Shown here in pieces: positions 1 through 64,000 of a stretch of DNA of 64,000 nucleotides. The stretch covers positions 425,965 through 489,964 of the forward strand of contig CALOBY010000004.1 in assembly GCA_942491685.1 (NCBI GenBank). Direction: 5' to 3'. Numbering within the stretch: position 1 is the stretch's first letter; every line of letters starts with the position of its first letter. A program made the position numbers and the translations under genes. The notes under the pieces were generated by a model, which saw nothing but the letters and a program-made list of their open reading frames with translations, did no database searches and was not told where the DNA came from. This DNA is from an uncultured Nitrospirota bacterium (GTDB lineage Bacteria; Nitrospirota; Nitrospiria; Nitrospirales; UBA8639).

Positions 1-138
1 AGATATCATGGGTATTTCAAATATTTCCCCATATGGGCTTTGGGTATGTACCGGAATGTCAAAATGACGGGAGAAGCCAAGGCCGACCAATTGCGTAAAG
101 CTGCCCAAGCCTCGAGGCGCCAACGGAAATTGGGATAA
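1..138 (+). CDS. shc: Squalene-hopene cyclase, 3' end only (truncated by window edge)
   Basis: Frame 1 reads RYHGYFKYFPIWALGMYR...KLG*, matching the conserved SHC C-terminal motif (Y.YHGY.KYFP.WAL..Y). It lies directly upstream of hpnG and other hopanoid genes. Confidence 0.85.
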   Translation, partial: RYHGYFKYFPIWALGMYRNVKMTGEAKADQLRKAAQASRRQRKLG

Positions 139-192
139 CTCTTGCCTGCACCACGCACTTTTTCTTTAATGCCATGACGTCAGGAGCCGGTT

Positions 193-963
193 CTGAGCAG
201 AATCGCTATACTGACCGCAACGAGGATTGAATTCAATGCCGTTGCGCGGGCGCTCCCATTTTCTCACCAAGTTTCCCGACAGGGGTATCTTGCCGTTGAA
301 AGTCATGAGGGCGGCTTATATGTTCTCCTTATTCAATCAGGTATTGGCCCTGGAAAGGCTCGCGTAGGGGCTCAACAATTGCTTGCGGGGGCATCATGGG
401 ATGTCGTCATTTCTACTGGGTTTGCAGGGGATCTATGTTCGGGGCCTATTGGGTCTATACTTATTGGGTCTGAGGTACGGTATTGGCCGCCTCGGAGCCC
501 TAATATCGAATCCACATCTCCAGGAATTCTCTGTCATCCGGATTGGGTGAAGGCGGCGTTGAGGGTTGATTGGAGGGGGCAAGCGCGATTACGCACTGGA
601 CCGTTTGTGAGCGTGGATCATGTCCTCACGCATGCAAGGGACAAACAAGCGTTAGAGGAAAGCACTGGGGCAGTGGGGGTTGATATGGAAAGTGCGGCAA
701 TTGGGGAAGTGGTTCAGAGTAAGTCCCTTCCTTTTTTGATTATCAGGGCCATTTCTGATGGAGCCAATGAGGATTTGCCGGTAGATTTCAACCTCTTCCT
801 CAAGCCATCTGGATGGGCACCTGGGATCTTTCATATATTGACGACCCCACGATCCTGGAAAGGCTTCCTTGATCTCTATCGCCATTCGAAGGTTGCGTCA
901 GAACAACTGACTAAATATTTCGAGGGATTTTTTTCTGCAATTTCAACGAAAACGGCATCCTGA
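193..963 (+). CDS. hpnG: HpnG-like purine nucleoside phosphorylase / MTA-SAH nucleosidase family (hopanoid side-chain pathway)
   Basis: The frame is open from 178, after TGA at 175-177. It reads (L)SRIAILTATRIEF...QSGIGPGKA...ISTGFAG...GAVGVDMESAAI...IIRAISD, all PNP/UDP_1 motifs. A CTG start at 193 after AGGAG (182-186) is likely; the ORF track start at 379 is too late. Confidence 0.8.
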   Translation: MSRIAILTATRIEFNAVARALPFSHQVSRQGYLAVESHEGGLYVLLIQSGIGPGKARVGAQQLLAGASWDVVISTGFAGDLCSGPIGSILIGSEVRYWPPRSPNIESTSPGILCHPDWVKAALRVDWRGQARLRTGPFVSVDHVLTHARDKQALEESTGAVGVDMESAAIGEVVQSKSLPFLIIRAISDGANEDLPVDFNLFLKPSGWAPGIFHILTTPRSWKGFLDLYRHSKVASEQLTKYFEGFFSAISTKTAS

Positions 964-990
964 AATTCTGAAAGTGGCGGGTTGTACTTT

Positions 991-1758
991 ATGAACCTCA
1001 TTCAAGGCATTGGAGCGCGCGTCGTTGCCCAAATAGAAGAAATGGGTGCCATGCTCCTGTTTTTGGTGCGATCCTTTGGGTGGTTATTTCGTCCCCCATT
1101 GCGGGTGTTTCAGATTACAAAGCAAATGCATTTTGTGGGGTACAAATCAACATTTGTGGTTATTCTCACGGCGCTTTTTACGGGAATGGTGTTGGCTCTT
1201 CAGGGCTATTACTCTTTGAGAAAATTCGGGTCAGAAGGGCTGTTGGGTTCGGCTGTAGCATTAAGCATGATCCGGGAATTGGGTCCGGTCCTGGCTGCAT
1301 TGATGGTGACGGCGCGTGCCGGATCTGCAATGACGGCGGAGATCGGGATAATGCGCATTACCGAACAAATCGATGCGTTAGAAACTATGGCCATTAATTC
1401 CCTCCAATATCTTATTACGCCAAAGATCGTCGCCTCACTCATTTCTGTTCCCTTGTTGGTCGCTCTCTTTGATGTCGTGGGTATCGGCGGGGGGTACATG
1501 GTTGGAGTCAAGCTCTTAGGGGTCAGTGGCGGGTCGTATTGGAGTTCCATTGAATCCGCCGTAGAGTGGAGAGACGTGTATGGCGGCATTCTGAAATCAA
1601 TTAGTTTTGGCATAATCATCAGTTGGGTGTGTTGTTATAAGGGCTACTTTACGAAAATGAGTGCGGAAGGATTGGGGAAAGCCACAACTGAATCTGTGGT
1701 GTTGGCTTCTGTGCTCATTTTAGTGTGGGATTATTTTTTAACATCGGTTCTTTTATAA
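991..1758 (+). CDS. mlaE: MlaE-family ABC transporter permease
   Basis: RELGPVLAALMVTARAGSAMTAEIGIMRITEQIDALETM is the MlaE signature; multiple TM helices. Start is ATG 991 or TTG 982. Confidence 0.93.
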   Translation: MNLIQGIGARVVAQIEEMGAMLLFLVRSFGWLFRPPLRVFQITKQMHFVGYKSTFVVILTALFTGMVLALQGYYSLRKFGSEGLLGSAVALSMIRELGPVLAALMVTARAGSAMTAEIGIMRITEQIDALETMAINSLQYLITPKIVASLISVPLLVALFDVVGIGGGYMVGVKLLGVSGGSYWSSIESAVEWRDVYGGILKSISFGIIISWVCCYKGYFTKMSAEGLGKATTESVVLASVLILVWDYFLTSVLL

Positions 1759-1776
1759 AGGATAATCTGTCCAGGC

Positions 1777-2529
1777 ATGGGATCCTCTGCCATTATTCAA
1801 TTAAAGGGAGTTGAGAAAACACTTGGGGGGCAACCTGTTCTTCGAGGGGTGGATTTGGATATTCCCAAAGGGGATATCACCACGATTATTGGTCCCAGCG
1901 GTGAAGGGAAAAGTGTGTTGTTGAAACACATCATTGGATTGATGAGGCCGGATCGGGGACAAGTTCTCGTGGCAGGGGTTGATCTTGCCAAAATTCACGC
2001 CCAAGAATTGAATGAGGTTCGTAAGAAATTTGCGATGTTATTTCAGTCTGCAGCATTATTTGATTCCCTCAATGTGTTTGATAACGTCGCCTTCCCCCTG
2101 AGAGAGAAGCGGTTGGTGTCTGAAGGCGATATTCAACGATATGTGCCGGAGATGTTAGAGCGAGTGGGGTTAGGGAAGATGGGACACAAATTCCCATCTG
2201 AATTAAGTGGGGGAATGAAAAAACGAGCCGGTTTAGCTAGGGCTTTGGTTATAGGACCGGAAATTATTCTATTTGATGAGCCAACGACGGGTTTGGATCC
2301 CTTGATGGCCCATGCGATTCATGATCTTATTCTAGCGATGCATAAAGCCTTTGGATTTACGGCGATCATGGTGAGTCATGAAATTCCCAAAATCTTCCCC
2401 ATCTCGGATTGGGTCGCTATGCTTAAGAATGGTAGAATTTTGGCAATGGCGCGTTCTGCGGAATTTCAACGGCTGTCCGATCCTTTAGTCCAAGAATTCA
2501 TTTCAGTCCCGAATGCAACCATGATATGA
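1777..2529 (+). CDS. mlaF: MlaF-family ABC transporter ATP-binding protein
   Basis: Walker A GPSGEGKS, signature LSGGMKKR, Walker B ILFDEPTTGLDP; lies between mlaE and mlaD. Confidence 0.93.
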   Translation: MGSSAIIQLKGVEKTLGGQPVLRGVDLDIPKGDITTIIGPSGEGKSVLLKHIIGLMRPDRGQVLVAGVDLAKIHAQELNEVRKKFAMLFQSAALFDSLNVFDNVAFPLREKRLVSEGDIQRYVPEMLERVGLGKMGHKFPSELSGGMKKRAGLARALVIGPEIILFDEPTTGLDPLMAHAIHDLILAMHKAFGFTAIMVSHEIPKIFPISDWVAMLKNGRILAMARSAEFQRLSDPLVQEFISVPNATMI

Positions 2530-2613
2530 CACAGACAATGAGGCCTGTTGGATGGTTGACCTTTTTCCTAAGGAGTTCTCAATGAACAAACCATGTTCTT
2601 GCCAGGTGATGAT

Positions 2614-3060
2614 ATGATGGAACGCGGGAAATTGGAGTTTGTTGTAGGGGTCTTTGTGCTAGTCGGCATTGTTTGCTTAAGCTATTTGGCGATTAAGTTG
2701 GGGAAATTGGAACTGGTCGGTGGGGATTATTATGAACTGACTGCCGATTTTTCATCTAGTTCAGGGTTAAAAAAAGGGGCATCCGTTGAAATTGCCGGGG
2801 TCGAAGTCGGTCGGGTGAAGTCGATCGAACTGAAAGAAGATCAGGCGCAAGTGGTCTTGGCGATAGAAGATGGAATCACGGTGTATAATGATGCAATTGC
2901 CTCCATCAAAACTCGAGGGATCATCGGGGAAAAATTTATGGGGCTTTCCCCAGGAGGGGCTGGTGAGCCTCTCCCGAAGGGTGGAACGATTGTGGATACC
3001 GAATCTGGTATCGATTTAGAACAAGTCATTAGCCAATTTATTCATGGAAATGTGGAATAA
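2614..3060 (+). CDS. mlaD: MlaD / single-MCE-domain lipid transport protein
   Basis: N-terminal TM helix, then GLKKGASVEIAGVEVGRV and IKTRGIIGEKF (MCE motifs). Start could be 2593, 2614 or 2617. Confidence 0.92.
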   Translation: MMERGKLEFVVGVFVLVGIVCLSYLAIKLGKLELVGGDYYELTADFSSSSGLKKGASVEIAGVEVGRVKSIELKEDQAQVVLAIEDGITVYNDAIASIKTRGIIGEKFMGLSPGGAGEPLPKGGTIVDTESGIDLEQVISQFIHGNVE

Positions 3061-3076
3061 TGATCTTTAGGGGAAG

Positions 3077-3778
3077 GTGGGTGGAGGAGCTATGACTAGG
3101 ATTTTGTCTTTGTTGCCTAAGATAGGTAACCGTAATCGGTTCCGTAGGGGCTACTTGATGAGACAAGTTCAACCCCGAATATTTGTAGCAGTGTTAGCGT
3201 GGGTTGTGCTTTTGCCTTTGGCGTATGCTCCAGCTGGGGCTGAAGGAACCCCAACGCAGGCTGTAAAAGAGACGATTGATGAGGTGATTGCTGTGTTAGG
3301 AGATGCGGCGTTGAAAGATGCCGCACGGGAAACGGAGCGCCGTGGGAAATTAGAAGCCATTATTGGAAAACGTTTCGATTATGAGGAAATGGCCAAGCGC
3401 ACATTGGCCTCAGAATGGAAAAAAATTAATACCGACCAACAACAAGAATTTGTGGCCCTGTTTCAACAGTTTTTATCGCGGTCTTATGCGGGGAACATTG
3501 ATGGCTATTCGGGAGAACAGGTGGAGTATCTGAAGGAGCGTTTGAAGGGGGATTTTGCGGAAGTTCAAACAAAGGTCGTGTCTCCGAAAGTTCAAATCCC
3601 CTTGGATTACCGGCTGCTCAAAAAAAACGAAAAATGGGGCGTGTATGATGTGATTATTGACGGTGTGAGTTTGACCAAAAATTATCGAGGGCAATTTTCA
3701 CGAATCATCAAATCTTCTTCCTTCGACGGATTACTCGACAAGCTTCGCTCGAAGACTGACTTGGCCGCCTCTTCGTAG
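3077..3778 (+). CDS. mlaC: MlaC/Ttg2D/HpnM-family periplasmic lipid-binding protein
   Basis: FDYEEMAKRTLA..W, YDVIIDGVSLTKNYRGQF (MlaC family) and a signal-like N-terminus. The true start is uncertain. Confidence 0.88.
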   Translation: MGGGAMTRILSLLPKIGNRNRFRRGYLMRQVQPRIFVAVLAWVVLLPLAYAPAGAEGTPTQAVKETIDEVIAVLGDAALKDAARETERRGKLEAIIGKRFDYEEMAKRTLASEWKKINTDQQQEFVALFQQFLSRSYAGNIDGYSGEQVEYLKERLKGDFAEVQTKVVSPKVQIPLDYRLLKKNEKWGVYDVIIDGVSLTKNYRGQFSRIIKSSSFDGLLDKLRSKTDLAASS

Positions 3779-3790
3779 GGAGCCGGCTCA

Positions 3791-4999
3791 ATGGGGTCAT
3801 TCCGTGTGTCGTCCCTGACAGCGTTCATCTGTCTGGTCGTAGCCGCAAGTTTCCTTCCTTCCTCCGCCCGGGCTGAAAAATCCTTCTTCGTGGTACCTGC
3901 CATTTCGACTTCAAAAAATGATGGGCGAGATTTTGGGCTTATTATGCCGGTATTGGATTCAGATGAAGAAGGGAATCTTCGTTCGGTCTTCGCACCCATG
4001 GTGATTCATAATTCGTTTCTAGGGGTTCGCGGGACGCTCAACTATTATCAATACTGGTCAGGCGGAAGGCAAATGGAGGCCATGGGTTCGTACACGGAGG
4101 AGATTGAACGAAAGCTCAAATTCCGTTACCAGGATCCTGGTTTTATTGAGGGACTGTTTTTTGTCGATATTGGAGCCCAATTTTTTAAAAATGCCACAAA
4201 GCGGTTTTTTGGTCTTGGGCAAGTGACACCGGAATCGAATGAAAGCAATTATACGGGGCGGGAAATTCAGGTCCATTGGAATTTCGGGGTTCATCTCAAC
4301 GATGTGACGCGATTGTCGGTGAATCAGCGATTTCGTGATGTGGAAATTCAGCCGGGTGGAGTAGATGATGAACCCTATTCAAAAGATCAGTTCTCTTCAA
4401 TTGCTGGAATTGACGGAGCGACGATCCTCGCCCATCGATTGGTCTTTCACTATGATTCCCGTGACAATCTTACCACTCCAACAGCGGGGGCTCGGATTGA
4501 AGGGTTTGCTGAGTTGGCGCAAAATTTTGATCGACGACAAATCGATGATCAGCTGTATTTTCGATACGGTATTGATGTTCGGCAGTTTTTTCCGAGTCCG
4601 TCCAAGCGATATATTTTCCTCATCCGAGGGCGCTTGGAATTAAGCTTCGGGGATGGGATCCCATTTTTTGAACAAAGTTCATTAGGTGGCGAGAATAACC
4701 TTCGTGGATACGGGCGGGACCGGTTCATTGATAAACATATGGTGGTGGTCAATATTGAAGAGCGTATTCACTTGTTTCACATCAACATGTTCAACGTGAA
4801 TGTGGAATTTGAAGTGGCACCATTTGTGGATATGGGTCGAACGTACCGTGATTTCTCTTACAGGCAATTTAATGAGTGGGAAATCTCACCTGGAGTAGGA
4901 TTTCGAGGGATTGTACGCCCTAATTTAATTGCCCGGGTCGATTGGGGATACAGTCGAGAGGGTGGAGCCGTCTTTGCGGGCCTGGATTATCCGTTTTAG
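3791..4999 (+). CDS. Omp85/BamA-TamA-family outer-membrane beta-barrel without recognisable POTRA domains
   Basis: Signal peptide (..PSSARA|EK), LRGYGRDRF loop-6 motif (VRGF/Y-like) and C-terminal beta-signal GLDYPF. At 402 aa it is essentially barrel only. Confidence 0.75.
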   Translation: MGSFRVSSLTAFICLVVAASFLPSSARAEKSFFVVPAISTSKNDGRDFGLIMPVLDSDEEGNLRSVFAPMVIHNSFLGVRGTLNYYQYWSGGRQMEAMGSYTEEIERKLKFRYQDPGFIEGLFFVDIGAQFFKNATKRFFGLGQVTPESNESNYTGREIQVHWNFGVHLNDVTRLSVNQRFRDVEIQPGGVDDEPYSKDQFSSIAGIDGATILAHRLVFHYDSRDNLTTPTAGARIEGFAELAQNFDRRQIDDQLYFRYGIDVRQFFPSPSKRYIFLIRGRLELSFGDGIPFFEQSSLGGENNLRGYGRDRFIDKHMVVVNIEERIHLFHINMFNVNVEFEVAPFVDMGRTYRDFSYRQFNEWEISPGVGFRGIVRPNLIARVDWGYSREGGAVFAGLDYPF

Positions 5000-5002
5000 G
5001 TA

Positions 5003-5776
5003 TTGGCAAAAGGGGAAATATTGTTGGGCTCAAAGAGGAGTAGGCATCTGATCTTCTGCTTTTCTCTGATTGTGTTCATTTTTGTTTCTTCTCTTGAGGG
5101 TTTGGGTACGCCAATTCATGAATCGGAATCTCCTCAGAGTTTAGAGAAAGAACTCCAGGCCTTACTAGCACCTGATCGTCAGGAACCTCACGATCCAGCG
5201 ATGTGGTTGAGGCTGGCCAGTATATATCTAGATCTTGGGTATGGGCTGTATGTCGGCCGTGAAAAGAAATTACACGCATTTCAGGAAGGCGCTCATTGGG
5301 CCAAGAAAGCGTTAGAGCAACAAGAGTCTTCAGCTGAACCCCATTTTCTATATGCGGCCAATCTGGGGAAGGCTGTTCAGATACAAGGCGTTCTAGCTGC
5401 CGCTCTCGCCCTGTCAGACTTACGATTTCATGTCAATCGAATATTGGTGTTGGATGAGCGCCATGCACCAGCGCATCACATTTTAGGGCGAATGTATGAG
5501 GAACTGCCCTGGTTTTTGGGTGGTGATTCCCAATTGGCTGGCCGGTACCTCAAGAGGGCCATCGCACTGGATACTCACTATGTTCCTGCTCGATTGGATC
5601 TGGGAAGGTGGTATTTGCGTCATGGACATGTTGAAGAGGCAGCAAAGGAATTCTTGAGTGTTCTGAGTACCCCGCCCCTCAAGAAGCAATGGATTTGGGA
5701 GCGAATTCATCGACCGCAAGCGGAAATGTTGCTGCAGCAGATTCGAGTTGGTGAATCTTCCCGCCCTGCCGAGTGA
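5003..5776 (+). CDS. Tetratricopeptide-repeat protein with N-terminal hydrophobic anchor
   Basis: Helical TPR-like repeats (AHHILGRMYEELP, ARLDLGRWYL) and a TM/signal segment. The start is uncertain. Confidence 0.65.
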   Translation: MAKGEILLGSKRSRHLIFCFSLIVFIFVSSLEGLGTPIHESESPQSLEKELQALLAPDRQEPHDPAMWLRLASIYLDLGYGLYVGREKKLHAFQEGAHWAKKALEQQESSAEPHFLYAANLGKAVQIQGVLAAALALSDLRFHVNRILVLDERHAPAHHILGRMYEELPWFLGGDSQLAGRYLKRAIALDTHYVPARLDLGRWYLRHGHVEEAAKEFLSVLSTPPLKKQWIWERIHRPQAEMLLQQIRVGESSRPAE

Positions 5777-6241
5777 ACGGAAGCCCCCATCATTAGGCCG
5801 ATTCTACAATTTCCTATTCCCAAGAAGTGGTCCTCGAAATTTGTTGAGGGATTTTGTATTTCAAATCCTCTCTCAAAAAGGGCTCGTGATTACAAGACCT
5901 CCCTTCCTCTAACAGTGAAGGCTTGGTATTGTTTGAGGTTGGAATTTCCATTAGCTGTCTGGCCCGCCCGGTTCCCTCTCACGCTGTGCGCCATTGATGG
6001 TGAAATCTTTTTGGTTCGTCAGGAAGATTGTGAGGACCCTTCATGGTACATCATGCTTCGGGCAACTTGTGCCCAAAAATGAACGTTAGTTCCGGTGTGG
6101 GTTTTCATTGAAGCTACTGTATGAACGGAGCATGGTAAAAGCCACGAGGTGGGAAGCCAACATGGTGTCGATGGATAGGAATTCCAGCAAAGATGTAGAG
6201 CTACGGTCTAGTTTATATCCTGAATACCAATAAATAATAAG

Positions 6242-8905
6242 ATGTCATTTTTTTCTTTCCATTGGTTCTCTGCGGTTCTTGGTCGCGTGGCGGACGTAGT
6301 AAAACGTAAGGCGTGGTGGGTTGTCACAATGGCCGCAATCGCCACTGGTATTTCTTTTTTGTTTGCTTTCGTGTATTTGGGAATCAATACCAACACCACG
6401 GAAATGCTTGCGGCTGATGTCCCAATTCAAGAGGCTAGCGAGCATTATAAAAAGATTTTCCCCCAGAATACGGATTCCATTCTTCTTGTTGTCGAGGCCA
6501 GTACCCCGGAGATGGCGCACGCGGCCGTCACAGCGCTCGATGGAAGATTGAGAAAAGAGGAGGAGTACATTAAGTCGGTGTACACCCCTTTCGGGGGGGA
6601 ATTTTTTGAAAAGCATGCCCTTTTGTATCTTGATCTTTTTGAACTTGAAGAATTGTCGAAAGTCGCATCAATGTTCAAGCCGCAGATCCAAACATTTATG
6701 CAGGACCGCACGATTTATGGGCTGTTTTCGATGTTAAGTGATCGTGAGCCTCAATTTGATTGGGTGAAGGAGCCGCTCCTGAACTCTCTTTTTAAAAGGA
6801 TGGCCGAAGGCATCCAAGCGAGTTTGATGGGGGTAGATTATGTTCTGGCGTGGCATTCAGTCATGCTGAAATTGGAGGCGCATGAATTTCCAATACGAAG
6901 ATTTGTTTTTCTTCAACCCCACTTGGATTACACAAAAATGCTTCCTGCCGAAACGGCCCTTCGGGTAATACGCCGTGTGATTCAAGAGTCGGGTCTCTCT
7001 GCCATTCCAGGAGTTCGTATTCGAGTTACCGGTGAAGTGGCGCTAGCACATGAAGAATTGTCAGTTGTCGGTCAACGTGCCGGAATTGCGGCCATTCTTT
7101 CGCTTATCATGGTTTGTGGCACTCTGACTCTGGCTTTTCATTCCTGGCGGTTTATGGTCGTCACGTTGCTCACATTACTCGTGGGGTTATCGCTCAGCGC
7201 GGCATTTGCGACGGCTGCTGTGGGCCAACTTAATATTCTGTCTATGGCAGTGGCGGTTCTGTTTATCGGCCTTGCCGTAGACTATGCCATTCATTTGTGT
7301 CTCCGGTACCAGGAGCTTGTGGGATTAGGAAGCGAACCCTTTGATGCAATGAAAAGGAGTCTCCAGGAGGTAGGCCCGGCCCTCATGTTATGTGCGTTGA
7401 CTACCGGATTGGGTTTTTATTCTTTTGTTCCGACCAACTATACAGGCATGTCGGAATTGGGGTTGATTTCAGGCACGAGTATGTTCATTGGTTTGGTGGT
7501 GACTCTTACCGTGTTACCGGCAATTTTGTGGACATTTCCCTCCTTGAAGAAAGATTGCTGTCCCCCTTCTACTCATCAGGGGTGGAAGGCTCTCTATCAA
7601 TTTCCTATTCGTCATGGCCAGGCCATTCGGTGGGGAACTGTGGTGGTTTTTTTTGGCGCCGTGTTTTTGCTTCCCCAGGCTTCCTTTGATTGGAATCCTC
7701 ACAATATACGCGATCCACATGTTGAATCAGTTCAAACGATGGACGATCTTCTCGAGGACTCAAAAGGAGGGGCGTGGTCCCTTACCCTCTTATCTACTGT
7801 GGATCAGGTCGCTGAGTCTGTGTCCAGGCTCGGTGCTTTGGAGTCGGTTGAAAAGGTGGTGACGATTGATGATTTCATTCCTTCTCAACAATTCGAAAAA
7901 TTATTCGTGCTCGCCGGCCTTGCTGATGGAATGTTCCCCCAGCAATCAGGTTCGGTCCCCACATCTTCTGATACTGGAGTTGAGGCAACTTTTTCAGCGA
8001 TACAATCTTTTTTGGCCGTTTTAGAAAAGCGTATTCAAATGTTGGGATTGAGTGATCGAGAGAGTGTGCCCATCCAGCTACAAGATGTGATGAGAAATTT
8101 TATCGCGAAGTTCAACACCATCGATCATGATGCGAAGAAGGATCTTTTGGCACGGCTGGATAAGAGTTTGTTGGGTTCATTACCGACCGATCCCTTAACG
8201 ATGTACTCCATGACGATGTCGACAGGTCTCATCACACAAAAAAAATTGCCAAAGGATTTGCTCGAACGCTGGGTGGGAAAAGAGGGAGCCTACCGGCTGG
8301 AAGTGTACCCCAAAAAAGACCTGAGGAATGTTTCGGCCTTGGAGCAGTTTGTCAAGGAAGTTCGCAGCATTGCCCCGGGAGTGACGGGATTGCCGGCTAT
8401 CTATTTAGATGGAGGTAATGAGGTGGCCGGGGCGTTCCAACAAGCATTTATTTCAGCATTGCTGGTGATCCTCGTCATCCTGGCTATTGTCCTTCGAAAT
8501 ATCTGGGATATTCTTTTCGTGATCCTTCCGTTGAGTCTGGCCGCGCTTTGTCTGGTAGGGTATACGGTTATTTTCGATATGCCCTTTAACTATGCCAATG
8601 TCATTGCTCTCCCGTTAATTTTCGGTCTGGGCGCAGATAGTGGGATTCATATTGTGGAACGAATGCGGAGGAGTCCGGCCGCATGTGAAGCCTTTTTAAG
8701 GTCGGGGACTATTCGAGGTGTGTTCTTTAGTAGTGTGACGACCATGCTCAGTTTCAGTAATTTGGCCTATACCTCACATGTGGGCATTGCTAGTATGGGG
8801 CAATTATTAAGCCTGGGCATCTTATTGACATTAATCGGCTGCTTAGTCGTCTTGCCAGCTTTTCTCTATCGTAGAAATGAAAAAGTACATGATGAGGCGA
8901 CCTAG
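6242..8905 (+). CDS. hpnN: HpnN-like MMPL/RND hopanoid transporter
   Basis: Two MMPL halves with GLAVDYAIH and GLGADSGIHIVER motifs, 887 aa, inside the hopanoid cluster. Confidence 0.88.
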   Translation: MSFFSFHWFSAVLGRVADVVKRKAWWVVTMAAIATGISFLFAFVYLGINTNTTEMLAADVPIQEASEHYKKIFPQNTDSILLVVEASTPEMAHAAVTALDGRLRKEEEYIKSVYTPFGGEFFEKHALLYLDLFELEELSKVASMFKPQIQTFMQDRTIYGLFSMLSDREPQFDWVKEPLLNSLFKRMAEGIQASLMGVDYVLAWHSVMLKLEAHEFPIRRFVFLQPHLDYTKMLPAETALRVIRRVIQESGLSAIPGVRIRVTGEVALAHEELSVVGQRAGIAAILSLIMVCGTLTLAFHSWRFMVVTLLTLLVGLSLSAAFATAAVGQLNILSMAVAVLFIGLAVDYAIHLCLRYQELVGLGSEPFDAMKRSLQEVGPALMLCALTTGLGFYSFVPTNYTGMSELGLISGTSMFIGLVVTLTVLPAILWTFPSLKKDCCPPSTHQGWKALYQFPIRHGQAIRWGTVVVFFGAVFLLPQASFDWNPHNIRDPHVESVQTMDDLLEDSKGGAWSLTLLSTVDQVAESVSRLGALESVEKVVTIDDFIPSQQFEKLFVLAGLADGMFPQQSGSVPTSSDTGVEATFSAIQSFLAVLEKRIQMLGLSDRESVPIQLQDVMRNFIAKFNTIDHDAKKDLLARLDKSLLGSLPTDPLTMYSMTMSTGLITQKKLPKDLLERWVGKEGAYRLEVYPKKDLRNVSALEQFVKEVRSIAPGVTGLPAIYLDGGNEVAGAFQQAFISALLVILVILAIVLRNIWDILFVILPLSLAALCLVGYTVIFDMPFNYANVIALPLIFGLGADSGIHIVERMRRSPAACEAFLRSGTIRGVFFSSVTTMLSFSNLAYTSHVGIASMGQLLSLGILLTLIGCLVVLPAFLYRRNEKVHDEAT

Positions 8906-9020
8906 CGAGTCATGTGCTGAAACAGACAGATCCTGAGGGTTATCGGGTATGCCATGCCTGGCATGAAGCTCCAGGGTATGGTAAATTTCAAGTCCCCCCT
9001 CTGATAAGAAAGAGACTTTT

Positions 9021-10664
9021 TTGTCAGAACCTTCAATGTGCAGCCTCCCGTCGGTAACTGTTCGGACGTTTCGGCCAACGAACGTTCGTCGCATTCTATG
9101 CGTATTCCCTGCCTATACAAAAGCCTTTGGAACCTTTGACCATGCCTTTCCACTGATGGGGCCTGTGAAGGCCTTCATGCCGCCACAAGGAATTCTTCTC
9201 ATCGCGGCGCTTGTGCCGAAAGAGTGGGAAGTCCGGTTCATCGATGAAAATATCCGTCAGGTCCTGGATAGCGAGTTTGCCTGGGCTGATGCGGTTATGA
9301 TATCGGGCATGCATATCCAACGGAAACAAATCCAGGATATAACCAGTCGTGCCCATCATGCAGGTAAGATTGCGGTGCTGGGCGGTCCCTCTGTTTCTGC
9401 TTCACCCGAAGATTATCAAACCCTCGATTACTTACATTGCGGAGAAGTTGGGGATGCGACCCTCCAATTATTCCGTCAAATTGACAAGTCTGTCACTCGG
9501 CCAAAAGAGCAAATCATCTACCGGACAATGGATCGGCTTCCCATGACCGATTTCCCGACTCCTGCTTATCGATTGATCAATGTTCGTCAGTATCTGCTTG
9601 GGTGTGTTCAGTATTCCAGTGGCTGTCCCTTTACCTGCGAGTTCTGTGATATCCCTGCTCTCTACGGAAGAAACCCGCGACTCAAAACACCTGAACAAAT
9701 CCTTGTTGAGCTGGATGAGCTGGCCGATGGTGGAACGCCTTCCATTTATTTCGTTGATGATAATTTTATTGCTAATCCTCGAGCGGCGCGTGAGTTGTTG
9801 CCGCATTTGGTGGAATGGCAGAAGCGCCGGGACTATACCGTTCGCCTCTCCTGTGAACTCACGTTTAATGTAGTGGAGTATCCTGAGATTTTAACTATGA
9901 TGCGAGAGGCATTTATGACCAATATATTTATTGGTATTGAGACGGTGGATCCAGATGCCTTGCGAGCCATGAGCAAAAAACAGAACGTCCGGACCCCGAT
10001 GCTTGATGCGGTTGAAACGGTCAATAGTTATGGGATTGAAATTGCCGCCGGAATCATTATCGGATTGGATACCGACACACCGGAGACCATTGATGCGATT
10101 TTGGAGTTTATTCATGCTTCTCAAATTCCCATTGTGACACCTAATTTGCTTGTTGCTCTTCCTCACACACCTCTTTATGAGCGGCTGGAAAAGGCTAACC
10201 GCCTTAATTCTGGCGAAGGCCGCGATTCGAACATTGAGTATCTTCAGCCCTATGAGGAGGTCGTGGTCAACTGGAAGCGGGTCATTCGTGAGACGTACGA
10301 GCCCAGGAATATTTACGCCCGCTATGCTGCACAAGGGACAAAAACTTATCCCCACCGCAAGCGACCCACTCGTCCATTAGATCAACTGACTTGGCCGAAT
10401 CTTCGTCGTGCAATCGAAATCTTTGCCCGTACGGCCTGGCGGGTCGGGATTTGTAGCGATTATCGAAAGGAGTTTTGGAAGATGACGAGACGGGAGTTGC
10501 GTCAGGGTAATGTCGAATCGGTCTTTCAAATCGCCATGGTTGCCCATCATCTCATCACCTTTGGACGGGAGTGCCTCACGCGGGATGTTCAGGCTTCTGC
10601 ATATTCTGCTCGTGGGCGTGATTTCAGCCTGTCATTTGGCATTATCTTTGGTCCGTTGCGATAG
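9021..10664 (+). CDS. hpnP: B12-dependent radical SAM hopanoid C-2 methylase
   Basis: RRILCVFPAYTKAFGTF...AFMPPQGILLIAA, SGMHIQR, GGPSVS, QYSSGCPFTCEFCDIPALYGRNPRLKTPEQI and YFVDDNFI closely follow HpnP as I know it from Rhodopseudomonas; CxxxCxxC is present. Start is TTG 9021 or ATG 9036. Confidence 0.88.
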   Translation: MSEPSMCSLPSVTVRTFRPTNVRRILCVFPAYTKAFGTFDHAFPLMGPVKAFMPPQGILLIAALVPKEWEVRFIDENIRQVLDSEFAWADAVMISGMHIQRKQIQDITSRAHHAGKIAVLGGPSVSASPEDYQTLDYLHCGEVGDATLQLFRQIDKSVTRPKEQIIYRTMDRLPMTDFPTPAYRLINVRQYLLGCVQYSSGCPFTCEFCDIPALYGRNPRLKTPEQILVELDELADGGTPSIYFVDDNFIANPRAARELLPHLVEWQKRRDYTVRLSCELTFNVVEYPEILTMMREAFMTNIFIGIETVDPDALRAMSKKQNVRTPMLDAVETVNSYGIEIAAGIIIGLDTDTPETIDAILEFIHASQIPIVTPNLLVALPHTPLYERLEKANRLNSGEGRDSNIEYLQPYEEVVVNWKRVIRETYEPRNIYARYAAQGTKTYPHRKRPTRPLDQLTWPNLRRAIEIFARTAWRVGICSDYRKEFWKMTRRELRQGNVESVFQIAMVAHHLITFGRECLTRDVQASAYSARGRDFSLSFGIIFGPLR

Positions 10665-10955
10665 ACGGTGCCGGTGATGTCGTGTGGATTCTCATACACT
10701 AAACTTTGGCCGTATAAGGGAAGAGGGTTTTTCTGGCTCAGGGGGTGATTGGCAGCGGCCTCCTGTATACGAATGGGTAGTCGCCACTCTCTAACTTGAT
10801 CGTTCTTTCCTCCTCGGTGAAGTGGAAGTCCTGTTAATTCCCTAACGCTTGACAGTGTTATGTAGCTATGGGAAGATTTTTTGCAGTATGTAGGCATACG
10901 AGTTCTCTCCATTTTTTCCTCCAAAATCGCTAGGTTTGATCAGAAAGGATCGCTT

Positions 10956-12851
10956 ATGTCCTTGTTAAAAAGGATTGAAAGTCCAACCGATTTAAAAAAA
11001 CTTTCTCCGGAACAATTTCCCGAATTGTGCCAGGAAATTCGGGAACTGATAATCGAGGTGATTTCTGGAGTGGGAGGACATCTGGCATCCAACCTTGGTG
11101 TGGTCGAACTGACCGTCGCGCTGCATTACTTACTTAACACTCCCCAGGATAAAATTATTTGGGATACCAGCAACCAGGCCTATACGCATAAACTGCTGAC
11201 CGGACGACGCGAACAATTTCACACCATCCGGCAATTTGGGGGTATGAGCGGTTTTTGTAAACGCGAAGAAAGTGCTTACGACACTTTCAATGCCGGACAT
11301 GCAGGGACGGGAGTTTCTGCTGCAGTGGGATTTGTCGAGGCCCGAGAGCAATTGAAAGGATCACAGAAAGTGGTCTGTGTGCTTGGCGATGGAGCATTGA
11401 CCTCCGGGATGACCCTGGAAGGGCTACAGCATGCGGGAGATATGGGTCGAGACCTTGTGGTGATCTTAAATGATAATCAAATGTCTATTTCCCGAAATGT
11501 TGGGGCCATATCCGCCTATCTCAATCGCACCTTTACGGGAGAGTTTTATACGCGGTTTCGTGAGGAAACCTCACAATTATTAGATACGATCCCCCAAATT
11601 GGCGAGAATGTGAAGCGGATGGCGATGCGGGCTGAGGAATTAGCGAAGGGCTTCCTTCTCCCGGGGTTGTTATTTGAAGAATTAGGCTTTCGCTATGTTG
11701 GTCCGATTGATGGCCATAACTTTGAGCATTTATTGCCGACCTTGGGAAATGTCTTAAAGCTTAAAGGCCCGACACTGTTGCATGTCATTACGAAAAAAGG
11801 GTTGGGTTTTGAGCCGGCAATGAAGGATCCTGTCTGGTTTCATGCCTGTTCGCCCTTTGATGGAAAAACTGGAACACCGGTGAAAAAGGGCGGATTCCAA
11901 TCCTACAGTTCAATTGCTGCGAATACCTTGATTCGACAGGCTCGGAAAGATCGGCGAGTCGTGGCAATTACCGCCGCCATGTGTGAAGGTACGGGGATGT
12001 CAAGTTTTCAAAAAGAATTCCCCTCGCGACTGATTGATGTGGGCATAGCCGAGCAACATGCTGTCACCTATGCGGCAGGGCTTGCGGCCGAAAATATGCG
12101 TCCCGTGATTTGTATGTATTCGACCTTTCTTCAGAGGGCCTATGATCAAGTTGTGCATGATGTGGCGACCCAAAATCTCCCTGTGATGTTTTGTATTGAC
12201 CGAGGGGGGTTGGTTGCGGAGGATGGCACCACACATCATGGTGCATTTGATTTTGCCTATCTCCGTCATGTTCCGAATATGGTAATTATGGCACCAAAAG
12301 ATGAGAATGAATTGCAGCATATGGTCCAAACAGGATTGGTATACGATGGACCGACGGCGGTCCGTTATCCACGGGGAAGCAGCTTGGGCGTGCCGTTAGA
12401 TCCTGAGCCGATTCCTTTGGATATTGGACAAGCGGAGTTGTTATCTGAGGGCACGGATGTGGCGATTCTGGCCATAGGTGTGACAGTATCCGAGGCCATG
12501 AAAGCTGCCGAACAATTGAAAGATGAGGGTGTGTCGGTGGCGGTGGTCAACGCGCGATTTGTTAAGCCGCTCGATAAAGACCTGATTCGCGATATAGCGA
12601 AAAAGGTGAAATGTTTGGTGACGGTGGAAGAAGGGTGTCGTATGGGCGGATTTGGTTCGGCGGTACTTGAATTCCTTTCTGAGGAAGAATGTTGGGATCT
12701 TCCGACAAAGGTGTTAGGATTGCCGGATTGGTATATTGAGCAAGGCCCACAAGAATTACTTCGCGAAAAATACGGCTTGACGGCCGATGGTATTTATGAT
12801 CAAACCAAAGCCCTCTATGATCGAGTCAGGCTGCAAACCGCCATTCGTTAG
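10956..12851 (+). CDS. dxs: 1-deoxy-D-xylulose-5-phosphate synthase
   Basis: GGHLASNLGVVELT, GDGALTSG...LNDNQMSI, DVGIAEQHAV, YSTFLQRAYDQ, EDGTTHHG. ATG 10956 follows AAAGGA. Confidence 0.97.
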   Translation: MSLLKRIESPTDLKKLSPEQFPELCQEIRELIIEVISGVGGHLASNLGVVELTVALHYLLNTPQDKIIWDTSNQAYTHKLLTGRREQFHTIRQFGGMSGFCKREESAYDTFNAGHAGTGVSAAVGFVEAREQLKGSQKVVCVLGDGALTSGMTLEGLQHAGDMGRDLVVILNDNQMSISRNVGAISAYLNRTFTGEFYTRFREETSQLLDTIPQIGENVKRMAMRAEELAKGFLLPGLLFEELGFRYVGPIDGHNFEHLLPTLGNVLKLKGPTLLHVITKKGLGFEPAMKDPVWFHACSPFDGKTGTPVKKGGFQSYSSIAANTLIRQARKDRRVVAITAAMCEGTGMSSFQKEFPSRLIDVGIAEQHAVTYAAGLAAENMRPVICMYSTFLQRAYDQVVHDVATQNLPVMFCIDRGGLVAEDGTTHHGAFDFAYLRHVPNMVIMAPKDENELQHMVQTGLVYDGPTAVRYPRGSSLGVPLDPEPIPLDIGQAELLSEGTDVAILAIGVTVSEAMKAAEQLKDEGVSVAVVNARFVKPLDKDLIRDIAKKVKCLVTVEEGCRMGGFGSAVLEFLSEEECWDLPTKVLGLPDWYIEQGPQELLREKYGLTADGIYDQTKALYDRVRLQTAIR

Positions 12852-12860
12852 TTTTACTCA

Positions 12861-14045
12861 ATGCATATAACTCGACGAAATACCCGTCAAATACAGGTAG
12901 GATCGGTCAAAATTGGTGGCGGGGCACCAATTTCCGTCCAGTCTATGACCATCCCACATCCAAGGGATGTGGTGGGAACTCTTGAGCAAATTCATCGTTT
13001 GGAAGAGGCCGGTTGCGAACTCATTCGAGTGGCCGTTCCTGATATGGAAGCGGCTGATGCTCTTCCAAAAATCAAAGCGCAAATGAAGGTCCCTCTCATA
13101 GCGGATATTCACTTTGATCATCGTTTGGCTTTAAAGGCGGCGGAAGTTGTGGACTGTGTCCGTATCAATCCAGGGAATATTGGTCCATGGTGGAAAACGG
13201 AAGAGGTCATTAAAGCCGTTAATGACAATGGTATTCCACTGAGAGTGGGCGTCAATGGGGGCTCTCTTGAAAAGCCATTATTAGATAAGTATGGCTATCC
13301 CACAGCGGAAGCTTTGGCAGAGTCGGCACTCAATGCTGTTCACGCCTTAGAGGACGTGGGATTTACCAATATGAAAGTGTCGTTGAAAGCTTCTGATGTG
13401 CATATGGCCATTGATGCCTATTGGCTTTTTGCGCAGCAATCCAATTGTCCGCTTCATATTGGGATTACGGAGGCAGGCACTGCTGCGACGGGTGCCGTCA
13501 AGTCTGCGGTAGGATTGGGGTGGTTGTTGTCCCAAGGTATCGGGGACACCTTGCGCGTTTCGTTGGCCGCTGACCCAGTCGAGGAAGTCAAAGTTGGGTT
13601 TGAAATATTGAAGTCGCTGGAACTCCGCCATCGTGGAGTGAATGTCATTGCCTGTCCGACTTGTGGCCGTGTGGAAATTGATGTGGTCAAGATGGCGAAT
13701 GAACTGGAGCATCGGTTGGGGCATATTAACAATCCCATTACTGTTTCGGTGTTAGGGTGTGTGGTCAATGGGATTGGTGAAGGCAAGGAAGCCGATATTG
13801 GCATTGCGGGTGGCCAAGGTGTGGGAATTGTCTTCAAAAAGGGTAAACTCTATAAACGGGTGCCTTCCGAAGAATTAATGGATACGTTAATCGAAGAAGT
13901 CGAAGCCATGGCCAAAGAGCAAAATAGCGATGGCCAACAAGGCATTGGTTCACAACCTTCTCCTTTATTGTCCCCGCTTGGAGAATTGTCGTTATCCTCC
14001 CCTAAATCGTCCTCTCGTGAGATTCCTGTATTGCCTCTGAAGTAA
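12861..14045 (+). CDS. ispG: (E)-4-hydroxy-3-methylbut-2-enyl-diphosphate synthase (flavodoxin)
   Basis: PISVQSMT, PLIADIHF, RINPGNIG, RVGVNGGS, IACPTCGR and GCVVNGIGE ([4Fe-4S] cysteines). Confidence 0.97.
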   Translation: MHITRRNTRQIQVGSVKIGGGAPISVQSMTIPHPRDVVGTLEQIHRLEEAGCELIRVAVPDMEAADALPKIKAQMKVPLIADIHFDHRLALKAAEVVDCVRINPGNIGPWWKTEEVIKAVNDNGIPLRVGVNGGSLEKPLLDKYGYPTAEALAESALNAVHALEDVGFTNMKVSLKASDVHMAIDAYWLFAQQSNCPLHIGITEAGTAATGAVKSAVGLGWLLSQGIGDTLRVSLAADPVEEVKVGFEILKSLELRHRGVNVIACPTCGRVEIDVVKMANELEHRLGHINNPITVSVLGCVVNGIGEGKEADIGIAGGQGVGIVFKKGKLYKRVPSEELMDTLIEEVEAMAKEQNSDGQQGIGSQPSPLLSPLGELSLSSPKSSSREIPVLPLK

Positions 14046-14135
14046 TGTTTGCCGGACTTCGGAGACAGTAACAAGAGGGTACTCTCTGGTTGCAGTTGTG
14101 TAGAAGAAAAGCAACTTCGTATAATGGGTGATGAA

Positions 14136-14211
14136 GGCGCCGTACCCAAGTGGCTAAGGGAGCAGTCTGCAAAACTGCGATTCAGCGGTTCGAACCCGCT
14201 CGGCGCCTCCA
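14136..14211 (+). tRNA. tRNA-Cys (GCA)
   Basis: Acceptor stem GGCGCCG/CGGCGCC, anticodon arm GCAGT-CTGCAAA-ACTGC, GGTTCGAACCC T-arm, U73 discriminator, encoded CCA. Confidence 0.96.
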
Positions 14212-14347
14212 TTTTTTATCGAATACCAGAGAGGAAAAGAAGTCACATGGCATATAATTTTGCTATCGGGCAATTTTCTAGAACAAATGGGACTTGTCTG
14301 AGCGGTCGAAAGGAAAGCCTTGATCCTTTTTGGGGAATGAATTAACG

Positions 14348-15364
14348 ATGGCTGTACCTCTTTCGCAAATGTACACGGTGTCACAGTATGCCTTGTCGAA
14401 CCATGTTCGAGGGGTGAAGCGCTATCCGTTAGTGCTCATGTTGGAGCCCCTATTCCGGTGTAATTTAGAATGTGCGGGGTGTGGGAAAATTCAATATCCG
14501 GATCATATTCTCAATCGACGGCTGACCCCTGAGCAATGCTGGGCGGCCGCCGATGAGTGTGGAGCGCCCATTGTGAGCATTCCGGGAGGAGAGCCCCTTA
14601 TTCATCCAGAAATGCCTGCGATCGTTGAGGGGCTAGTGCAGAGAAAAAAATATGTCTATTTGTGCACCAACGCCATCCTCCTTGAGCGAAAAATTCAGGA
14701 CTATACCCCCTCCAAATATCTGACCTTTAGTATCCATATGGATGGCCTGAAGGAAGAACATGATCATGCAGTCTGTCGTGAGGGAGTCTATGATGTGGCC
14801 GTCAAAGCGATTCGTACGGCATTAGCTAAAGGGTTTCGAGTCACCACCAATACGACTCTCTTTGATGATGCCGAACCTTTACGTGTTCGTCGATTTTTCG
14901 ATGAAATGATGGAGCTGGGCGTGGAAGGTATGATGATTTCGCCAGGATACAGTTACGATAAAGCTCCTGATCAAAAAAGCTTCTTAAAGCGGGACCGAAC
15001 GCGATCGCTGTTTTCCCAGTTGTTGACACAGCGGAAGCGGCACTGGCAGTTCAATCAATCTCCCCTGTTCTTGGAGTTTCTCATGGGCAAGCGGGATTAT
15101 GAATGTACGCCATGGGGCAACCCCACGTACAATATCTTTGGCTGGCAACGCCCGTGTTATTTATTGCAGGAAGGATATGTCTCCACGTTTCGAGAATTAA
15201 TGGACGAAACCGATTGGGATCGATATGGAACCGGGCGGCATGAACAATGTCGAGATTGTATGGTGCATTGCGGCTATGAAGCTTCAGCGGTCAAGGACAC
15301 CTTCGGTTCATGGGGAGGATTTTTCGGAACTGTCCGAGCCACGCTTTTCCCCAATGCGGTCTAA
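14348..15364 (+). CDS. hpnH: Adenosylhopane synthase (hopanoid radical SAM protein)
   Basis: YPLVLMLEPLFRCNLECAGCGKI, SIPGGEPLIHP, ECTPWGNPT and CRDCMVHCGYEASAV are HpnH motifs. Confidence 0.95.
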   Translation: MAVPLSQMYTVSQYALSNHVRGVKRYPLVLMLEPLFRCNLECAGCGKIQYPDHILNRRLTPEQCWAAADECGAPIVSIPGGEPLIHPEMPAIVEGLVQRKKYVYLCTNAILLERKIQDYTPSKYLTFSIHMDGLKEEHDHAVCREGVYDVAVKAIRTALAKGFRVTTNTTLFDDAEPLRVRRFFDEMMELGVEGMMISPGYSYDKAPDQKSFLKRDRTRSLFSQLLTQRKRHWQFNQSPLFLEFLMGKRDYECTPWGNPTYNIFGWQRPCYLLQEGYVSTFRELMDETDWDRYGTGRHEQCRDCMVHCGYEASAVKDTFGSWGGFFGTVRATLFPNAV

Positions 15365-15409
15365 GTCTGCTCATTGATGAGCTAAGATTCCTGCCTCCCG
15401 CCACCCCGG

Positions 15410-15781
15410 TTGAATCCCCAAGAAAGTGTACGAGTGATGAACGATCCTTTGTCTACGGAAAGTCACCCGCCATCCTGGGAAGGATATCGCCTGAAAACGG
15501 ATAACGAAACTGCCTTGCAAGAAGCCATGGAGCGTGTGTGCGACTATCGAGGGGATGTGACCATCTATCGTAAGACCGGAGAGCCCATCATCGGATACGT
15601 ATTCGATCGACAAGAAGGAGTTCCTCATCCGCATATAAAAATGTATCTGGCTAACCAGTCAGATCCATTTATCGTGCCGTATCACGAAATTGCTGAGGTG
15701 GAATTCAGTGGCGAGGATACGGCCTTTGGTCGGTCGTGGGATGATTGGGTCAATAAGTGGCAAAAACCTCAGAAAAATTAA
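15410..15781 (+). CDS. Hypothetical protein downstream of hpnH (small beta-rich, possibly Sm/SH3-like)
   Basis: 123-aa ORF, co-oriented with hpnH, with a natural-looking sequence (DYRGDVTI...GYVFDR...SWDDWV). Confidence 0.6.
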   Translation: MNPQESVRVMNDPLSTESHPPSWEGYRLKTDNETALQEAMERVCDYRGDVTIYRKTGEPIIGYVFDRQEGVPHPHIKMYLANQSDPFIVPYHEIAEVEFSGEDTAFGRSWDDWVNKWQKPQKN

Positions 15782-16097
15782 TCTTCTCCAGTTTCTTTTT
15801 TTTCTCTTTCCCTAATTTTTCCTCACCGTTAAAATCTGCTTCCTTTTCCTGCGCGATCCCATGAAAATGTGTGCATACTCGTAGACTGTGAACCCCGTCC
15901 CAATCGAAGAATTGATTGACGCTTGGCGCAAGTCTGTGATAGAAAGCCAGGTCTTTTTTCGGGGCCAAGAGGTCCGGTAATACATGGGTGTCCTTGGGTT
16001 ATTTGAGGTCGTAGGGAAAGGGCATTTTGAAAAGAGGGCATCAGATTTCACTGTTGGCAATTATTACGAACCAAACTTATTCCGTAGGCGAGGGGGA

Positions 16098-16640
16098 ATG
16101 ATGAACGAATACCGAAAACTAAAAAGTCTGTTGGTTGTTGGCTCAGCCGTTTTGGGACTGTCGCTATCTGCTTGTGGCGGTGGGGAAGAAGGTCCGCCAA
16201 AGCCTCCACCACCAGCCCCGCCTGAATATGCTGACAAGCATATGCCGGATGGATATTGGAATAATCCCGATATTATTGCCGAAGGTGAAAAAATCTATAC
16301 GGGTCAACATAATATCGATGTGAACTGCGCCAGTTGTCATGGGAAAAACGGGAAGCCGGTGAAGGCAGGAGCCCGAGATTTTCGAAGGACTGAACAAATG
16401 GAGCTCTATTCTGATGCTGTCTGGTTTTGGCGTGTCAATGAAGGTGTGAAGGGCACAAAAATGAAAGCCTGGAAGAGCAAACTTTCTGAAGACGAAATTT
16501 GGAAGGTCATTGCCTTTGAATCAACTTTTGGTCTTAAGGGTAAGGAATATGATGTGGCTGCCAAAAAGTGGGTGGCGGCTGGATCGGCAGGTTCCGCTCC
16601 AGCAGCAACTGATGCACCAGCGGGGGATGCGGCCCACTAA
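16098..16640 (+). CDS. Monoheme cytochrome c lipoprotein
   Basis: Lipobox LSA-C, heme motif CASCH, distal Met in KMKAW. Start ATG 16098 or 16101 after GAGGGGG. Confidence 0.9.
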   Translation: MMNEYRKLKSLLVVGSAVLGLSLSACGGGEEGPPKPPPPAPPEYADKHMPDGYWNNPDIIAEGEKIYTGQHNIDVNCASCHGKNGKPVKAGARDFRRTEQMELYSDAVWFWRVNEGVKGTKMKAWKSKLSEDEIWKVIAFESTFGLKGKEYDVAAKKWVAAGSAGSAPAATDAPAGDAAH

Positions 16641-16697
16641 TCAAAGCCAAACAGTAATCCCAAGAACGAGAAGAACGATAAAGGAGGGGGACGACCC

Positions 16698-18383
16698 TTG
16701 AAAACCTTACATCGAAGTATATGGATGGTCTTAGGCTTGCTCATTGGTGGGGCAGCGATAGCGTATGGGCAGGAGGTTCCTGCCCCACCGGTTGATTTTC
16801 CCTATGCGGGAAATCGTACAGCCGTGTGGGTCGTCGCGAATCTCCACATCTTATTTGCTGCCTTTATATTGGGGGCCCCTATATTTGCCGTTGTGGCGGA
16901 ATGGCTAGGGTATAAAAACAACGATCCAAAGTATGATCGTCTGGCCAAGGAAGTGATTAAGGTTACCGTCATTCTCTATAGTATGACCGCATTGACTGGG
17001 GGATTGTTTATCTTTGTCCTTTTGGGCACATATCCGACCTTTTCAACGTGGTTGATTCAGCATTTTTTCCTCGTGTTTGCGGTCATCTACCCTCTGCTAT
17101 TTATCCTCGAAACCATAATCCTCTATACCTACTTCTATTCCTGGGATTCTATGAAAGGTTCGTTAAAGGGCCGTCATATTGCCTTAGGAATTCTTTTGAA
17201 CATCGTTGGAACGGTCACGTTATTTGTCATTGATGGCCCCACTGCCTTTATGAACACTCCAGCCAAGGCCGCAGAAGGGGTGTCCCTTGTTGAGTTTGTC
17301 ACGAATGCAGGTTTATGGGACAAAATGGCCAACTATAGTTGGATGCCGCTTAACCTGCACCGGTTGGTCGGGAATGTCACGTTTGGAGGATTTATCGCCG
17401 GGCTGATTGCGGCCTATATGTATATGAGGTCCAAGACAGATGAAGAGCGATCCTATTATGACTGGATGGGGTTCGTGGGCAATATGATTGGAGTGGGAGC
17501 GCTGTTGTTGCTCCCATTTATGGGTTACCTCCTTGCTTACGAGCTTTGTGACTATGATGCCTCAATTTGTCCCTATATGATGGCCGACCAGTTGTCGATG
17601 TTCTTTGAAATGCAGGGCGCGATGATTGGGCTCATCTTTCTTGCCAGTAATTATTATATTTGGTTAAGCCTTAAACGCATTGAAGGTGTTGAGGAGATAC
17701 GAATATCCGGATTTGTGGCTCTTGCGGTGCTGGTCATGCCAGCCGTGATGGGTATGGCCTGGAAGATGTTCCCTCCTCCTGAGTGGCAATCTCTTATTTT
17801 CCTAGCGGGAACTATCTTGGTTCCTGTTATTTTAGGACGAATTCCAGGGTTGAGTAACTTCACCGTTTCGGCCTTCACCATGGTAAAAGTAGGGTTTCTT
17901 ATGATTGTGGTGGCTGATGCTATTTGGATGACGCCCCATGGCTTTGTGGCCACGCAGGGGTTGGCGACTCATGAGGTGGAACTCCCAGAGTGGGCTCAGG
18001 AGTTGGCGCTCATGCCCGCAAAAAATGCCGCAGCCTTTACCTTGGTGTTTCTCACAATCGTCAATTACATTATGTACAATCGTGCTATTAAAAGGGGCAC
18101 GATCATTTGGGGAAAGATCGATTTCGCTTCACAATTCGTCCTGATTTTCCTGGCATTCAGCGCAATTTGGACGATGGGTTTGATGGGAACGGTTCGGTCG
18201 CTCACCAGAAAATATTTTCATGTCTATAACCTTGTGCAAGATTTCACTCCAGAAGCGTTTACGCCTACCTTGTCCTATTCGGCGTGGTGGATCACAGGAG
18301 TGACGATTGTATTTTATGCTGTGGTCAGTTTTGCAATCCTGGTCACGCTTAAACCGGCAAGTGCAAAGGCTGAGGCGCCGTAA
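16698..18383 (+). CDS. Cytochrome bd-like oxidase subunit I homologue (copy 1)
   Basis: CydA-like pattern ANLHILFAAF...YDRLAKE...NLHRLVGN with many TM helices; no cydB adjacent. Confidence 0.82.
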   Translation: MKTLHRSIWMVLGLLIGGAAIAYGQEVPAPPVDFPYAGNRTAVWVVANLHILFAAFILGAPIFAVVAEWLGYKNNDPKYDRLAKEVIKVTVILYSMTALTGGLFIFVLLGTYPTFSTWLIQHFFLVFAVIYPLLFILETIILYTYFYSWDSMKGSLKGRHIALGILLNIVGTVTLFVIDGPTAFMNTPAKAAEGVSLVEFVTNAGLWDKMANYSWMPLNLHRLVGNVTFGGFIAGLIAAYMYMRSKTDEERSYYDWMGFVGNMIGVGALLLLPFMGYLLAYELCDYDASICPYMMADQLSMFFEMQGAMIGLIFLASNYYIWLSLKRIEGVEEIRISGFVALAVLVMPAVMGMAWKMFPPPEWQSLIFLAGTILVPVILGRIPGLSNFTVSAFTMVKVGFLMIVVADAIWMTPHGFVATQGLATHEVELPEWAQELALMPAKNAAAFTLVFLTIVNYIMYNRAIKRGTIIWGKIDFASQFVLIFLAFSAIWTMGLMGTVRSLTRKYFHVYNLVQDFTPEAFTPTLSYSAWWITGVTIVFYAVVSFAILVTLKPASAKAEAP

Positions 18384-18439
18384 AATCGCCTTTTCCTGAG
18401 GAAGCTAATAAGTCTGTATTTTGAAAGAAAAGGAATCGT

Positions 18440-19252
18440 ATGGCTAATCAAAGCTTCGCGAAAAGTGTGCTGAAAAAAGCAACCATCGGTATTATCGTAG
18501 GGGTAATTTTAGTGGTTGTCGCACAACAGACGCATTTTCCTCCCATCTTTCAACTCATGTTTTTTATCTATGCTATGTTGGGGGCTTTAGTGTTTATCCT
18601 TTTGGATGCCCCTCCTATGAAGCGTTTAGAAGGGGGAAAAGCCCTGGGAGCGCTTATTGTTTTTTATGTTTTGTTGTCCGGTTTGTATATCGCAGGGGCC
18701 TCCATTCTCCCTCAGTTCGATCCTGCGGATGAGGCGGGGAAAATTGAAAAAATGCTGAAAAGGCCCAGATTAGAATGGGCCAAGAATCAACCGAGCGAGG
18801 TCACGAAAAAAGTAAAAGAGTTAAATGAGAGGGTGAAATCTCTCTCGACTCAATTAGCCTCATTGGGAGGTGCCGCAAAGGTAGAAGTAGTAGATACATC
18901 AAGTGGTAGTGGGGGTGCTGCGGCTTCCGGGGACATTATCGCGCTTGGAAAGGAACAGTGGGAGCTTCAGGAATGTTACAACTGCCACAAGCTGTTTGGT
19001 GCCGGGGGTAAAAAACGAGGGCCGGTACTGGATAATATTGGAAATCTAATGACTCCTGAGGCCCTTAGAGAGAAAATTCTGAACCCGAAAAGTTGGATGG
19101 CAGAAGGGTTTGACAAGCAATATAAAAAGGGAAAAATGCCGGATAAATATCGGGATCTGATGTTCCCCGAGGAAATTGATGCGCTTGTGGCGTTTCTTGC
19201 ATCATTAAAAGATGCCTCCGTGGATACCCCGAAGCCAATTAAGATGAATTAA
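18440..19252 (+). CDS. Membrane-anchored monoheme cytochrome c
   Basis: Three N-terminal TM helices, CYNCH, GPVLD and KMP motifs. Confidence 0.88.
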   Translation: MANQSFAKSVLKKATIGIIVGVILVVVAQQTHFPPIFQLMFFIYAMLGALVFILLDAPPMKRLEGGKALGALIVFYVLLSGLYIAGASILPQFDPADEAGKIEKMLKRPRLEWAKNQPSEVTKKVKELNERVKSLSTQLASLGGAAKVEVVDTSSGSGGAAASGDIIALGKEQWELQECYNCHKLFGAGGKKRGPVLDNIGNLMTPEALREKILNPKSWMAEGFDKQYKKGKMPDKYRDLMFPEEIDALVAFLASLKDASVDTPKPIKMN

Positions 19253-19274
19253 GAACGTGTAGGACCAGCGAAAT

Positions 19275-20219
19275 ATGCAGCCAAAACTCACAGCTAAGGC
19301 CTTATGCGGGGATCAGGAAGTCGGAAAGATTTCCAAGGTTATCGTTGATCCCTTGTCTCATGAAATCAGTCATGTGGTCGTCAAGGAGTCTGAGGCTCAA
19401 GGTGTTGATCGTCAAATTCCTATAGGCCAGGTCCAGCAGGTGGTCAGTGAGGAGGAAATTATCCTTCGATGTTCACCGGATGAGTTTGCTCAATTCCCGG
19501 TCATTGATCGTGATCAATATGTCACCATTCACGAGGTTGAGATTGCCCATCTAGAGGATCATCTCCATGTTGAACCTGGGGAAGTGTTAGTCCCTCTCCC
19601 TCGCCTGGAGCAAGGCGTTCCTAGAAGAACGTTTTTCAATAATATGACCCATGCCATTGGAACCCTTATTGCGCTTCCTCTAGCCTATCCGGTCTTGAAG
19701 TATCTGATGAAGCCGATGTTTAAGCCGTTTGATAATCAATGGTTTTCGGTGGGCAACATTAAGAAAGTGAAGCAGGAAAATGTCGGATTCCAGTTTAAAT
19801 TTACTCGTGGGTTTAAAGAAGCCTTTATGCCGGAGCAACAAATAGAAAAAAATATCTGGGTTGTGAAAGCCACGCCAGAAGTTCAAAAAGCAGTGTACGG
19901 CGGGAACGATGTTAAATTTTTCGATAATAAAGGGGATGTTCTTCACGTGAATAAGTCGAACTCCCCTTATATTGGATTTTCCGGGAAATGCCCTCATTTG
20001 GGCTGTGGGTATAAGTGGAGAAAAACAAAAAGTAATCCAGATGGCATTTTTCTCTGTCCATGTCATTTGAGCTTGTACGATGAGGCCGGGAAGGTCATTG
20101 ACGGCCCGGCTCCCCGGGGATTAGATGTCCTGCCAATGAAAGTGGATGCCGCCGGAGAAATTCAGATCATTGATATTGAGTATAAGGCCGGCGTGAAAAA
20201 TCAAATTCGTCTTCTATAA
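19275..20219 (+). CDS. Rieske [2Fe-2S] subunit of a cytochrome bc complex with N-terminal PRC-barrel-like domain
   Basis: CPHLGC and CPCH Rieske boxes, GPAPRGL, internal RRTFF plus TM helix. The N-terminus (VGKISKVIVDP...SHVVV) is PRC-barrel-like. Confidence 0.92.
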   Translation: MQPKLTAKALCGDQEVGKISKVIVDPLSHEISHVVVKESEAQGVDRQIPIGQVQQVVSEEEIILRCSPDEFAQFPVIDRDQYVTIHEVEIAHLEDHLHVEPGEVLVPLPRLEQGVPRRTFFNNMTHAIGTLIALPLAYPVLKYLMKPMFKPFDNQWFSVGNIKKVKQENVGFQFKFTRGFKEAFMPEQQIEKNIWVVKATPEVQKAVYGGNDVKFFDNKGDVLHVNKSNSPYIGFSGKCPHLGCGYKWRKTKSNPDGIFLCPCHLSLYDEAGKVIDGPAPRGLDVLPMKVDAAGEIQIIDIEYKAGVKNQIRLL

Positions 20220-20256
20220 TTAGTCTTCACCAAAACTACATCAAGGATATTTATTC

Positions 20257-21369
20257 ATGCAGCAGGATTCTCAACCCGTGAATCAACCAAATCCTTTTGA
20301 AAAGGTCGTGGAATTTGTTGATGAACGGGTAGGTCTGAAGACCATCCAAGCGAAAATGCTGAATGAGCCGATCCCCGGGGGGTCACGCTGGGCGTATGCC
20401 TTCGGCTCGGTTCTCCTCTTCATTTTCATCCTGCAGGTGGTTACGGGTATCCTGTTGATGTTTTATTACGTCCCCAGTACGGACCATGCTTATGATAGTA
20501 CGCAATACATCATCCATGAGGTAGATTACGGCTGGTTTCTCCTGAGCTATCACTTCTGGGGATCATCTGCGATGGTAGTGATGGTATTTGCCCATATGTC
20601 GCAAGTCTTCTTATGGGGAGCCTATAAAAAGCCTAGAGAGCTGATATGGCTTGTCGGTTTGGCCCTTTTTGGCATTGTCATGGGATTTGGGTTTACCGGA
20701 TATCTTTTGCCATGGGATCAACGGGCTTACTGGGCCACGGTGGTTGGTGTGGAAATTATGGACAAAACCCCAATTGTTGGGGATTTTATGGCCAGATTCC
20801 TCAAAGGGGGACCTACGCCTGGGCAAATGACACTCAGTCGATTTTTTGTGATTCATGTGATGGTGTTACCGGCGGCGTTGGCTGGATTGGCCGGGCTGCA
20901 TATTTTCCTTTTTAGAAAAGCAGGGCCTGCAGGGCCTTTCAGGGGAACGCCAGAGGAGCTCAAGGCGAAGACGGATTACTTTTTCCCAAGGCAGATATGG
21001 AAAGATATTGTGGCCATGGCAACGGTGTTCCTGATTATCTGTTCATTAGCCTTTATTGAGCCGGTTGTTTTACTCCAACAGGCGACGCCTGATCCTGGGG
21101 ATTATCATCCAGAGCCAGAATGGTATTTTCTTTTTCTATTTCAGCTTCTTCGCTTGAAAATGTTTGGGGGGGAGTTTGGTCAGTTCCTTGGCGCGATAGC
21201 AATACCGGGGGCCTTTATGGCCTTTTTGGCAGCGTTGCCTTTCATTGACACCAATCCAGAGCGAAACCTTTTTAAGCGGCCTGCAGCGCTCATTGGTTGG
21301 ATTTTGATCATGGTGATTATTTTGGTGTTTACCGTATCAGCAATAATCAATCGTGAATTCTTGCACTGA
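20257..21369 (+). CDS. petB: Cytochrome b of a bc complex (b6 plus subunit IV-type fusion)
   Basis: GFTGYLLPWDQRAYW, HFWGSS, VHMSQV-equivalent (AHMSQV), RFFVIH and the PEWY motif. Confidence 0.93.
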   Translation: MQQDSQPVNQPNPFEKVVEFVDERVGLKTIQAKMLNEPIPGGSRWAYAFGSVLLFIFILQVVTGILLMFYYVPSTDHAYDSTQYIIHEVDYGWFLLSYHFWGSSAMVVMVFAHMSQVFLWGAYKKPRELIWLVGLALFGIVMGFGFTGYLLPWDQRAYWATVVGVEIMDKTPIVGDFMARFLKGGPTPGQMTLSRFFVIHVMVLPAALAGLAGLHIFLFRKAGPAGPFRGTPEELKAKTDYFFPRQIWKDIVAMATVFLIICSLAFIEPVVLLQQATPDPGDYHPEPEWYFLFLFQLLRLKMFGGEFGQFLGAIAIPGAFMAFLAALPFIDTNPERNLFKRPAALIGWILIMVIILVFTVSAIINREFLH

Positions 21370-21383
21370 TTTATTGGACGGCT

Positions 21384-22253
21384 ATGTCGAATACTAAATT
21401 GGGACTCCTCGTTTTTTGGCCAACATTTTGGACTGGATTTCCACTGAAGTTGGTTTTTGCCATGCTAATGTTGGCTGCACATATGCACCCATGGTCCGGT
21501 TCAGGGCTTTTTTTGCTGCTACTCATTTCTATTCCAATAGACATTTGGGCATTGGGGCTTTGCGCAAAAACTGTATTTATTGATCGATTGAATGTTGATC
21601 CACAGCCGGGGTTTGCCGCCAATCTCTGGGCGCGCTGGGCTGTTTTTACGGCTATTGCTCTGCCTTTAATCAAGATGGTCGTTTCCGGTGCAACGGAGAT
21701 TTCAAAATCGGTAACCTCCAGTATTGTACATTTTATCAAGGAAAGTATTTGGCCTACGCTGCCTGTCGCCGAACAAATTACCCTTGAATTAGTCATGTGG
21801 GGAAGCGCCGCATCGGTTGTACTCATTGTCTGTATCATGGGTTGGCTGTTTGGTCTTGGCTGGCTTACTCAACCCTTTGTGAGAAATGCGAAATCTTTAG
21901 ATGGTACCGAAGCTGAGCGAGCAAATTTCTGGGATGCTCTTCGGATCCCCGCAGATCAGCCCTTATTGTTAACAGCTTTCACAGGGGCGGGAGTGGTTTT
22001 GGTTTTTGTCTTCTGGTCTTTGTTGCCCGCATCAACTCCTCATCCGCATGAAGAGTATGAATTTATTTCAAAGGGATCAAAAGCAGAGAGGGTGGAAACA
22101 AGGAAGGTTTTAAAAGAAGCGGAGCAAGTGCTTGCAAAAGCCGAACTGGTTGTGAAAAAGCTTGAGGAAGAAAAAAGTGGTGAATCAAAAGAGTCAAGTG
22201 GGGAAAAGGTAAAAGAACCGGTGGCAGAAGAAGCGCCGGAAAAAAAGAAATAG
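21384..22253 (+). CDS. Multi-pass membrane protein of unknown function within the respiratory cluster
   Basis: About five to six hydrophobic segments, a PHPH motif and a charged C-terminal tail; co-oriented with its neighbours. Confidence 0.7.
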   Translation: MSNTKLGLLVFWPTFWTGFPLKLVFAMLMLAAHMHPWSGSGLFLLLLISIPIDIWALGLCAKTVFIDRLNVDPQPGFAANLWARWAVFTAIALPLIKMVVSGATEISKSVTSSIVHFIKESIWPTLPVAEQITLELVMWGSAASVVLIVCIMGWLFGLGWLTQPFVRNAKSLDGTEAERANFWDALRIPADQPLLLTAFTGAGVVLVFVFWSLLPASTPHPHEEYEFISKGSKAERVETRKVLKEAEQVLAKAELVVKKLEEEKSGESKESSGEKVKEPVAEEAPEKKK

Positions 22254-22365
22254 CTAAAATACGGACTGCTAAAAACGTACTAAGCTAGCAAGTGAAATAC
22301 GGCATAGGGTATAAAGGTCTGAAATTGGTTCTTGGGTCTAAAAATGAACGAGTGAAGGGGGCCTA

Positions 22366-24249
22366 GTGATGAGATCGGCCAACCGAATAGAACAATCGAC
22401 CATTAAAAATTTTCTGGGGAAAATGCCAACTATCTTTAAGTGGGTAAGCTTCCTTTCGGTGTTGTTGCTTCCGGTGATCGCGATGGCTGCCGGGGCGGAA
22501 ACGAAAGCAATGTCGGTGGAATATCGGGATGTTCCCGGAATTGGCAGTCGGAATCTTGTTTGGGTTGTCGCGCAACAACATCTTCTCTTGGCGGGATTCG
22601 TCCTGGGGGTTCCGATTTTTGGTTGGGTGTGCGAGTTGGTTGGATGGAAAACAAAAGAAGCCCGTTATGACAAATTAGCCAAAGAGTTTACTAAACTCCT
22701 GACCTCGGCATATGCCACCACCGCGTTGTTTGGAGGAATTCTCCTGTTCTTGTTGATTGGGCTCTATCCCAAATTGATGGCCTATCTCACTGATATGTTT
22801 TTCCCATCTTTTCTCGTCTATTGCCTATTGTTTTTAGCTGAAACCGCTACCCTCTACATGTATTGGTACGGGTGGGATTATATGCAGGGGAATAAGAAGG
22901 TCTTTCACTTATTTTTGGGATTCCTTCTGAACTTATTTGCCATTGGAATTATGATCGTTCCTAATTCTTGGGCCACCTTCCAAGCAAGTCCAGTGGTGGT
23001 AGGGGATGGGGATGCTTGGACTCGAGCCTGGATGGCCATGCAGAACCCCACGTGGTGGCCGGTTAATATTCATCGTCTCATTGCCAATGTGGTGCTCGGT
23101 GGGTTTATCGTCGGGGCGTATGCAGGAATTCGTTACCTATTGGCTGTTTCTCAGGAAGAGCGAGAGCATTACGATTGGATGGGATATGTCGGGAACTTTA
23201 TCGGGGTATTTGGCATGCTCCCTCTCCCATTCGCTGGATATTGGTTGATGCGGGAGGTGTATCAATACAATCAGCAGATGGGGATTACCCTCATGGGTGG
23301 TTTCCTTGCATGGTTGTTTATTCTTCAGGCCATGCTTATCGGCGTACTATTTCTTGGGGCAAATTATTATTTTTGGATGGGAATTACCTATCGTATACCC
23401 GGGTCTGAAAATTCGTACAAGAAGCCGATTATGGCTATGCTCGTCGTCCTCTTATTATGTTTAGGTGTTTGGATGACTCCGCATTCCTTGGTGGCGAGCT
23501 TAGCGGAAGCGCAAAAAATGGGAGGCACACATCATCCTTTACTCGGGGTTTTTGGGGTCATGTCTGCCAAAATGACCGTCTCCAATTTAATGATCCTTGT
23601 CACCTTCATGAGTTTTATTATGTATTGGCGCGCGGGGAAGCAAGAAACGGCTGGTTGGGCTAAAGCCGCTAAGGCCATTATGGGTGCTCTGCTTTTTGTT
23701 GGAGGTGTTGCGGTAATTGTCCTTGGGGTGTGGGGCTATTTTGTTCCGGCAATTATCCGGATCAATTATTTCTCCGTCGCACAGGTATTGATCGTCTTAT
23801 TTATTATGGTGACGTTTACACCTTTGACAGCGTTGTTAATGAAAAGTGCCAAAACGACGACTGAAATGGTGTGGGGAAAAATGCCTATTCGTGCGGGCTA
23901 CAGTCTAGTACTCAATGCGGTAATGGTTATTCTGCTGATGTCTTTAATGGGTTACGCCAGATCTTCTTCACGGGTTCATTGGCATATTTATGGTGTGATG
24001 CGTGACACTTCTGAATATGCATTTTCACCGGCATTAGGGTATGCGGCTGCGTTTATGTCCTTAAATACCTTTGTCTATTGCTTGTTGGTGGCTTTTATTT
24101 TCTGGGTTGCGACATTAGGTGATAAAGCCAAAGCGCAACAGGCCAAAGTGCCCTTGTCTGATGTTCCCGGTGGTGCACCGGCTATGGCTGGTGGATCGCC
24201 AAGTTCAGTGGAAAATATTGGGTCCGGATCTCTGGAAAACCATAGGTGA
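22366..24249 (+). CDS. Cytochrome bd-like oxidase subunit I homologue (copy 2, extra histidines)
   Basis: AQQHLLLAGF, YDKLAKE, NIHRLIAN, WMTPH, GGTHHP and RVHWHIYG; paralogous to 16698-18383. The true start may be about 57 nt downstream (MPTIFKW). Confidence 0.82.
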   Translation: MMRSANRIEQSTIKNFLGKMPTIFKWVSFLSVLLLPVIAMAAGAETKAMSVEYRDVPGIGSRNLVWVVAQQHLLLAGFVLGVPIFGWVCELVGWKTKEARYDKLAKEFTKLLTSAYATTALFGGILLFLLIGLYPKLMAYLTDMFFPSFLVYCLLFLAETATLYMYWYGWDYMQGNKKVFHLFLGFLLNLFAIGIMIVPNSWATFQASPVVVGDGDAWTRAWMAMQNPTWWPVNIHRLIANVVLGGFIVGAYAGIRYLLAVSQEEREHYDWMGYVGNFIGVFGMLPLPFAGYWLMREVYQYNQQMGITLMGGFLAWLFILQAMLIGVLFLGANYYFWMGITYRIPGSENSYKKPIMAMLVVLLLCLGVWMTPHSLVASLAEAQKMGGTHHPLLGVFGVMSAKMTVSNLMILVTFMSFIMYWRAGKQETAGWAKAAKAIMGALLFVGGVAVIVLGVWGYFVPAIIRINYFSVAQVLIVLFIMVTFTPLTALLMKSAKTTTEMVWGKMPIRAGYSLVLNAVMVILLMSLMGYARSSSRVHWHIYGVMRDTSEYAFSPALGYAAAFMSLNTFVYCLLVAFIFWVATLGDKAKAQQAKVPLSDVPGGAPAMAGGSPSSVENIGSGSLENHR

Positions 24250-24255
24250 GGCATT

Positions 24256-24888
24256 ATGAGTGAAGTTGCGTTACTCCAAATAATTGGTCTCTGCGTTGTC
24301 GGAGCCGGAATCCTTATACTCCTGTTTATTAAAGGGATGTTTCTTCGTGTAGTGGGTTTTGTGGCTATGGTGTTAGGGATGTTTAGCTTGATTGCGCTAG
24401 GGGTTCCGCAAATGGCCTCCCTCCCTCCGGCAATTGAAACCTTTGATTTAGCTGAAGTGAAAAGCCCGAGTGACTTAGCGGCGATTGGACAAAAAATATT
24501 TTTTAGTAAAGGGCAGTGTGCCCTCTGTCATTCAATTGGGCCAAGTGAGTCAGCCCGGTGCCCAGATTTGAATGGGATTGGAGCGAAGTTGGCGCCAGAG
24601 TTTATCTATGAAAGTCTGACGCAACCACAGGCCTATATATATTTGGACTTCCGGCATGCAACCAAGCCAGAGGAGTATCCTGCACGTATGCCCCATATCG
24701 ATAAAGATCCTATTGGGCTGACTAAACCTGAAATTTATTCTGTGATTGCATTTCTCCAAAAGATGAGTGGAGAGCCAATTAGTATAAAAGTAGAAGATAT
24801 TATGGAATCTGAGGCCGTGAAGGTTGCGTCAATTGCAGATTCTGCTTCGAAGAATTCTGAGTCCCAAGAGAGTGTCGTAGCTCCGTAA
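24256..24888 (+). CDS. Membrane-anchored monoheme cytochrome c
   Basis: Two N-terminal TM helices, CALCH, RCPDL and ARMP. Confidence 0.88.
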   Translation: MSEVALLQIIGLCVVGAGILILLFIKGMFLRVVGFVAMVLGMFSLIALGVPQMASLPPAIETFDLAEVKSPSDLAAIGQKIFFSKGQCALCHSIGPSESARCPDLNGIGAKLAPEFIYESLTQPQAYIYLDFRHATKPEEYPARMPHIDKDPIGLTKPEIYSVIAFLQKMSGEPISIKVEDIMESEAVKVASIADSASKNSESQESVVAP

Positions 24889-24918
24889 GGCGAAGAACCG
24901 GAGCACAGGAGGAATGAA

Positions 24919-25644
24919 ATGAAAGGTCCAATTGCAAGCGGAGCCATACTTATGGCTGGGATGTTTATCTTCCTGAAGTTTATTCTTCCCATGGTGACGG
25001 CCCCGTTGCCGGCGAGTTTGATTTATCTCTATTTGGCTTTGACCTTAAGTGGAATCATGATCTTTGGAACCATGAGTGCTTCAGGTTTGGAGTCTCTTAT
25101 GGGTCCTGTATTTAGATTTTTGTCTGGGAAGGGCCAGTCTGGAATTGGGCAAATGGCAAGGTTGGCTGTTCTCGTGCTTTTCCCTTTGTTGGTTGGATGG
25201 CAAACCTATACTCGTTTGGCTCCAAGTGATCTTCCGCCTGCGGAAAATCGAACCATTCATCCCGCTCCTCCTGGAGAGTTCGTCGGTTTAGCAAATCCTT
25301 ATCAGAATAATGAGGCAAACGTGAATATGGGGAAAGGGCTCTATGCAGCCTACTGTTCGCCATGTCATGGGGCGAACTATGATGGCAAAGGTCCTGCCGC
25401 GAAAGGATTTAATCCGCCTCCGGCAAATTTCAGTGATCCTGGAACAATAGCTCAACTCCAAGAATCCTATTTATTTTGGAGAATTAAAAAAGGTGGTGTA
25501 GGATTGCCTGTAGAAGGGATGCCTTGGAAATCGGCTATGCCCCGCTGGGAAGTAGAATTGCCAGATGAGTTTATTTGGAAAATTATCATGGGTGAGTATG
25601 ACGGGGCTCATCAATCTCCTCGTACGTGGGAAGAAGAAGAGTAG
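24919..25644 (+). CDS. Membrane-anchored monoheme cytochrome c
   Basis: Three TM helices, CSPCH, PPPANF and SAMPRW. Confidence 0.88.
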   Translation: MKGPIASGAILMAGMFIFLKFILPMVTAPLPASLIYLYLALTLSGIMIFGTMSASGLESLMGPVFRFLSGKGQSGIGQMARLAVLVLFPLLVGWQTYTRLAPSDLPPAENRTIHPAPPGEFVGLANPYQNNEANVNMGKGLYAAYCSPCHGANYDGKGPAAKGFNPPPANFSDPGTIAQLQESYLFWRIKKGGVGLPVEGMPWKSAMPRWEVELPDEFIWKIIMGEYDGAHQSPRTWEEEE

Positions 25645-25692
25645 CGCGTTCCTATTCCTAAATTGAGAATTGTTTTTTGTGGAGAATATGAC

Positions 25693-26532
25693 ATGTTGAA
25701 AAGACTGAGATTCCTGACAATGGTGATCGTGGTGGGAGTCCCCGGAATACTCGGTTTTGCTGTTGGATTTGCCAGTGACCCCCCGCCGGCGGATCAAGCT
25801 GTCGGAAGTGTTTCTGTTCGGTTGTATCAAGTGGAGGGGACCCTCCCCGCCGATGATCCGAATTCAGCACAATGGTCGTCTGTTCCAGACTCAGAATTCC
25901 AATTGGCTCCCCAAGTACATTGGCCAGAGCGTATTCAGGAAGTCACTGTGCAATCCGTTAAAGTCAAGGGGCTTCATGACGGTGAAAATCTTGCCATTTT
26001 ATTGGAATATGAGGATCCCACAGAAGATGCAGCGGATGCAGCGGCCATTGAATTTATGGTGGGAGATAAAATGGCGCACTTCGCTCATGGGCAACCTATG
26101 CTTCAGGTTGAAGGGGGTCCGGTCAATATTTGGTTTTGGAAGAAAGAAAATGGGCAGGCTTTGGATATGAGTGCAAAGGGTTTTAAGACCTTAAAGACGC
26201 AAGAAAAACAAGATGTCAGGGCTACCGGTGTGTGGAATGGCGGTTCTTGGAAAGTCGTCTTTTCTCGTGCGCTGAAAACGGAAGATGAACAAGATGTCCA
26301 AATAGAGCCTGGAGAATGGCGGAGCGTGGCTTTTGCGTTTTGGGATGGGGCACTGGTGAGCGGAGTGGCGAAGGAAAAGGGCAGTCAAAAAGCGGTGTCT
26401 TCCTGGTGGTCAATTCGCGCAGAGCCGAGTGCGGATAACTCGATTTTTGCATGGGTCATTCTTGGCCTTGCACTGGCTGCAGGATTCGAATTGGTGGTGG
26501 TACGGAAATTGAGAAAGGGCCAATCAGCATGA
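25693..26532 (+). CDS. EbdC/DMSO-reductase type II gamma-like heme b-binding protein with C-terminal TM (NxrC-candidate family)
   Basis: VKVKGLHDGENLAILLEYED, DAAAIEF, GQPM, VNIWFWK, WKVVFSRAL and VAFAFWDG resemble the EB_dh domain; signal peptide and C-terminal TM helix present. Confidence 0.75.
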   Translation: MLKRLRFLTMVIVVGVPGILGFAVGFASDPPPADQAVGSVSVRLYQVEGTLPADDPNSAQWSSVPDSEFQLAPQVHWPERIQEVTVQSVKVKGLHDGENLAILLEYEDPTEDAADAAAIEFMVGDKMAHFAHGQPMLQVEGGPVNIWFWKKENGQALDMSAKGFKTLKTQEKQDVRATGVWNGGSWKVVFSRALKTEDEQDVQIEPGEWRSVAFAFWDGALVSGVAKEKGSQKAVSSWWSIRAEPSADNSIFAWVILGLALAAGFELVVVRKLRKGQSA

Positions 26533-27563
26533 AACCGGGGGCCAGGGGAATGATGGGTAGGACCTTATTGAAAGTGTTGGCCATAGGTTTGGCGTCAGGT
26601 TTGTTATTATATGGCTGCGCCGGAGATGAAAAGTCGGCCAAAGGTAAAAAACTTTATAATCATTATTGCAGTCACTGCCATGGCGAGTCGGGACAACAAG
26701 GAGAGGGCTTCAACTGGGATCGTATGCCTGATCCTCGTCCCAAAAATCTTGCCTCCAATGCGGAAATGTCGACTTTTAGTGACAAAGAAATATTTGATAC
26801 CGTATATCGGGACATGCGGGATACTTCAGATCCTAAAGTTTTAGATGATGATAATTATTTTGCAGTGTCCACCATGCCAACATTTAAATACACTCTGTCC
26901 GAGGAAGAGATTTGGAGTGTAGTCGGTTATGTTCGGACGTTACATGGGATGTCGTTGACTTTTGACCTGGCGGGTCGGAAGAAAGAATTAGAAGAAGTGT
27001 TAGCCGCCGCGCAACAAGAAATGGAAGCCGCAAAAGCCATTTATGAGGCTGCCGTAGAAAAAGCTGAAGCTGAACAGGCTGCCTATGAAGAAACTTTGAC
27101 AGATGCTCAACTGGAGGACTATGAGCCCGAAGAGATTACCCTTCCTGAAGAAGAGGTATTCCTCGTGGCTAATGAAAAATATGAAAAGGCTAAAGCGGCA
27201 GTAGATAACTTTTCAAAACGTCCCAAAAAAACAAGAATTGAGCGTCCTGATCTCACTATTTCTGAGGCGGAACGAGCGGTGCAGGTAGAAAAAGGGAAGG
27301 CCCTCTATGGCGATACCTATGGCTGCCACGGGTGTCATAGTCTCAATGACGAAGGGGGATTAGTGGGCCCTGCATTAGATCGTGCTGGCTTTCGATTAAA
27401 TCCGACTTGGGTCTATCAATGGATTCGAAATCCTCAAGCCATGAAAAAACATACACGAATGCCGAACTTAGGTGTATCAGATCCAGATGCGAGAGCCTTA
27501 ACGTATTATCTGGGAACCCTGCGTGCGCCAAAGCCTGAGGGGCCAGTTCCAGACCCTGAATAA
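26529..27563 (+). CDS. Diheme cytochrome c lipoprotein
   Basis: Lipobox LYG-C, CSHCH and CHGCH, acidic coiled linker; ATGA overlap with the upstream gene. Confidence 0.88.
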   Translation: MKPGARGMMGRTLLKVLAIGLASGLLLYGCAGDEKSAKGKKLYNHYCSHCHGESGQQGEGFNWDRMPDPRPKNLASNAEMSTFSDKEIFDTVYRDMRDTSDPKVLDDDNYFAVSTMPTFKYTLSEEEIWSVVGYVRTLHGMSLTFDLAGRKKELEEVLAAAQQEMEAAKAIYEAAVEKAEAEQAAYEETLTDAQLEDYEPEEITLPEEEVFLVANEKYEKAKAAVDNFSKRPKKTRIERPDLTISEAERAVQVEKGKALYGDTYGCHGCHSLNDEGGLVGPALDRAGFRLNPTWVYQWIRNPQAMKKHTRMPNLGVSDPDARALTYYLGTLRAPKPEGPVPDPE

Positions 27564-27673
27564 AAGAATCTAGGATTTCCTCATACTAGGATTTTGGGTT
27601 ATCCAGGTAAAAGGCCGTTCTTCATCTCTTCCTAGTTATCCAATCAGTTTTTGGCCACTCGTTTTTAAAATCA

Positions 27674-28570
27674 TTATTGGCTTCCTAGAAACGTCCCTGC
27701 TAGCACGATTGCGCCTACCCAGCAATGTTGTTTGAATAATCCCATTGCCTCTGAGGCTGTGATTGGAGAACGAAGGATGATGACTTGGTACCCCAAGATG
27801 GCCGCTACGAGGCCCAGCCCTAAAAAATACTCCGTTCCCAAATGACTGACCTGCCCAACCATTGATAAAAAGAACAACATAAATAAGCCTGCTAGGCCAA
27901 CTCCCAGCCAAGTGGAGGAGCCAAATAAAATAGCTGAGGATTTCAGGCCTATTTTCAAGTCATCCTCCCTATCCTGGATCGCATAAATCGTATCGTAGGC
28001 AATGGCCCAACAAATTGTGGCAGCAAAAAGTAACCAGGTTTCCGCCTCTAATGCATTACGGACGGCCGACCAGGCCATCACTCCTCCCCAGCCAAAAGCC
28101 AGGCCCAGGACAAATTGCGGAATATGAAGTATTCGCTTACAGAAGGGATAGATTCCGGCGAGGGCCAGAGCAACAGGGCTGAGTAGCCAGGTAAGAGGAG
28201 GTAAGAACGATAACAGTCCTATGGCAATAATGAGTAAAATGACTAATAAACCCAGGGCATCTTTTGGCCGTAATTTTCCTGAAGCGAGGGGGCGATCTCG
28301 TGTCCGCTCAACCTGACCATCGAATGTTCGATCGGCCAGGTCATTCATAATGACCCCTGCACTCCGCATCACAAAACTACCCAGGATGAAGATGATCAGC
28401 AGATTGGTTGGGGGCCAACCTTGAGAAGCCAAGACCAATGCCCATAGAGTCGGGAAGAGCAAGAGGAGTGTGCCTGTTTGGTTGAACAGCCGGATGAGAT
28501 GAGCAAAAGCTTGAAGACGAGGGACAATGGAGACTTGAGAAGAATTAGAAGGCTCGGAGGTGGACATCAA
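27674..28570 (-). CDS. ubiA: UbiA-family 4-hydroxybenzoate polyprenyltransferase
   Basis: GTLLLLFPTLWAL, NDLADRTFDGQVERTRDRPLASG and YDTIYAIQDREDDLKIG (two Asp-rich motifs). Confidence 0.88.
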   Translation of the reverse strand: MMSTSEPSNSSQVSIVPRLQAFAHLIRLFNQTGTLLLLFPTLWALVLASQGWPPTNLLIIFILGSFVMRSAGVIMNDLADRTFDGQVERTRDRPLASGKLRPKDALGLLVILLIIAIGLLSFLPPLTWLLSPVALALAGIYPFCKRILHIPQFVLGLAFGWGGVMAWSAVRNALEAETWLLFAATICWAIAYDTIYAIQDREDDLKIGLKSSAILFGSSTWLGVGLAGLFMLFFLSMVGQVSHLGTEYFLGLGLVAAILGYQVIILRSPITASEAMGLFKQHCWVGAIVLAGTFLGSQ

Positions 28571-28601
28571 GACAACACAAGGTCAATTAAGTCCATGTAC
28601 C

Positions 28602-29084
28602 CTATTGAACGGTGAATCGGGTGATACAAAGAATTTTTTCCGGTTGGTGGGAAGGGGAAACGACGACCATCCATTCTCCGACATGAACTGTTGGTTTCAG
28701 GGATTTTAAGCTCCACATCCGATATCCGGAAGAGGGACGAACAGCTAGATTGACCTCCGATACCTTCGTCCATGTCCCATTGACTTGGTGATGCCAGCTA
28801 TGGCGAAGGGTTCCTTCAGCGGTGGCCACAACTTTGGTCCAAAACATAACGAGTGAAGTCTGGGATGTTTTCACGATCGGAATAGCTGCCTGCTCGTTAT
28901 TGTCTTTTTCACAATAGGCAGGGGGTGAGAAAATACCCTCTGGATTTCGATTGGTGACATCTTTGGCCAGGACGACTTTTTCCACCAGAAAGGCTGATTC
29001 AGCATGGCTAGGATTGGAAAGCATCAGGATGCCCCCCATTGCTATCATGGAACAGATAAATATGATGTGAACCGTGCCCCTCAT
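28602..29084 (-). CDS. Exported DUF2914-like Ig-fold protein
   Basis: Signal peptide (..PSHA|ES), V.NRNPEG, H.WHH, YRMWS.K and GEWMV patterns. Confidence 0.65.
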   Translation of the reverse strand: MRGTVHIIFICSMIAMGGILMLSNPSHAESAFLVEKVVLAKDVTNRNPEGIFSPPAYCEKDNNEQAAIPIVKTSQTSLVMFWTKVVATAEGTLRHSWHHQVNGTWTKVSEVNLAVRPSSGYRMWSLKSLKPTVHVGEWMVVVSPSHQPEKILCITRFTVQ

Positions 29085-29326
29085 GATGGCTCCCTTGACC
29101 GTCAGTGTCTCAGAAGTAGCAAATTAGGATATCTTCTCCTTCAAGTCAATGGAAAGAAAAGACCAGCATTTAAATAATGGACATGAGTAAATGACTCTGG
29201 CCAACATCGCATTCATGATCCCTTGAGTTGACGATACCAAGTGTCGAAAGGTATAAACGACCCCAACGGGTTTGGTTCCGTAAGTGTTGTAGATTCATCG
29301 TGCTGTTTTCCTTCCACTTGTTTTAA

Positions 29327-29401
<75 letters not shown>

Positions 29402-29654
29402 TATTTTCCCCCACCAAAAAGTAGGTTTCTTTCCCTAACGCATGTGATGGATGTCTCTAGAGGGTAAGAAGCTCTCATATTTTTCAATGGCTTAGTGAGA
29501 ATTCGTTATTGTTGAGAAAAGAATTGAGCCAATTCTCCAACCAGGTTGAAATAGGTGGAATATCAGTTAAGCTACGAAGAGTTGTTGAAAAGATTGATCA
29601 AAAAAGGTCAAAGGGGTTTCGATTTCTATCCTACCATCGAAAGGAGAATCCTTT

Positions 29655-30086
29655 ATGAATCTTGCAAGTGAATTGGGAATTGGCGAATCTATACCGACTA
29701 CCCAGAATACTCTTGGTTCACAGAAATCTTTTCAAGTCCCGAGTCCAGTCATACAAGCCAAAAAAGAAGTGGTCGCGTTCTTTGGTGCCGGCGTCGAATG
29801 TATCGGAGAAATTTGGTACGAAGGGAATGTGCAAATTGACGGTCGAATGGAAGGCAAGGTTCACACCAAAGGTACTCTGGTTATCGGAGATCAAGCGGAA
29901 ATCAAGGCTAAAATTGAAGCTGGTAGCGTGGTCTGTAAAGGGAAGATTCAAGGAGAAGTTGTGGCAAAAGACTCGATAAAATTGTTGTCGCCTGGATTCA
30001 TTGATGGGACCATGAGTGCCCCTCGGCTTTCTGTGGAATCAGGCGGAGTGTTTAATGGCCGGGTGAGTATGGGAGCTGCTTCATAA
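29655..30086 (+). CDS. Bactofilin (polymer-forming cytoskeletal protein)
   Basis: Repeating beta-helix pattern GEIWYEGNVQIDGRMEGKV...GDQAEIKAKIEAGSVVCKGKIQGEV...GGVFNG; AAGGAG RBS. Confidence 0.9.
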   Translation: MNLASELGIGESIPTTQNTLGSQKSFQVPSPVIQAKKEVVAFFGAGVECIGEIWYEGNVQIDGRMEGKVHTKGTLVIGDQAEIKAKIEAGSVVCKGKIQGEVVAKDSIKLLSPGFIDGTMSAPRLSVESGGVFNGRVSMGAAS

Positions 30087-30501
30087 GGTCAACATCTTTC
30101 TACGCCAAAAGACCTACTCCCTCATTCATTTCCTGTCTCCCCTTTTTGGCTAATCCTTCGCACTCGTAGCGCAGTGATTCTTTCCGTTTGATTTCGATAG
30201 ATCGACGAAACCTTTCATCGTTTCTCTTTAATCAACTACTCTTGCTCAGTAAGGTCCGGGTTGTGCGATGAATCGTCGAGATGGTTGACGACTTCGATTG
30301 GTTGAACCCCAACATACCTACCAGTAAAGATCATCATCTTTCACTGATCGCCATCTTCTCTATTTGTGAGCTGTCGATCTTCTTAACGCCAAATTTCTTG
30401 AGCATGGCAATTCGGTTCAACGACCGTCATGGAAGTCGTGATATTTGGGTTGTTAGCGAGAATTAGTGAACATTAGTTTCAGATGGTTTTTCCCTAGTGT
30501 T

Positions 30502-30517
30502 AGGCACATCATTTGCT
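30502..30517 (+). promoter_or_regulatory. Sigma54 (-24/-12) promoter
   Basis: AGGCACATCATTTGCT fits GG-N10-GC with the GGCAC and TTGC consensus, 40 nt upstream of ATG 30557. Confidence 0.7.
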
Positions 30518-30556
30518 CAAACGGGAAGGTGAACCAACACTCATAGAAGGGGCACC

Positions 30557-30703
30557 ATGAAAACTTGTGAAAAATGTCAAGGTTCGATGGTCGTGGAAAG
30601 AGCTGTGGACTTAGAAGTCGGGTTGAGTATATTGTACTTTGCTTGCTTGAATTGCGGAAAACGCATTCAAGCGGAAAAAGAACCTCAGCCCCTCGTCCAC
30701 TAA
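30557..30703 (+). CDS. 48-aa zinc-ribbon microprotein (not in ORF track)
   Basis: MKTCEKCQGSMVVE...YFACLNCGKRIQ...* has two CxxC pairs, an AGAAGGGG RBS and a sigma54 site upstream. Confidence 0.75.
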   Translation: MKTCEKCQGSMVVERAVDLEVGLSILYFACLNCGKRIQAEKEPQPLVH

Positions 30704-30741
30704 TTTATTGATAAGCCGTCAAGAATACATGGAGGAGAGCG

Positions 30742-30990
30742 ATGCAGCAACAGAGCCGACCCTTAACGCATGATGAAAAGAAAGCCGCCGAAGCCGCATT
30801 CAAAGGTGCACCATTTGATCCGAAATGGTCTGAGGCTGCCAGAAAAGTATATTTAGGCCTTTCCTCAGCGATCGCTAATAAGCGACATGAGGCCTTTGAA
30901 GAAATTCATCCTTCCAAACCAGCCACCATTGCCAAGCGAGTTGCTACGGACATCAAGCCGCGATCACGGGTCAAATCTAGCTTATGGTAG
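30742..30990 (+). CDS. Small hypothetical protein
   Basis: GGAGGAG RBS, 82 aa; followed by a GAGGGCATCC/GGATGTCCTC hairpin near 31015-31040. Confidence 0.7.
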   Translation: MQQQSRPLTHDEKKAAEAAFKGAPFDPKWSEAARKVYLGLSSAIANKRHEAFEEIHPSKPATIAKRVATDIKPRSRVKSSLW

Positions 30991-31210
30991 AAGGAGATAG
31001 CTGATTGAATAGCGAGGGCATCCGTTCCCAGGATGTCCTCACATTACTTCTCCTACCTCTCTCGACTGTAAGACCTTCCTCGTTTACAATTCATGCACCA
31101 TTAATCGGCAAGAATAGAATAACGCACGTCTTTTTCTTGAAACGAGAAAACCTGATTCACTGAGAATGAGGTTTCAAGAAAAAAGGGCTTGTCCTTTGTC
31201 GTAACCTACG

Positions 31211-31768
31211 ATGCCACAAGAAACCATTTACATCGGACTTGGATCAAATCTGGGAGACCGGCACGAGCTCTGTGATCGGGCCCTTGCCCTCATGGCGTTA
31301 CTTCCTCTTTCACAAGTGACAGGCATTTCGTCATATTACGAAACCGAACCAGTCGATCCTGATGGGAGATTGGGAGGTAACTGGTTTTACAATGGGGTGG
31401 TTCGGTTGGAAACCTCATTGATCCCGGCCCGCCTTCTGGATATCTTGCAAGAAACCGAACGAGGGTTGGGCCGTGACAATACTGATCGGCTCGGCCCCAG
31501 AACCATGGACTTCGATATCCTTCTGTTTGGTCAACAGCAAATAGATCTCCCAGGGTTAACCGTGCCTCACTCTCGATTGCATCAGCGTCGGTTTGTCCTA
31601 GAGCCCCTGGTAGAATTGGATCCCACATTGAGGCATCCGACGTTGAACCGCTCTATGATTGAACTATTGGAAACCCTTCAAGACCCCGGCCGTGTGAAGA
31701 AACTCACTATCAAGCCGGGATCAAAATATCGTACTCGACCGGCCTGTTCAGTCCCACCCCTTTCGTGA
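31211..31768 (+). CDS. folK: 2-amino-4-hydroxy-6-hydroxymethyldihydropteridine diphosphokinase
   Basis: YIGLGSNLGDR, SSYYETEPV, GPRTMDFDILL and PHSRLHQRRFVLEPL. Confidence 0.95.
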   Translation: MPQETIYIGLGSNLGDRHELCDRALALMALLPLSQVTGISSYYETEPVDPDGRLGGNWFYNGVVRLETSLIPARLLDILQETERGLGRDNTDRLGPRTMDFDILLFGQQQIDLPGLTVPHSRLHQRRFVLEPLVELDPTLRHPTLNRSMIELLETLQDPGRVKKLTIKPGSKYRTRPACSVPPLS

Positions 31769-32613
31769 GCGCCATGCGTATCGTTCGTTCGATTCGAGGG
31801 CTCCAAGCCTGGAGACGTCAACATGAGAATGAGGAAATCGGGTTTGTCCCAACGATGGGTGCGTTGCACGAAGGTCATCTCTCCTTAATTCGTCAGGCCA
31901 GAAAACATTGCTCACAAGTAGTCGTCAGCATCTTTGTGAATCCCTTACAATTCGGGCCAACTGAGGATTTAAGTCGCTATCCTCGTCCCGTGAAAAGTGA
32001 CCAGAAGTTGTGTCGAGAAGCCGGGATCGATCTGCTCTTTAGGCCCTCGCATGAAGAATTTTATCCTAAAGATTTTCAAACATCCGTGAAAGTGAATCGA
32101 CTCAGTGAGCGCTGGGAGGGGAAGGCGCGTCCCACCCATTTTGAAGGGGTGGCGACGGTTGTGACAAAGTTACTGTGTTTAGTTCGCCCGCGTCGGGCGT
32201 TTTTCGGGCAGAAAGATTATCAACAACTGTTGGTCATCAAACAATTAGTGCAGGATCTGAATATTGCCACAACAATTATCCGGTGTCCGACCATTCGGGA
32301 ATCGGATGGCCTCGCCCTGAGTTCACGGAATCGTTATCTCTCAGAAAGTGAACGCGCTCAAGCAGTTGGTGTTTCCTCGGCTTTAGCTCACGGAGTGCGA
32401 ATGATAAAGGGAGGGGCACGCCATGTTCCGACCATTCAAAGGACTATGAGGAACGTGCTGGAAAAATGGAAAGGACTCACGATCGAATATCTGGCTGTCT
32501 GTGATGCAGGAAGTTTAGAACCTCTGGCAAAAGCGAAGGGGAATATGGTGCTTGTTGCAGCGGTTCAGCTCGGCCACGTTCGGCTCATTGATAATATGCT
32601 GGTGAAGGTATAA
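31765..32613 (+). CDS. panC: Pantoate--beta-alanine ligase
   Basis: FVPTMGALHEGHLSL, SIFVNPLQF, FGQKDYQQ, RESDGLALSSRN and RLIDN. Confidence 0.97.
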   Translation: MSAMRIVRSIRGLQAWRRQHENEEIGFVPTMGALHEGHLSLIRQARKHCSQVVVSIFVNPLQFGPTEDLSRYPRPVKSDQKLCREAGIDLLFRPSHEEFYPKDFQTSVKVNRLSERWEGKARPTHFEGVATVVTKLLCLVRPRRAFFGQKDYQQLLVIKQLVQDLNIATTIIRCPTIRESDGLALSSRNRYLSESERAQAVGVSSALAHGVRMIKGGARHVPTIQRTMRNVLEKWKGLTIEYLAVCDAGSLEPLAKAKGNMVLVAAVQLGHVRLIDNMLVKV

Positions 32614-32629
32614 AGAATTGGGAACCGGA

Positions 32630-33277
32630 TTACGAATCTTGAATCAATTCATTGGGAAGTTCATTCGGATTCGCTTCGCCTCTTTTGGCAGGAAAGGTCT
32701 CAGCTAACACCTCCCCGCACGTCGTAATGGCATGACACAGAGATTCGACCGGGTTGCCTTTTTGGAAGCCTCGGCGGATGACGTTGACCATATCATCCCA
32801 AACCTGTTGGGGAACCTGATCAAGAATGGGGTGATCGGTCAATACCTCAATCCGATGCTCTAATAAGGAAACAAGAATAAGCACTCCGGTTCCCAGTTCG
32901 GTTCGATGTAGCCCATGTTCGAGAAAGGCCTGGTGAGCACGAACATTTACTTTGTAGGCCTTTCGTTCGTTTGATGTCAGTAGTCGAATCACTCCCTCAA
33001 ATGTTCCTAACCAATATCCCAAACCAAAAGATAATATTACGGAGAGTAGGAGCCAACCCCCATTCATGGCATGCCATCCCCACGGCATCCATTCCCATTC
33101 AATAACTAATAGGGTGCTGAGCATCAAAAAGGCGCAGCCAATCCCGGCCCGATATTGGGCTTCACGGTATCGGGCCGAACGGGTAATGATCATCGGTACG
33201 ATTTCTCCTCGTGTCCCGCGTTCGGCTTCAGCCACAGCCTCACGTATTCGTGCTTGATCCTGTTCAGAAAAAGACAT
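32630..33277 (-). CDS. TPM-domain membrane protein (LemA operon)
   Basis: EAERGTRGEIVP, GVLILVSLLEHRIEVLTD and NPNELPN. Confidence 0.8.
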   Translation of the reverse strand: MSFSEQDQARIREAVAEAERGTRGEIVPMIITRSARYREAQYRAGIGCAFLMLSTLLVIEWEWMPWGWHAMNGGWLLLSVILSFGLGYWLGTFEGVIRLLTSNERKAYKVNVRAHQAFLEHGLHRTELGTGVLILVSLLEHRIEVLTDHPILDQVPQQVWDDMVNVIRRGFQKGNPVESLCHAITTCGEVLAETFPAKRGEANPNELPNELIQDS

Positions 33278-34219
33278 TCACCACCCTCCAGAGGCTCCGC
33301 CTCCACCAAAGCTCCCACCTCCGCCTCCAAACCCTCCTCCAAAACCACCCCCACTCCCACCAAACCCGCCTGACCCACCAAAAGGGCCGCCTCGGGTACG
33401 AGGCCAACCCAACCCGAAATCATGAGCCAACGGGTTGTGGGAAGAATGGCCACCAGCACGAGAAAAGAGATTCACTAGGAATAGAGCCGTGATGCCAGCC
33501 AGCATCGCGATGAGTAATGCTGCAGAAATGCCTACCATAAAGGCAATGAATCCACCAATAACACTCCCGTTGAGACGGCGTCCTGCTCCAAAGAACAGCC
33601 CCACAATGGTGCCGATCGCCACAGCAATAAAAAATTTCCCCAACTGACCCACTGCGGGTTCGGCGTTTAAAGATGGGGAATTGGTATACGTTCCTTCAAT
33701 GGTCGCCAGAATCGCTTGCGTGCCCGCGACAACGCCTCCTGGGAAATCTCCGGCCCGGAAGCGCGGCACCACTTCGTGTCGAATGATTCGTGAACTTTTG
33801 GCGTCCGTCAATGTGCCTTCCAAACCGTAGCCGACTTCAAGACGAATTTTTTTGTCTTGAATCGCGATCAGAAAAAGAACGCCATTGTCGGTCCCCTTTT
33901 TCCCAAGTGCCCACGTGGTCGCGACCTGGTGCGAAAAATCTTCTATGGGAGAGCCTTCTAAAGAAGGAATGGTGAGGACCGCGACTTGATTAGAAGTCGT
34001 ACCTTCATGAGCAGCGAGAATTGAATTGAGTTCAGAAAGAACGCTTGGCGAAAGGATGTGGGCACGGTCGACTACCCGGCCGGTGAGGGGAGGCACATCC
34101 AGGCCCCAGGCAGAGGGTAGGATGAGAAACACGCTCAAGATTCCTAAGCCAACAAGGTAGCGAGCACACCATCGTGGCGACCGGCTTCTCTGGAATAGCA
34201 TCATGAACGTGGGTTTCAA
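33278..34219 (-). CDS. TPM-domain (YgcG-like) protein with Gly-rich tail
   Basis: LGKKGTDNGVLFLIA, RLEVGYGLEGTLTD and C-terminal FGGGGASGGW. Confidence 0.9.
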   Translation of the reverse strand: MKPTFMMLFQRSRSPRWCARYLVGLGILSVFLILPSAWGLDVPPLTGRVVDRAHILSPSVLSELNSILAAHEGTTSNQVAVLTIPSLEGSPIEDFSHQVATTWALGKKGTDNGVLFLIAIQDKKIRLEVGYGLEGTLTDAKSSRIIRHEVVPRFRAGDFPGGVVAGTQAILATIEGTYTNSPSLNAEPAVGQLGKFFIAVAIGTIVGLFFGAGRRLNGSVIGGFIAFMVGISAALLIAMLAGITALFLVNLFSRAGGHSSHNPLAHDFGLGWPRTRGGPFGGSGGFGGSGGGFGGGFGGGGGSFGGGGASGGW

Positions 34220-34225
34220 TGTCGG

Positions 34226-34822
34226 TTAAAATTTTACCTCAGGAGGAGTGGAAACCGCTTTTTCATCCGCGACTGAAAAGTTGGGTTTAACTTCAAGGCC
34301 CAAGAGATACTTTGCGGTTAAATTCGTCGGGAAAAATCGAACGCCTTTGTTATATTCCGCCACGGTTTCGATATAGCGTTTCCGAGCGACCGTAATACGA
34401 TTTTCCGTTCCTTCTAGTTGGCTTTGGAGATCGCGAAAATTCTCATTGGCTTTCAGGTCAGGATATTTTTCCACGACGACCATGAGTCGAGATAAGGCTG
34501 ACGTGAGCCCTTGTTGGGCTTCCTGAAATTTCTGAAATAGAGTGGGATCGTTGAGGGCTTCTGGAGTCAGTGTGATGCCGGCCACCTGGGAGCGGGCTTG
34601 CGTCACGCCCTCCAAGGTCTCCTTTTCATGGGCCGCGTAGCCCTTCACGGTCGCCACCAGATTGGGAATGAGATCGGCCCGTCGTTGGTATTGATTCAGG
34701 ACTTCACTCCAGGCCGCCGTCGTTTGCTCATCTAAGCCTTGGAGATCGTTATACCCGCACCCGCTTAGGGGTAATACCAACAGAATAACTCCAAACACGA
34801 ACTTCTTGAGCAATCGTTGCAT
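34226..34822 (-). CDS. lemA: LemA-family lipoprotein
   Basis: LSG-CGYN lipobox, YQRRADLIPNLV, EKYPDLKA and LEGTENRITVAR; GAAGGAGG RBS before ATG 34822. Confidence 0.93.
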   Translation of the reverse strand: MQRLLKKFVFGVILLVLPLSGCGYNDLQGLDEQTTAAWSEVLNQYQRRADLIPNLVATVKGYAAHEKETLEGVTQARSQVAGITLTPEALNDPTLFQKFQEAQQGLTSALSRLMVVVEKYPDLKANENFRDLQSQLEGTENRITVARKRYIETVAEYNKGVRFFPTNLTAKYLLGLEVKPNFSVADEKAVSTPPEVKF

Positions 34823-35082
34823 TGTTGAATCCTCCTTCAAAAGAGTAAGCCTGCTTATCTACTCACAGGTATACACCAAATAGATAACCATTTATTTTGA
34901 GAAAACAAGAAGAAGTTGACGGGTCTAGTCAACAAAGAAGAATGCCGAAGGGGTGCATTATTGTGGCAGTGTCAGTAATAAAGAGCAAATCAATGCACAG
35001 GAAGTTGAATCGCTGATTTATCTCATCACAATTGTGACGAGCGAAGGCAGATTCGGATAGGTCCCTCGTGAATCCTACGCAA

Positions 35083-35469
35083 TCAGTCCAATTCAGTAGT
35101 CGACTGATTCTTAATAATTGGTTGAATGTCGGCTGGAGAGTAGGTGGGGGGTTTGACCCATTTGCCGTCTTCGCGTTTGTAGCCGCCGACTTTGCTCATG
35201 TTGGAGCGATGGACTTCTTTGAAGACGGGTTCCATATCGATGCCTAGAGAGACAGCGGTACCGTAGACCACGTACAACAAATCCGCCAGTTCTTTCGCCA
35301 TATTGGGCAAGTCCTTGTTGTGCATCGCTTCTTGGAGTTCCTGGAACTCTTCCTCGATGAGACGGGTTCTCAGGGTTTGAGTGGCTTCATCAGGAATAGA
35401 CGGGGTTGTGGCGATAGGAATTTCAAACTGTGTATGGAATTCTTGAACCATTTTTTGTGCGTCGTTCAA
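35083..35469 (-). CDS. MazG-like / PRA-PH nucleoside triphosphate pyrophosphohydrolase
   Basis: RLIEEEFQEL, KELADLLYVVYG, EVHRSNMSK and REDGKWVKP. Confidence 0.85.
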   Translation of the reverse strand: MNDAQKMVQEFHTQFEIPIATTPSIPDEATQTLRTRLIEEEFQELQEAMHNKDLPNMAKELADLLYVVYGTAVSLGIDMEPVFKEVHRSNMSKVGGYKREDGKWVKPPTYSPADIQPIIKNQSTTELD

Positions 35470-35619
35470 TGTGTACTTCCTCCCCTGCCCCCCTCCTTAC
35501 AAAGAAGGGGGAAATGTTTAAATATTCTTAATGAAAGAAGCTCCGTTATTGCCATGACGGAGAAAAGATAGATTCCTGCCAAGCGCTTGCAGGAATGACG
35601 AGAGGGATTTCATAGCAAA

Positions 35620-36975
35620 CTAGAATGCGAGGATCAAATAGATGTCGTTGACGTTGGTCTGGGTCGGGCCGGTGATGATGTGGCCGCCAACCTGGTTGAA
35701 AAAAGAATAGCTGTCATGTTTCTCTAGCATGGTTTCAATGGAGAGCCCCTTTTTCTTGGCTCGTTGAAGCGTCTTTCCATCAACTATGGCTCCAGCAACC
35801 GCTGTTGGGCCATCCGTGCCGTCGGTCCCAAACCCTGCCACGATAACGTCAGGCAGTCCAGCAATTTCCTGCGCTGCGGCTAACACGCATTCCTGTGCTC
35901 GGCCGCCTTTCCCCTTCCCTGTGACCGTCACAGTGGGTTCTCCGCCGACAATCAAGCAAGCTGGTGGACGAATGGGATTGCCAAATGCACGAATGTCTTT
36001 AGCCATGGCCCCAAGAATGGCTCCCAGCTCCTTAGCTTCACCCTGTAAAGGAGAATCAAGAAGATGGGGGCGGAGGCCCAATCGTTTGGCTTCCTTGGCC
36101 ATGCCCTCAATAGCCGTTTGATTATTGGCCAGAATGATCGAGTGATGACCTGGAGCATGCCGTCTGTGACTTTTCCATGTTTCAGGGTGATGTCCCTGGA
36201 TGCCCTGCCCTAGATGCGTTCGAATGCGGTCGGGAACCCTATTCCAAATTTGATACTGTTCCAGGATCGCGTTGGCCTCTTGGAAGGTCGTTGGGTCTGG
36301 CATCGTAGGGCCGGAACCGATGGTGGGTAAATCATCGCCCAAGACATCAGATAGAGCCACAGTTAAAATTTTTGCGGACGTGGCTTGAGCGAGTTGTCCG
36401 CCTTTCACGGCAGAGAGGTGTTTTCGGACGGTGTTAATCTCTTGGATCGTTGCGCCTGCTCGCAAAAGCAGGTTCGTCGTGCGTCGTTTATCATTCAGTG
36501 TCAGGCCAGGAGCGGGTGCACACAGCAAGCTGGACGCTCCACCGGAAAGAAGGACGATGAGTAAATCTTTTTTGGTGAGTGTTCTGGCCATGGTGAGAAT
36601 GTGTTTGGTCGCTCGAACCCCGCGTGCATCGGGGAGCGGGTGGCCGGCTTCTACAATCTGAATACGTTGCGTGGGTGCTTTGTAGCCATCTTTGACGATG
36701 ACTACTCCGCCTTCTACATATTCCCCTAGAATTCGTTCGAGCATGTGCGCCATGTGAGCTGACGCTTTCCCGGCGCCCACACATACGATCCGCTGGTATC
36801 GTGATAAGTCGTATGGCTGCCCGTTGACGGACAGGTGGCGACCGTTTCTGCGGATCGATTGTTCCATGGCTTGGCTGGGGTCAGCGGCTTTTAACCCAGT
36901 TTGAATGAGCGCATTCAGGATCCTTTTGACTTGGGTATTAGGGGTCTGGATGAGCATGATGTGGCTATGGCTCAA
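35620..36975 (-). CDS. Glycerate kinase type 2 (MOFRL / TtuD-like)
   Basis: GAGKAS, GHPLPD, LSGGASSL, KGGQLA, GSGPT, GTDGTDGP and TGPTQTNVND. Confidence 0.9.
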   Translation of the reverse strand: MSHSHIMLIQTPNTQVKRILNALIQTGLKAADPSQAMEQSIRRNGRHLSVNGQPYDLSRYQRIVCVGAGKASAHMAHMLERILGEYVEGGVVIVKDGYKAPTQRIQIVEAGHPLPDARGVRATKHILTMARTLTKKDLLIVLLSGGASSLLCAPAPGLTLNDKRRTTNLLLRAGATIQEINTVRKHLSAVKGGQLAQATSAKILTVALSDVLGDDLPTIGSGPTMPDPTTFQEANAILEQYQIWNRVPDRIRTHLGQGIQGHHPETWKSHRRHAPGHHSIILANNQTAIEGMAKEAKRLGLRPHLLDSPLQGEAKELGAILGAMAKDIRAFGNPIRPPACLIVGGEPTVTVTGKGKGGRAQECVLAAAQEIAGLPDVIVAGFGTDGTDGPTAVAGAIVDGKTLQRAKKKGLSIETMLEKHDSYSFFNQVGGHIITGPTQTNVNDIYLILAF

Positions 36976-37014
36976 TCGGGTAAGGTGAGTGACCGCAGTC
37001 GGCGAACTGAATGG

Positions 37015-39456
37015 TTAGTGGAGATCTGAATCGGAAAATTCTGAAAGCTGAAGGCTGTGTGCAGAGGCGTCAGGGGTCTCGAGAGGGAGAATGCTGAGGC
37101 TACGATGTAAGGTCGTACTGAGGCCAATCAATGAATAGGGTTTGGTGATGACACCGTGAAAGCCATAGGATTGGTAATTACCCATAATAGGATCGTTCGA
37201 ATATCCGCTGGACACAAAGGCGACTACCTTCGGATCAATCTCGCGTAGGCGAAGAATCGCCTCTTTGCCTCCCATACTTCCCGGAACCGTTAAGTCTAAA
37301 ATGACAGCAGAAAAAGGAACCTCCTTGTTTTGTGCCTGTCGGTAGAGCTCGATGGCTTCATGCCCATTCTTGGCGAGTTCACATTGGTAGCCACAGTGTA
37401 AGAGCATTTCCTTGGCCAACAGGCGTATCGGTTCTTCGTCATCCATCACCAGAATAGTCCCGTGTCCATGTTGGAGAGGGACGGTCCCCAACTTGATGGG
37501 CTTGGCTCCGCTGGCACAGGCTGGAAAATAAATGGAAAATTTGGTTCCCACCTTCGTTTGAGATTCCACCGCAATATGTCCTCCGTGCTTGTGCACAATG
37601 GCATACGTGGAAGCCAGCCCGAGTCCTTGCCCCTCCGCTTTGGTTGAAAAGTAGGGATCGAAAATTTTATGGAGTTGTTCTTGTTCGATGCCGATGCCTT
37701 CATCGGAAATGGTGACGTACAGGTAAGGGCCTGGTGGGAGCGGGAGTGGTGAGGAATCAGGTGTGGTGTTGATCACCACATTGGCTGCTTTAATAACCAA
37801 GGTCCCCCCGTTGGGCATAGCCTGCAGCGCGTTGATGACGATGTTGTGGATGACTTGGCTGATTTGGCCTGGATCGGCTTCAATGGGCCAGAGAGTCGTT
37901 GGGAGATGCCGTTCACATAACACCGAGGACCCGGAAAGTGCAAAACCTGACGATTCAATAATGATGTCCCTGAGAGAAATCAGCTGTTTAATGGGATCTC
38001 CGCCCTTGGCAAAGGCAAGGAGTTGTTGGGTGAGATCTTTGGCCCGCCACGTGGCCTGTTCCGCGCGGGTCAGGTAGGTTTCTCCAAGCGGCGGTAATTT
38101 CATGCTGTGTTGGGTCAGCGTAATGTTCCCCAGAATACTGGTCAGCAGATTGTTGAAATCGTGAGCAATGCCTCCGGCAAGGGTCCCAATGGCATCCATT
38201 TTTTGTGAACGTAATAATTGGGTTTCCAGGTGTTGTTTTTCTTCGTCCATTTTTCGGCGTTCAGTCACGTCGCGCGTCACGCCGGCGAATCCCTGTGGAC
38301 GACCTTCTTCATCCAGTAACAGGCTTGCTCGTACTTCAGCCCAGACCGTACTGCCATCTTTACAGCGATGCTCAAGTTCCAATAAGAGGGAGGGGCAGGT
38401 TTCCCCTGGTTCTTGATTAAATCGGGCGAGCTCTTGGTGCATGGCTAATTGTGCTTTTTCTAAAGAGGATGGCGTCAAGCATTCTTCCAACGACATGGCC
38501 ATAACTTCTTCGGCCGAAAACCCTCGTAAATCCTTAATCGAGGGACTGACATAGGAAAAACGACTACCATCCAGTTCCATCATCCAAATGACATCCGAAA
38601 TATGTTCGGTCACAAACTGGTATCGAAACTCAGATGTTTTGAGCGCAGTGGTCCGAGCTTCGACTGAGGTTTCGAGATACTTTTGGTGTTCCCATAATTC
38701 CTTTTCGACTCTGACTCGGTGAGCAACTTCTTTCCTGAGCGATTCATTTAAGGCCTCAGCCCGATCCCGGGCTTCTGTGAGGTTTCTAATCAAGGTTAAA
38801 TTTTCTTGGTGTAACGTCAAGGATTCGAGAATCATCCTTTGGTTGCGTTTGGCCGTCATCGTCATAAGAGTGATTAAGAGAAGTCCCATGGTCCCCATAC
38901 TCATGTGCAACGAGTCTCCTCGAGACAACAAGACGAAGATTATCGGTGCGCTGGTAGGGATGGAAAACACGAGGAAGGCAGGGAAATAGGAGGCATAGAG
39001 CGCCGTAGCTCCTGCGATCATTCCTCCAAAGACGAAGGTTAAAAAAACTTCATGTCCGATGGAAGCAGTCTGATACAGGACGATTCCCCCAATCCCCCAT
39101 ATACAGCCGGAGGCCAAATTACCGATGAGGAACCAATTCACCCATTGATTTCTCGTGCTATCTTGGAGCGTTTCCTGCTGATAGCGATACAGCAAGAAGC
39201 CCCATAACCCATTAATGATAAGGAGACTGATGAGCCATAAGATGAGCGTGTGTTGAGGTATGATCGTCCATAACAGGGTTACGAGGATGAAGCCATTGAT
39301 GAGAGAACCCCAAATACCGTAAGGCGCGAGCGAAAACAGTTGATGCACCTGTTGATTAAATAAAAGGTGTGATGATGGTTCCGTTAAGGGGGACCCAGGA
39401 GGTAAAGAATTAGAGGGGTTGGGAGGGGTGCTGTTATGGGGTTGTGAGTGACGCAT
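37015..39456 (-). CDS. Membrane-bound hybrid sensor histidine kinase (TM sensor-PAS-HisKA-HATPase-REC)
   Basis: Five to six N-terminal TM helices, PAS (HRCKDGSTVW), H-box AGGIAHDFNNLL, GLGL G-box, and REC with MDDE and LDLTVPG. Confidence 0.92.
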   Translation of the reverse strand: MRHSQPHNSTPPNPSNSLPPGSPLTEPSSHLLFNQQVHQLFSLAPYGIWGSLINGFILVTLLWTIIPQHTLILWLISLLIINGLWGFLLYRYQQETLQDSTRNQWVNWFLIGNLASGCIWGIGGIVLYQTASIGHEVFLTFVFGGMIAGATALYASYFPAFLVFSIPTSAPIIFVLLSRGDSLHMSMGTMGLLLITLMTMTAKRNQRMILESLTLHQENLTLIRNLTEARDRAEALNESLRKEVAHRVRVEKELWEHQKYLETSVEARTTALKTSEFRYQFVTEHISDVIWMMELDGSRFSYVSPSIKDLRGFSAEEVMAMSLEECLTPSSLEKAQLAMHQELARFNQEPGETCPSLLLELEHRCKDGSTVWAEVRASLLLDEEGRPQGFAGVTRDVTERRKMDEEKQHLETQLLRSQKMDAIGTLAGGIAHDFNNLLTSILGNITLTQHSMKLPPLGETYLTRAEQATWRAKDLTQQLLAFAKGGDPIKQLISLRDIIIESSGFALSGSSVLCERHLPTTLWPIEADPGQISQVIHNIVINALQAMPNGGTLVIKAANVVINTTPDSSPLPLPPGPYLYVTISDEGIGIEQEQLHKIFDPYFSTKAEGQGLGLASTYAIVHKHGGHIAVESQTKVGTKFSIYFPACASGAKPIKLGTVPLQHGHGTILVMDDEEPIRLLAKEMLLHCGYQCELAKNGHEAIELYRQAQNKEVPFSAVILDLTVPGSMGGKEAILRLREIDPKVVAFVSSGYSNDPIMGNYQSYGFHGVITKPYSLIGLSTTLHRSLSILPLETPDASAHSLQLSEFSDSDLH

Positions 39457-39678
39457 TGAATGCCCGCTCCAGATGATACAAGGTCAGGTAGGTGGAGAAC
39501 GCGGAACCCATTTAATGCTAGGTTGGAAAAATATTCTATATTATTGCGATAGACTGCCCATTTTGCCCATTATTGTCAAATCTGGTGGTCATTCCTGGGC
39601 CCATGGTGGCCAAGCGATTTGAGGAAAAGAGTCCTATGCGAATTGTTCGTTCAAAACTGAATAAATGTCTATGGTAGG

Positions 39679-40368
39679 ATGCTGCCCATGCGCGCCATGC
39701 CGATTTTGCAACAGACGATTTCCGATTGCACTCGTTGTCCTCGGTTAACCACGTATCGTCAAGAGGTGGCACGAGAAAAGGTCAAGCGTTTTAAGGATTG
39801 GGTCTACTGGGGCCGGCCGATTCCTGGGTTTGGGGATCCAAAAGCCAGCGTCTATGTCCTCGGGTTAGCCCCGGCCGCGCATGGGGGCAATCGTACCGGG
39901 CGTGTTTTTACGGGAGACCGAAGTGGTGATTGGTTATATGAAGCGCTCCATGCTTTTGGCTTTGCCAATCAACCCGAATCCATACATCGTGATGATGGTC
40001 TCACACTACAGAACTGTTTTGTGGCCGCTGCCGTGCGGTGTGCGCCCCCGGCCAATAAACCGACGAAAGACGAGTTCGAAACCTGCCGGGCCTTTGTTAT
40101 GGAAGAACTGCGGTTATTAGGACAGGTGCAGGTTGTCGTCGCGCTGGGGAAAATTGCCTTTGATGAATATGTGCGAACCTGTCAGTCCATGGGTCGCCAG
40201 ATCCCGGCACCCAGACCAAAGTTTACTCATGGGGCTGAATATGCGTTGCCTTGGAACGTGACATTGCTGGGCTCGTACCATCCAAGCCAGCAAAATACGT
40301 TTACGGGGACGTTGACTCGCTCCATGTTTCATTCGGTCTTTCGTCGCGCCAAGAACCTGATTGCGTAG
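39679..40368 (+). CDS. Uracil-DNA glycosylase, family 5 (UdgB-like, Fe-S)
   Basis: CTRCPRL, GLAPAAHGGNRTGRVFTGD, VRCAPPANKP and YHPSQQN. Confidence 0.9.
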   Translation: MLPMRAMPILQQTISDCTRCPRLTTYRQEVAREKVKRFKDWVYWGRPIPGFGDPKASVYVLGLAPAAHGGNRTGRVFTGDRSGDWLYEALHAFGFANQPESIHRDDGLTLQNCFVAAAVRCAPPANKPTKDEFETCRAFVMEELRLLGQVQVVVALGKIAFDEYVRTCQSMGRQIPAPRPKFTHGAEYALPWNVTLLGSYHPSQQNTFTGTLTRSMFHSVFRRAKNLIA

Positions 40369-40402
40369 GGGGTGGTCAGGCGAGGCGGAGACGAACTGCC
40401 GG

Positions 40403-41056
40403 TTATTTAGTGGAGGATTTTCGGGCCTCCCAATCAGCTAAGAATTTTTTTAACCCGATATCCGTGAGCGGATGTTTGACGAGTTGTTGGAAGACACTGT
40501 AGGGCATCGTGCAAATATGTCCCCCGAGGAGTGCAGCTTGGACCACATGCTGCGGATGACGGACGCTCGCCACGAGCACTTGGGTGGAATACTCATAATT
40601 TTCATAAATGGTTAAAATTTGTTCGATAAGGTCCATGCCGTCTGAGCTGATGTCATCAAGACGACCGATAAATGGCGAGACGCACCAGGCTCCCGCTTTA
40701 GCAGCCAAGAGGGCCTGAGTGGGCGAAAAACACAGGGTCACATTGACGCGAATCCCCTCGCTGGCCATGAGCTTCGTGGCCTTCAGTCCTTCTGGGATGA
40801 GTGGAACTTTCACCACGATATTTTTATGAATTTTGGCCAGTTCACGCCCTTCCTTGACCATCGCGTCGGCCTCGACACTGACGACCTCGGCACTAATTGG
40901 GCCATCCACGAGGCTGCAAATTTCCACGAGGAGGTCTTTGAAATCTCGGCCTTCCTTCGAGACGAGTGAAGGATTGGTGGTGATACCATCGACGAGACCA
41001 TAGCTGGCCGCTTCTCGAATTTCGTTCACATTGCCGGTATCCAAATACAGTTTCAT
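40403..41056 (-). CDS. tal: Transaldolase (short FSA/TalC type)
   Basis: [13 protein letters not shown] (Schiff-base Lys), [17 protein letters not shown] and ASVRHP. Confidence 0.92.
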
Positions 41057-41256
41057 GACCGACTCCTTTGGTAGAAGAAAAATCTCGTAATTGAAGAGCT
41101 GGAGTCATTGTAATCAAGAACCCGGGTTTGGACAATTAGGTGGGGAAACTTCGCGTTTTCACTTGAGGGTTTGACGGATGGAGAATCGAAGACTAGAATT
41201 TTTAGAACGTTCTGTTCAGGCGTCACGAGGAGGGAACTGGTGAAAAGGAGGCAAAC

Positions 41257-41568
41257 GTGATTCGACGATATGTGATGGTGGGTCTGCTGGGGTTCGTGTT
41301 CGCCGGCTGTGGCGGCAATCCGTATTTAGAGGCCTCGCTAGATCCGGCAAAGTTCGAAGGGAAAGACCAGGCCTGGTTTGAAGAAAACTGGGGAAAACCC
41401 AGTGCGAAAACCTCGCGGTTTTTTGGGGGGGAAAGTTGGATCTATTCTCGTATTGCTGGCGGAGAAACTCATTTCCCATTTTTTAATTTCTCTCCGAACC
41501 AGTGCCAAATCACATTGGATTTTGATAAAGATCAAAAGCTGGACGATTACTCGTATACGGATTGTTAG
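41257..41568 (+). CDS. Small lipoprotein, possibly BamE/SmpA-like fold
   Basis: AGGAGG RBS, GTG start, lipobox FAG-C, and a WGKP...W.Y...ITLDFD pattern. Confidence 0.7.
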   Translation: MIRRYVMVGLLGFVFAGCGGNPYLEASLDPAKFEGKDQAWFEENWGKPSAKTSRFFGGESWIYSRIAGGETHFPFFNFSPNQCQITLDFDKDQKLDDYSYTDC

Positions 41569-41691
41569 TCTCCGTCTATCTTGGGACCAATCAAGATATC
41601 CTTGGATTGTTCGCGCATCCAGAATCCTGTCACAATTTGTTCAGACGAGGGGCTTTCTCTACCGTGAGACCTGTCTGACAAGAAAGGTATC

Positions 41692-42480
41692 GTGTCACGC
41701 CGAATTGTTGTGTGTCAGACGCAGGAAGACTTGTTCGAAGCCGCGGCTCAAATCGTCGTGCAGTCTGCACCTTTCAGATCAGATCGCGCCCAGTCGTATT
41801 CGATCGCGCTGTCAGGTGGTTCAACGCCGCAACGGTTGTTTGCGCGATTAGCGGCTGATCCTTACCGGTCACAAATTGATTGGTCATCGATCCACGTGTT
41901 CTGGGGGGATGAACGAAACGTGCCTCCGGATCATGGGGATAGCAACTTTCGCATGGCCAAAGAACATTTATTAGATCGTGTGCCTATTCCTCTTGACCAG
42001 GTGTTTCGCATGGAAGGGGAGCGTCCAGCGCAGGAAGCGGCGATTCGATATGAAGACGTGTTGCAACGGGCCTTTTCTCTGAAAAACAAAGGAGTTTTCC
42101 CTCGGTTTGACTTAATTTTACTAGGCATGGGGCCTGATGGTCATACGGCCTCGTTATTTCCCGACACAGCGGTTCTGGAGGAAACGACACGTTGGGTAGG
42201 GGCTCCGTGGATAGAAAAATTGCACACGCATCGTATTACCCTCACTCCGCCAGTCCTGAATGCCGCTCGCCGGATTGTTTTTGTGGTGAGCGGAGCCGAC
42301 AAAGCCCAGGCTGCGCAGGCCGTATTAGAGGGACCTGTTCAGATCCGTCAGTACCCGTCGCAAGTGGTGAATCCGGTCCAGGGAGAAGTGATCTGGCTGA
42401 TGGATCGTGAGGCGTCAAGTCGCCTCCAGCACACTCCTCTCATCGAATGGGAAGGGGACAAAGGGATGGTTATCGGATGA
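41692..42480 (+). CDS. pgl: 6-phosphogluconolactonase
   Basis: IALSGGSTP, FWGDERNVP, SNFRM, LGMGPDGHTASLFP and RITLT. Confidence 0.95.
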   Translation: MSRRIVVCQTQEDLFEAAAQIVVQSAPFRSDRAQSYSIALSGGSTPQRLFARLAADPYRSQIDWSSIHVFWGDERNVPPDHGDSNFRMAKEHLLDRVPIPLDQVFRMEGERPAQEAAIRYEDVLQRAFSLKNKGVFPRFDLILLGMGPDGHTASLFPDTAVLEETTRWVGAPWIEKLHTHRITLTPPVLNAARRIVFVVSGADKAQAAQAVLEGPVQIRQYPSQVVNPVQGEVIWLMDREASSRLQHTPLIEWEGDKGMVIG

Positions 42481-42872
42481 CTCCTTCTAAAGCACCATTG
42501 GCGTTTATTCATGCACTACACAAGCACCCGGTGAGCTGCGAAGGTCAGAATTGTCCCTCTTCTGTAGAGGTGAACGATATTTCCCAACCCGCTGACCGAG
42601 TCAAAACCTTTCACTTGCAGTGCAGTGTGTGCCATTGGGAACAAACGGTGTCCGGTTCGCGACAAGTGGATCCGCCATGGGATGAGGGCTCGCTCATGGA
42701 AATCACGGAAGAGCATTTGTTGCATCTGGAGCCCGTCTGTCCATACGACCAGGCACCATTAGAATTTCATTCTCTGCCCAATCCCCGTAGGCGGGCTCGA
42801 TATCGAATCACGTGCTTTTATTGTGGGCGCCAAGAAGAATTGGATTGGCCCCCTGAAGAAGCCAAGCGGTAG
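42477..42872 (+). CDS. Cys-rich hypothetical protein (probable Zn binding)
   Basis: ATGA overlap with the pgl stop; CEGQNC, CSVC, CPYD and CFYC motifs. Confidence 0.7.
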   Translation: MTPSKAPLAFIHALHKHPVSCEGQNCPSSVEVNDISQPADRVKTFHLQCSVCHWEQTVSGSRQVDPPWDEGSLMEITEEHLLHLEPVCPYDQAPLEFHSLPNPRRRARYRITCFYCGRQEELDWPPEEAKR

Positions 42873-42975
42873 GTTGTGGTTGTGTCGAGACTGTTTGGTG
42901 TTCTTGTGCTCTTCGGAGTTCTCCAAACGGGATCTTCCCCGCTGTCATATCACATAGTCCCTCGTGTTCCTCTGA

Positions 42976-43731
42976 ATGAAAAAAATTAAAAAGAAGAAAT
43001 CAGCCAGCCAGGCCTTGCCCGCCTTTTTGATTGGTTGGACACATGGAGGGCCTCCCCCTCCTGGGTATTTGGCTGCCTGGTTTGACCAACGTTATGGGGG
43101 ACCGTTACAGATTCGATTTCTTTCGTCGAATGGCCATCATCATTTTGAGGCTGTGCATACCAATTGGAATGCGCAGGTCCAATTGGCGCCTGCGGCTCAG
43201 GTCGTAGAGCAGTGGCAAGGGCGCTTGCAGTGGGATCATCGGCATCTTGCCCAACTGCTGGTTCCGTCAAAGGCGCAGGCCGATCGCCAAGACGAGGTGC
43301 TTCATCTTGCTCGAGTCGCCAGAGGTCTTACCTTACTGATGGAGGGGACGAGCTATGATGTGGCCACGGGCACCTATTTAAATCCTTCGGATTGGAAGGA
43401 TCGCGACCTCACCGTGTTTCAGATTGAAGATCATGTGCAGGTCGAACAACAGGAACAGATCGAGCAGATGCGGATGTGGTGGCATACCCGTGGTCTCACG
43501 AAATTCGGATTAGATGACATTGAACTGTTTCAGTCCCTCGGATTATCAGAGCGAACAATCAAGCCCATGTTGCAAGGGGTTGCTCTTCAATTGATGGCTT
43601 ATGGAAAAAATCCAAAGATTGGAGAGCATGTTTGCTTTGGGGAACACGGAGAGCAGGTCGAGGTTGTTCGCCATCGGACGGATCCTTGGTACGGCGTGCC
43701 CTTGGCCTTTCGAGAGATTCGAATAGCCTAA
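42976..43731 (+). CDS. Hypothetical protein
   Basis: 251-aa ORF with plausible composition and a WWHTRGLTKFGLDDIEL motif; function not recognised. Confidence 0.6.
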   Translation: MKKIKKKKSASQALPAFLIGWTHGGPPPPGYLAAWFDQRYGGPLQIRFLSSNGHHHFEAVHTNWNAQVQLAPAAQVVEQWQGRLQWDHRHLAQLLVPSKAQADRQDEVLHLARVARGLTLLMEGTSYDVATGTYLNPSDWKDRDLTVFQIEDHVQVEQQEQIEQMRMWWHTRGLTKFGLDDIELFQSLGLSERTIKPMLQGVALQLMAYGKNPKIGEHVCFGEHGEQVEVVRHRTDPWYGVPLAFREIRIA

Positions 43732-43755
43732 AGGCTCAGGATCACGTGGGGGTGT

Positions 43756-44298
43756 TTATCGAGGGGCAGCGACGACGGTGATTCGAGTTTTTGCACCAGC
43801 CACGAGCGCGCGGTCGCATGGCTTCAGGTCGGTATCAATTGCCACATGGGGTGTATACCCGGGACGACTCAACAGGTGTTGAGTCAGGGCTTCGCCTGAA
43901 TCGATCGGGCGGGGCATTCGATAGATGTAGATGAGTCCACGGTCTTCAATTTTATACCACCCACGCCCCAAAGTTTTTGTATAAAACGCGATAATGGTTT
44001 CAGGAGAATCCGGACTGAGCAGGACGGCCGAAGGAAACGTCTTATACTGTTTCCCTTGGATGGTGGCTGTCCCGCTGGGAATGGCACTGACCAATTTTGC
44101 GCGGGGGTAGGGGGGCACCATAAAAAAGTTCGCGGGAGGTGTCCAATTTTTGAGAAATGATTCGTGTAAGGTCGTGAGCTGACATTGGGGGTTCTGTCGA
44201 ACGGCAGAAAAATCGGCCAGCGGGGCGTAGGAGTTGGCCTGTGCCACGTTAGGCAATAAAAAAAGCCAAATTACAAGAACAAACCACCATTTCTTCAT
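43756..44298 (-). CDS. Exported hypothetical protein
   Basis: AGGAG RBS, signal peptide MKKWWFVLVIWLFLLPNVAQA, two Cys. Confidence 0.7.
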   Translation of the reverse strand: MKKWWFVLVIWLFLLPNVAQANSYAPLADFSAVRQNPQCQLTTLHESFLKNWTPPANFFMVPPYPRAKLVSAIPSGTATIQGKQYKTFPSAVLLSPDSPETIIAFYTKTLGRGWYKIEDRGLIYIYRMPRPIDSGEALTQHLLSRPGYTPHVAIDTDLKPCDRALVAGAKTRITVVAAPR

Positions 44299-44464
44299 GA
44301 AAAACTCCTTGAGCTGTGCCAGGTAGCAAATTCAAAGTGAAAAAGTATCATCGCGAAAGTTGGCAGGACAGTCAACTGGTTTGGGTCCCACCATTGATGT
44401 TTAAAAAAAGAAAAATGTTCCTGTTCTTTTATGCCGCAGCATCTGCATTCGCCTTTTCTGCTTC

Positions 44465-44707
44465 TTAGCGCAAAAACCTAGTTAGCCACATAGCTAAAAA
44501 CAACAAAAGCAGGAAGCCTACTGTAGAAGTAATGACCTCTTGACTTACAGTGGGTTTTTCTTCTGGGTACTTACCAAGTGTTAGCAATTTAACCATGGGG
44601 AAACCTGTATAAAAACAGAGCACCCACCAAATGATTTCCACAACGAAATAAACGACGGCTCTAAATGCTACCCGAAAAAAGGCTTCACCAATTTCATCAA
44701 CTGGCAT
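44465..44707 (-). CDS. Small membrane protein
   Basis: AGGAGG RBS, two hydrophobic segments, GKYP motif. Confidence 0.6.
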   Translation of the reverse strand: MPVDEIGEAFFRVAFRAVVYFVVEIIWWVLCFYTGFPMVKLLTLGKYPEEKPTVSQEVITSTVGFLLLLFLAMWLTRFLR

Positions 44708-44809
44708 TTAGGCGACCTCCTGGTACCCTCCTGCAACTAATATTTAGCGCTAGGCTTTTTCAACTACCCGCTGTTTTTGAAGAGCACTTTGAAGGAGGGC
44801 CTCTGATTG

Positions 44810-45748
44810 TTACGAAATTGTGGGAGGCTTCCCAGGGTTTTTATTGATCACATTCATAGCCAAAGCAATCATTGAGCCCACATCTGAGACAGAGGCAGGG
44901 AGGACTAAGGTATTACTGGTTTTAGCCAACTCGCCAAATTCTCCAATATATTGTTCGGCGACACGAAGTTGTACAGCCTCGTAGCCTCCAGGGTTCTGAA
45001 TGGCTTCGGCCACTTTCCGAATCCCCTCTGAGGTGGCGGTGGCAATGGCTAGTATGGCTTGGGCCTCACCTTCTGCTTCATTGATTTGTTGTTGACGCTT
45101 GGCTTCTGAAGCCTTAATGACTTGCTGTTTTTCCCCTTCGGCTTCGTTAATCGCGGCATCGCGTTGACCTTCTGATGTCAAGACGACGGCTCGCTTTTCC
45201 CGTTCCGCACGCATCTGCTTTTCCATGGCATTAACTACGTCCTGCGGGGGGTTGATATTTTTAATTTCATACCGCATGACTTTCACGCCCCAAGGTGCCG
45301 AAGCTTTGTCTAATTCGTTGACCACCGAAATATTTATGGTCGAGCGTTCCTCGAACGTTCGATCAAGATCTATTTTCCCGATTTCGCTTCGCAGGGTCGT
45401 TTGAGCCAGTTGAGAAATCGCGAATCGAAAATCCGTAATTCCATAGGAGGCGCGTTCCGCATCCAGAACTTTGATGTAGAGCACGCCATCTACTCCCACC
45501 TGGACATTGTCGCGGGTAATACAAATTTGTTCAGGAACATCCAGAGCGAGTTCCTTTAGTGAATGTCGATACCGAATCACATCAATAAATGGAACCAAAA
45601 TATGGAGGCCGGCATTGAGGGTGGAAGAATATTTTCCCAACCGTTCCACCACGTAGGCGCTTTGCTGGGGCACCACGACGGCTGTTTTTTTCAAGATGAG
45701 TAAGACCAGACCAGCAAAAACTAGGGTCGCTAATAATTCCCCGGACAT
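44810..45748 (-). CDS. SPFH/band-7 (QmcA/paraslipin-like) protein
   Basis: VVERLGKY, QICITRDNV, LAQTTLRSEIG, WGVKVMRYEI and AEREKRA. Confidence 0.93.
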   Translation of the reverse strand: MSGELLATLVFAGLVLLILKKTAVVVPQQSAYVVERLGKYSSTLNAGLHILVPFIDVIRYRHSLKELALDVPEQICITRDNVQVGVDGVLYIKVLDAERASYGITDFRFAISQLAQTTLRSEIGKIDLDRTFEERSTINISVVNELDKASAPWGVKVMRYEIKNINPPQDVVNAMEKQMRAEREKRAVVLTSEGQRDAAINEAEGEKQQVIKASEAKRQQQINEAEGEAQAILAIATATSEGIRKVAEAIQNPGGYEAVQLRVAEQYIGEFGELAKTSNTLVLPASVSDVGSMIALAMNVINKNPGKPPTIS

Positions 45749-45749
45749 A

Positions 45750-46211
45750 TTATTCCTCCTGTGTCATCGATTCGGCTTGAATCCATAGGGTCAGTCCATC
45801 CACGCGTACAATCTTGGCTAGGGTCTGTTTCTCAAGGAGAGTTGTACCCGCATTTCTGGCGTTCCAGGTAGATCCGCGAAGTTCCACTTTGCCAACGGCC
45901 TGTGGGGGAAGAGGTTCTAACACCGTCGCTAGTTCGCCAATCATGGAATCCACGTCTGGCTCCTCTTGCCCATCCAGACTTCTATTGGCCTGCAAGGGCT
46001 TCTTCATGACGAAGAGGGAAATGACACCTAAAATGGCGAACAGAAACCATTGAAGCCAAGCCGCCTCGGCAAGTCCGGCCCAGGTGAGTCCGCTGACCAG
46101 TAACGCGGCCACTCCGAAAAATAAGAAATAAAAATTTCCTAGCCCGCCTAAGGTTAGTATTTCAACGCCAACGAGACTAAACCCTAAAATGGACCAGTGC
46201 CACCAGAGCAT
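45750..46211 (-). CDS. NfeD-family C-terminal-domain membrane protein
   Basis: TM helices followed by GKVELRGSTWNA...VDGLTL; canonical partner upstream of SPFH. Confidence 0.88.
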   Translation of the reverse strand: MLWWHWSILGFSLVGVEILTLGGLGNFYFLFFGVAALLVSGLTWAGLAEAAWLQWFLFAILGVISLFVMKKPLQANRSLDGQEEPDVDSMIGELATVLEPLPPQAVGKVELRGSTWNARNAGTTLLEKQTLAKIVRVDGLTLWIQAESMTQEE

Positions 46212-46700
46212 GGTGTGTACACTCCTTTGTCATGGGTGTCGTTATTTTTGGTTCTATGTCGTTGTCTATGGTATCGGTTGCTGGGAAGCGGGAACTAAAG
46301 CAGAGTGGGCGGCAATCTTTGCCGGGTGCCTAAGGCCCCTCTTATGAAATGCTACCATATTTTTTGGAAAAGGTCTTGGTTTGCTGAGGGAAGTAATGGA
46401 ACGGGGGTAAGGTGTAATTGAAAGCATTAGGGAGCACCTTCTGGCTAATGCGAGTCATATTGTGTGGTTTACGAGGTGTGGAGATAGGCACTTTGCGATT
46501 TCCTGTACGAACCGGAATTTTGTATATTCATGATTGATGCCGGGTTTCGGCCCGGCAGCCGAGATCCTTTTGTTTCGGCAAAAGGACCCAAAGCCATCGA
46601 AGGGATGCCCGTCAGTATTAGATTGCAAGGAAGCAAACAAAGGGAAAGTGGACCAACCCGCGGAGCGTGTCTATTTTTTGATGGGTTGAGACTGATGACC

Positions 46701-47357
46701 TTAGCTTGCTAATTCCAGGCATTGTTCGATCATGGCTTGAAGGTGTTTGTTCTGGCCAAATGAGATATCTTGGACGTGCCCTTTCCGGTCGAAGAGGATG
46801 GAGGAGGGGGTGCCTTGCAGCGAGAAGCGCTCGAAGGTTTCGGCTTTCATGGTTTTCTGTTTCAAATAATTTCTCACTTGTTGAAGGACGGTTTGTTTTC
46901 TGTCTTCTCCCAATTCGTCAAAATCAGGCAGGGCGTTACGGGAATAACGAAGAATTCTCTCCTGAGTGACCGGTTCCTGGTCGGTCGTGACACGATCCAT
47001 GCCGACTGCAAATGGTAATTGCCATTCAAGTTTGCCATCAGTGACCATTCCTTGCTGCGTTAGGGTGTGCAGGGTTTCGCCAATCACTTCACCTCTTTTG
47101 ACCAATCGCTCCAAATTTTCCAGGGTATTTTTGTCATAATCCTCAAATGCGGTAGCCAAGCCAATGACGACCAAACCTTTTGCTTGATACGTTTTGTGTA
47201 ATTGGATGGCATGAGGTAGAGCATACAAAAAGCACCCTGGGCAATTGACTTGAAAGACTTCGACGAAGACCACAGAGCCGATTAGGTCTGTCAGATTGAT
47301 GGGGCCACCTTGCACCCAGGTGTCTACCGATATGTCAGATAATGAATAGGTATTCAT
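46701..47357 (-). CDS. Thioredoxin-fold / TlpA-like redoxin
   Basis: VEVFQVNCPGCF, VIGLATAFE and LQGTPSSILFD. Start re-assigned to ATG 47357 to avoid overlap with tusA. Confidence 0.78.
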   Translation of the reverse strand: MNTYSLSDISVDTWVQGGPINLTDLIGSVVFVEVFQVNCPGCFLYALPHAIQLHKTYQAKGLVVIGLATAFEDYDKNTLENLERLVKRGEVIGETLHTLTQQGMVTDGKLEWQLPFAVGMDRVTTDQEPVTQERILRYSRNALPDFDELGEDRKQTVLQQVRNYLKQKTMKAETFERFSLQGTPSSILFDRKGHVQDISFGQNKHLQAMIEQCLELAS

Positions 47358-47427
47358 GATGCTCAAAGAAAAGGCCGCTAGTACGTGTGCACCAACGGCC
47401 TTCCAGGTAATCGTTGAAAAAGAAATT

Positions 47428-47670
47428 CTAGGCTTTTTTGACGTAGGCCTTATAGATCGTTTTGTCTCCTCCGGGTTCTTCTTCCAACCCGACCCATTCG
47501 TGCCCGGTGGTTTCACACCAGGCCGGCATATCTTTTTTGATCCCTTCATCATCAGATGCCACTTCCAGGACTTGACCTGAGGCTAGCTCTTTAATTTTTT
47601 TGGACGTTAAAATAATAGGCATGGGGCAGAAATATCCGAGGGTATCGAGTTTCACATCGGCTGGTATCAT
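47428..47670 (-). CDS. tusA: TusA-family sulfurtransferase
   Basis: LDTLGYFCPMP, LEVASDDEG, DMPAWC; 80 aa. Confidence 0.9.
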   Translation of the reverse strand: MIPADVKLDTLGYFCPMPIILTSKKIKELASGQVLEVASDDEGIKKDMPAWCETTGHEWVGLEEEPGGDKTIYKAYVKKA

Positions 47671-47697
47671 AGCGTGTCCTTCTTGATTGAGTTCAAA

Positions 47698-48228
47698 TTA
47701 AATGAATAAATTGACGGAGCCATGTCTGGCCTCAGCAAGATAGGTGCTGACACCGGCGAGTTGGTCGACTCCTTCAATCAGTGTATCTTTTGAAATACCC
47801 ATCATGCCTAGAGTGGTCGTACAAGCGATCATTTTCACGCCAAGATCCTGAGCTGTTTCCAATAGTTCTGCAATGCCGGGCATGCGATTGTTTTTCATGA
47901 CTTTTTTCATCATGCTGGTGCCCAGTCCGCCAAAATGGAATCTGGACAAGGGCAAATTGTCCGTTCCACCCTTATTGATCCAGCCAAATGCTCGACGCAT
48001 CCAGTCCTTGGCCGAGCTGGTCGATCCCGGTTTGCGAATAATATTGAGTCCCCAAAAGGTGAAAAACATCGTGACTTTCATGCCCATGGCTGCGGCACCG
48101 GTGGCAATAATGAAGGCGGCCATGGCTTTATCCATATCACCGCTGAGGCAGACGATGGTGACACTTTCTGGTTTTTTCTCTTTTAACTCGGCGAGTGCTG
48201 TCGCGGGCTCAATTTGTGTGGCATTCAT
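47698..48228 (-). CDS. DsrE/DsrF/DrsH-like (DsrE2/YrkE-type) sulfur carrier
   Basis: SGDMDKAMAAFIIATGAAAMG, MFFTFWGL, MIACTTT and AGVSTYL. Confidence 0.88.
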   Translation of the reverse strand: MNATQIEPATALAELKEKKPESVTIVCLSGDMDKAMAAFIIATGAAAMGMKVTMFFTFWGLNIIRKPGSTSSAKDWMRRAFGWINKGGTDNLPLSRFHFGGLGTSMMKKVMKNNRMPGIAELLETAQDLGVKMIACTTTLGMMGISKDTLIEGVDQLAGVSTYLAEARHGSVNLFI

Positions 48229-48589
48229 GGGAATCCCCTTTGTCTGGGAGAGAATGGTTTATATCCTTTACTGTGGTCTCTGTTTTGCTGAAATTGTGAC
48301 AGGAGTATAGCAGGATATGAGTTCCTTTGAGATACGGTTCCTCAGAATTTTACAGAAAACCCTTGGAAATCAACTCGTTCGACTATAATATGCGATTTTT
48401 GGGAGTGTCAAGGAAGTGTGCCTGTCCGTGTGGTTCAGACTCAGATTTGTCCTTCGTCGTCATTTCTGCGGAGGTAGGAATTCAGGATGATATTTTTTCC
48501 TGATGGATCCCTGTTAGAAACCGGCGAGGATGACTGCATCCTGTCCGCAAACAGATTTCCAAGCTTGTAGAAATAGAAGGAAGGTCGTG

Positions 48590-49501
48590 ATGCGTCGATT
48601 AGTTGAGAGCGTGCCCAATATCAGCGAAGGTCGGGATCAAGGGGTCATCGCCAAATTGATTGCTGGCATTGAAGCTGTTCCATCCGTGTCCCTGTTGGAT
48701 GTGCATGTCGATCCTGATCACAACCGCTCGGTGTTCACGATAGTTGGGGAACCTGATGCCATGGAAACTGCACTATTTGGGTTAGTTCAACAGGCTCAAC
48801 ATCTTATTGATCTCAACCGGCATCAAGGAGAACATCCGAGAATTGGAGCCGTTGATGTCATTCCCTGGATTCCTTTTCAAGGGGTCCTCATGGACGATTG
48901 CGTGAAGTATGCGAATGCTCTCGGAGCACGAATAGGGCAGGAACTTCAGATTCCCGTCTATCTTTATGAGCAGGCTCAACGAATGCCCGCCCGAGCGAAA
49001 TTAGAAAGCATCCGTCGGGGCGGGTTGCCAGCGTTGGGCAAGCGCATGGCACTCGATCATAATTGGCTACCGGATTATGGGTCAGCCATGATTCATCCCA
49101 CGGCGGGAGCGATCGTAGTGGGTGCGCGGTTTTTCCTCATTGCGTTCAATGTCGTACTCGAGAGCGTTGATCTGGAGATGACCCGGTCTATCGCCAAGTC
49201 CATTCGAACCTCGAATGGCGGGTTGCCTGCCCTTAAGGCCATGGGAGTGCCGTTAGCCAGTCGAGGATTAGTCCAGGTATCGATGAATCTCACTGACTAT
49301 CGAGAAACATCATTACGCCGGGCCTTTTATCGTGTGTATCGAGAGGCCAAACGATGGGAGGTCGACATCGTAGAAAGTGAAATTGTGGGGTTGGTTCCTC
49401 GTGCGGCGTGGGATGAAAAATTGGCGCACGATCTCAAGTTACGGTCGATGAAATCCGATCCCGTATTAGAATATCGTCTAGAACAATTCCCTATATTTTG
49501 A
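48590..49501 (+). CDS. Stand-alone glutamate formiminotransferase
   Basis: ESVPNISEGR, DPDHNRSVFT, HQGEHPRIGAVDVIP, PTAGAIVVGAR, QVSMNLTDY and ESEIVGL. Confidence 0.9.
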   Translation: MRRLVESVPNISEGRDQGVIAKLIAGIEAVPSVSLLDVHVDPDHNRSVFTIVGEPDAMETALFGLVQQAQHLIDLNRHQGEHPRIGAVDVIPWIPFQGVLMDDCVKYANALGARIGQELQIPVYLYEQAQRMPARAKLESIRRGGLPALGKRMALDHNWLPDYGSAMIHPTAGAIVVGARFFLIAFNVVLESVDLEMTRSIAKSIRTSNGGLPALKAMGVPLASRGLVQVSMNLTDYRETSLRRAFYRVYREAKRWEVDIVESEIVGLVPRAAWDEKLAHDLKLRSMKSDPVLEYRLEQFPIF

Positions 49502-49569
49502 TACATTGGAATCTACATTCTCTTATATACTATGAGACACAATTCGTCCGATATGAAGGAGGTGTTGCT

Positions 49570-50007
49570 ATGAATCCAACAGCTGAGGGTCGTGCGGCAT
49601 TGCGAGAGAGCAAGTTTGGGCATTTAACGGTCGGCTCCATTATGGAGGCGCAGGTACAAAGTGCTACGAAAGATACGGGGGCGGAAATGTTGGCCGCCTA
49701 TATGATGGAGGGATTTGGGTCAGTTCCCATCGTTGATGATCATAGCAAGCTGGTGGGCATTGTCTCCGAATTTGATTTGCTGGCCGCCCTTCGCAAAGGG
49801 AAAAAACTAGAGGATGTGACGGCCGGCGATATTCTGACGGCCAATCCTGTTTCAGTGACCAAAGATACCGACGTAATGACTTTGGTCGATGTCCTCCAAA
49901 ACAATCATCTCATTCGTGTTCCTGTTGTCGACAATAAAGGCAACCTCATCGGTATTGTGGCGCGCCGGGACCTGCTACGGGGTTATTTGCAAACATCCGG
50001 GAGTTGA
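49570..50007 (+). CDS. CBS-pair protein
   Basis: GSVPIVD...LVGIVSEFDL and RVPVVD...LIGIVARRDLL; GAAGGAGG RBS. Confidence 0.88.
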   Translation: MNPTAEGRAALRESKFGHLTVGSIMEAQVQSATKDTGAEMLAAYMMEGFGSVPIVDDHSKLVGIVSEFDLLAALRKGKKLEDVTAGDILTANPVSVTKDTDVMTLVDVLQNNHLIRVPVVDNKGNLIGIVARRDLLRGYLQTSGS

Positions 50008-50139
50008 TGCTTCCCGAAGAGTTGTGCTACTCCTTTCTCACCGTGCGTTGTTTTCGTATTTCCTTTACACAGTGAAAGATGCCCTGCGTATTCCCTGATT
50101 GGGGATACGAGTGGGTGTTGTGCGTTTGCGTGGATTGCG

Positions 50140-50940
50140 ATGAACGATCGAGTGAATCAGATTGTCAGCGCCCCTTGGTTTGAGCGTGTCATTATTGCGT
50201 TCATCCTGATTAACGGGGTGATTTTGGGTATGGAAACCTCCCCGGCTCTGGTGGAGCACTATGGGGGGCTCATGCATTGGGGCAATCATGTCATCCTTGG
50301 GATCTTTATTCTTGAGGCTTGTCTGAAAATGATCGCGGTAGCTCCTCACGTCGATCGATACTTTCGGGATGGGTGGAACGTCTTTGATTTTTCCGTCATC
50401 GTCTTTTCGTTGATTCCCGCAACCGGTGATTTTGCGATGATTGCCCGGTTAGCTCGCTTGCTGCGGGTCGTACGCCTGGTCTCGACCATTCCCGAGCTCC
50501 GGTTAATAGTTTCGACGTTGGTGCGATCCATTCCGAGCATGATCCATGTCATGACTCTCATGGGGGTGATTTTTTATATCTATGCCATTACGGGGTATCA
50601 GTTGTTCCATGAACATGACCCGACACATTGGCGATCATTGGGTATCTCGTTGCTCACCCTGTTTCGCGTGGTCACGTTGGAGGACTGGACGGATGTCATG
50701 TATACCGCCATGGAGTTTCACCCGTTATCCTGGGTGTATTTTGTTAGCTTTGTGGTTCTGGGGACGTTTGTGGTGATCAATTTATTTATAGCTGTGGTCA
50801 TTAATAATCTGGACGAAGCCAAAGCCGAACGCCTTGCTGAATTACAAGGCCCGGTCACACAAAAAGAAATTCTCAATGATTTGCGAGAAACACAACAGGC
50901 TCTGAAACGTTTAGAGGCTCGGTTAGAAAGAACGTCTTAA
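50140..50940 (+). CDS. Bacterial voltage-gated cation channel (BacNav family), selectivity filter TLEDWTD
   Basis: S4 RLARLLRVVRLVS, WNVFDF, pore VTLEDWTDVMY, NLFIAVVINN and a C-terminal coiled coil. Confidence 0.92.
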   Translation: MNDRVNQIVSAPWFERVIIAFILINGVILGMETSPALVEHYGGLMHWGNHVILGIFILEACLKMIAVAPHVDRYFRDGWNVFDFSVIVFSLIPATGDFAMIARLARLLRVVRLVSTIPELRLIVSTLVRSIPSMIHVMTLMGVIFYIYAITGYQLFHEHDPTHWRSLGISLLTLFRVVTLEDWTDVMYTAMEFHPLSWVYFVSFVVLGTFVVINLFIAVVINNLDEAKAERLAELQGPVTQKEILNDLRETQQALKRLEARLERTS

Positions 50941-50994
50941 AAATAATGGAGGCTTTGGAAGCGTTGAATGGTCGAAAGTGGTTAGGCATAGGGC

Positions 50995-51032
50995 AAAAAA
51001 AGAGCGGCTTGCCGTACAGCAAGCCGCTCTTT
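50995..51032 (-). terminator. Rho-independent terminator between the convergent channel and autotransporter genes
   Basis: Perfect stem AAAGAGCGGCTTGC-N6-GCAAGCCGCTCTTT, with a 7-T run on the minus strand. Confidence 0.85.
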
Positions 51033-51052
51033 AAACCCATTCGATTGAGTCC

Positions 51053-52330
51053 TTAACTGCCCTCAATTCTCACGCCGATGGTTCCGGCGTAGTTGTCGAA
51101 TTGGCTGTGGCCAACCAAGGCCTTAAAGTTCACGAAGGGTTGAATCCCATTAGGCAGGACCAATACGGTGCCCATACCTAAAGTGAAAAAATTTCTATCA
51201 GGTTTATCGTTGTTAAAGCTAAACTTAGTTGGGTTCGCTCGGTTGTCCTCGATAAATTGGACGTCAATAGATCGTTGATCATTCTCAAACTCATGAATAT
51301 AGTCTGCCGTGGCTTGCGGAACCCAGACACCATAGGACGTATTGATTGCCATGGTTCCCTGAAGGCCAATGGTGGTTTGGAGGGATTTGACAGTTTGGTC
51401 GTCAAACTCTAGGCCGATGCCTCCGCCGCCACTTTCTTTATAATCACCAATAGAATTACGGGAATAGTTCACTCCCACCCGTGGACCAACGGTAATATTT
51501 CCGATTATGTGGTCATAGCCTGTCAACGCTTGGATTTGAAATTCATTTCCATCTGAATCGCTACGGGCATTGCCCCCGAATGGAGTGCCGCCAAGTGTCA
51601 CGTATTGGACCTGTCTTTTTACATCGTAGTTATGCCTGGAATACCCTAGACTGACATCAACAAACATGGCTGGTATAGGCATGACGGAACCATAAGCCAG
51701 GAAGCCATAGGAATCGGTGTCGAAATTTCCCCCGCCGTCAAAGTCTCCATCGCGATTTGTATAATTGAAGGCGCCGCCGGCTAAGAACATGTTATTAAAT
51801 CGATAGTCTGCCCCGACCGTTGCACCCAACACCGTTGAATCAAACCCATCCCCAAATGTTGTTCTATCCCTATTCAACGCCTCGAAATTTCCAGAAACAA
51901 AGAGGCCTAAACCGCTCGGCAAATTAATAGTCGCTTGATTCCCAGTCGATTCCCCTTCCAGCCGGTCTAGTCTTCGGTTTTCTACCGTGGCTCCTAATGA
52001 TTGAGCGGATCCCGTTCCCCCGCCAGCAGAACCTCCAGGTCCAGATGGAATATCGTTGCAGAGGGCAGTCAGGTTAGGGCCCAAACCAGGAACGGCACCT
52101 CCACCGGTCAGATTTTGACATTGGAGATCAAGTTGATTAGCTATCGCTTGGTCCAGGGTAGTTGCGGCAAGGGTGGAATTCGGCAAACAAAAAGTGGCAG
52201 CTAACAGGGTGGTTCCTAAGAAACCATATGCCCCGGTAATTTTGATCAAGGGACGGCAAGAGGTTGAGAACCGAGAACCCTTTTCCCTTGAAGAAAAATC
52301 ATCTAGCGGGTTGTCATGCATCGTATCCAT
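51053..52330 (-). CDS. Autotransporter beta-domain outer-membrane protein with very short passenger
   Basis: GGAGG RBS before ATG 52330, long signal peptide, a passenger with two Cys, then a barrel (TVGADYRF, GPRVGVNY, WVPQATADYIHEF, C-terminal GTIGVRI). Confidence 0.82.
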   Translation of the reverse strand: MDTMHDNPLDDFSSREKGSRFSTSCRPLIKITGAYGFLGTTLLAATFCLPNSTLAATTLDQAIANQLDLQCQNLTGGGAVPGLGPNLTALCNDIPSGPGGSAGGGTGSAQSLGATVENRRLDRLEGESTGNQATINLPSGLGLFVSGNFEALNRDRTTFGDGFDSTVLGATVGADYRFNNMFLAGGAFNYTNRDGDFDGGGNFDTDSYGFLAYGSVMPIPAMFVDVSLGYSRHNYDVKRQVQYVTLGGTPFGGNARSDSDGNEFQIQALTGYDHIIGNITVGPRVGVNYSRNSIGDYKESGGGGIGLEFDDQTVKSLQTTIGLQGTMAINTSYGVWVPQATADYIHEFENDQRSIDVQFIEDNRANPTKFSFNNDKPDRNFFTLGMGTVLVLPNGIQPFVNFKALVGHSQFDNYAGTIGVRIEGS

Positions 52331-52514
52331 TTCACACCTCCCCAGAATACGGACCAAATAATAGTAGTAAAATTCCTTACGGTTGAAAAAGACACTGATT
52401 ATAAAGCCTGATAGGCCTGGTTTCAATATAAAAGAGACCACCAGTGTTGATCCGTTAAGTGCTGACTCAGTACACTGTCATGCATAAGTGATTGTAAAGA
52501 TTCACTCAATACCT

Positions 52515-54755
52515 ATGGCTCCCACATTTTCCCCAAAGAATATCTTCGTCGTTCTTTTCCTTGCCATGTTGAATGCTGCCTTACTGTCTTCATGTAGAAC
52601 GAATTCTGGCCAAGATTCTCTCACTGGAGGGGGAAATTCCGATGTAAGGTCTTCCGCAACTGTTGGGGGAGGGGATGATTTTCTGGCTGTGGATTGCCTA
52701 CTGCCAGGCCAAATGCGACGTCTTGGGACGCGTGTGACGTTTTTGACCGCCCGCCGCCCAGCACGAACGACAGCCGAAGACTGCGCCATACGTGGCGGCG
52801 AATACACTCTCCATGATCGGGCTGACTATCAGACTTCACTGAAGTTGTGGCTTGATGCGGCTCAAGAAGGCGATGCGAAAGCTCAATATTACGTAGGTAC
52901 CATTTATGAGAAAGGGCCGAAAGGCATACCGGATTACGCTTTGGCTGCAGTCTGGTATCAAAAAGCTGCCGAACAGGACCATCGACAGGCGGCGATGAAC
53001 TTGGGCCGCCTCTATGAAAAAGGGTTGGGCGTACCCCACAATGCCTCAACAGCCTTTCAATGGTATGGCCGGGCGTCAGGGTTAGGGGAATCAGGTTTAT
53101 CGATGCTGATGAATGTAGAAGCGAGTCAACGCATCCAGCATTTGGAAAAAGCTATGGGAGAGAAGGAAAAAGAGATACTTCGATTGCGAGCACATATTAA
53201 TGAGATAACCCAAGAGCTTAGTCAATTGCGGAATCAACTTCGCCAGCAATCATCAGAGGCCGAAATCGAGCATCAAAAGTTACATACGTTGGAAGAGGAA
53301 TATCAAAAGATTCAGGTTCAGGTACAGGCTGAGCGAGAACAACATGCACGAGATCAAGAGGAACTTCATCAACTCAAAAGTCTTCTGACGAAAAAAACCG
53401 GTTCGGCGGAAAGCATGCGTAATCGAATTCAGGTATTAGAAGTGTCTTTGGCGCAGTCTAACCAGGATGCTAGGCGGGAACAAATTCAAAAGGCCATGCA
53501 AGCGATACAGGTAAAACTCGATCGACAAAAAGTGATTGTGAACGAGCGGAATCAGGAAGTCGAGCGACTGCACCAGCATATTGCCTTATTGGAAAAAGAA
53601 GCGGATGAACGGAACCAGGAATTGAGGCAGACTCCTAGCGTTGATTTAGGATTTGAAGGACCGACGATAGAAATCGTGGATCCCCCGATGCCCCCGACTA
53701 GGGGTATCAATGTGGTCGGGGACGTGCCCATTATTCCAGCTGTGGTTGGCGTCCCACGTCACCTTGCCGGACGGGTCATTGCTCCCGCAGGCTTGCGTAC
53801 TTTCACCATAAACGGGCATGCCGTTCAAGTGGATGATCATGGTATTTTCGCGATGGATTTTCCTCCAATTTCTGAAGCCCATGGGACCCTACCGGTTCAA
53901 ATCATGGCAGTCGATATCCAAAATAAACATGCGGCCAAGAAAATAACCTTGGTGGCTGGTAAAACGGTGGTCGCGGCGCCGGAAATTTCCGACGAAGATA
54001 TGGAAGTTTTTGGGAATTACTATGCGTTGGTCATCGGCAACGATAAATATGAGCATTGGAATCCACTCAGAAATGCAATATCCGATGCTCAGGCAGTGGC
54101 TGAAGTCCTTGGAACCCGTTATGGATTCAAGGTGACCTTTCTGAAAAATGCTACGCGGAGAGATATATTGAAGGGGCTCAACAACTTTAGAAAAACACTT
54201 AAAGAAAATGACAACCTCCTAGTCTACTATGCCGGACATGGGCATTTGGAAAAAGATATCGATCGAGGTTATTGGATTCCTGTGGATGCGGAAATCGATG
54301 ATACCTCTCAATGGATTCTCACTCCCAGTATTACAGATCTTCTGGAGCTGATGTCTGCGAAGCACATACTTGTCGTCGCAGATTCCTGCTTTGCCGGGAA
54401 AATGACCCGGTCGAGTCTGGCGCAACTGCGCCCTGGTCTCTCGGAAGAGAAGCGAATGAAAATGCTCAAGACTGTGGCAAAAAAACGAGTGCGCACGGCG
54501 TTGACTTCTGGAGGGGAACATCCGGTCTTAGATGTTGGAGAAGGAGGACATTCGGTGTTTACAGGAGCCTTCATCACTGTCCTCGGTGAAAATCAAGCCA
54601 TCCTGGAGACCGAACGCCTGTTCCTTGCTATTCGCACCAGAGTGGTGAGTGCTGCGGGAGAATTTAAAATGGAACAAATTCCCACCTATTGGCCTATCCA
54701 ATTTGCTGGCCATGAGAGCCTCGGAGATTTCATCTTCATCCCACAACAAAGCTAG
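52515..54755 (+). CDS. Lipoprotein with Sel1-like repeats, coiled coil and C-terminal caspase-like (peptidase C14) domain
   Basis: Lipobox LSS-C; Sel1 repeats (AQYYVGTIYEKG, AAMNLGRLYEKGLG); YALVIGNDKY; catalytic YYAGHG and VADSCFAG. Confidence 0.88.
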   Translation: MAPTFSPKNIFVVLFLAMLNAALLSSCRTNSGQDSLTGGGNSDVRSSATVGGGDDFLAVDCLLPGQMRRLGTRVTFLTARRPARTTAEDCAIRGGEYTLHDRADYQTSLKLWLDAAQEGDAKAQYYVGTIYEKGPKGIPDYALAAVWYQKAAEQDHRQAAMNLGRLYEKGLGVPHNASTAFQWYGRASGLGESGLSMLMNVEASQRIQHLEKAMGEKEKEILRLRAHINEITQELSQLRNQLRQQSSEAEIEHQKLHTLEEEYQKIQVQVQAEREQHARDQEELHQLKSLLTKKTGSAESMRNRIQVLEVSLAQSNQDARREQIQKAMQAIQVKLDRQKVIVNERNQEVERLHQHIALLEKEADERNQELRQTPSVDLGFEGPTIEIVDPPMPPTRGINVVGDVPIIPAVVGVPRHLAGRVIAPAGLRTFTINGHAVQVDDHGIFAMDFPPISEAHGTLPVQIMAVDIQNKHAAKKITLVAGKTVVAAPEISDEDMEVFGNYYALVIGNDKYEHWNPLRNAISDAQAVAEVLGTRYGFKVTFLKNATRRDILKGLNNFRKTLKENDNLLVYYAGHGHLEKDIDRGYWIPVDAEIDDTSQWILTPSITDLLELMSAKHILVVADSCFAGKMTRSSLAQLRPGLSEEKRMKMLKTVAKKRVRTALTSGGEHPVLDVGEGGHSVFTGAFITVLGENQAILETERLFLAIRTRVVSAAGEFKMEQIPTYWPIQFAGHESLGDFIFIPQQS

Positions 54756-55370
54756 TGTCCAAGATGAGACTTCGGACTTGAGGACCTGGTTTTTTTATCG
54801 AAATCACGGGTATCTCTTTGTTCTAAACTCCCCGATCAGGGGAGTTTCCATAATAAATTAACCCAGCCTTGAACCATCAGATGGTCTTTTTCGGCACATT
54901 GGGTAGGCTCAGGAAGCATGACAGGTTTTCTGCGTACCTGGGCTCAAAAGCCAGAAAAGAGATTCCCGGTAAAAATTTTCTATTGAACGGTTGTGGCCTC
55001 TAACGAGGCCAACCGTCCGATTGTCTGTTCAGACATCCTCACGATTATCGATCTGACCCAATCTATTCCATGTGGGTGAAAATTCCCACATTTAGGTCAA
55101 ACGCAACTGAAATAGTATATCTGAGTGAGAATAGAAGGTGGCCTTTCGAAGAAATATTGGTCAAAAATGTACATCGCTTTCTTGCCCCAATGGGTCATCG
55201 GTTTTCAAAGTTGGCTGGGTAGACATCATTCATTCCTGGTTTCCCGGCAGCATGTCTTTTCCAAATCACTTTGAAGTGTACAACTTTCCGTGAAGCTGCC
55301 ACTGGACAAACAAACGCTGCAAGAGCACTCACTTGAATGGTAAGAAACCTCGAATGAATCAATCAGGAAA

Positions 55371-55574
55371 TTACTGAAGGGGATAGTTGAGAAAGGTCCG
55401 GCGGGATGAAGTTTTCCACTTTTGCAGGAAGTCAAGGACTTCAAAGAGACGAGTTGAGCCTTGGGCCGCACAATCAATCGCCCCGTTTTTATGTACCCTC
55501 CAGATGCCATCTCCTTCGCGAAGAAGATACATACCTTCTTCACATGATCGACTAATCCCCATCGCCTGGTTCAT
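55371..55574 (-). CDS. 67-aa hypothetical protein
   Basis: AAAGGAGAG RBS; start overlaps the end of the upstream 81-aa gene. It could be degenerate. Confidence 0.5.
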   Translation of the reverse strand: MNQAMGISRSCEEGMYLLREGDGIWRVHKNGAIDCAAQGSTRLFEVLDFLQKWKTSSRRTFLNYPLQ

Positions 55575-55797
55575 CTTGTCTCTCTCCTTTACGAAGTCTG
55601 TGTTGAGACATCGCTAAAACTTTGGTGCAGTCGGCGCAACAGACCTCTTGTTCTTGGACGGAAACCAATCGAATGTAATGCTGACACTGGACACAATACA
55701 GATATCCTTGTCCGTAAAAGCGATAAGGGTAAGTGGGCCATAAACCCTCCCAATTCACCGTTTCGATCGGGATCATGGAAGCTGTAAGTGAAGCCAT
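55552..55797 (-). CDS. 81-aa CxxC...CxxC zinc-finger microprotein
   Basis: AGGAGG RBS; YCVQCQH...VCCADCTKVLA. Confidence 0.7.
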   Translation of the reverse strand: MASLTASMIPIETVNWEGLWPTYPYRFYGQGYLYCVQCQHYIRLVSVQEQEVCCADCTKVLAMSQHRLRKGERQDEPGDGD

Positions 55798-55830
55798 GGT
55801 AGAAATCCTCCTGCGAATATGAGGGTCAAT

Positions 55831-55911
55831 TCATTGCCGCCATAACCAAAACATGGAACCCAGTCCTAAAAGGCTTAATCCAGTGATGCTAATGATCAAC
55901 ATGATCTCCAT
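55831..55911 (-). CDS. 26-aa single-TM micropeptide (not in ORF track)
   Basis: MEIMLIISITGLSLLGLGSMFWLWRQ*; GAAAGG RBS; lies between the sigma54 site and the Zn-finger gene. Confidence 0.5.
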   Translation of the reverse strand: MEIMLIISITGLSLLGLGSMFWLWRQ

Positions 55912-55966
55912 GGTGTTGCCTTTCTGTTGAGGCAGTCGTTGGGGATCTCCTCATGGTTCAAGTTAG

Positions 55967-55982
55967 AGCAACCTTGATGCCA
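55967..55982 (-). promoter_or_regulatory. Sigma54 (-24/-12) promoter
   Basis: Minus strand TGGCATCAAGGTTGCT fits GG-N10-GC. Confidence 0.7.
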
Positions 55983-56330
55983 AAAATAATCGCGACTACC
56001 TGTGGTGACAGAGTCTATATCCGATTATTTTCAAAGGAAAATACTAAATAATGGAAGGATAGTGTTGGGGGCTGTGAGGGAATGAAAAGGAGGGTGTACA
56101 TGGTTAGATAAGCCATGTACCTTTTTCGTCAAACGTTGTGATGCGGGTCTTTTTCTCCTAAGGCCCGAAAATATTGAGATCATCATCATGGCGTTTGAGA
56201 TCTTGTTCAACGATCGCCGGGTCGATCCTTTCAGCGCACGCAACTGTCCAGGCCCTGCCCCTTCAAAGAAAGCTTCCTTCGCCCAACGGTATCTCCGGCT
56301 TCGATCTTCCGTGTTCTTTGACGGGGCGTA

Positions 56331-57944
56331 TTACCGTTGTGAAGGCAGTCGTCGCGTTGGTGATTTCAATCCAGTGGGTGGTTGAAGTCTTTCTCTTGTC
56401 GCATTTGGCGTCGAAATGGCTGAAGAAGTCGTAATGCCATTCGGGCTCAATTGAATAAACTGATTGCCTGATCGAAGGATCAACCGTTCCTGACCACTAG
56501 TGGCATCGAACAGGATCTCATTGGTCATTCCTGATACTGAGCGATTCTGAAAGAGTGCGTGAAACTGATTGTCTGGTAATGAAGTAGGTGGCAGGTCCTT
56601 TCCGTTCCACATGTTTCCTAAGATCACAGGACGATTGGGGTCGCCATGCTCGAAGGCCACTACCACTTCGTCGTTAATCTCTGGGATCCACATGGCGCCG
56701 GTCCCGTTCCCGGTCGCCAGCTGCGCCACTCGGACCCAGCCCGCGTCCCCTTCCGTCTGGTTGCTGAAGGCCGGGTTTCGCCAGGGGAACCGTACGCGCA
56801 CCCGACCAAATTCATCCACGTGCTTCGACTCTCCTTGTGGCCCAACCACGATTCCAGGCAGGGCGCCGGCAATCTTGGGCCGTGGCGTCCCGGGAGCCGG
56901 GCGAAAAATAATGTTAGCAGGTAGGCAGGTAAATGAATTGTGGTAGCCTTTTGGCGTACTGTGATGTTCCACACCAGTAATCACATATTCCTGATTGAAA
57001 TCCTTGCGTGGGTGTCTGGTCATTGAGAACCGGTAGCCAGCCCGCATGTGCATGTAGGTGGATGTTCCTCCACAAGATTGCCCTTCCGTGACTCGTGCTG
57101 CTAACCGTGTGGTGGCAAACTGCTGTGACTCTTGGGGTGTGTCCACTGCGGCGGGGAACACCCCTTCCACTAAATCACGAAAGAATGGAGATTGAGCCGT
57201 GGCCGTCAAATTGACATTCGGAGTTTTCCAATGGACATCTCCAGCTTGAATCCGGCCGGAATGGAGAGCCAACCCTCGCGAAAAGGACGTGATGGATGGA
57301 CCCTTGGGAGACGCAAACATCAATTGGCCTGGAGATAAAATGGGGAAGGCGGTGTTGGAATCACCTAAGACCACCTTCACATCGGGGCCGGAAGGTTCAA
57401 AATGATAGTGAATCCCTTCGTTCTCTAAAAGCCGGGAAAAGTAGGTGAAATCACTTTCCTGATATTGAATAGAAATTTCTCTAGATGAACCTGAGCCTCC
57501 GAGTCGTATTTCAAAATCCGAAATCCCGGCGTCATTCATCACGATAGTCATAATTTGTACCGCATTCATGTCGGCAAAGGTGCGACTGGTCATGCGATAG
57601 GACAGCCGTTTCAGTGGAGGCACTAAATGTAGGCGATACTGGCCTTGTCGACCTGTTGCACCAGACTGTTCGATGGTCTCGATCATGCCTTCTACCGTCC
57701 GACCTTTGGCCACTGTGAGCTTCAAGACTTGGCCTACAATATTGGCAAAGTTTAAGGCTGGATGTGGAACAGATACTTCAAGATCAAACCTAAACGGTTG
57801 TGAAATATGCTCTGTGCCGGAAAATTGCACAACGCGAGCTTGAGATAGAGCGGCCAAGTCAGAATTTGTGGCGGCCAGCACATTTAAGGGCAGGCCAAGG
57901 ACGAGGGCAGTCAGTCTCAAGATCCAGAATATTTTCGTTTTCAT
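56331..57944 (-). CDS. vgrG: VgrG-like spike hub protein (gp27-like plus gp5 OB-fold) with N-terminal signal peptide and truncated C-terminus
   Basis: GTEHISQPFRFDL, QYQESDFTYFSRLLENEGIHYHF, DEFGRVRVRFPW, WVRVAQ, PEINDEVVVAFEHGDPNRPVILG and NEILFD..SGQERL. N-terminus MKTKIFWILRLTALVLGLPLNVLA|A. Confidence 0.9.
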   Translation of the reverse strand: MKTKIFWILRLTALVLGLPLNVLAATNSDLAALSQARVVQFSGTEHISQPFRFDLEVSVPHPALNFANIVGQVLKLTVAKGRTVEGMIETIEQSGATGRQGQYRLHLVPPLKRLSYRMTSRTFADMNAVQIMTIVMNDAGISDFEIRLGGSGSSREISIQYQESDFTYFSRLLENEGIHYHFEPSGPDVKVVLGDSNTAFPILSPGQLMFASPKGPSITSFSRGLALHSGRIQAGDVHWKTPNVNLTATAQSPFFRDLVEGVFPAAVDTPQESQQFATTRLAARVTEGQSCGGTSTYMHMRAGYRFSMTRHPRKDFNQEYVITGVEHHSTPKGYHNSFTCLPANIIFRPAPGTPRPKIAGALPGIVVGPQGESKHVDEFGRVRVRFPWRNPAFSNQTEGDAGWVRVAQLATGNGTGAMWIPEINDEVVVAFEHGDPNRPVILGNMWNGKDLPPTSLPDNQFHALFQNRSVSGMTNEILFDATSGQERLILRSGNQFIQLSPNGITTSSAISTPNATRERLQPPTGLKSPTRRLPSQR

Positions 57945-58010
57945 CACAAGATTCCTTCCTAGCAAATAAAGAGAGCCTTACAGAAAATTCTAAAGCCACA
58001 ACATGGCAAC

Positions 58011-58973
58011 TTACTTATCCCAGAGGTCACACACGAACCTGGTGCTGTCGATATAAATGCCACGCTTCCCGCGAAAGGCTTTGCCGACTTTTCCGGAAGG
58101 GCAGAAAAAGTTACCTGAGGGGGAGCTACTAAAATTTCCAATTACTTTGCATCTGCCCCCGGTACAACTTACGCTTTCCGAATAAATTGTCGCTTTTTGG
58201 CTTTGATTCCATTGACTACAGAATAAAAGAATTCCATTGACGAACTGGCCGGAAAAACCCTTGACTCCCTGAACGACCTTGCCATTTTCACAACGACCAA
58301 CTTGAGCAATTCCCCCACTACCCCCAACCGGTCCTCTGGTGAATTCATTTCCCAAAGCCCCGGTTTGAGAGTTTACTTGTTGACAAATGATTCCCAGAGC
58401 ATCCAACCACATTCCGCTTTTGTAAATTCCCCCAACCATGACGGAGCCACTGCCACAATCGAGATTATACGAATAGTTACCTCCTCCCCCTCCAAAAAGG
58501 GGGGTGGAGTATTCCGTCGAGGCGGTCCTTTGGGTGGAGGAAAGCGTTTTTAGGCGTTGAATGGTGAAAAGCGAAAGAGTGCCTCTGGAGCGAATACCAC
58601 TATAGGTGCCGATCGCTTCCAACCGCTTTCCATCAGGAATCAACAAGGCAAGGTGGTAGGTGTCAGGTTGGTCTCCCTCAGCCGAAATCGCCAAAGGAGC
58701 GGTGAGCGATTCTTCATGGGTCGCCGACTGCGCTTCCAAGAGCAACGAATCCACCGCCTGTCCTTCGCTCGGGGTGACCCGCAGCCATTTGTCAGCCGCA
58801 CCCACGGCATAGGTACCGGCGTCGAGCACAATGTTGCTGCCTTCGGCATTCAGAAAATGCACCGGTTGATCCAAAGTGATGCTGGTGTCGGCTAGGGCTG
58901 TGGGAATGTCAGCCAGAAACCACGCCAGGAACGCGCTGGCCAGAGACAAGTAAAAGGGAAGTGTCTGTCGCAT
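58011..58973 (-). CDS. Secreted protein: shared N-terminal domain plus Cys-containing beta-prism (jacalin/VMO-I-like) domain
   Basis: Signal peptide, LDQPVHFL...GTYSGIRSRG, then three repeats of G.GG...C..G.V..G...G..(LD/VN/ID)...C. Confidence 0.8.
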   Translation of the reverse strand: MRQTLPFYLSLASAFLAWFLADIPTALADTSITLDQPVHFLNAEGSNIVLDAGTYAVGAADKWLRVTPSEGQAVDSLLLEAQSATHEESLTAPLAISAEGDQPDTYHLALLIPDGKRLEAIGTYSGIRSRGTLSLFTIQRLKTLSSTQRTASTEYSTPLFGGGGGNYSYNLDCGSGSVMVGGIYKSGMWLDALGIICQQVNSQTGALGNEFTRGPVGGSGGIAQVGRCENGKVVQGVKGFSGQFVNGILLFCSQWNQSQKATIYSESVSCTGGRCKVIGNFSSSPSGNFFCPSGKVGKAFRGKRGIYIDSTRFVCDLWDK

Positions 58974-59022
58974 GACATCTCCTTTGTAAAAAGAATGGAT
59001 GAGATTATTTTTGAATTGTTGG

Positions 59023-59946
59023 TTATTTCATGTTCTCAATAATCTTTCTCTGCGCATCCGAGTTTTTCTTCATGATCTGAGACATGGCTTGCTGTGCTTG
59101 AGAAAATTTGGACATGGCCGTTTGAAGTTGGAAATTCAAGTCCTTCGAGGCATTTTCTAAGGTCTGTAATTCCTGTTTCAACCGCTGCGTCAACTGTTGC
59201 CATTGGGTTTTTCGTTGTTGGTTGCGTTCCTGTGCCAACTTTTTTTGTGTGTCTTGTAAGTGTTGACGAATTTTTTGTTTTTTGGTGTTCCCGTCTTGGA
59301 TCTTTGCTCGATAGAACTGTAAATCTTTTTGAGTGGCTAAATATGATTGCCGTAAAACTTCAACCATGAGGGCATTGGCATTGAGCGAATGAGGAAGCTG
59401 ATTCTTCGATTGAGTTGGCTGTTTGCCTTGTCCCACCAGTTTATTCCATTCCTTTTGTAAGGAGGATTTCGGCGCCTTCTTTGTCAGTGATTTAGCGAAT
59501 GATTTCACCTGTTTCCTAAAGGGCGGCTTGAAGGTTTTTCTTAGATTGTGAAGGCTCATCCCACGCGTTTGAATGCCGCTATACGAGCCCATCGCCTCTA
59601 GTCCGTTATGGTCTGGAATCGCCAAAGCCAGATAGACTCCTTCGTCGGGAATCGGAATGGCCATTCCTATTGGCAACTCGACTTCGTCAGGAAACGGGGT
59701 AGGCTGCGCTTGTAGAGAAATAGATGTTTGGCCATCCTGAGCCTGGAGCCGTAACTCGTCTCCCTGTCTTTCTAGTTCGTACGTTCCGGGTGGAACCACG
59801 ACATCATTGCCTTCTGGAGTCAGGAAGTGAACCGCCTGGTCCAGCATGATCGCCATCGAAGATTCTGATGCCAGCGCCGGTAATGTTCCAAGAAGAAATG
59901 TTACGAATAAGAGTCCAAGTAATTTGATCGAGTATTTCTTCGTCAT
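59023..59946 (-). CDS. Secreted protein: shared N-terminal domain plus coiled-coil C-terminus
   Basis: GAGG RBS at ATG 59946, signal peptide, LDQAVHFL...GSYSGIQTRG, Q/K-rich coiled coil ending ...MSQIMKKNSDAQRKIIENMK. Confidence 0.8.
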   Translation of the reverse strand: MTKKYSIKLLGLLFVTFLLGTLPALASESSMAIMLDQAVHFLTPEGNDVVVPPGTYELERQGDELRLQAQDGQTSISLQAQPTPFPDEVELPIGMAIPIPDEGVYLALAIPDHNGLEAMGSYSGIQTRGMSLHNLRKTFKPPFRKQVKSFAKSLTKKAPKSSLQKEWNKLVGQGKQPTQSKNQLPHSLNANALMVEVLRQSYLATQKDLQFYRAKIQDGNTKKQKIRQHLQDTQKKLAQERNQQRKTQWQQLTQRLKQELQTLENASKDLNFQLQTAMSKFSQAQQAMSQIMKKNSDAQRKIIENMK

Positions 59947-59969
59947 GTTCTTGCCTCGCGATTTGCTGG

Positions 59970-61301
59970 TTAATATCCTATGGGGGTTGGTATTTGTCCG
60001 CCTGCGCAGGATCCGCCTATGACAGGACCTACCGGCACGAACGGGGGTGCAAAGGAGGGTACGGGCCCAGAACCCATGACGTTCATCAACTGGCATCCAC
60101 TGAGACAGGTTGCATGTCGTCCACCGATATCCGTGGCGAACCCCTGGACGGCAATCTTGGCTTCTTTGTCGCTCGATGGGACGCCTAATCGAGATAAAAC
60201 CTTTTTAGCTAAAAGGGGTGGCGTCATCGCTTTCGTTCCAGCGGAGGGCATCGACGAAAGAGGAAATGGAACGTTTGGCATGGGAGGAGCCTGTGCTCCA
60301 GGAAAGGCTGTAAATGCCGGATACATGGGAAGGCCAGGGATGATAACGTTCTTCGCCCAAAGGTTCCACGTTTCTTTGAAAGCCTGGTCCCAACCATCAG
60401 CTACGGATTTAGACGCGCCTGCCGCCTTCAACGCTTTTGATATTTTGCCCTGAAACGAGTATCGGCTTTTCAGGACACCGGGTGTTCCGATGGCCGATAC
60501 CGCCATGACCTTACAATAGTTTCTATCGATATAGGCCTGACTGAGCCAGGTTGCTGCCTCCGCTCGGGCTGCAGCAATGGCCGTTTGACTCCACAGAGTC
60601 CATTTCCCGGATCCGCCGGTCACGGTTTGTCTGGCTTTCTGAATTCCACTCTTCACATTTGATACGACCTGGCTGGTTTTTTTCTCAACGGCTTTCTTGA
60701 CTTCAAGCGCGGCTTTTCTGGAATTCTGAAGACCTTGTTTCGCGGATGATGCCGCCCTTTGGGTATGTTGTTGTGCTTGTTTTGTCGCTTTTTGTGCGGA
60801 ACTTTTGGCTTGTGAAGCGGCCTTCTTTGCCGTGGACTTGGCTTTCTTATGGGCTTGTTTAGCCTTTTTCTTCACGTTGTTCACGGCATTGTTAAAAAAT
60901 CCCCTCTGTCTAATGCCACTAAAGGTTCCTGTTGATTCCAAACTTTCACCGTTTGGCAGTAACAAAATGATGTGGTGAAGATCCTGACTATCGTCATCGG
61001 TACCTGAGACTGACAAGGCCAACGGCTCTGGTAGTTCTAGCTCATGTGTGCCTTTGTTGGCCTCAATGAGGACGGCGTCATGACGTTCACCGGACATCAG
61101 GCGAATCCATTCTTCAGCCGGCTCAATGCCATACGTACCGGCCTTGACTACTAGATCACTCCCATCGGGTGCCAAAAAATGTACAGGGATGTCCAGTTTA
61201 ATCGTGGTAAGAGGATCCCGTAATGAGGCTGCTGATTTTCCCGTGGTGCTGAACAAAGCGAACGTTACCAAAATAGTAGAAAGAAATTTGAATTTTTTCA
61301 T
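59970..61301 (-). CDS. Secreted protein: shared N-terminal domain, basic helical linker and Pro-rich unknown C-terminal domain
   Basis: GAGG RBS at ATG 61301, signal peptide, LDIPVHFL...GTFSGIRQRG, K/A/Q linker, C-terminal PGLPMYPAF...GPVPSFAPPFVPVGPVIGG. Confidence 0.8.
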   Translation of the reverse strand: MKKFKFLSTILVTFALFSTTGKSAASLRDPLTTIKLDIPVHFLAPDGSDLVVKAGTYGIEPAEEWIRLMSGERHDAVLIEANKGTHELELPEPLALSVSGTDDDSQDLHHIILLLPNGESLESTGTFSGIRQRGFFNNAVNNVKKKAKQAHKKAKSTAKKAASQAKSSAQKATKQAQQHTQRAASSAKQGLQNSRKAALEVKKAVEKKTSQVVSNVKSGIQKARQTVTGGSGKWTLWSQTAIAAARAEAATWLSQAYIDRNYCKVMAVSAIGTPGVLKSRYSFQGKISKALKAAGASKSVADGWDQAFKETWNLWAKNVIIPGLPMYPAFTAFPGAQAPPMPNVPFPLSSMPSAGTKAMTPPLLAKKVLSRLGVPSSDKEAKIAVQGFATDIGGRHATCLSGCQLMNVMGSGPVPSFAPPFVPVGPVIGGSCAGGQIPTPIGY

Positions 61302-63365
61302 GGTTGTGACCTCTTGGCTCATACGGACATAAGGATAAGGTGTGTTTCAGCGCACCGCAGCTTCTGCGAGCTGCACGACACTTTGGTTGTAACGCTCCAA
61401 GGCTTTCCGAGTATCCTCCGTATGGGTGCTGGCTAATATGACGATTTGTTGCTTAGAGGGTAAATACCGCAAAAGAGCCGACAATGGTCCCGCATGCCGT
61501 TGAATGGCCGTATACGTTCGGTTGTTTTTCAAGGCATCTTTGGCCTCATCGATGACCTTGCCGTACGCATAATGGGCTCCGGCTTTCACGCTGCCGACAA
61601 TGATATTGTTGATAGCCAATTTCCAAATGACGTCGGGTGTGATTTTTGCCAGGCCGGACACAATCCCCCCGGCTTCAGGGACGAGACCAGCCACACTCTG
61701 GACGACCGTGCCCACGGTTTGTTCCCCAAAATCCAACACTTCGACAGCAGAGCGGATGAGGAAACTCCCCCCACCTGGCAGTTCACTATCCAGATACTTT
61801 TTCCCCACGACACGAAGGATTTCCATGCCGATATCGATATAGAGGGATTCCGTCCAAGGAGTATTAGGATCCAGCGCGGTTCTGACGGCATTGAGGGCCT
61901 GCCCCCGCTGAGAGGGGTTATTCAACGTTTTAGTGAGGTGTTCAATTTGACTGGCGGCCGCATAGAGATCGCGTGGGTTCAATAACTGGTCTGCCAGGAC
62001 CGCGTTCTTAATGTCAAGGATATCCCCCAACCCTGGAACCACATCACCGAGCAAGGCTTTTGTATCATCTTGCGTGAATCCTCGACTGATAATAGGGCTC
62101 TTGGAAAAGAAACGATCGTCGGAAAAATACTGTTGGGGATTAATGCCTCTTGACTGAATTTTTGCTTGGGCAATTTCTTGAGGCGTCAGGGAAAGGACAG
62201 CTGCCATTAGATCGCCAAGCTGCTTGCTTAAACTGCCAAACAAAATGGGGGCCACTTGATTGTCAAAGATACGTTTCCCTTGGGTGATGGTGGTCTGCTG
62301 GATCTGACCAGATTTTCTCTGAAAGGCCTGGAGATGTGGACGGACAAACTGCATCAGACATCGCCCCCCGGGGCCCTTTTGTGCGATTTTTTCAATGGAC
62401 CGAAAAGCCATGGCGATGACCTGCGGGCCTTGTGGTGCTGAACGAGACGGGTTCCGAATGAACTGCAGTTGTTCCGACATGATGTCGCTAAAACTCTGCT
62501 CCCATTGCTGCATGATGTCCTGGAAGAGTTGGTTCGCAAATTCTGGAGGATTGCTCGTGAATTGTTGAACCATCTGTGGAATGTTGGCCGAGGGTTTTCC
62601 CGATGACTGGGCCAGGCAGGCAAATAAGGGTTCCAAACTGAGTTTTCTAACGGCTTCTAGCGTTTGGATTTCACTTTGGAGTGTGGCGACCAGGGGATTA
62701 TTTTTGATTTGATTCATCCCTGCCTGGGCACTGCTTTGGACATTTCCTGCCACCTGCTTGGCGGTATTCTCCACTTGACGCTTAGCGTGAAGGGCCGCGT
62801 TTCTGGCTGTTTGAAATCCAGCTTTTGCTGTTGAAACTGCCTGCTGCGTTCCTTTTCGTACTTGTTTCTGTGCGTTTCGTGCAGCTTTTTGTGCTTGAGA
62901 GGCCGCCTTCTGTGTTTCTTGCTGAGCGTGTTTCGTTGCCTTTTGTGCGGTGCTTTGGGCCTGAGAAACAGTTTTCCTGGCTGTAGATCGGGCTTTCTTA
63001 TAGGCTTGATTCGTCTGTTTTTTAACGTTATTGATGGCCTGGTCAAAGAACCCCCGAGGTCGGATCCCACTGTAAGTCCCCGTTGATTCTAAGCTCTTAC
63101 CGTTTGGGAGTAAGAGGATGAGGTGATGGCGGTCTCGGCTATCATCTTGAGTATCTGCCACTGACAAGACGAGTGCATCTGGGAGCTCTAACTCATGTTT
63201 GCCGGCCTTAGTTTCAATGAGGAAGGATTCATGACGAATCCCTGGTACCAACCGAAGCCAATCTTCTGCAGCTTCAACCGTATAGGTTCCTGTTGGGATG
63301 ACCTGAGAACTGCCATCTGCCCCAATAAAATGGATCGGTTTGTCAATAGTGATTGACGTCAGTGG
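60600..63365 (-). repeat. Paralogous duplicated segment (shared domain plus K/A/Q linker) in genes 59970-61301 and 61347-63455
   Basis: The two N-terminal domains are 66/106 identical by hand alignment. The linkers align (FF.NA.NNVKK...QA.KKA.STA.K..SQA.S.AQKATK.AQQ.TQ.AAS), and DNA similarity is visible between ~60780-61070 and ~62930-63230. Confidence 0.85.
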
Positions 63366-63455
63366 ATCGGTGATTGTTGCCAAACATACGCCCGATAACA
63401 TCAAGGCTGAGACCAGAGAACACAAGAATGTATAAATCCACTGAGATCGCTTCAT
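61347..63455 (-). CDS. Secreted protein: shared N-terminal domain, basic helical linker and large helical C-terminal domain
   Basis: AGAGGAG RBS, signal peptide, IDKPIHFI...GTYSGIRPRG, K/A/Q linker, then about 470 aa of mostly helical sequence. Confidence 0.82.
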   Translation of the reverse strand: MKRSQWIYTFLCSLVSALMLSGVCLATITDPLTSITIDKPIHFIGADGSSQVIPTGTYTVEAAEDWLRLVPGIRHESFLIETKAGKHELELPDALVLSVADTQDDSRDRHHLILLLPNGKSLESTGTYSGIRPRGFFDQAINNVKKQTNQAYKKARSTARKTVSQAQSTAQKATKHAQQETQKAASQAQKAARNAQKQVRKGTQQAVSTAKAGFQTARNAALHAKRQVENTAKQVAGNVQSSAQAGMNQIKNNPLVATLQSEIQTLEAVRKLSLEPLFACLAQSSGKPSANIPQMVQQFTSNPPEFANQLFQDIMQQWEQSFSDIMSEQLQFIRNPSRSAPQGPQVIAMAFRSIEKIAQKGPGGRCLMQFVRPHLQAFQRKSGQIQQTTITQGKRIFDNQVAPILFGSLSKQLGDLMAAVLSLTPQEIAQAKIQSRGINPQQYFSDDRFFSKSPIISRGFTQDDTKALLGDVVPGLGDILDIKNAVLADQLLNPRDLYAAASQIEHLTKTLNNPSQRGQALNAVRTALDPNTPWTESLYIDIGMEILRVVGKKYLDSELPGGGSFLIRSAVEVLDFGEQTVGTVVQSVAGLVPEAGGIVSGLAKITPDVIWKLAINNIIVGSVKAGAHYAYGKVIDEAKDALKNNRTYTAIQRHAGPLSALLRYLPSKQQIVILASTHTEDTRKALERYNQSVVQLAEAAVR

Positions 63456-63500
63456 GATAGTCCGACTCCTCTTTTTTGGATTTAGGAAAAAGGGGGATTC

Positions 63501-64000
63501 TTAAGGGACAAATACACTTGTGCTTCCAGAAACCACCTTTCCTCCAGACACTGAACTGGTCACATGCGCCACCGATTTGGTGCCATCATTGAGTTTAATT
63601 TGCGGAGCTTTGAGCTTTAGAGTTCCTGCCCCTTCTGCGGCGACATCTTTTCCTCCTTTAAAGGAAAGGTCCTTTCCACTTTCTAACTCAAAGTCATCTC
63701 CTGCGGTAATCACCAAATCTTGGGCGGATGTAATGGTGAGGTCTTTAGCAGTATTGATTGTCAGAGTTGGAGCCTGAATGGTGGTCGAATTTGCAGAAAC
63801 TTGGACAACGGATCTGAGGAGATTTACCTGGGACTGTAGAATCTGAACCTGTTTTTTGAGGGGCATGACTTGTTTGTTCTGGGCTTGTAGGGCACCGACC
63901 TGTTGTTTTAATGATGAAATTTGTTGGTAAAGGTATTCTGGGGTAATTTGCAATTTCTGGACGTTGCTCGGTGGTTGTTGCATTGGCGGTTTTTGTGGCT
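63501..64000 (-). CDS. Coiled-coil plus gp5/gpV-like beta-helix spike protein (5' end probably outside window)
   Basis: The frame stays open to the window edge (..PQKPP-MQQPP). Heptad coiled coil, ~8-residue repeats (TINTAKDL/TITSAQDL/VITAGDDF/ELESGKDL/SFKGGKDV), then IKLNDG..VAHV...SGS..VF. Confidence 0.75.
   Translation of the reverse strand, partial: PQKPPMQQPPSNVQKLQITPEYLYQQISSLKQQVGALQAQNKQVMPLKKQVQILQSQVNLLRSVVQVSANSTTIQAPTLTINTAKDLTITSAQDLVITAGDDFELESGKDLSFKGGKDVAAEGAGTLKLKAPQIKLNDGTKSVAHVTSSVSGGKVVSGSTSVFVP

Follow-up and report, generated by a model that had tools for sequence, protein, structure and literature searches.

What is the conserved region that heads four consecutive secreted proteins of an uncultured Nitrospirota bacterium, and what does it do there, in genes that lie between a VgrG-like spike gene and a needle gene and end this region in a short Arg-Gly motif? 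A first-pass annotation of the 64-kb stretch of DNA analysed here, called the window in this text, had taken the region for an unrecognised domain, compared its layout with polymorphic toxin systems, and regarded it as a possible trafficking, polymerisation or spike-loading tag with a terminal processing site.

Four tandem genes and their leader domain

The four genes, P1 to P4, are on the minus strand, and their ends were reproduced by an independent gene caller on the window's source contig. All four products have a typical Sec signal peptide at the N-terminus, recognised in the sequence by its basic n-region, its hydrophobic core and its AxA-like end. An HMM of the four N-terminal copies, compared with the entire window translated in all six frames, found exactly these four copies and gave the domain limits listed below. 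Their E-values of 3e-47 to 4e-52 are far beyond chance. The positions first proposed were correct, each start coordinate marking the final codon of the motif as read on the minus strand.

58011-58973, minus: P1, 320 aa
58581-58892, minus: P1 N-domain
58581-58601, minus: P1 motif, SGIRSRG
59023-59946, minus: P2, 307 aa, start MTKK; likewise 307 aa by the gene caller
59560-59868, minus: P2 N-domain
59560-59580, minus: P2 motif, SGIQTRG
59970-61301, minus: P3, 443 aa, start MKKF
60900-61220, minus: P3 N-domain
60900-60920, minus: P3 motif, SGIRQRG
61347-63455, minus: P4, 702 aa
63051-63371, minus: P4 N-domain
63051-63071, minus: P4 motif, SGIRPRG

As had been noticed by eye, similarity halts at the motif, where the BLASTP alignments end for all pairs but P3-P4. 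The domains of these two are 61% identical over 108 residues, in agreement with a hand count of 66/106, and they alone also have in common a basic, cationic linker of ~105-127 aa. For any other pair, BLASTP among the four proteins gave no match at E<=0.1 between the C-terminal parts.

The region is a previously undescribed all-beta leader domain of ~105 residues. Profile scans assigned it to neither a Pfam nor an NCBIfam family, and it has no PHROG family, no relative among 2.9 million viral contigs and none in a PDB sequence search. Its AlphaFold model (pLDDT 91.8) is all-beta with ten strands, and the motif falls in an unstructured tail beyond the last strand; Foldseek returned no match for this model, which bears out the claim that the domain was unrecognised. 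The Pfam family BACON_2 (PF19190) was considered and rejected: it scored 19.6 bits, under the 25-bit gathering cut-off, as a weak local similarity that covers half of P1's domain (E 8.6e-4) and recurs in one homologue, it was missing from the family-wide Pfam scan, and no Ig-like Foldseek match was found for the domain model.

In wider databases, the HMM search yielded 935 representative clusters (50% identity clustering, membership at E<=1e-3) with diverse fused C-termini. Of 142 proteins examined, 140 have the start of the domain among their first 60 residues, with a median start at residue 28, and a signal-peptide-like core precedes the domain in 130 of the 135 that have enough sequence ahead of it. 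Two tandem copies are present in 22/142 proteins, and a lipobox in 9/142. As far as sampled, the family is restricted to Nitrospirota, a statement that refers to the genome matches alone (21/21 Nitrospirota, from a pattern scan biased towards close relatives), since the 935 clusters come without taxonomy.

Unrelated C-termini and the Arg-Gly motif

The layout of a conserved N-terminus and a variable C-terminus, first described for four genes, holds throughout this family: 105 long C-termini fall into at least 41 unrelated BLAST groups. The domain is neither a known Pfam of mundane role nor tied to a single C-terminus. The C-termini include lectins, lipases, peptidoglycan hydrolases and fibre modules, as judged from the Pfam domains Lipase_3, Amidase_2, Peptidase_M23, Tachylectin, PAN, WSC, Peptidase_S74 and Lcl_C, along with many that have no recognised identity. 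The parts of the window's proteins that follow the domain are listed below.

58011-58580, minus: P1 C-terminus, Cys-rich jacalin-like lectin
60606-60899, minus: P3 linker, cationic and amphipathic, with an 11-residue repeat
59970-60605, minus: P3 C-terminus, domain of no recognised kind
62700-63050, minus: P4 linker, cationic and amphipathic
62142-62159, minus: P4 internal motif copy, IQSRGI, kept in homologues
62076-62093, minus: P4 internal motif copy, IISRGF, kept in homologues

The C-terminal profile of P1 matches the jacalin-related lectins 1zgr (E 4e-8) and 4mq0 (E 9e-8) in the PDB, and the single sequence reaches E 0.0016. The C-terminus of P2 is K/Q-rich and coiled-coil-like, with weak coiled-coil-type Pfam and NCBIfam matches alone; that of P3 had no relative in a PDB sequence search; and P4 continues beyond its linker with two all-helical domains, one on either side of a disordered spacer. 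The window's cargoes are then a jacalin-like lectin, a coiled coil and two domains of no recognised kind, with no recognised toxin among them. The intergenic gaps of 23-66 nt leave no room for immunity genes, and a classical polymorphic toxin system, as the layout had suggested, is not borne out.

Across 178 domain copies the motif reads G-[TS]-Y-S-G-[IV]-[RQ]-x-R-[GA]-hydrophobic. The G is present in 177/178 copies and the Arg, taken as position 0, in 173/178 with Lys in 3 more, while the +1 residue is small in 167/178 (G 126, A 32, S 9); the motif that had been called invariant is so in the window's four copies and nearly so in the family. Its core, [IV]xxR[GA], is an independent element, more general than the domain. 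In related loci it follows short leaders in cargo that has no N-domain: of the 25 signal-peptide-like ORFs in L027 and L029, 11 have the pattern [DE][VI]x[STE]R[GA] 15-50 residues past the signal peptide, compared with 0 of 59 control ORFs, statistics that are optimistic because the expression was composed with the sequences already in view. The N-domain is therefore dispensable for whatever the motif does.

The motif also recurs within cargo, at domain boundaries. Inside the family's C-termini [IV].SRG is found 25 times, against 1.6 +/- 1.4 in shuffles (~16-fold, the counts including related proteins). The internal pair of P4 (62076-62159) is conserved in homologues at 32-66% identity around a spacer that differs in length among them, and it lies in a disordered loop, with pLDDT below 50, between the two helical domains. 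Occurrence both without the N-domain and inside cargo points to proteolysis and not only to a recombination junction, and most probably the motif serves as a site of endoproteolytic maturation, with the cut after the Arg. The proposal that RG is a processing site has in this way gained substantial indirect support, from the motif without its domain, the internal copies and the enrichment, for a cleavage that is itself presumed.

A candidate for the processing enzyme is encoded near the four genes.

52515-54755, plus: exported lipoprotein, candidate processing peptidase, with Sel1 repeats, a coiled coil and Peptidase_C14 (caspase-like)

The C14 domain has a Pfam E-value of 1e-27, and the lipobox, LLSSC, was read from the sequence. 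Bacterial and plant C14 enzymes, the ortho- and metacaspases, have Arg/Lys specificity. Exported C14 genes lie 0.3-3 kb from N-domain or SP-VgrG genes in the window and in L003, L007/L008/L012, L017, L023, L026 and L027, an adjacency counted without an unbiased genomic background, so that it may reflect no more than an abundance of caspase-like genes in these genomes. Trypsin-like genes neighbour the loci in L002 and L029.

Arg-specific clan CD peptidases are known to remove pro-domains, as in processing of the gingipain, clostripain and metacaspase types, and the proteins described here resemble these in the near-invariant Arg at the presumed P1, the small P1' residue, the exposed site at a domain boundary and the adjoining exported C14 genes. 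They differ in that the pro-region is common to dozens of unrelated cargoes, not to one enzyme, and in that cleavage is predicted. The N-domain might accordingly be a pro-domain alone, acting as an intramolecular chaperone or inhibitor until the Arg-Gly cut, without any physical role on the VgrG spike, and the link to the operon would come from the motif or shared regulation. The motif in an exposed tail and its presence in related loci that lack the domain would suit such a role, as would the many N-domain genes scattered far from spike genes and the C14 genes that adjoin even without a spike gene nearby (L017, L023, L026). A single domain would nonetheless have to serve over 40 unrelated folds, lectins and plain coiled coils among them, the tandem double domains would be odd for an inhibitor, and the placement between needle and VgrG genes is conserved; we consider this explanation unlikely.

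An exported spike, needle and tube operon

The array is flanked by genes for proteins of the kinds found in phage tails and type VI secretion systems (T6SS).

56331-57944, minus: VgrG-like spike protein, 537 aa by the gene caller, Phage_GPD and Phage_base_V
57870-57944, minus: N-terminal Sec signal peptide of VgrG
63501-64000, minus: 3' part of a secreted 'needle' protein, 194 aa in full, coiled coil and DUF2345-like beta-helix

The VgrG-like protein scores 360 bits against TIGR03361 (cut-off 186) and is without a C-terminal beta-helix. The ATG of its gene is preceded by a AGGAAGGA ribosome-binding site, and its signal peptide is found in all full-length homologues of >=41% identity and is missing at <=35%. 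The reading frame of the needle, whose DUF2345 match in Pfam is weak, is open to the window edge, its 5' end and signal peptide lying beyond; the full gene on the source contig (L024, 9371-9955) encodes the signal peptide MKKISLPLTIVIVLSQISLAIAA.

On the source contig the genes run SP-gp5C needle, Tat-(gp19)x2 tube, SP-needle, P4, P3, P2, P1 and SP-VgrG. It is repeated in L003, L004 and L014 and in part in L002, L015, L019 and L021, and in L003 and L014 the P4 orthologue is likewise the first gene to follow the needle. The VgrG spike, the gp5-like needles and the gp19-like tube all have Sec or Tat signals, and the related loci L027 and L029 add an Hcp with a signal peptide. With spike, needle and tube parts exported by Sec or Tat, assembly must take place outside the cytoplasm. 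No T6SS core genes were found in the 64-kb window or its 10-kb extension, and no sheath, baseplate or membrane-complex genes nearby. The idea of a spike-loading tag fits this context, the array being flanked by a needle gene and a VgrG gene in several genomes of Nitrospirota, and docking would be its putative mechanism. A needle or VgrG gene is present within 10 kb at ~9-10 of 23 N-domain loci, and many N-domain genes are far from spike genes, so docking may not be the general role of the domain.

A canonical T6SS effector family was considered and rejected, since cargo, VgrG, needles and tube have Sec or Tat signals and the contractile parts are absent nearby; without immunity or T6SS core genes in the vicinity, the family is neither of this kind nor a classical polymorphic toxin one. 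The effector markers and loading modules MIX, FIX, RIX and PAAR/DUF4150 have no Sec signal and belong with the cytoplasmic spike of a contractile machine. The Nitrospirota proteins are like these in having a conserved N-terminal module on polymorphic effectors beside vgrG, with overlapping cargo (lipases, amidases, pore-formers), and unlike them in the export signals on cargo, spike, needle and tube; Pfam and NCBIfam scans detected no homology. A contractile T6SS encoded elsewhere in the genome could still deliver the proteins as classical toxins or effectors, given the neighbouring vgrG, the lipase, amidase and M23 domains among the polymorphic C-termini, and the canonical T6SS that the supplementary data of one study list for Nitrospira marina (PMC8115632), hence for at least one Nitrospira. 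Against the signal peptides, the narrow gaps and the missing core genes, such delivery seems extremely improbable.

The proteins could instead serve as fibres or receptor-binding proteins on a particle derived from a phage tail, with the N-domain as attachment adaptor and C-termini that bind or depolymerise and are not toxins. Phage tailspikes and tail fibres (P22/Sf6/HK620, multi-tailspike phages) have conserved N-terminal particle-binding domains. The likeness extends to a tandem arrangement next to genes for the baseplate hub, needle and tube, and to a common N-terminus of ~100 aa followed by C-termini that bind or act as enzymes and are unrelated to one another. In some family members the C-terminal end is a Peptidase_S74 fibre chaperone, others have lectin, Lcl_C or beta-helix modules, and one L014 paralogue fuses the N-domain to a coiled coil and a beta-helix; immunity genes are absent. 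However, a Sec or Tat signal on every component is incompatible with cytoplasmic assembly of a phage or tailocin, sheath, baseplate wedge, capsid and lysis genes are absent within 10 kb, a phage context is lacking, neither PHROG nor the viral contigs contain a relative of the domain, its predicted fold is different and unmatched, and the lipase, amidase and M23 cargoes resemble effectors. We regard a fibre function as quite unlikely.

It is very doubtful that these are ordinary cell-surface or matrix proteins, anchored by the N-domain to the envelope (outer membrane, LPS or S-layer) and near spike genes by a coincidental, lineage-specific synteny. Signal peptides, occasional lipoboxes, cationic amphipathic linkers that could bind anionic surfaces and the many lectin or adhesin-like cargoes would agree with it, but the gene order is kept even where a genome's VgrG shares only 65-76% identity with that of the window, the motif also marks cargo in loci built on SP-VgrG and SP-Hcp, and the internal motif pairs around spacers would be left unexplained.

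Relation to polymorphic toxins and a proposed role

MafB-type (DUF1020) proteins are Sec-dependent polymorphic toxins of Neisseria. Among other polymorphic toxins, junction motifs are known in CdiA (VENN) and Rhs (DPxGL) (see Zhang et al. 2012, PMC3482391). The Nitrospirota proteins are like MafB-type, CdiA and Rhs toxins in their signal peptide, conserved N-domain, short junction motif, abruptly unrelated C-termini and tandem paralogues. In contrast, their domain has no sequence or fold relation to those toxins, no immunity genes follow, the junction motif is also found without the domain and inside cargo, and the genes have VgrG, needle and tube genes as linked neighbours and are, as sampled, confined to Nitrospirota.

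We give about even credence to the reading that the N-domain is a leader, for docking or as a pro-domain, on the cargo of an exported spike, and that Arg-specific cleavage frees this cargo. On this reading P1 to P4 are the cargo or the partners in a conserved operon of phage-tail/T6SS-derived parts, namely the VgrG spike, gp5-like needles and a tube that is gp19-like here and Hcp-like in related loci. The N-domain would either dock lectins, membrane-binding helical proteins, lipases, cell-wall hydrolases and fibres onto the exported spike or tube, or hold them inert, and a cut at the Arg-Gly site, after the nearly invariant Arg, would release them. The protease would be an exported Arg/Lys-specific peptidase, for which the adjacent caspase-like C14 lipoproteins are the leading candidates. 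Export signals on all phage-tail/type VI spike and tube proteins are unusual, and they hint at an unrecognised delivery system.

The N-domain and the proteins that carry it

The four secreted proteins at the 3' end of the window, called P1 to P4, are encoded by tandem genes whose ends on the source contig agree with those of an independent gene caller:

58011-58973, minus strand: P1, 320 aa
59023-59946, minus strand: P2, 307 aa
59970-61301, minus strand: P3, 443 aa
61347-63455, minus strand: P4, 702 aa

The gaps between these genes and the VgrG gene that follows them, in the order P4/P3/P2/P1/VgrG, are 45, 23, 49 and 66 nt. Each protein has a typical Sec signal peptide and then a common region of ~105 residues, the N-domain, which ends in SGIRSRG in P1, SGIQTRG in P2, SGIRQRG in P3 and SGIRPRG in P4. 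A four-copy HMM, run against all six frames of the 64-kb window, found the domain at 58581-58892, 59560-59868, 60900-61220 and 63051-63371 (E 3e-47 to 4e-52) and no fifth copy; these are exactly the four copies of the first-pass annotation, whose coordinates mark the 3' ends of the motif. The N-domains of P3 and P4 are 61% identical. As that annotation had claimed, similarity stops at the motif, where the BLASTP alignments end for all pairs but P3-P4, which remain aligned for ~105-127 aa past it; the C-terminal parts of the other pairs have no BLASTP match at E<=0.1.

The finding is real and reaches well past the four copies. In an index-free profile search, 935 of 1.84 billion cluster representatives have the N-domain at E<=1e-3, and 641 of these reach E<=1e-10. 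In the best 142 of these 935, which range from 130 to 910 aa in length, the median start of the domain is residue 28, and in 140 the start is among the first 60 residues; of the 135 in which the part before the domain is long enough to judge, 130 have a hydrophobic core there like that of a signal peptide. Nine of the 142 have a lipobox-like motif, and 22 carry two tandem copies. BLAST sorts the C-terminal parts of the 105 longer proteins into 41 groups, of which 29 have a single member, and this bears out the proposed layout of a conserved N-terminus with a variable C-terminus. Pfam identifies only a minority of these C-termini, namely Lipase_3 (three cases), Lcl_C, Peptidase_S74, PAN, Tachylectin, RCC1, Amidase_2, Peptidase_M23, WSC, crystallin, beta-helix, CARDB and others.

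The domain itself matches no Pfam or NCBIfam family above cut-off, no PHROG family and no sequence relative in the PDB, nor did a scan of viral contigs find a relative. Because Pfam, NCBIfam, PHROG and the PDB all lack a sequence relative, "unrecognised", the term used at first reading, is a fair label. BACON_2 (PF19190) was considered and rejected: it matches P1 over residues 55-103 with 19.6 bits against a gathering threshold of 25 bits, does not match P2-P4, and is not on the list of families that 98 members hit at E<=1e-4. AlphaFold2, given 27 diverse copies, predicts with confidence (mean pLDDT 91.8, pTM 0.81) an all-beta fold of ten strands, the last of which is followed by an unstructured tail that contains the motif (residues 101-108). 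The N-domain is a new domain that leads modular secreted proteins at their N-termini, and it adds a new fold family to the structural and domain databases.

The finding survives the refuting check set for it at first reading: no mundane Pfam family matches, and the homologues are neither always stand-alone nor tied to a single C-terminus. The short proteins from a four-copy word-index search, which looked like stand-alone homologues, are largely frameshifted or truncated gene calls: the database homologues P0004, P0006, P0013, P0015 and P0023 are long proteins truncated by frameshifts in error-prone assemblies, and P0004, for example, equals P3 and then diverges. Long fusions predominate in the family found by the index-free search. 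Regarding taxonomy, all 21 loci with the N-domain that were recovered from GTDB, with one genome per species, are from Nitrospirota MAGs, a count biased towards close relatives by the four-copy patterns used in the scan; the 935 clusters carry no taxonomy, and distant members look up only as "hypothetical protein". Homologous loci on other contigs are numbered L0xx here, with L024 as the source contig of the window. One complete Nitrospirales chromosome (OZ244988.1, 546-590 kb, loci L003 and L017) has ten or more copies of the N-domain in a stretch of 43 kb, including two tandem double-domain proteins directly after a C14 (Peptidase_C14, caspase-like) peptidase gene.

The cargo of the four window proteins is diverse. 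The C-terminus of P1 is Cys-rich, and its profile, made from eight homologues, has significant similarity to jacalin-type beta-prism lectins in the PDB (1zgr, E 4e-8; 4mq0, E 9e-8) over ~45 residues only, which points to a jacalin-like lectin. That of P2 is K/Q-rich and coiled-coil-like, and no relatives were found for the C-terminal domains of P3 and P4. The P4 C-terminus, modelled with a pLDDT of 63 only, has no significant Foldseek match, and the alpha-pore-forming toxins among its entries (AhlB/ClyA/XaxB, E>=0.4) are at most a lead. The linkers that follow the motif in P3 (60606-60899) and P4 (62700-63050) are strongly cationic, with net charges of +21 and +18 over ~100 aa, are rich in Ala, Lys and Gln, and show an 11-residue repeat. 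Their hydrophobic moment peaks at 98 degrees, as is typical of the 11/3 amphipathic helices with which apolipoproteins and synuclein, for instance, bind lipids. Their matches to PHROG "tape measure" families (E about 1e-6) are best explained by this Ala/Lys/Gln-rich helical composition rather than by homology. Family-wide, 23% of the 40 residues that follow the motif are Lys or Arg, against 11% overall.

The Arg-Gly motif and a candidate protease

Over 178 copies, the motif at the end of the N-domain reads G (position -8, in 177)-[TS]-Y-S-G-[IV] (-3)-[RQ]-x-R (0, in 173, plus 3 with K)-[G/A/S] (+1; 126, 32 and 9, respectively)-hydrophobic. It also occurs without the domain, since secreted proteins of L027 and L029 that lack the N-domain have it in the same register, 15-50 residues past the signal peptide, as in EVGSRGMP, EVESRGTP, GVESRGVP, EVTERAVP and DVKSRGLF (the last followed by a Lys run). 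These proteins, nearly all of which have no Pfam family and one of which is a trypsin-like protease, lie in the following regions:

L027, 1856-8158 and 13427-20598: domain-less proteins with [DE][VI]x[STE]R[GA]-hydrophobic-P
L029, 4772-8315 and 14201-21767: domain-less proteins with the same pattern

A regular expression for this short motif, written after viewing the data, matches 11 of the 25 signal-peptide-like ORFs of the two loci and none of 59 control ORFs (Fisher's p ~2e-7). As a fairer check, [IV].SRG was counted and occurs 25 times in the C-termini of the 142 family representatives, apart from the N-domain's own motif, compared with 1.6 +/- 1.4 in shuffled sequences (maximum 7 in 200), related proteins supplying several of the observed counts. 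In P4 there is an internal pair, IQSRGI at residue 433 and IISRGF at 455, which is conserved in homologues at 32-66% identity, brackets a spacer of variable length and is modelled in a loop (pLDDT <50) between two helical domains. A 302-aa secreted protein encoded 5 kb upstream of the operon (L024, 4235-5143) has LVRPRGIE just before an acidic C-terminal tail, and the tail looks like a disposable segment.

The motif is an element in its own right. The nearly invariant Arg, the small residue that follows it, the exposed positions at domain boundaries and the pairs that bracket variable spacers together form the pattern of an endoproteolytic processing site, and the first-pass proposal that the terminal Arg-Gly is such a site is therefore probably correct, as its recurrence without the domain also suggests. 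Because it is short, the motif offers a simple and testable way to predict which proteins are cargo and to look for the protease.

C14 enzymes of bacteria and plants are specific for Arg or Lys at the cleavage site, which they cut behind that residue, and a gene with this domain lies next to VgrG on the opposite strand:

52515-54755, plus strand: lipoprotein with Sel1 repeats, a coiled coil and Peptidase_C14

Its position is kept on the related contigs L024 and L025 and in L003. C14 genes with lipoprotein or Sec signals are found near N-domain genes, or near genes for VgrGs with a signal peptide (SP-VgrGs), at several other loci. In L017 and in L007/L008/L012 they lie on the same strand, 0.3-0.5 kb upstream; in L023 and L026 the distance is 2-3 kb; and in L027 the gene lies beside the cargo array. 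Since C14 genes may simply be frequent in these genomes, for which the adjacency counts have no unbiased background rate, and since trypsin-like genes also adjoin in L002 and L029, the link between this candidate protease and the motif is suggestive only. The same word applies to P1-P4 as putative substrates of the neighbouring, presumed Arg-specific C14 enzyme, a reading that draws on residue conservation, modelled exposure, recurrence at boundaries and gene adjacency.

A spike, needle and tube operon with export signals

The gene 3' of P1 encodes a VgrG/TssI protein, whose gp27-like and gp5 OB-fold domains exceed curated cut-offs (TIGR03361, 360 bits against a cut-off of 186; Phage_GPD, 1e-60; Phage_base_V, 2e-19). 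Its best start is the ATG behind AGGAAGGA, which yields a 25-residue signal peptide, MKTKIFWILRLTALVLGLPLNVLAA. At the other end of the array, a gene leaves the window, and only its truncated 3' part is present, as the ORF at 63501-63983. The upstream genes were read from the source contig, with Pfam assignments taken from orthologues, and the operon runs as follows:

L024, 7449-9955 region, just past window position 64000: 213-aa protein with a signal peptide, a coiled coil and a T4 gp5 C-terminal beta-helix
L024, 7449-9955 region: 390-aa protein with a twin-arginine signal, SRRDFLTKTALLAGG, and two Phage_T4_gp19 tail-tube domains
L024, 7449-9955 region: 194-aa protein with a signal peptide, a coiled coil and a DUF2345-like beta-helix
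Between the 194-aa protein and VgrG: P4, P3, P2 and P1, the four N-domain proteins
56331-57944, minus strand, after P1: VgrG with a signal peptide and no C-terminal beta-helix

The Tat motif of the gp19-like tube protein is SRRDFL. The secreted proteins that combine a coiled coil with a gp5- or DUF2345-like beta-helix are termed needles; the VgrG, which has no beta-helix of its own, seems to receive its needle in trans. An N-domain protein at L014 8377-9198 is fused to a coiled coil and a beta-helix-like C-terminus, resembling the needles.

The order needle, one to five N-domain genes, VgrG recurs in the Nitrospirota loci L003, L004 and L014 and is partly kept in L002, L015, L019 and L021. A signal peptide directly precedes the VgrG N-terminus in all full-length homologues with at least 41% identity to that of the window, and in none of the VgrGs from other phyla at 35% identity or less. 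The SP-VgrG clade comprises ~85 clusters (P0183-P0268), of which the named ones are from Nitrospirales or Nitrospirota; from 59% identity upwards the homologues are short, with ~537 aa and no beta-helix, and those at 45-55% retain a DUF2345 C-terminus. L027 and L029, which are centred on more distant SP-VgrGs, encode Tat-gp19, a CxxCxxCC protein and many secreted proteins, and T6SS_HCP-family proteins with clear signal peptides adjoin the SP-VgrGs there (L027, 8233-8784; L029, 8400-8930 and 12080-12637).

In our estimate, there is about an even chance that the N-domain is a leader on the cargo of an exported VgrG/needle/tube assembly, with the signal peptide before it and a site for Arg-specific cleavage behind it. 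It would either dock the cargo or hold it inactive until it is released. Two other readings take the domain away from the spike: a pro-domain with no role on the spike, which would be cut off at the motif, is unlikely, and a cell-surface anchor whose synteny with the spike is coincidental is very unlikely. The gp5- and gp19-like neighbours also bring to mind an adaptor for fibres on a phage-tail-like particle; against this distinctly unlikely reading stand the Sec/Tat export signals, the PHROG and viral-contig searches, neither of which gave a relative, and the chromosomal flanks of the window and its extension.

Several further genes occur at these loci. The cytoplasmic CxxCxxCC protein (PF03692) adjoins SP-VgrG at L014 14756-15469, L021 1790-2495, L027 8863-9588 and L029 8943-9668, often with a small membrane protein beside it, and is absent from the window and L003. 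At one locus only (L027, 782-1393), a CsgG-like outer-membrane lipoprotein gene, a possible outer-membrane channel, lies between the C14 gene and the cargo array. A small autotransporter gene with a ~180-aa passenger (51053-52441, minus strand) lies just 3' of the operon, in a position kept on L024 and L025. Elsewhere in the window, a cytochrome b gene and two paralogous genes for subunit I of a cytochrome bd-like oxidase (16698-24249) fit a Nitrospirota chromosome, and the remainder consists of ordinary housekeeping genes with no prophage.

Relation to known systems and significance

Polymorphic toxin systems, for which we used the criteria of Zhang et al. 2012 (PMC3482391), combine a conserved N-terminal trafficking region and abruptly variable C-termini, which are toxin domains, with a cognate immunity gene immediately downstream. 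The N-domain family has the layout of conserved N-terminus and variable C-termini. As candidates for toxin domains, some members of the family end in Lipase_3, Amidase_2 or Peptidase_M23; the window proteins end in a jacalin-like lectin, a coiled coil and two domains without relatives. No immunity gene follows any of P1-P4, the 23-66 nt gaps in the window holding only spurious overlapping ORFs. Similarly, P1-P4 adjoin vgrG as T6SS cargo does, but the predicted export signals on spike, tube and cargo (P1-P4, VgrG and the needles, and also Hcp in L027/L029) do not fit cytoplasmic loading, and neither the 64-kb window nor the 10-kb upstream extension holds a TssBC sheath, TssEFGK baseplate or TssJLM gene. 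The canonical T6SS cluster of Nitrospira marina, with its 719-aa VgrG (PMC8115632, supplementary data), does not explain the locus. A classical T6SS or polymorphic toxin family is therefore extremely improbable. Of the earlier reading, the new domain, the polymorphic C-termini, the linkage to a spike and, probably, the processing site at the Arg-Gly motif stand.

In function, the N-domain comes closest to the MafB-type polymorphic toxins, which are Sec-dependent and have a junction motif, to the modules by which T6SS effectors are loaded (MIX, FIX, RIX and PAAR), and to the conserved domains by which phage tailspikes attach at their N-termini; it is homologous to none of them, and each differs from it in a defining feature. 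Tentatively, and with considerable doubt, the locus may represent an unrecognised delivery or surface-assembly system of Nitrospirota, in which a Sec/Tat-exported VgrG, a gp5-like needle and an Hcp/gp19-like tube would come together in the periplasm or at the cell surface, with no contractile sheath in the cytoplasm, and in which cargo marked by [IV]xxR[GA], with or without the N-terminal docking domain, would be matured by caspase-like lipoprotein peptidases.

The textbook rule is that VgrG, Hcp and tail-tube homologues assemble in the cytoplasm, which the conserved Sec/Tat signals on these proteins contradict; if real, they mean a new use of phage-tail parts, and the exported spike/tube operon around the N-domain could be categorically new. 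The literature library searched, which is incomplete so that a prior description is possible, contained no description of signal-peptide VgrG or Hcp, of Nitrospirota polymorphic toxins or of the N-domain.

The most widespread nitrite oxidisers and the complete ammonia oxidisers belong to the Nitrospirota, and little is known of how these bacteria deal with their neighbours in biofilms, in soils and in treatment plants. The N-domain family places lectins, lipases, cell-wall hydrolases and membrane-binding modules all behind one leader, and its hundreds of clusters, if lineage-specific, would be a major and hitherto invisible part of the Nitrospirota secretome.

What the first reader, a model, noticed from the sequence alone, without database searches (positions are those of the whole stretch)
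63501..64000. Free-standing gp5/gpV-type beta-helix and apex protein that could supply the needle missing from VgrG
Seen: a heptad coiled coil (LYQQISSLKQQVGALQAQ...LQSQVNLLRS), then regular ~8-residue repeats (TINTAKDL, TITSAQDL, VITAGDDF, ELESGKDL, SFKGGKDV, AAEGAGTL), then IKLNDG...VAHVTSSV...SGSTSVF. Established: such repeats build the trimeric beta-helix of T4 gp5, VgrG C-termini and P2 gpV, and the tail resembles spike-apex segments. The frame is open to the window edge, so its N-terminus (signal peptide? shared domain?) is unseen. Inference: the spike is split across two genes 5.5 kb apart, with cargo genes between them.
Basis: partly seen in the sequence, partly recalled or inferred. 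Interest (0 to 1): 0.7.

Follow-up and report, generated by a model that had tools for sequence, protein, structure and literature searches.

The report
Exported self-sharpened spike needle protein
This is a real small gene for a secreted protein built from a coiled coil, a phage-spike-type beta-helix and one PAAR-like tip repeat, and it sits in an unusual Nitrospira gene cluster where all the phage-tail-like parts (spike, tube, needles) carry export signals and no contractile sheath is found.

Summary
It lies on the minus strand (63501-64000) and runs off the window edge. Only 29 residues are missing, and they are a Sec signal peptide; the full protein is 194 aa.

Its parts are: signal peptide, P/Q-rich linker, trimer-type coiled coil, about 8 octad repeats like the VgrG/DUF2345 beta-helix, and a C-terminal tip. 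Across the family this tip is a single PAAR repeat: the tip profile hits the PAAR structures 4JIV, 4JIW and SalCis10 at E about 1e-6. It is not a gpV-type HxH apex.

The neighbouring VgrG is a short form of an unusual VgrG clade whose members all carry signal peptides. The piece it lacks matches, end to end, a different gene. That gene is a 213-aa Gp5_trimer_C protein two genes upstream, outside the window. Homologues of the finding also sit beside full-length VgrGs. So this ORF is a separate conserved component, not the lost VgrG needle.

Its most constant neighbours are a Tat-signal tandem tail-tube protein upstream and proteins with a shared N-terminal domain downstream. I read it as a free-standing homotrimeric needle that forms its own tip, part of an undescribed, sheath-less phage-tail-like system exported by Sec and Tat. 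The trimer fold and its partners are inferred, not shown.

The parts
63501..64000 (-). 3' 500 nt of the 194-aa gene (called needleB here). It covers codons 30-194 plus the stop (63501-63503). The first 85 nt lie beyond the window edge and encode the signal peptide MKKISLPLTIVIVLSQISLAIA|AE and the start of the linker.
63948..64000 (-). P/Q-rich linker of the mature N-terminus (residues 23-46, cut by the window edge)
63804..63947 (-). Coiled coil, residues 47-94. The N-cap ITPEYL is invariant in the family. This copy and P0002 carry a 17-residue insertion containing a proline.
   Evidence: Heptad periodicity. AF2 helix 49-93 with pLDDT about 87. Weak hits to the trimeric coiled coils Lpp, SP-D neck and TolA_bind_tri.
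63609..63803 (-). VgrG/DUF2345-type beta-helix, residues 95-159, about 8 octad repeats
   Evidence: DUF2345 at E 1e-5, sub-threshold, but hit by all 38 family members. Family profile hits the beta-helices of VgrG/Gp5/Afp8/Pvc8 in PDB. Custom HMM hits residues ~495-560 of long-form VgrGs at E 1e-7 to 1e-11. Periodicity.
63504..63608 (-). C-terminal tip, residues 160-194 (APQIKLNDGTKSVAHVTSSVSGGKVVSGSTSVFVP): one degenerate PAAR-like repeat
   Evidence: Family tip profile A4 hits 4jiv_D at 6.8e-7, SalCis10 at 9.5e-7 and 4jiw_D at 2.1e-6. 22 of 66 relatives' tips hit Pfam PAAR_motif. Relatives read literally KPAARVGD. The window copy itself gives no Pfam hit.
61347..63455 (-). 702-aa exported protein directly downstream: signal peptide, shared N-domain, A/Q/K-rich linker, and a conserved C-domain also found in distant versions of the cluster
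59970..61301 (-). 443-aa exported protein with the shared N-domain and a variable C-terminal part
59023..59946 (-). 307-aa exported protein with the shared N-domain and a coiled-coil-rich C-terminal part
58011..58973 (-). 320-aa exported protein with the shared N-domain and a Cys-rich C-domain weakly like jacalin/griffithsin lectins
56331..57944 (-). Short-form VgrG (537 aa) with a Sec signal peptide. It has Phage_GPD and the OB-fold, then ends after about 4 beta-helix strands plus a Pro/Arg-rich tail.

Best explanation
The ORF encodes a small Sec-exported protein that I call needleB.

Shown:
- It has a cleavable signal peptide.
- It has a coiled coil of the kind found in trimers.
- It has a beta-helix homologous to the proximal DUF2345-like part of VgrG needles.
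- Its C-terminal segment is, across the family, one PAAR repeat.
- It is a conserved member of a cluster whose other parts all carry Sec or Tat signals. These are a VgrG, a tandem double-domain tail-tube protein, a second needle (needleA) and, in distant versions, Hcp. No sheath, baseplate, TssJLM or ATPase gene is present.
- The colinear counterpart of the beta-helix missing from the neighbouring short VgrG is needleA, the 213-aa gene outside the window, not this ORF.
- needleB homologues also accompany VgrGs that have a complete needle.

Inferred:
- After export, the coiled coil nucleates a homotrimer and the three chains intertwine into a triple beta-helix about 4-5 nm long.
- The three single PAAR repeats close it into a cone. 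In T4 or T6SS a separate monomeric three-repeat PAAR protein makes this cone.
- The product would be a free-standing needle that forms its own sharp tip.
- Its N-terminal coiled coil most likely docks in the trimeric, pseudo-hexameric ring of the Tat-exported tandem tube protein encoded 24 nt upstream. That would give a second, VgrG-independent hub-plus-needle spike, as in gp27+gp5 or Francisella PdpA+VgrG.
- It may also carry the shared-N-domain proteins encoded immediately downstream.
For: Architecture:
- Sequences.
- 37 of 38 homologues have a hydrophobic N-terminus and an AxA|A[DE]P site at positions 21-23.
- All 38 members hit DUF2345.
- The family profile hits spike beta-helices and Lpp in PDB.
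- AF2 gives a confident helix at 49-93 and a confident extended chain with no intrachain strands at 94-160, as expected for an intertwined trimer.

Tip is PAAR-type:
- Profile A4 against PDB.
- 22 of 66 tips hit PF05488 and no other family has more than 3 hits.
- P0265 joins a VgrG core, DUF2345 and the same tip, which reads GTKPAARVGD, in one chain.

Exported system:
- Conserved signal peptides on the VgrG clade and none on 12 canonical VgrGs.
- An RRxF[LF] Tat motif in 46 of 70 tube homologues.
- Signal peptides on Hcps.
- No sheath or baseplate gene in the 64-kb window or in any flank.

needleA is the fission product:
- Pfam Gp5_trimer_C at 57 bits.
- The needleA HMM aligns from position ~18 to 137 of 137 with the last ~130 residues of long VgrGs, at E down to 1e-19, and has no match in short VgrGs.
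- needleA is free-standing only in short-VgrG loci.

needleB is independent of VgrG truncation: L028 and L029.

Tube partnership:
- Tube-then-needleB adjacency in 9 distinct loci from 3 lineages.
- A 24-nt spacing.
- The tube model's best structural matches are the trimeric tandem tube proteins T5 pb6, DT57C and P74-26.
Against: - No trimer model could be made. Foldseek on the monomer found nothing, and the tip has pLDDT below 50.
- The window's own tip is degenerate (KSVAHVTS in place of KPAARVGD) and gives no Pfam PAAR hit. DUF2345 is below Pfam's gathering score (25.7 against 30.7 bits).
- The beta-helix is repetitive, so the 'proximal part' register is soft.
- About half of the Nitrospirales loci with the gene have neither tube nor VgrG within 10 kb (L004, L016, L018, L012), and a gammaproteobacterial copy stands alone among housekeeping genes.
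- No interaction, localisation or real expression data exist. There are only two stray metatranscriptome contigs, in the neighbouring gene.
- There is no obvious energy source or outer-membrane route for a spike made outside the cytoplasm.
Confidence: 0.6

Rival explanations
1. One reading: needleB is the detached C-terminal needle and apex of the truncated VgrG 5.5 kb away, and docks on its OB-fold/beta-prism end to complete one spike.
For: - The VgrG is a short form. It is 49% identical to a 698-aa relative up to residue ~522 and then stops.
- The needleB beta-helix best matches VgrG residues ~495-560, exactly where the short form ends.
- P0265 shows that a VgrG core, a beta-helix and this tip can be one chain.
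- No separate PAAR gene is seen in the cluster.
- Francisella shows that a needle-only 'VgrG' can work with a separate hub.
Against: - needleB homologues sit beside full-length VgrGs.
- needleA, not needleB, matches the missing segment through to the C-terminus, and is free-standing only where the VgrG is short.
- Orphan needleB copies lack a nearby VgrG.
- A 48-residue coiled coil precedes the helix, so simple end-to-end continuation of the VgrG helix is sterically awkward (inference).
- The short VgrG end is itself a conserved motif, also present in an unrelated orphan short form, P0192.
Confidence: 0.2
2. needleB is a stand-alone secreted or surface trimeric fibre, an adhesin-like stalk with no piercing role. 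It would present or anchor the lectin-like protein encoded downstream, and the PAAR-like end would be only a folding cap.
For: - The only invariant neighbour in Nitrospirales is a downstream shared-N-domain protein, often with a jacalin/griffithsin-like C-domain.
- Orphan needleB+lectin pairs exist without tube or VgrG.
- There is a lone copy in a gammaproteobacterium.
- The module also ends long, fibre-like proteins such as P0309 and P0358.
- There is no energy source for piercing.
Against: Both of its modules come from membrane-piercing spikes. It has conserved linkage to tube and VgrG genes in three lineages.
Confidence: 0.15
3. It is a periplasmic structural coiled-coil protein of the Lpp/CpoB ('TolA-binding protein') kind, as one source annotates a homologue, and the beta-rich tail is incidental.
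For: JGI names two homologues 'TolA-binding protein'. There are weak hits to LPP, TolA_bind_tri and Lpp structures.
Against: These hits cover only the coiled coil and have E of 0.01 or worse. The most conserved part of the family is the beta-helix and tip. There is no lipobox cysteine. The genomic context is phage-tail-like, not tol-pal.
Confidence: 0.03
4. It is not a real gene: a chance ORF or an antisense shadow.
For: An 85-aa ORF overlaps it on the opposite strand (63520-63777).
Against: The gene is conserved at 45-63% identity across about 40 clusters, with a conserved length, signal peptide and position in the operon. It has a strong Shine-Dalgarno.
Confidence: 0.01

Closest known systems
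T4 gp5 C-terminal beta-helix + gp5.4, and T6SS VgrG + PAAR (structures 4JIV/4JIW)
   Same: It has an octad-repeat triple-beta-helix-type sequence, homologous to VgrG/DUF2345. It has a PAAR-type tip motif. The presumed role is a membrane-piercing point.
   Different: Here needle and tip are one 194-aa chain, with one PAAR repeat per chain instead of a separate monomer with three repeats. There is no gp27 head and no OB-fold. Trimerisation is presumably nucleated by an N-terminal coiled coil. The protein has a Sec signal peptide, whereas gp5, VgrG and PAAR assemble in the cytoplasm.
P2 gpV / phi92 central spikes with a built-in Apex domain
   Same: The trimeric spike forms its tip from its own three chains. 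The P2 paper itself suggests that PAAR may be homologous to the Apex.
   Different: There is no HxH iron cage, which is the defining feature. There is no N-terminal OB-fold. Neither 2.9 million viral contigs nor 50,697 phage records hold a relative.
Francisella VgrG (164 aa) + PdpA
   Same: It is a needle-only protein without a gp27 head or OB-fold that works with a separately encoded hub. There is a weak NCBIfam hit to the Francisella VgrG model (E 8e-4).
   Different: The score is far below the family cut-off (19 against 100 bits). The Francisella proteins are cytoplasmic parts of a sheathed T6SS. The candidate hub here is a Tat-exported tandem tube protein, not PdpA.
P22 gp26 tail needle (from my own knowledge, not tested here)
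   Same: It is a small homotrimer that combines a long coiled coil with a short triple beta-helix. Its N-terminal end plugs a channel and it acts as a cell-envelope-penetrating needle.
   Different: No sequence similarity was detected. gp26 has no PAAR-like tip and no signal peptide.
Non-contractile tails and F-type tailocins; trimeric tandem tube proteins T5 pb6 / P74-26 TTP
   Same: The gene next door is modelled as a fused double tube domain. Its best structural matches are exactly these trimeric tube and tail-tip proteins. The cluster has a tube, a hub, central needles and lectin-like proteins but no sheath.
   Different: No tape measure, terminator, head or lysis genes were seen. Every part carries a Sec or Tat signal, whereas phage tails and tailocins assemble in the cytoplasm and leave by lysis.

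Membership tests
VgrG/gp5-type triple beta-helix (Pfam DUF2345 PF10106, Gp5_C) | Significant match to the family model | tested here: inconclusive
   The window protein scores 25.7 bits, E 1e-5, below the gathering score of 30.7. All 38 family members hit the model, best 1.9e-7. A custom HMM hits VgrG beta-helices at E 1e-7 to 1e-11. The family profile hits VgrG 8gra at E 9e-4 in PDB.
VgrG/gp5-type triple beta-helix (Pfam DUF2345 PF10106, Gp5_C) | 8-residue repeat with alternating hydrophobic positions | tested here: met
   There are six clean octads at residues 108-155. The period-8 harmonics give p about 0.01, and the family profile gives z 3.4.
VgrG/gp5-type triple beta-helix (Pfam DUF2345 PF10106, Gp5_C) | Intertwined homotrimer | not testable with these tools
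   Only monomer AF2 is available. Residues 94-160 are confident but have no intrachain strands, and Foldseek found nothing.
Complete VgrG/TssI or P2 gpV spike | gp27-like head (Phage_GPD) and/or N-terminal OB-fold (Phage_base_V) | tested here: not met
   The full protein is 194 aa and neither domain is found.
gpV-type Apex domain | [quoted passage not shown] | tested here: not met
   The last 40 residues hold a single His (AHV) and no HxH. That His is not conserved in the family.
PAAR-repeat proteins (Pfam PF05488) | PAAR-type repeat sequence (..G.kPaArvGD.v..GG.i..GS.tV..) | tested here: inconclusive
   At family level this is met. Tip profile A4 hits 4jiv_D at 6.8e-7, 9rce_c at 9.5e-7 and 4jiw_D at 2.1e-6, and 22 of 66 tips hit PF05488. 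The window copy (TKSVAHVTSSVSGGKVVSGSTSVF) aligns in register but gives no Pfam hit on its own.
PAAR-repeat proteins (Pfam PF05488) | Three repeats in one chain that form the cone as a monomer | tested here: not met
   There is one repeat per chain, at the extreme C-terminus. A cone would need a homotrimer, which is an inference.
Francisella-type mini VgrG (NCBIfam NF041249) | Score above the family cut-off | tested here: not met
   19.4 bits against a cut-off of 100; E 8e-4.
Type VI secretion system (as a system) | Sheath TssBC, baseplate TssEFGK, membrane complex TssJLM and ClpV in the locus | tested here: not met
   None is found in the 64-kb window or in the 10-kb flanks of L001, L006, L008, L009, L028 and L029. 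The rest of the genomes was not searched.
Type VI secretion system (as a system) | Spike and tube proteins lack signal peptides and assemble in the cytoplasm | tested here: not met
   VgrG, Hcp and both needles carry Sec signals, and the tube carries a Tat signal. These are conserved across divergent orthologues.
Extracellular contractile injection system / tailocin | Sheath, gp25/gp6-like baseplate, tape measure, terminator/cap | tested here: not met
   No such Pfam families appear in any of the loci.

The most novel reading that the evidence does not exclude
The cluster is a previously undescribed kind of bacterial apparatus. It would be a sheath-less assembly, derived from phage tails or the T6SS, whose parts are all exported by Sec or Tat and assembled outside the cytoplasm. 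Those parts are the VgrG, Hcp, a trimeric tandem tube, two kinds of needle, and proteins with a common N-terminal loading domain. needleB would be a new class of spike in which three chains each give one PAAR repeat to form the tip. The system occurs in Nitrospirales and, in variant form with Hcp and a full-length VgrG, in other uncultured lineages.
Probability: 0.4. Interest if true: 0.9.

Novelty: new variant of a known kind. Interest (0 to 1): 0.75.

Why it matters
VgrG, Hcp, tail-tube and PAAR modules are textbook cytoplasmic parts of contractile machines. Here a whole clade of them carries conserved Sec or Tat signals and has no sheath, baseplate or ATPase. That asks how a tail-like spike and tube can be built and used in the periplasm or on the cell surface, and for what purpose: adhesion, outer-membrane crossing, or attack on neighbours.

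The finding itself has two consequences:
- It gives a concrete sequence link between monomeric three-repeat PAAR proteins and tips made by three chains. So far that relation has only been suggested for the gpV Apex.
- Next to it lies a clean example of a VgrG needle split off into its own exported gene.

Nitrospira are key nitrifiers, so a cell-surface weapon or adhesin of this kind would bear on their interactions in biofilms and wastewater communities.

Tried and rejected
- **Structure of the needle.** The AF2 monomer and Foldseek against PDB gave no usable matches. This is expected for one chain of an intertwined trimer.
- **PAAR hit on the window's own tip.** Pfam found none, nor on the tips of the L028, L029 and L026 homologues, even at E<=10. 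The PAAR link appeared only with a family-wide tip profile.
- **gpV-type apex.** Rejected, because there is no HxH motif.
- **Complete VgrG/gpV running off the window.** Rejected, because only 29 residues are missing.
- **Phage or prophage origin.** No relatives were found in IMG/VR or INPHARED. The rest of the window is housekeeping: DXP synthase, cytochrome bd-like oxidases, a histidine kinase and others.
- **Literature.** Eight searches on exported or signal-peptide VgrG, Hcp and tail tube, on Tat, on Nitrospira and on single PAAR repeats found nothing that describes this.
- **Expression.** Only two 151-nt contigs of one sediment metatranscriptome lie on the neighbouring gene and none on the ORF. 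This is not evidence either way.
- **Promoter and terminator scans.** Not above the shuffled expectation.
- **Folds of neighbouring proteins.** PDB sequence searches gave nothing for the 702-aa protein or the shared N-domain. No internal transmembrane segments or glycine zippers were found in the downstream proteins.

Full report
**Observation**

It has a heptad-rich stretch, then octads (LTINTAKD, LTITSAQD, LVITAGDD, FELESGKD, LSFKGGKD, VAAEGAGT), then IKLNDGTKSVAHVTSSVSGGKVVSGSTSVFVP and a stop. The frame is open at the window edge.

A 100%-identical 194-aa protein (P0001) is on record. The same contig, fetched as L001, shows the start codon 85 nt beyond the edge. It is preceded by GGAGA at -7 and lies only 24 nt after the stop of the upstream gene. 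So only 29 residues were unseen, and 22 of them are a signal peptide: MKKISLPLTIVIVLSQISLAIA|AE.

Hydrophobic periodicity is above chance in both parts (3.5 in the helix, harmonics of 8 in the repeats; p about 0.01-0.02). The better evidence that this is a real gene is conservation. About 40 clusters of 173-194 aa in Nitrospirota share 45-63% identity, the same length and the same layout.

**What the protein is**

- **Signal peptide.** 37 of 38 homologues have a hydrophobic N-terminus followed by AxA|A[DE]P at positions 21-23, a signal peptidase I site with no lipobox.
- **Linker and coiled coil.** A P/Q-rich linker follows, then a coiled coil that starts with the invariant ITPEYL. AF2 models residues 49-93 as one confident helix. 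The weak database hits to this part are all trimeric coiled coils: Lpp, SP-D neck and TolA_bind_tri.
- **Beta-helix.** Residues 95-159 match DUF2345 below Pfam's threshold (25.7 against 30.7 bits), but every one of 38 members hits that model. The family profile finds only spike beta-helices among solved structures: VgrG 8gra at E 9e-4, a phage Gp5, Afp8, Pvc8, AlgoCIS and the Anabaena CIS spike.
- **Structure prediction.** AF2 gives this stretch pLDDT 82-92 but no intrachain strands, as one chain of an intertwined trimer would look. Foldseek then finds nothing, so the fold test remains open.

**The tip**

The window's last 35 residues give no Pfam hit alone. I searched 1.84 billion representative proteins with a beta-helix+tip profile. 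It found 341 clusters (E<=1e-3), among them about 80 small exported proteins that carry the module at their extreme C-terminus.

- Many of their tips read literally ...NxGxKPAARVGD/S..GG.I..GS.TV....
- A profile of 66 tips hits the PAAR proteins of 4JIV (E 6.8e-7) and 4JIW (2.1e-6), the PAAR tip of a Salmonella CIS (9.5e-7), Tse5 and Tre23. It aligns to single repeats of those three-repeat proteins.
- 22 of 66 tips hit Pfam PAAR_motif, and no other family is hit more than three times.
- One relative, P0265, is a VgrG core + DUF2345 + this same tip in a single chain.

The gpV-type Apex is defined by an HxH iron cage. This family has none. That three chains build one cone is my inference.

**The surroundings**

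The four ORFs between this gene and the VgrG all have signal peptides and share a ~105-aa N-terminal domain ending in SGIRxRG.

- The 702-aa protein adds a conserved C-domain that also occurs in distant versions of the cluster.
- The 320-aa protein has a Cys-rich C-domain weakly like griffithsin/jacalin lectins.

Upstream, beyond the window, lie two more genes.

- One is a 390-aa protein with a twin-arginine signal (SRRDFLTK) and two Phage_T4_gp19 domains. Its AF2 model (core pLDDT above 90) best matches the trimeric tandem tube proteins of T5, DT57C and P74-26, then the single-domain tubes of eCIS, T4 gp19 and Hcp.
- The other is a 213-aa protein, here needleA. It has a signal peptide, a short coiled coil and Gp5_trimer_C at 57 bits, above threshold.

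The VgrG itself (537 aa) has a signal peptide that is kept in orthologues of only 46-65% identity. Essentially all full-length members of its clade (at least 41% identity) have one. None of 12 canonical VgrGs has one, and those share at most 35% identity. The Tat motif is present in 46 of 70 tube homologues.

In more distant loci (L009, L028, L029) Hcp proteins with signal peptides join the set. Nowhere in the window or the flanks is there a sheath, baseplate, TssJLM, ClpV or tape-measure gene. The rest of the window is ordinary chromosome. No relatives occur in viral or phage collections.

**Is this ORF the needle that the VgrG lacks?**

The VgrG is indeed short. The closest clade (at least 59% identity) is 534-541 aa, and the sister clade is 611-709 aa with a DUF2345 beta-helix ending ...GSKI(T/S)QN. 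A 698-aa relative is 49% identical up to residue ~522, where the window protein ends. Three results argue against the simple split-spike reading.

- **needleA is the colinear match.** An HMM of needleA aligns colinearly, to its last position, with the final ~130 residues of long VgrGs (E to 1e-19) and of a canonical T6SS VgrG (7e-23). It finds nothing in short VgrGs. needleA is free-standing only in loci with a short VgrG and is part of the VgrG in L009, L028 and L029. needleA is therefore the fission product.
- **Only part of needleB matches VgrG.** The needleB HMM matches VgrGs only with its beta-helix part, best at residues ~495-560. Its tip has no counterpart there.
- **needleB occurs with complete VgrGs and with none.** needleB homologues are separate genes next to full-length VgrGs: L028 (337 and 270 aa) and L029 (256 aa), 32-39% identical with the same tip. 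Other copies have no VgrG within 10 kb, and one sits alone in a gammaproteobacterium.

**What it is most tightly linked to**

Tube-then-needleB adjacency recurs in nine distinct loci of three lineages. In Nitrospirales needleB is always followed by a shared-N-domain protein.

A trimer of a double tube domain makes a pseudo-hexameric ring, which is what gp27 or the VgrG head provides for gp5. A trimeric needle whose N-terminus is a coiled coil could sit in such a ring. Francisella gives a precedent for a needle-only 'VgrG' with a separately encoded hub.

I therefore favour this reading: needleB is a free-standing homotrimeric needle that forms its own tip, pairs with the tandem tube protein, and may carry the downstream proteins. 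needleA, for its part, relates to the short VgrG. The domain composition, the export signals and the synteny are shown. The trimer, the cone, the docking and any piercing role are inferred.

**Rivals**

The needleB helix begins with the very motif at which the short VgrG stops, and P0265 proves that VgrG core, helix and tip can be one chain.
- A non-piercing fibre that presents lectin-like partners is also possible (0.15), given the orphan needleB+lectin pairs and the lack of any energy source.
- An Lpp/CpoB-like role, or no gene at all, is not credible.

**Novelty**

Eight full-text searches found no description of exported VgrG, Hcp or tube proteins, or of a single-repeat PAAR needle. The library does not hold most subscription papers, so this is not proof of absence.

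The protein is a new arrangement of known modules. The cluster around it may be a new kind of apparatus.

**Limits**

- All sequences come from metagenome-assembled genomes.
- There is no real expression evidence.
- Genomes were examined only within 10 kb of the genes.

Noticed in passing
window 56331-57944 (-): The VgrG-like gene has a Sec signal peptide (MKTKIFWILRLTALVLGLPLNVLA|A). It is conserved across a whole VgrG clade of short (~537 aa) and long (611-709 aa) forms, and canonical T6SS VgrGs lack it.
   Followed up: yes
L001 8804-9976 (just beyond the window edge; would be window ~64110-65282, minus strand): A 390-aa protein has a twin-arginine signal (SRRDFLTK) and two tail-tube (gp19) domains. 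46 of 70 homologues keep the Tat motif. The model resembles the trimeric tandem tube proteins of T5 and P74-26.
   Followed up: yes
L001 8079-8720 (beyond the window edge): A 213-aa protein with a signal peptide, a coiled coil and Gp5_trimer_C matches the C-terminal ~130 residues of full-length VgrGs end to end. It looks like a VgrG needle split off into its own exported gene.
   Followed up: yes
window 58011-63455 (-), four consecutive genes: All four proteins share a ~105-aa N-terminal domain after the signal peptide (..HF..DG..G.Y..LP.G..LE..G..SGIRxRG), followed by unrelated C-terminal parts. The conserved basic end (RxRG) could be a processing site. Peptidase genes (caspase, C1, trypsin) recur near such clusters.
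   Followed up: partly
window 58011-58973 (-): The C-terminal half of the 320-aa protein (8 Cys, GGxGG motifs) weakly resembles griffithsin/jacalin-type lectins (E about 0.01-0.07). This paralogue family is multiplied in related loci and pairs with orphan needle genes.
   Followed up: partly
window 52488-54755 (+) and 51053-52441 (-): A 755-aa protein with Sel1 repeats, a long coiled coil and a caspase (Peptidase_C14) domain, and an autotransporter beta-domain protein, flank the cluster. Caspase-domain genes also lie near related clusters in L004 and L028.
   Followed up: no
L006 1973-3211; L004 8385-9524; L001 7212-7475: DUF928 proteins (a fragment in L001) recur a few kb upstream of the needle genes. 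In L004 the DUF928 protein seems to carry the shared N-domain, according to tblastn.
   Followed up: no
L006 20238-20531, L009 13206-13907, L028 8863-9588, L029 8943-9668: A CxxCxxCC (PF03692) protein of about 240 aa, without a signal peptide, is repeatedly encoded next to the exported VgrG, usually between Hcp and VgrG.
   Followed up: no
L028 782-1393: A CsgG-family (curli secretion channel) gene sits in one long-form cluster. It could be an outer-membrane route, but was seen only once.
   Followed up: no
L006 13862-14683: One shared-N-domain protein (273 aa) ends in its own coiled coil plus short beta-helix and the motif SYTPGAGNIW. So the coiled-coil/beta-helix module is also fused to the shared N-domain.
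   Followed up: no
L023 18210-18797: In one Nitrospiraceae genome the VgrG matches only residues 1-109 and 436-521 of the query. It is apparently an internally deleted, decayed copy, while the needle, tube and cargo genes are intact.
   Followed up: no
window 63804-63947 (-): This copy and P0002 carry a 17-residue insertion with a proline (QNKQVMPLKKQVQILQS) in the coiled coil, compared with the other ~36 homologues. It looks like a local duplication of the LQxQV motif.
   Followed up: no
window 62312-62703: Two 151-nt contigs from one sediment metatranscriptome (an oligo-dT library) match the 702-aa gene at 98-99% identity. This is too little to call it expression.
   Followed up: partly
window 16698-18383 and 22366-24249 (+): There are two divergent cytochrome bd-like oxidase subunit I paralogues. 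Together with the source names of the homologues, this fits a Nitrospirales chromosome.
   Followed up: no
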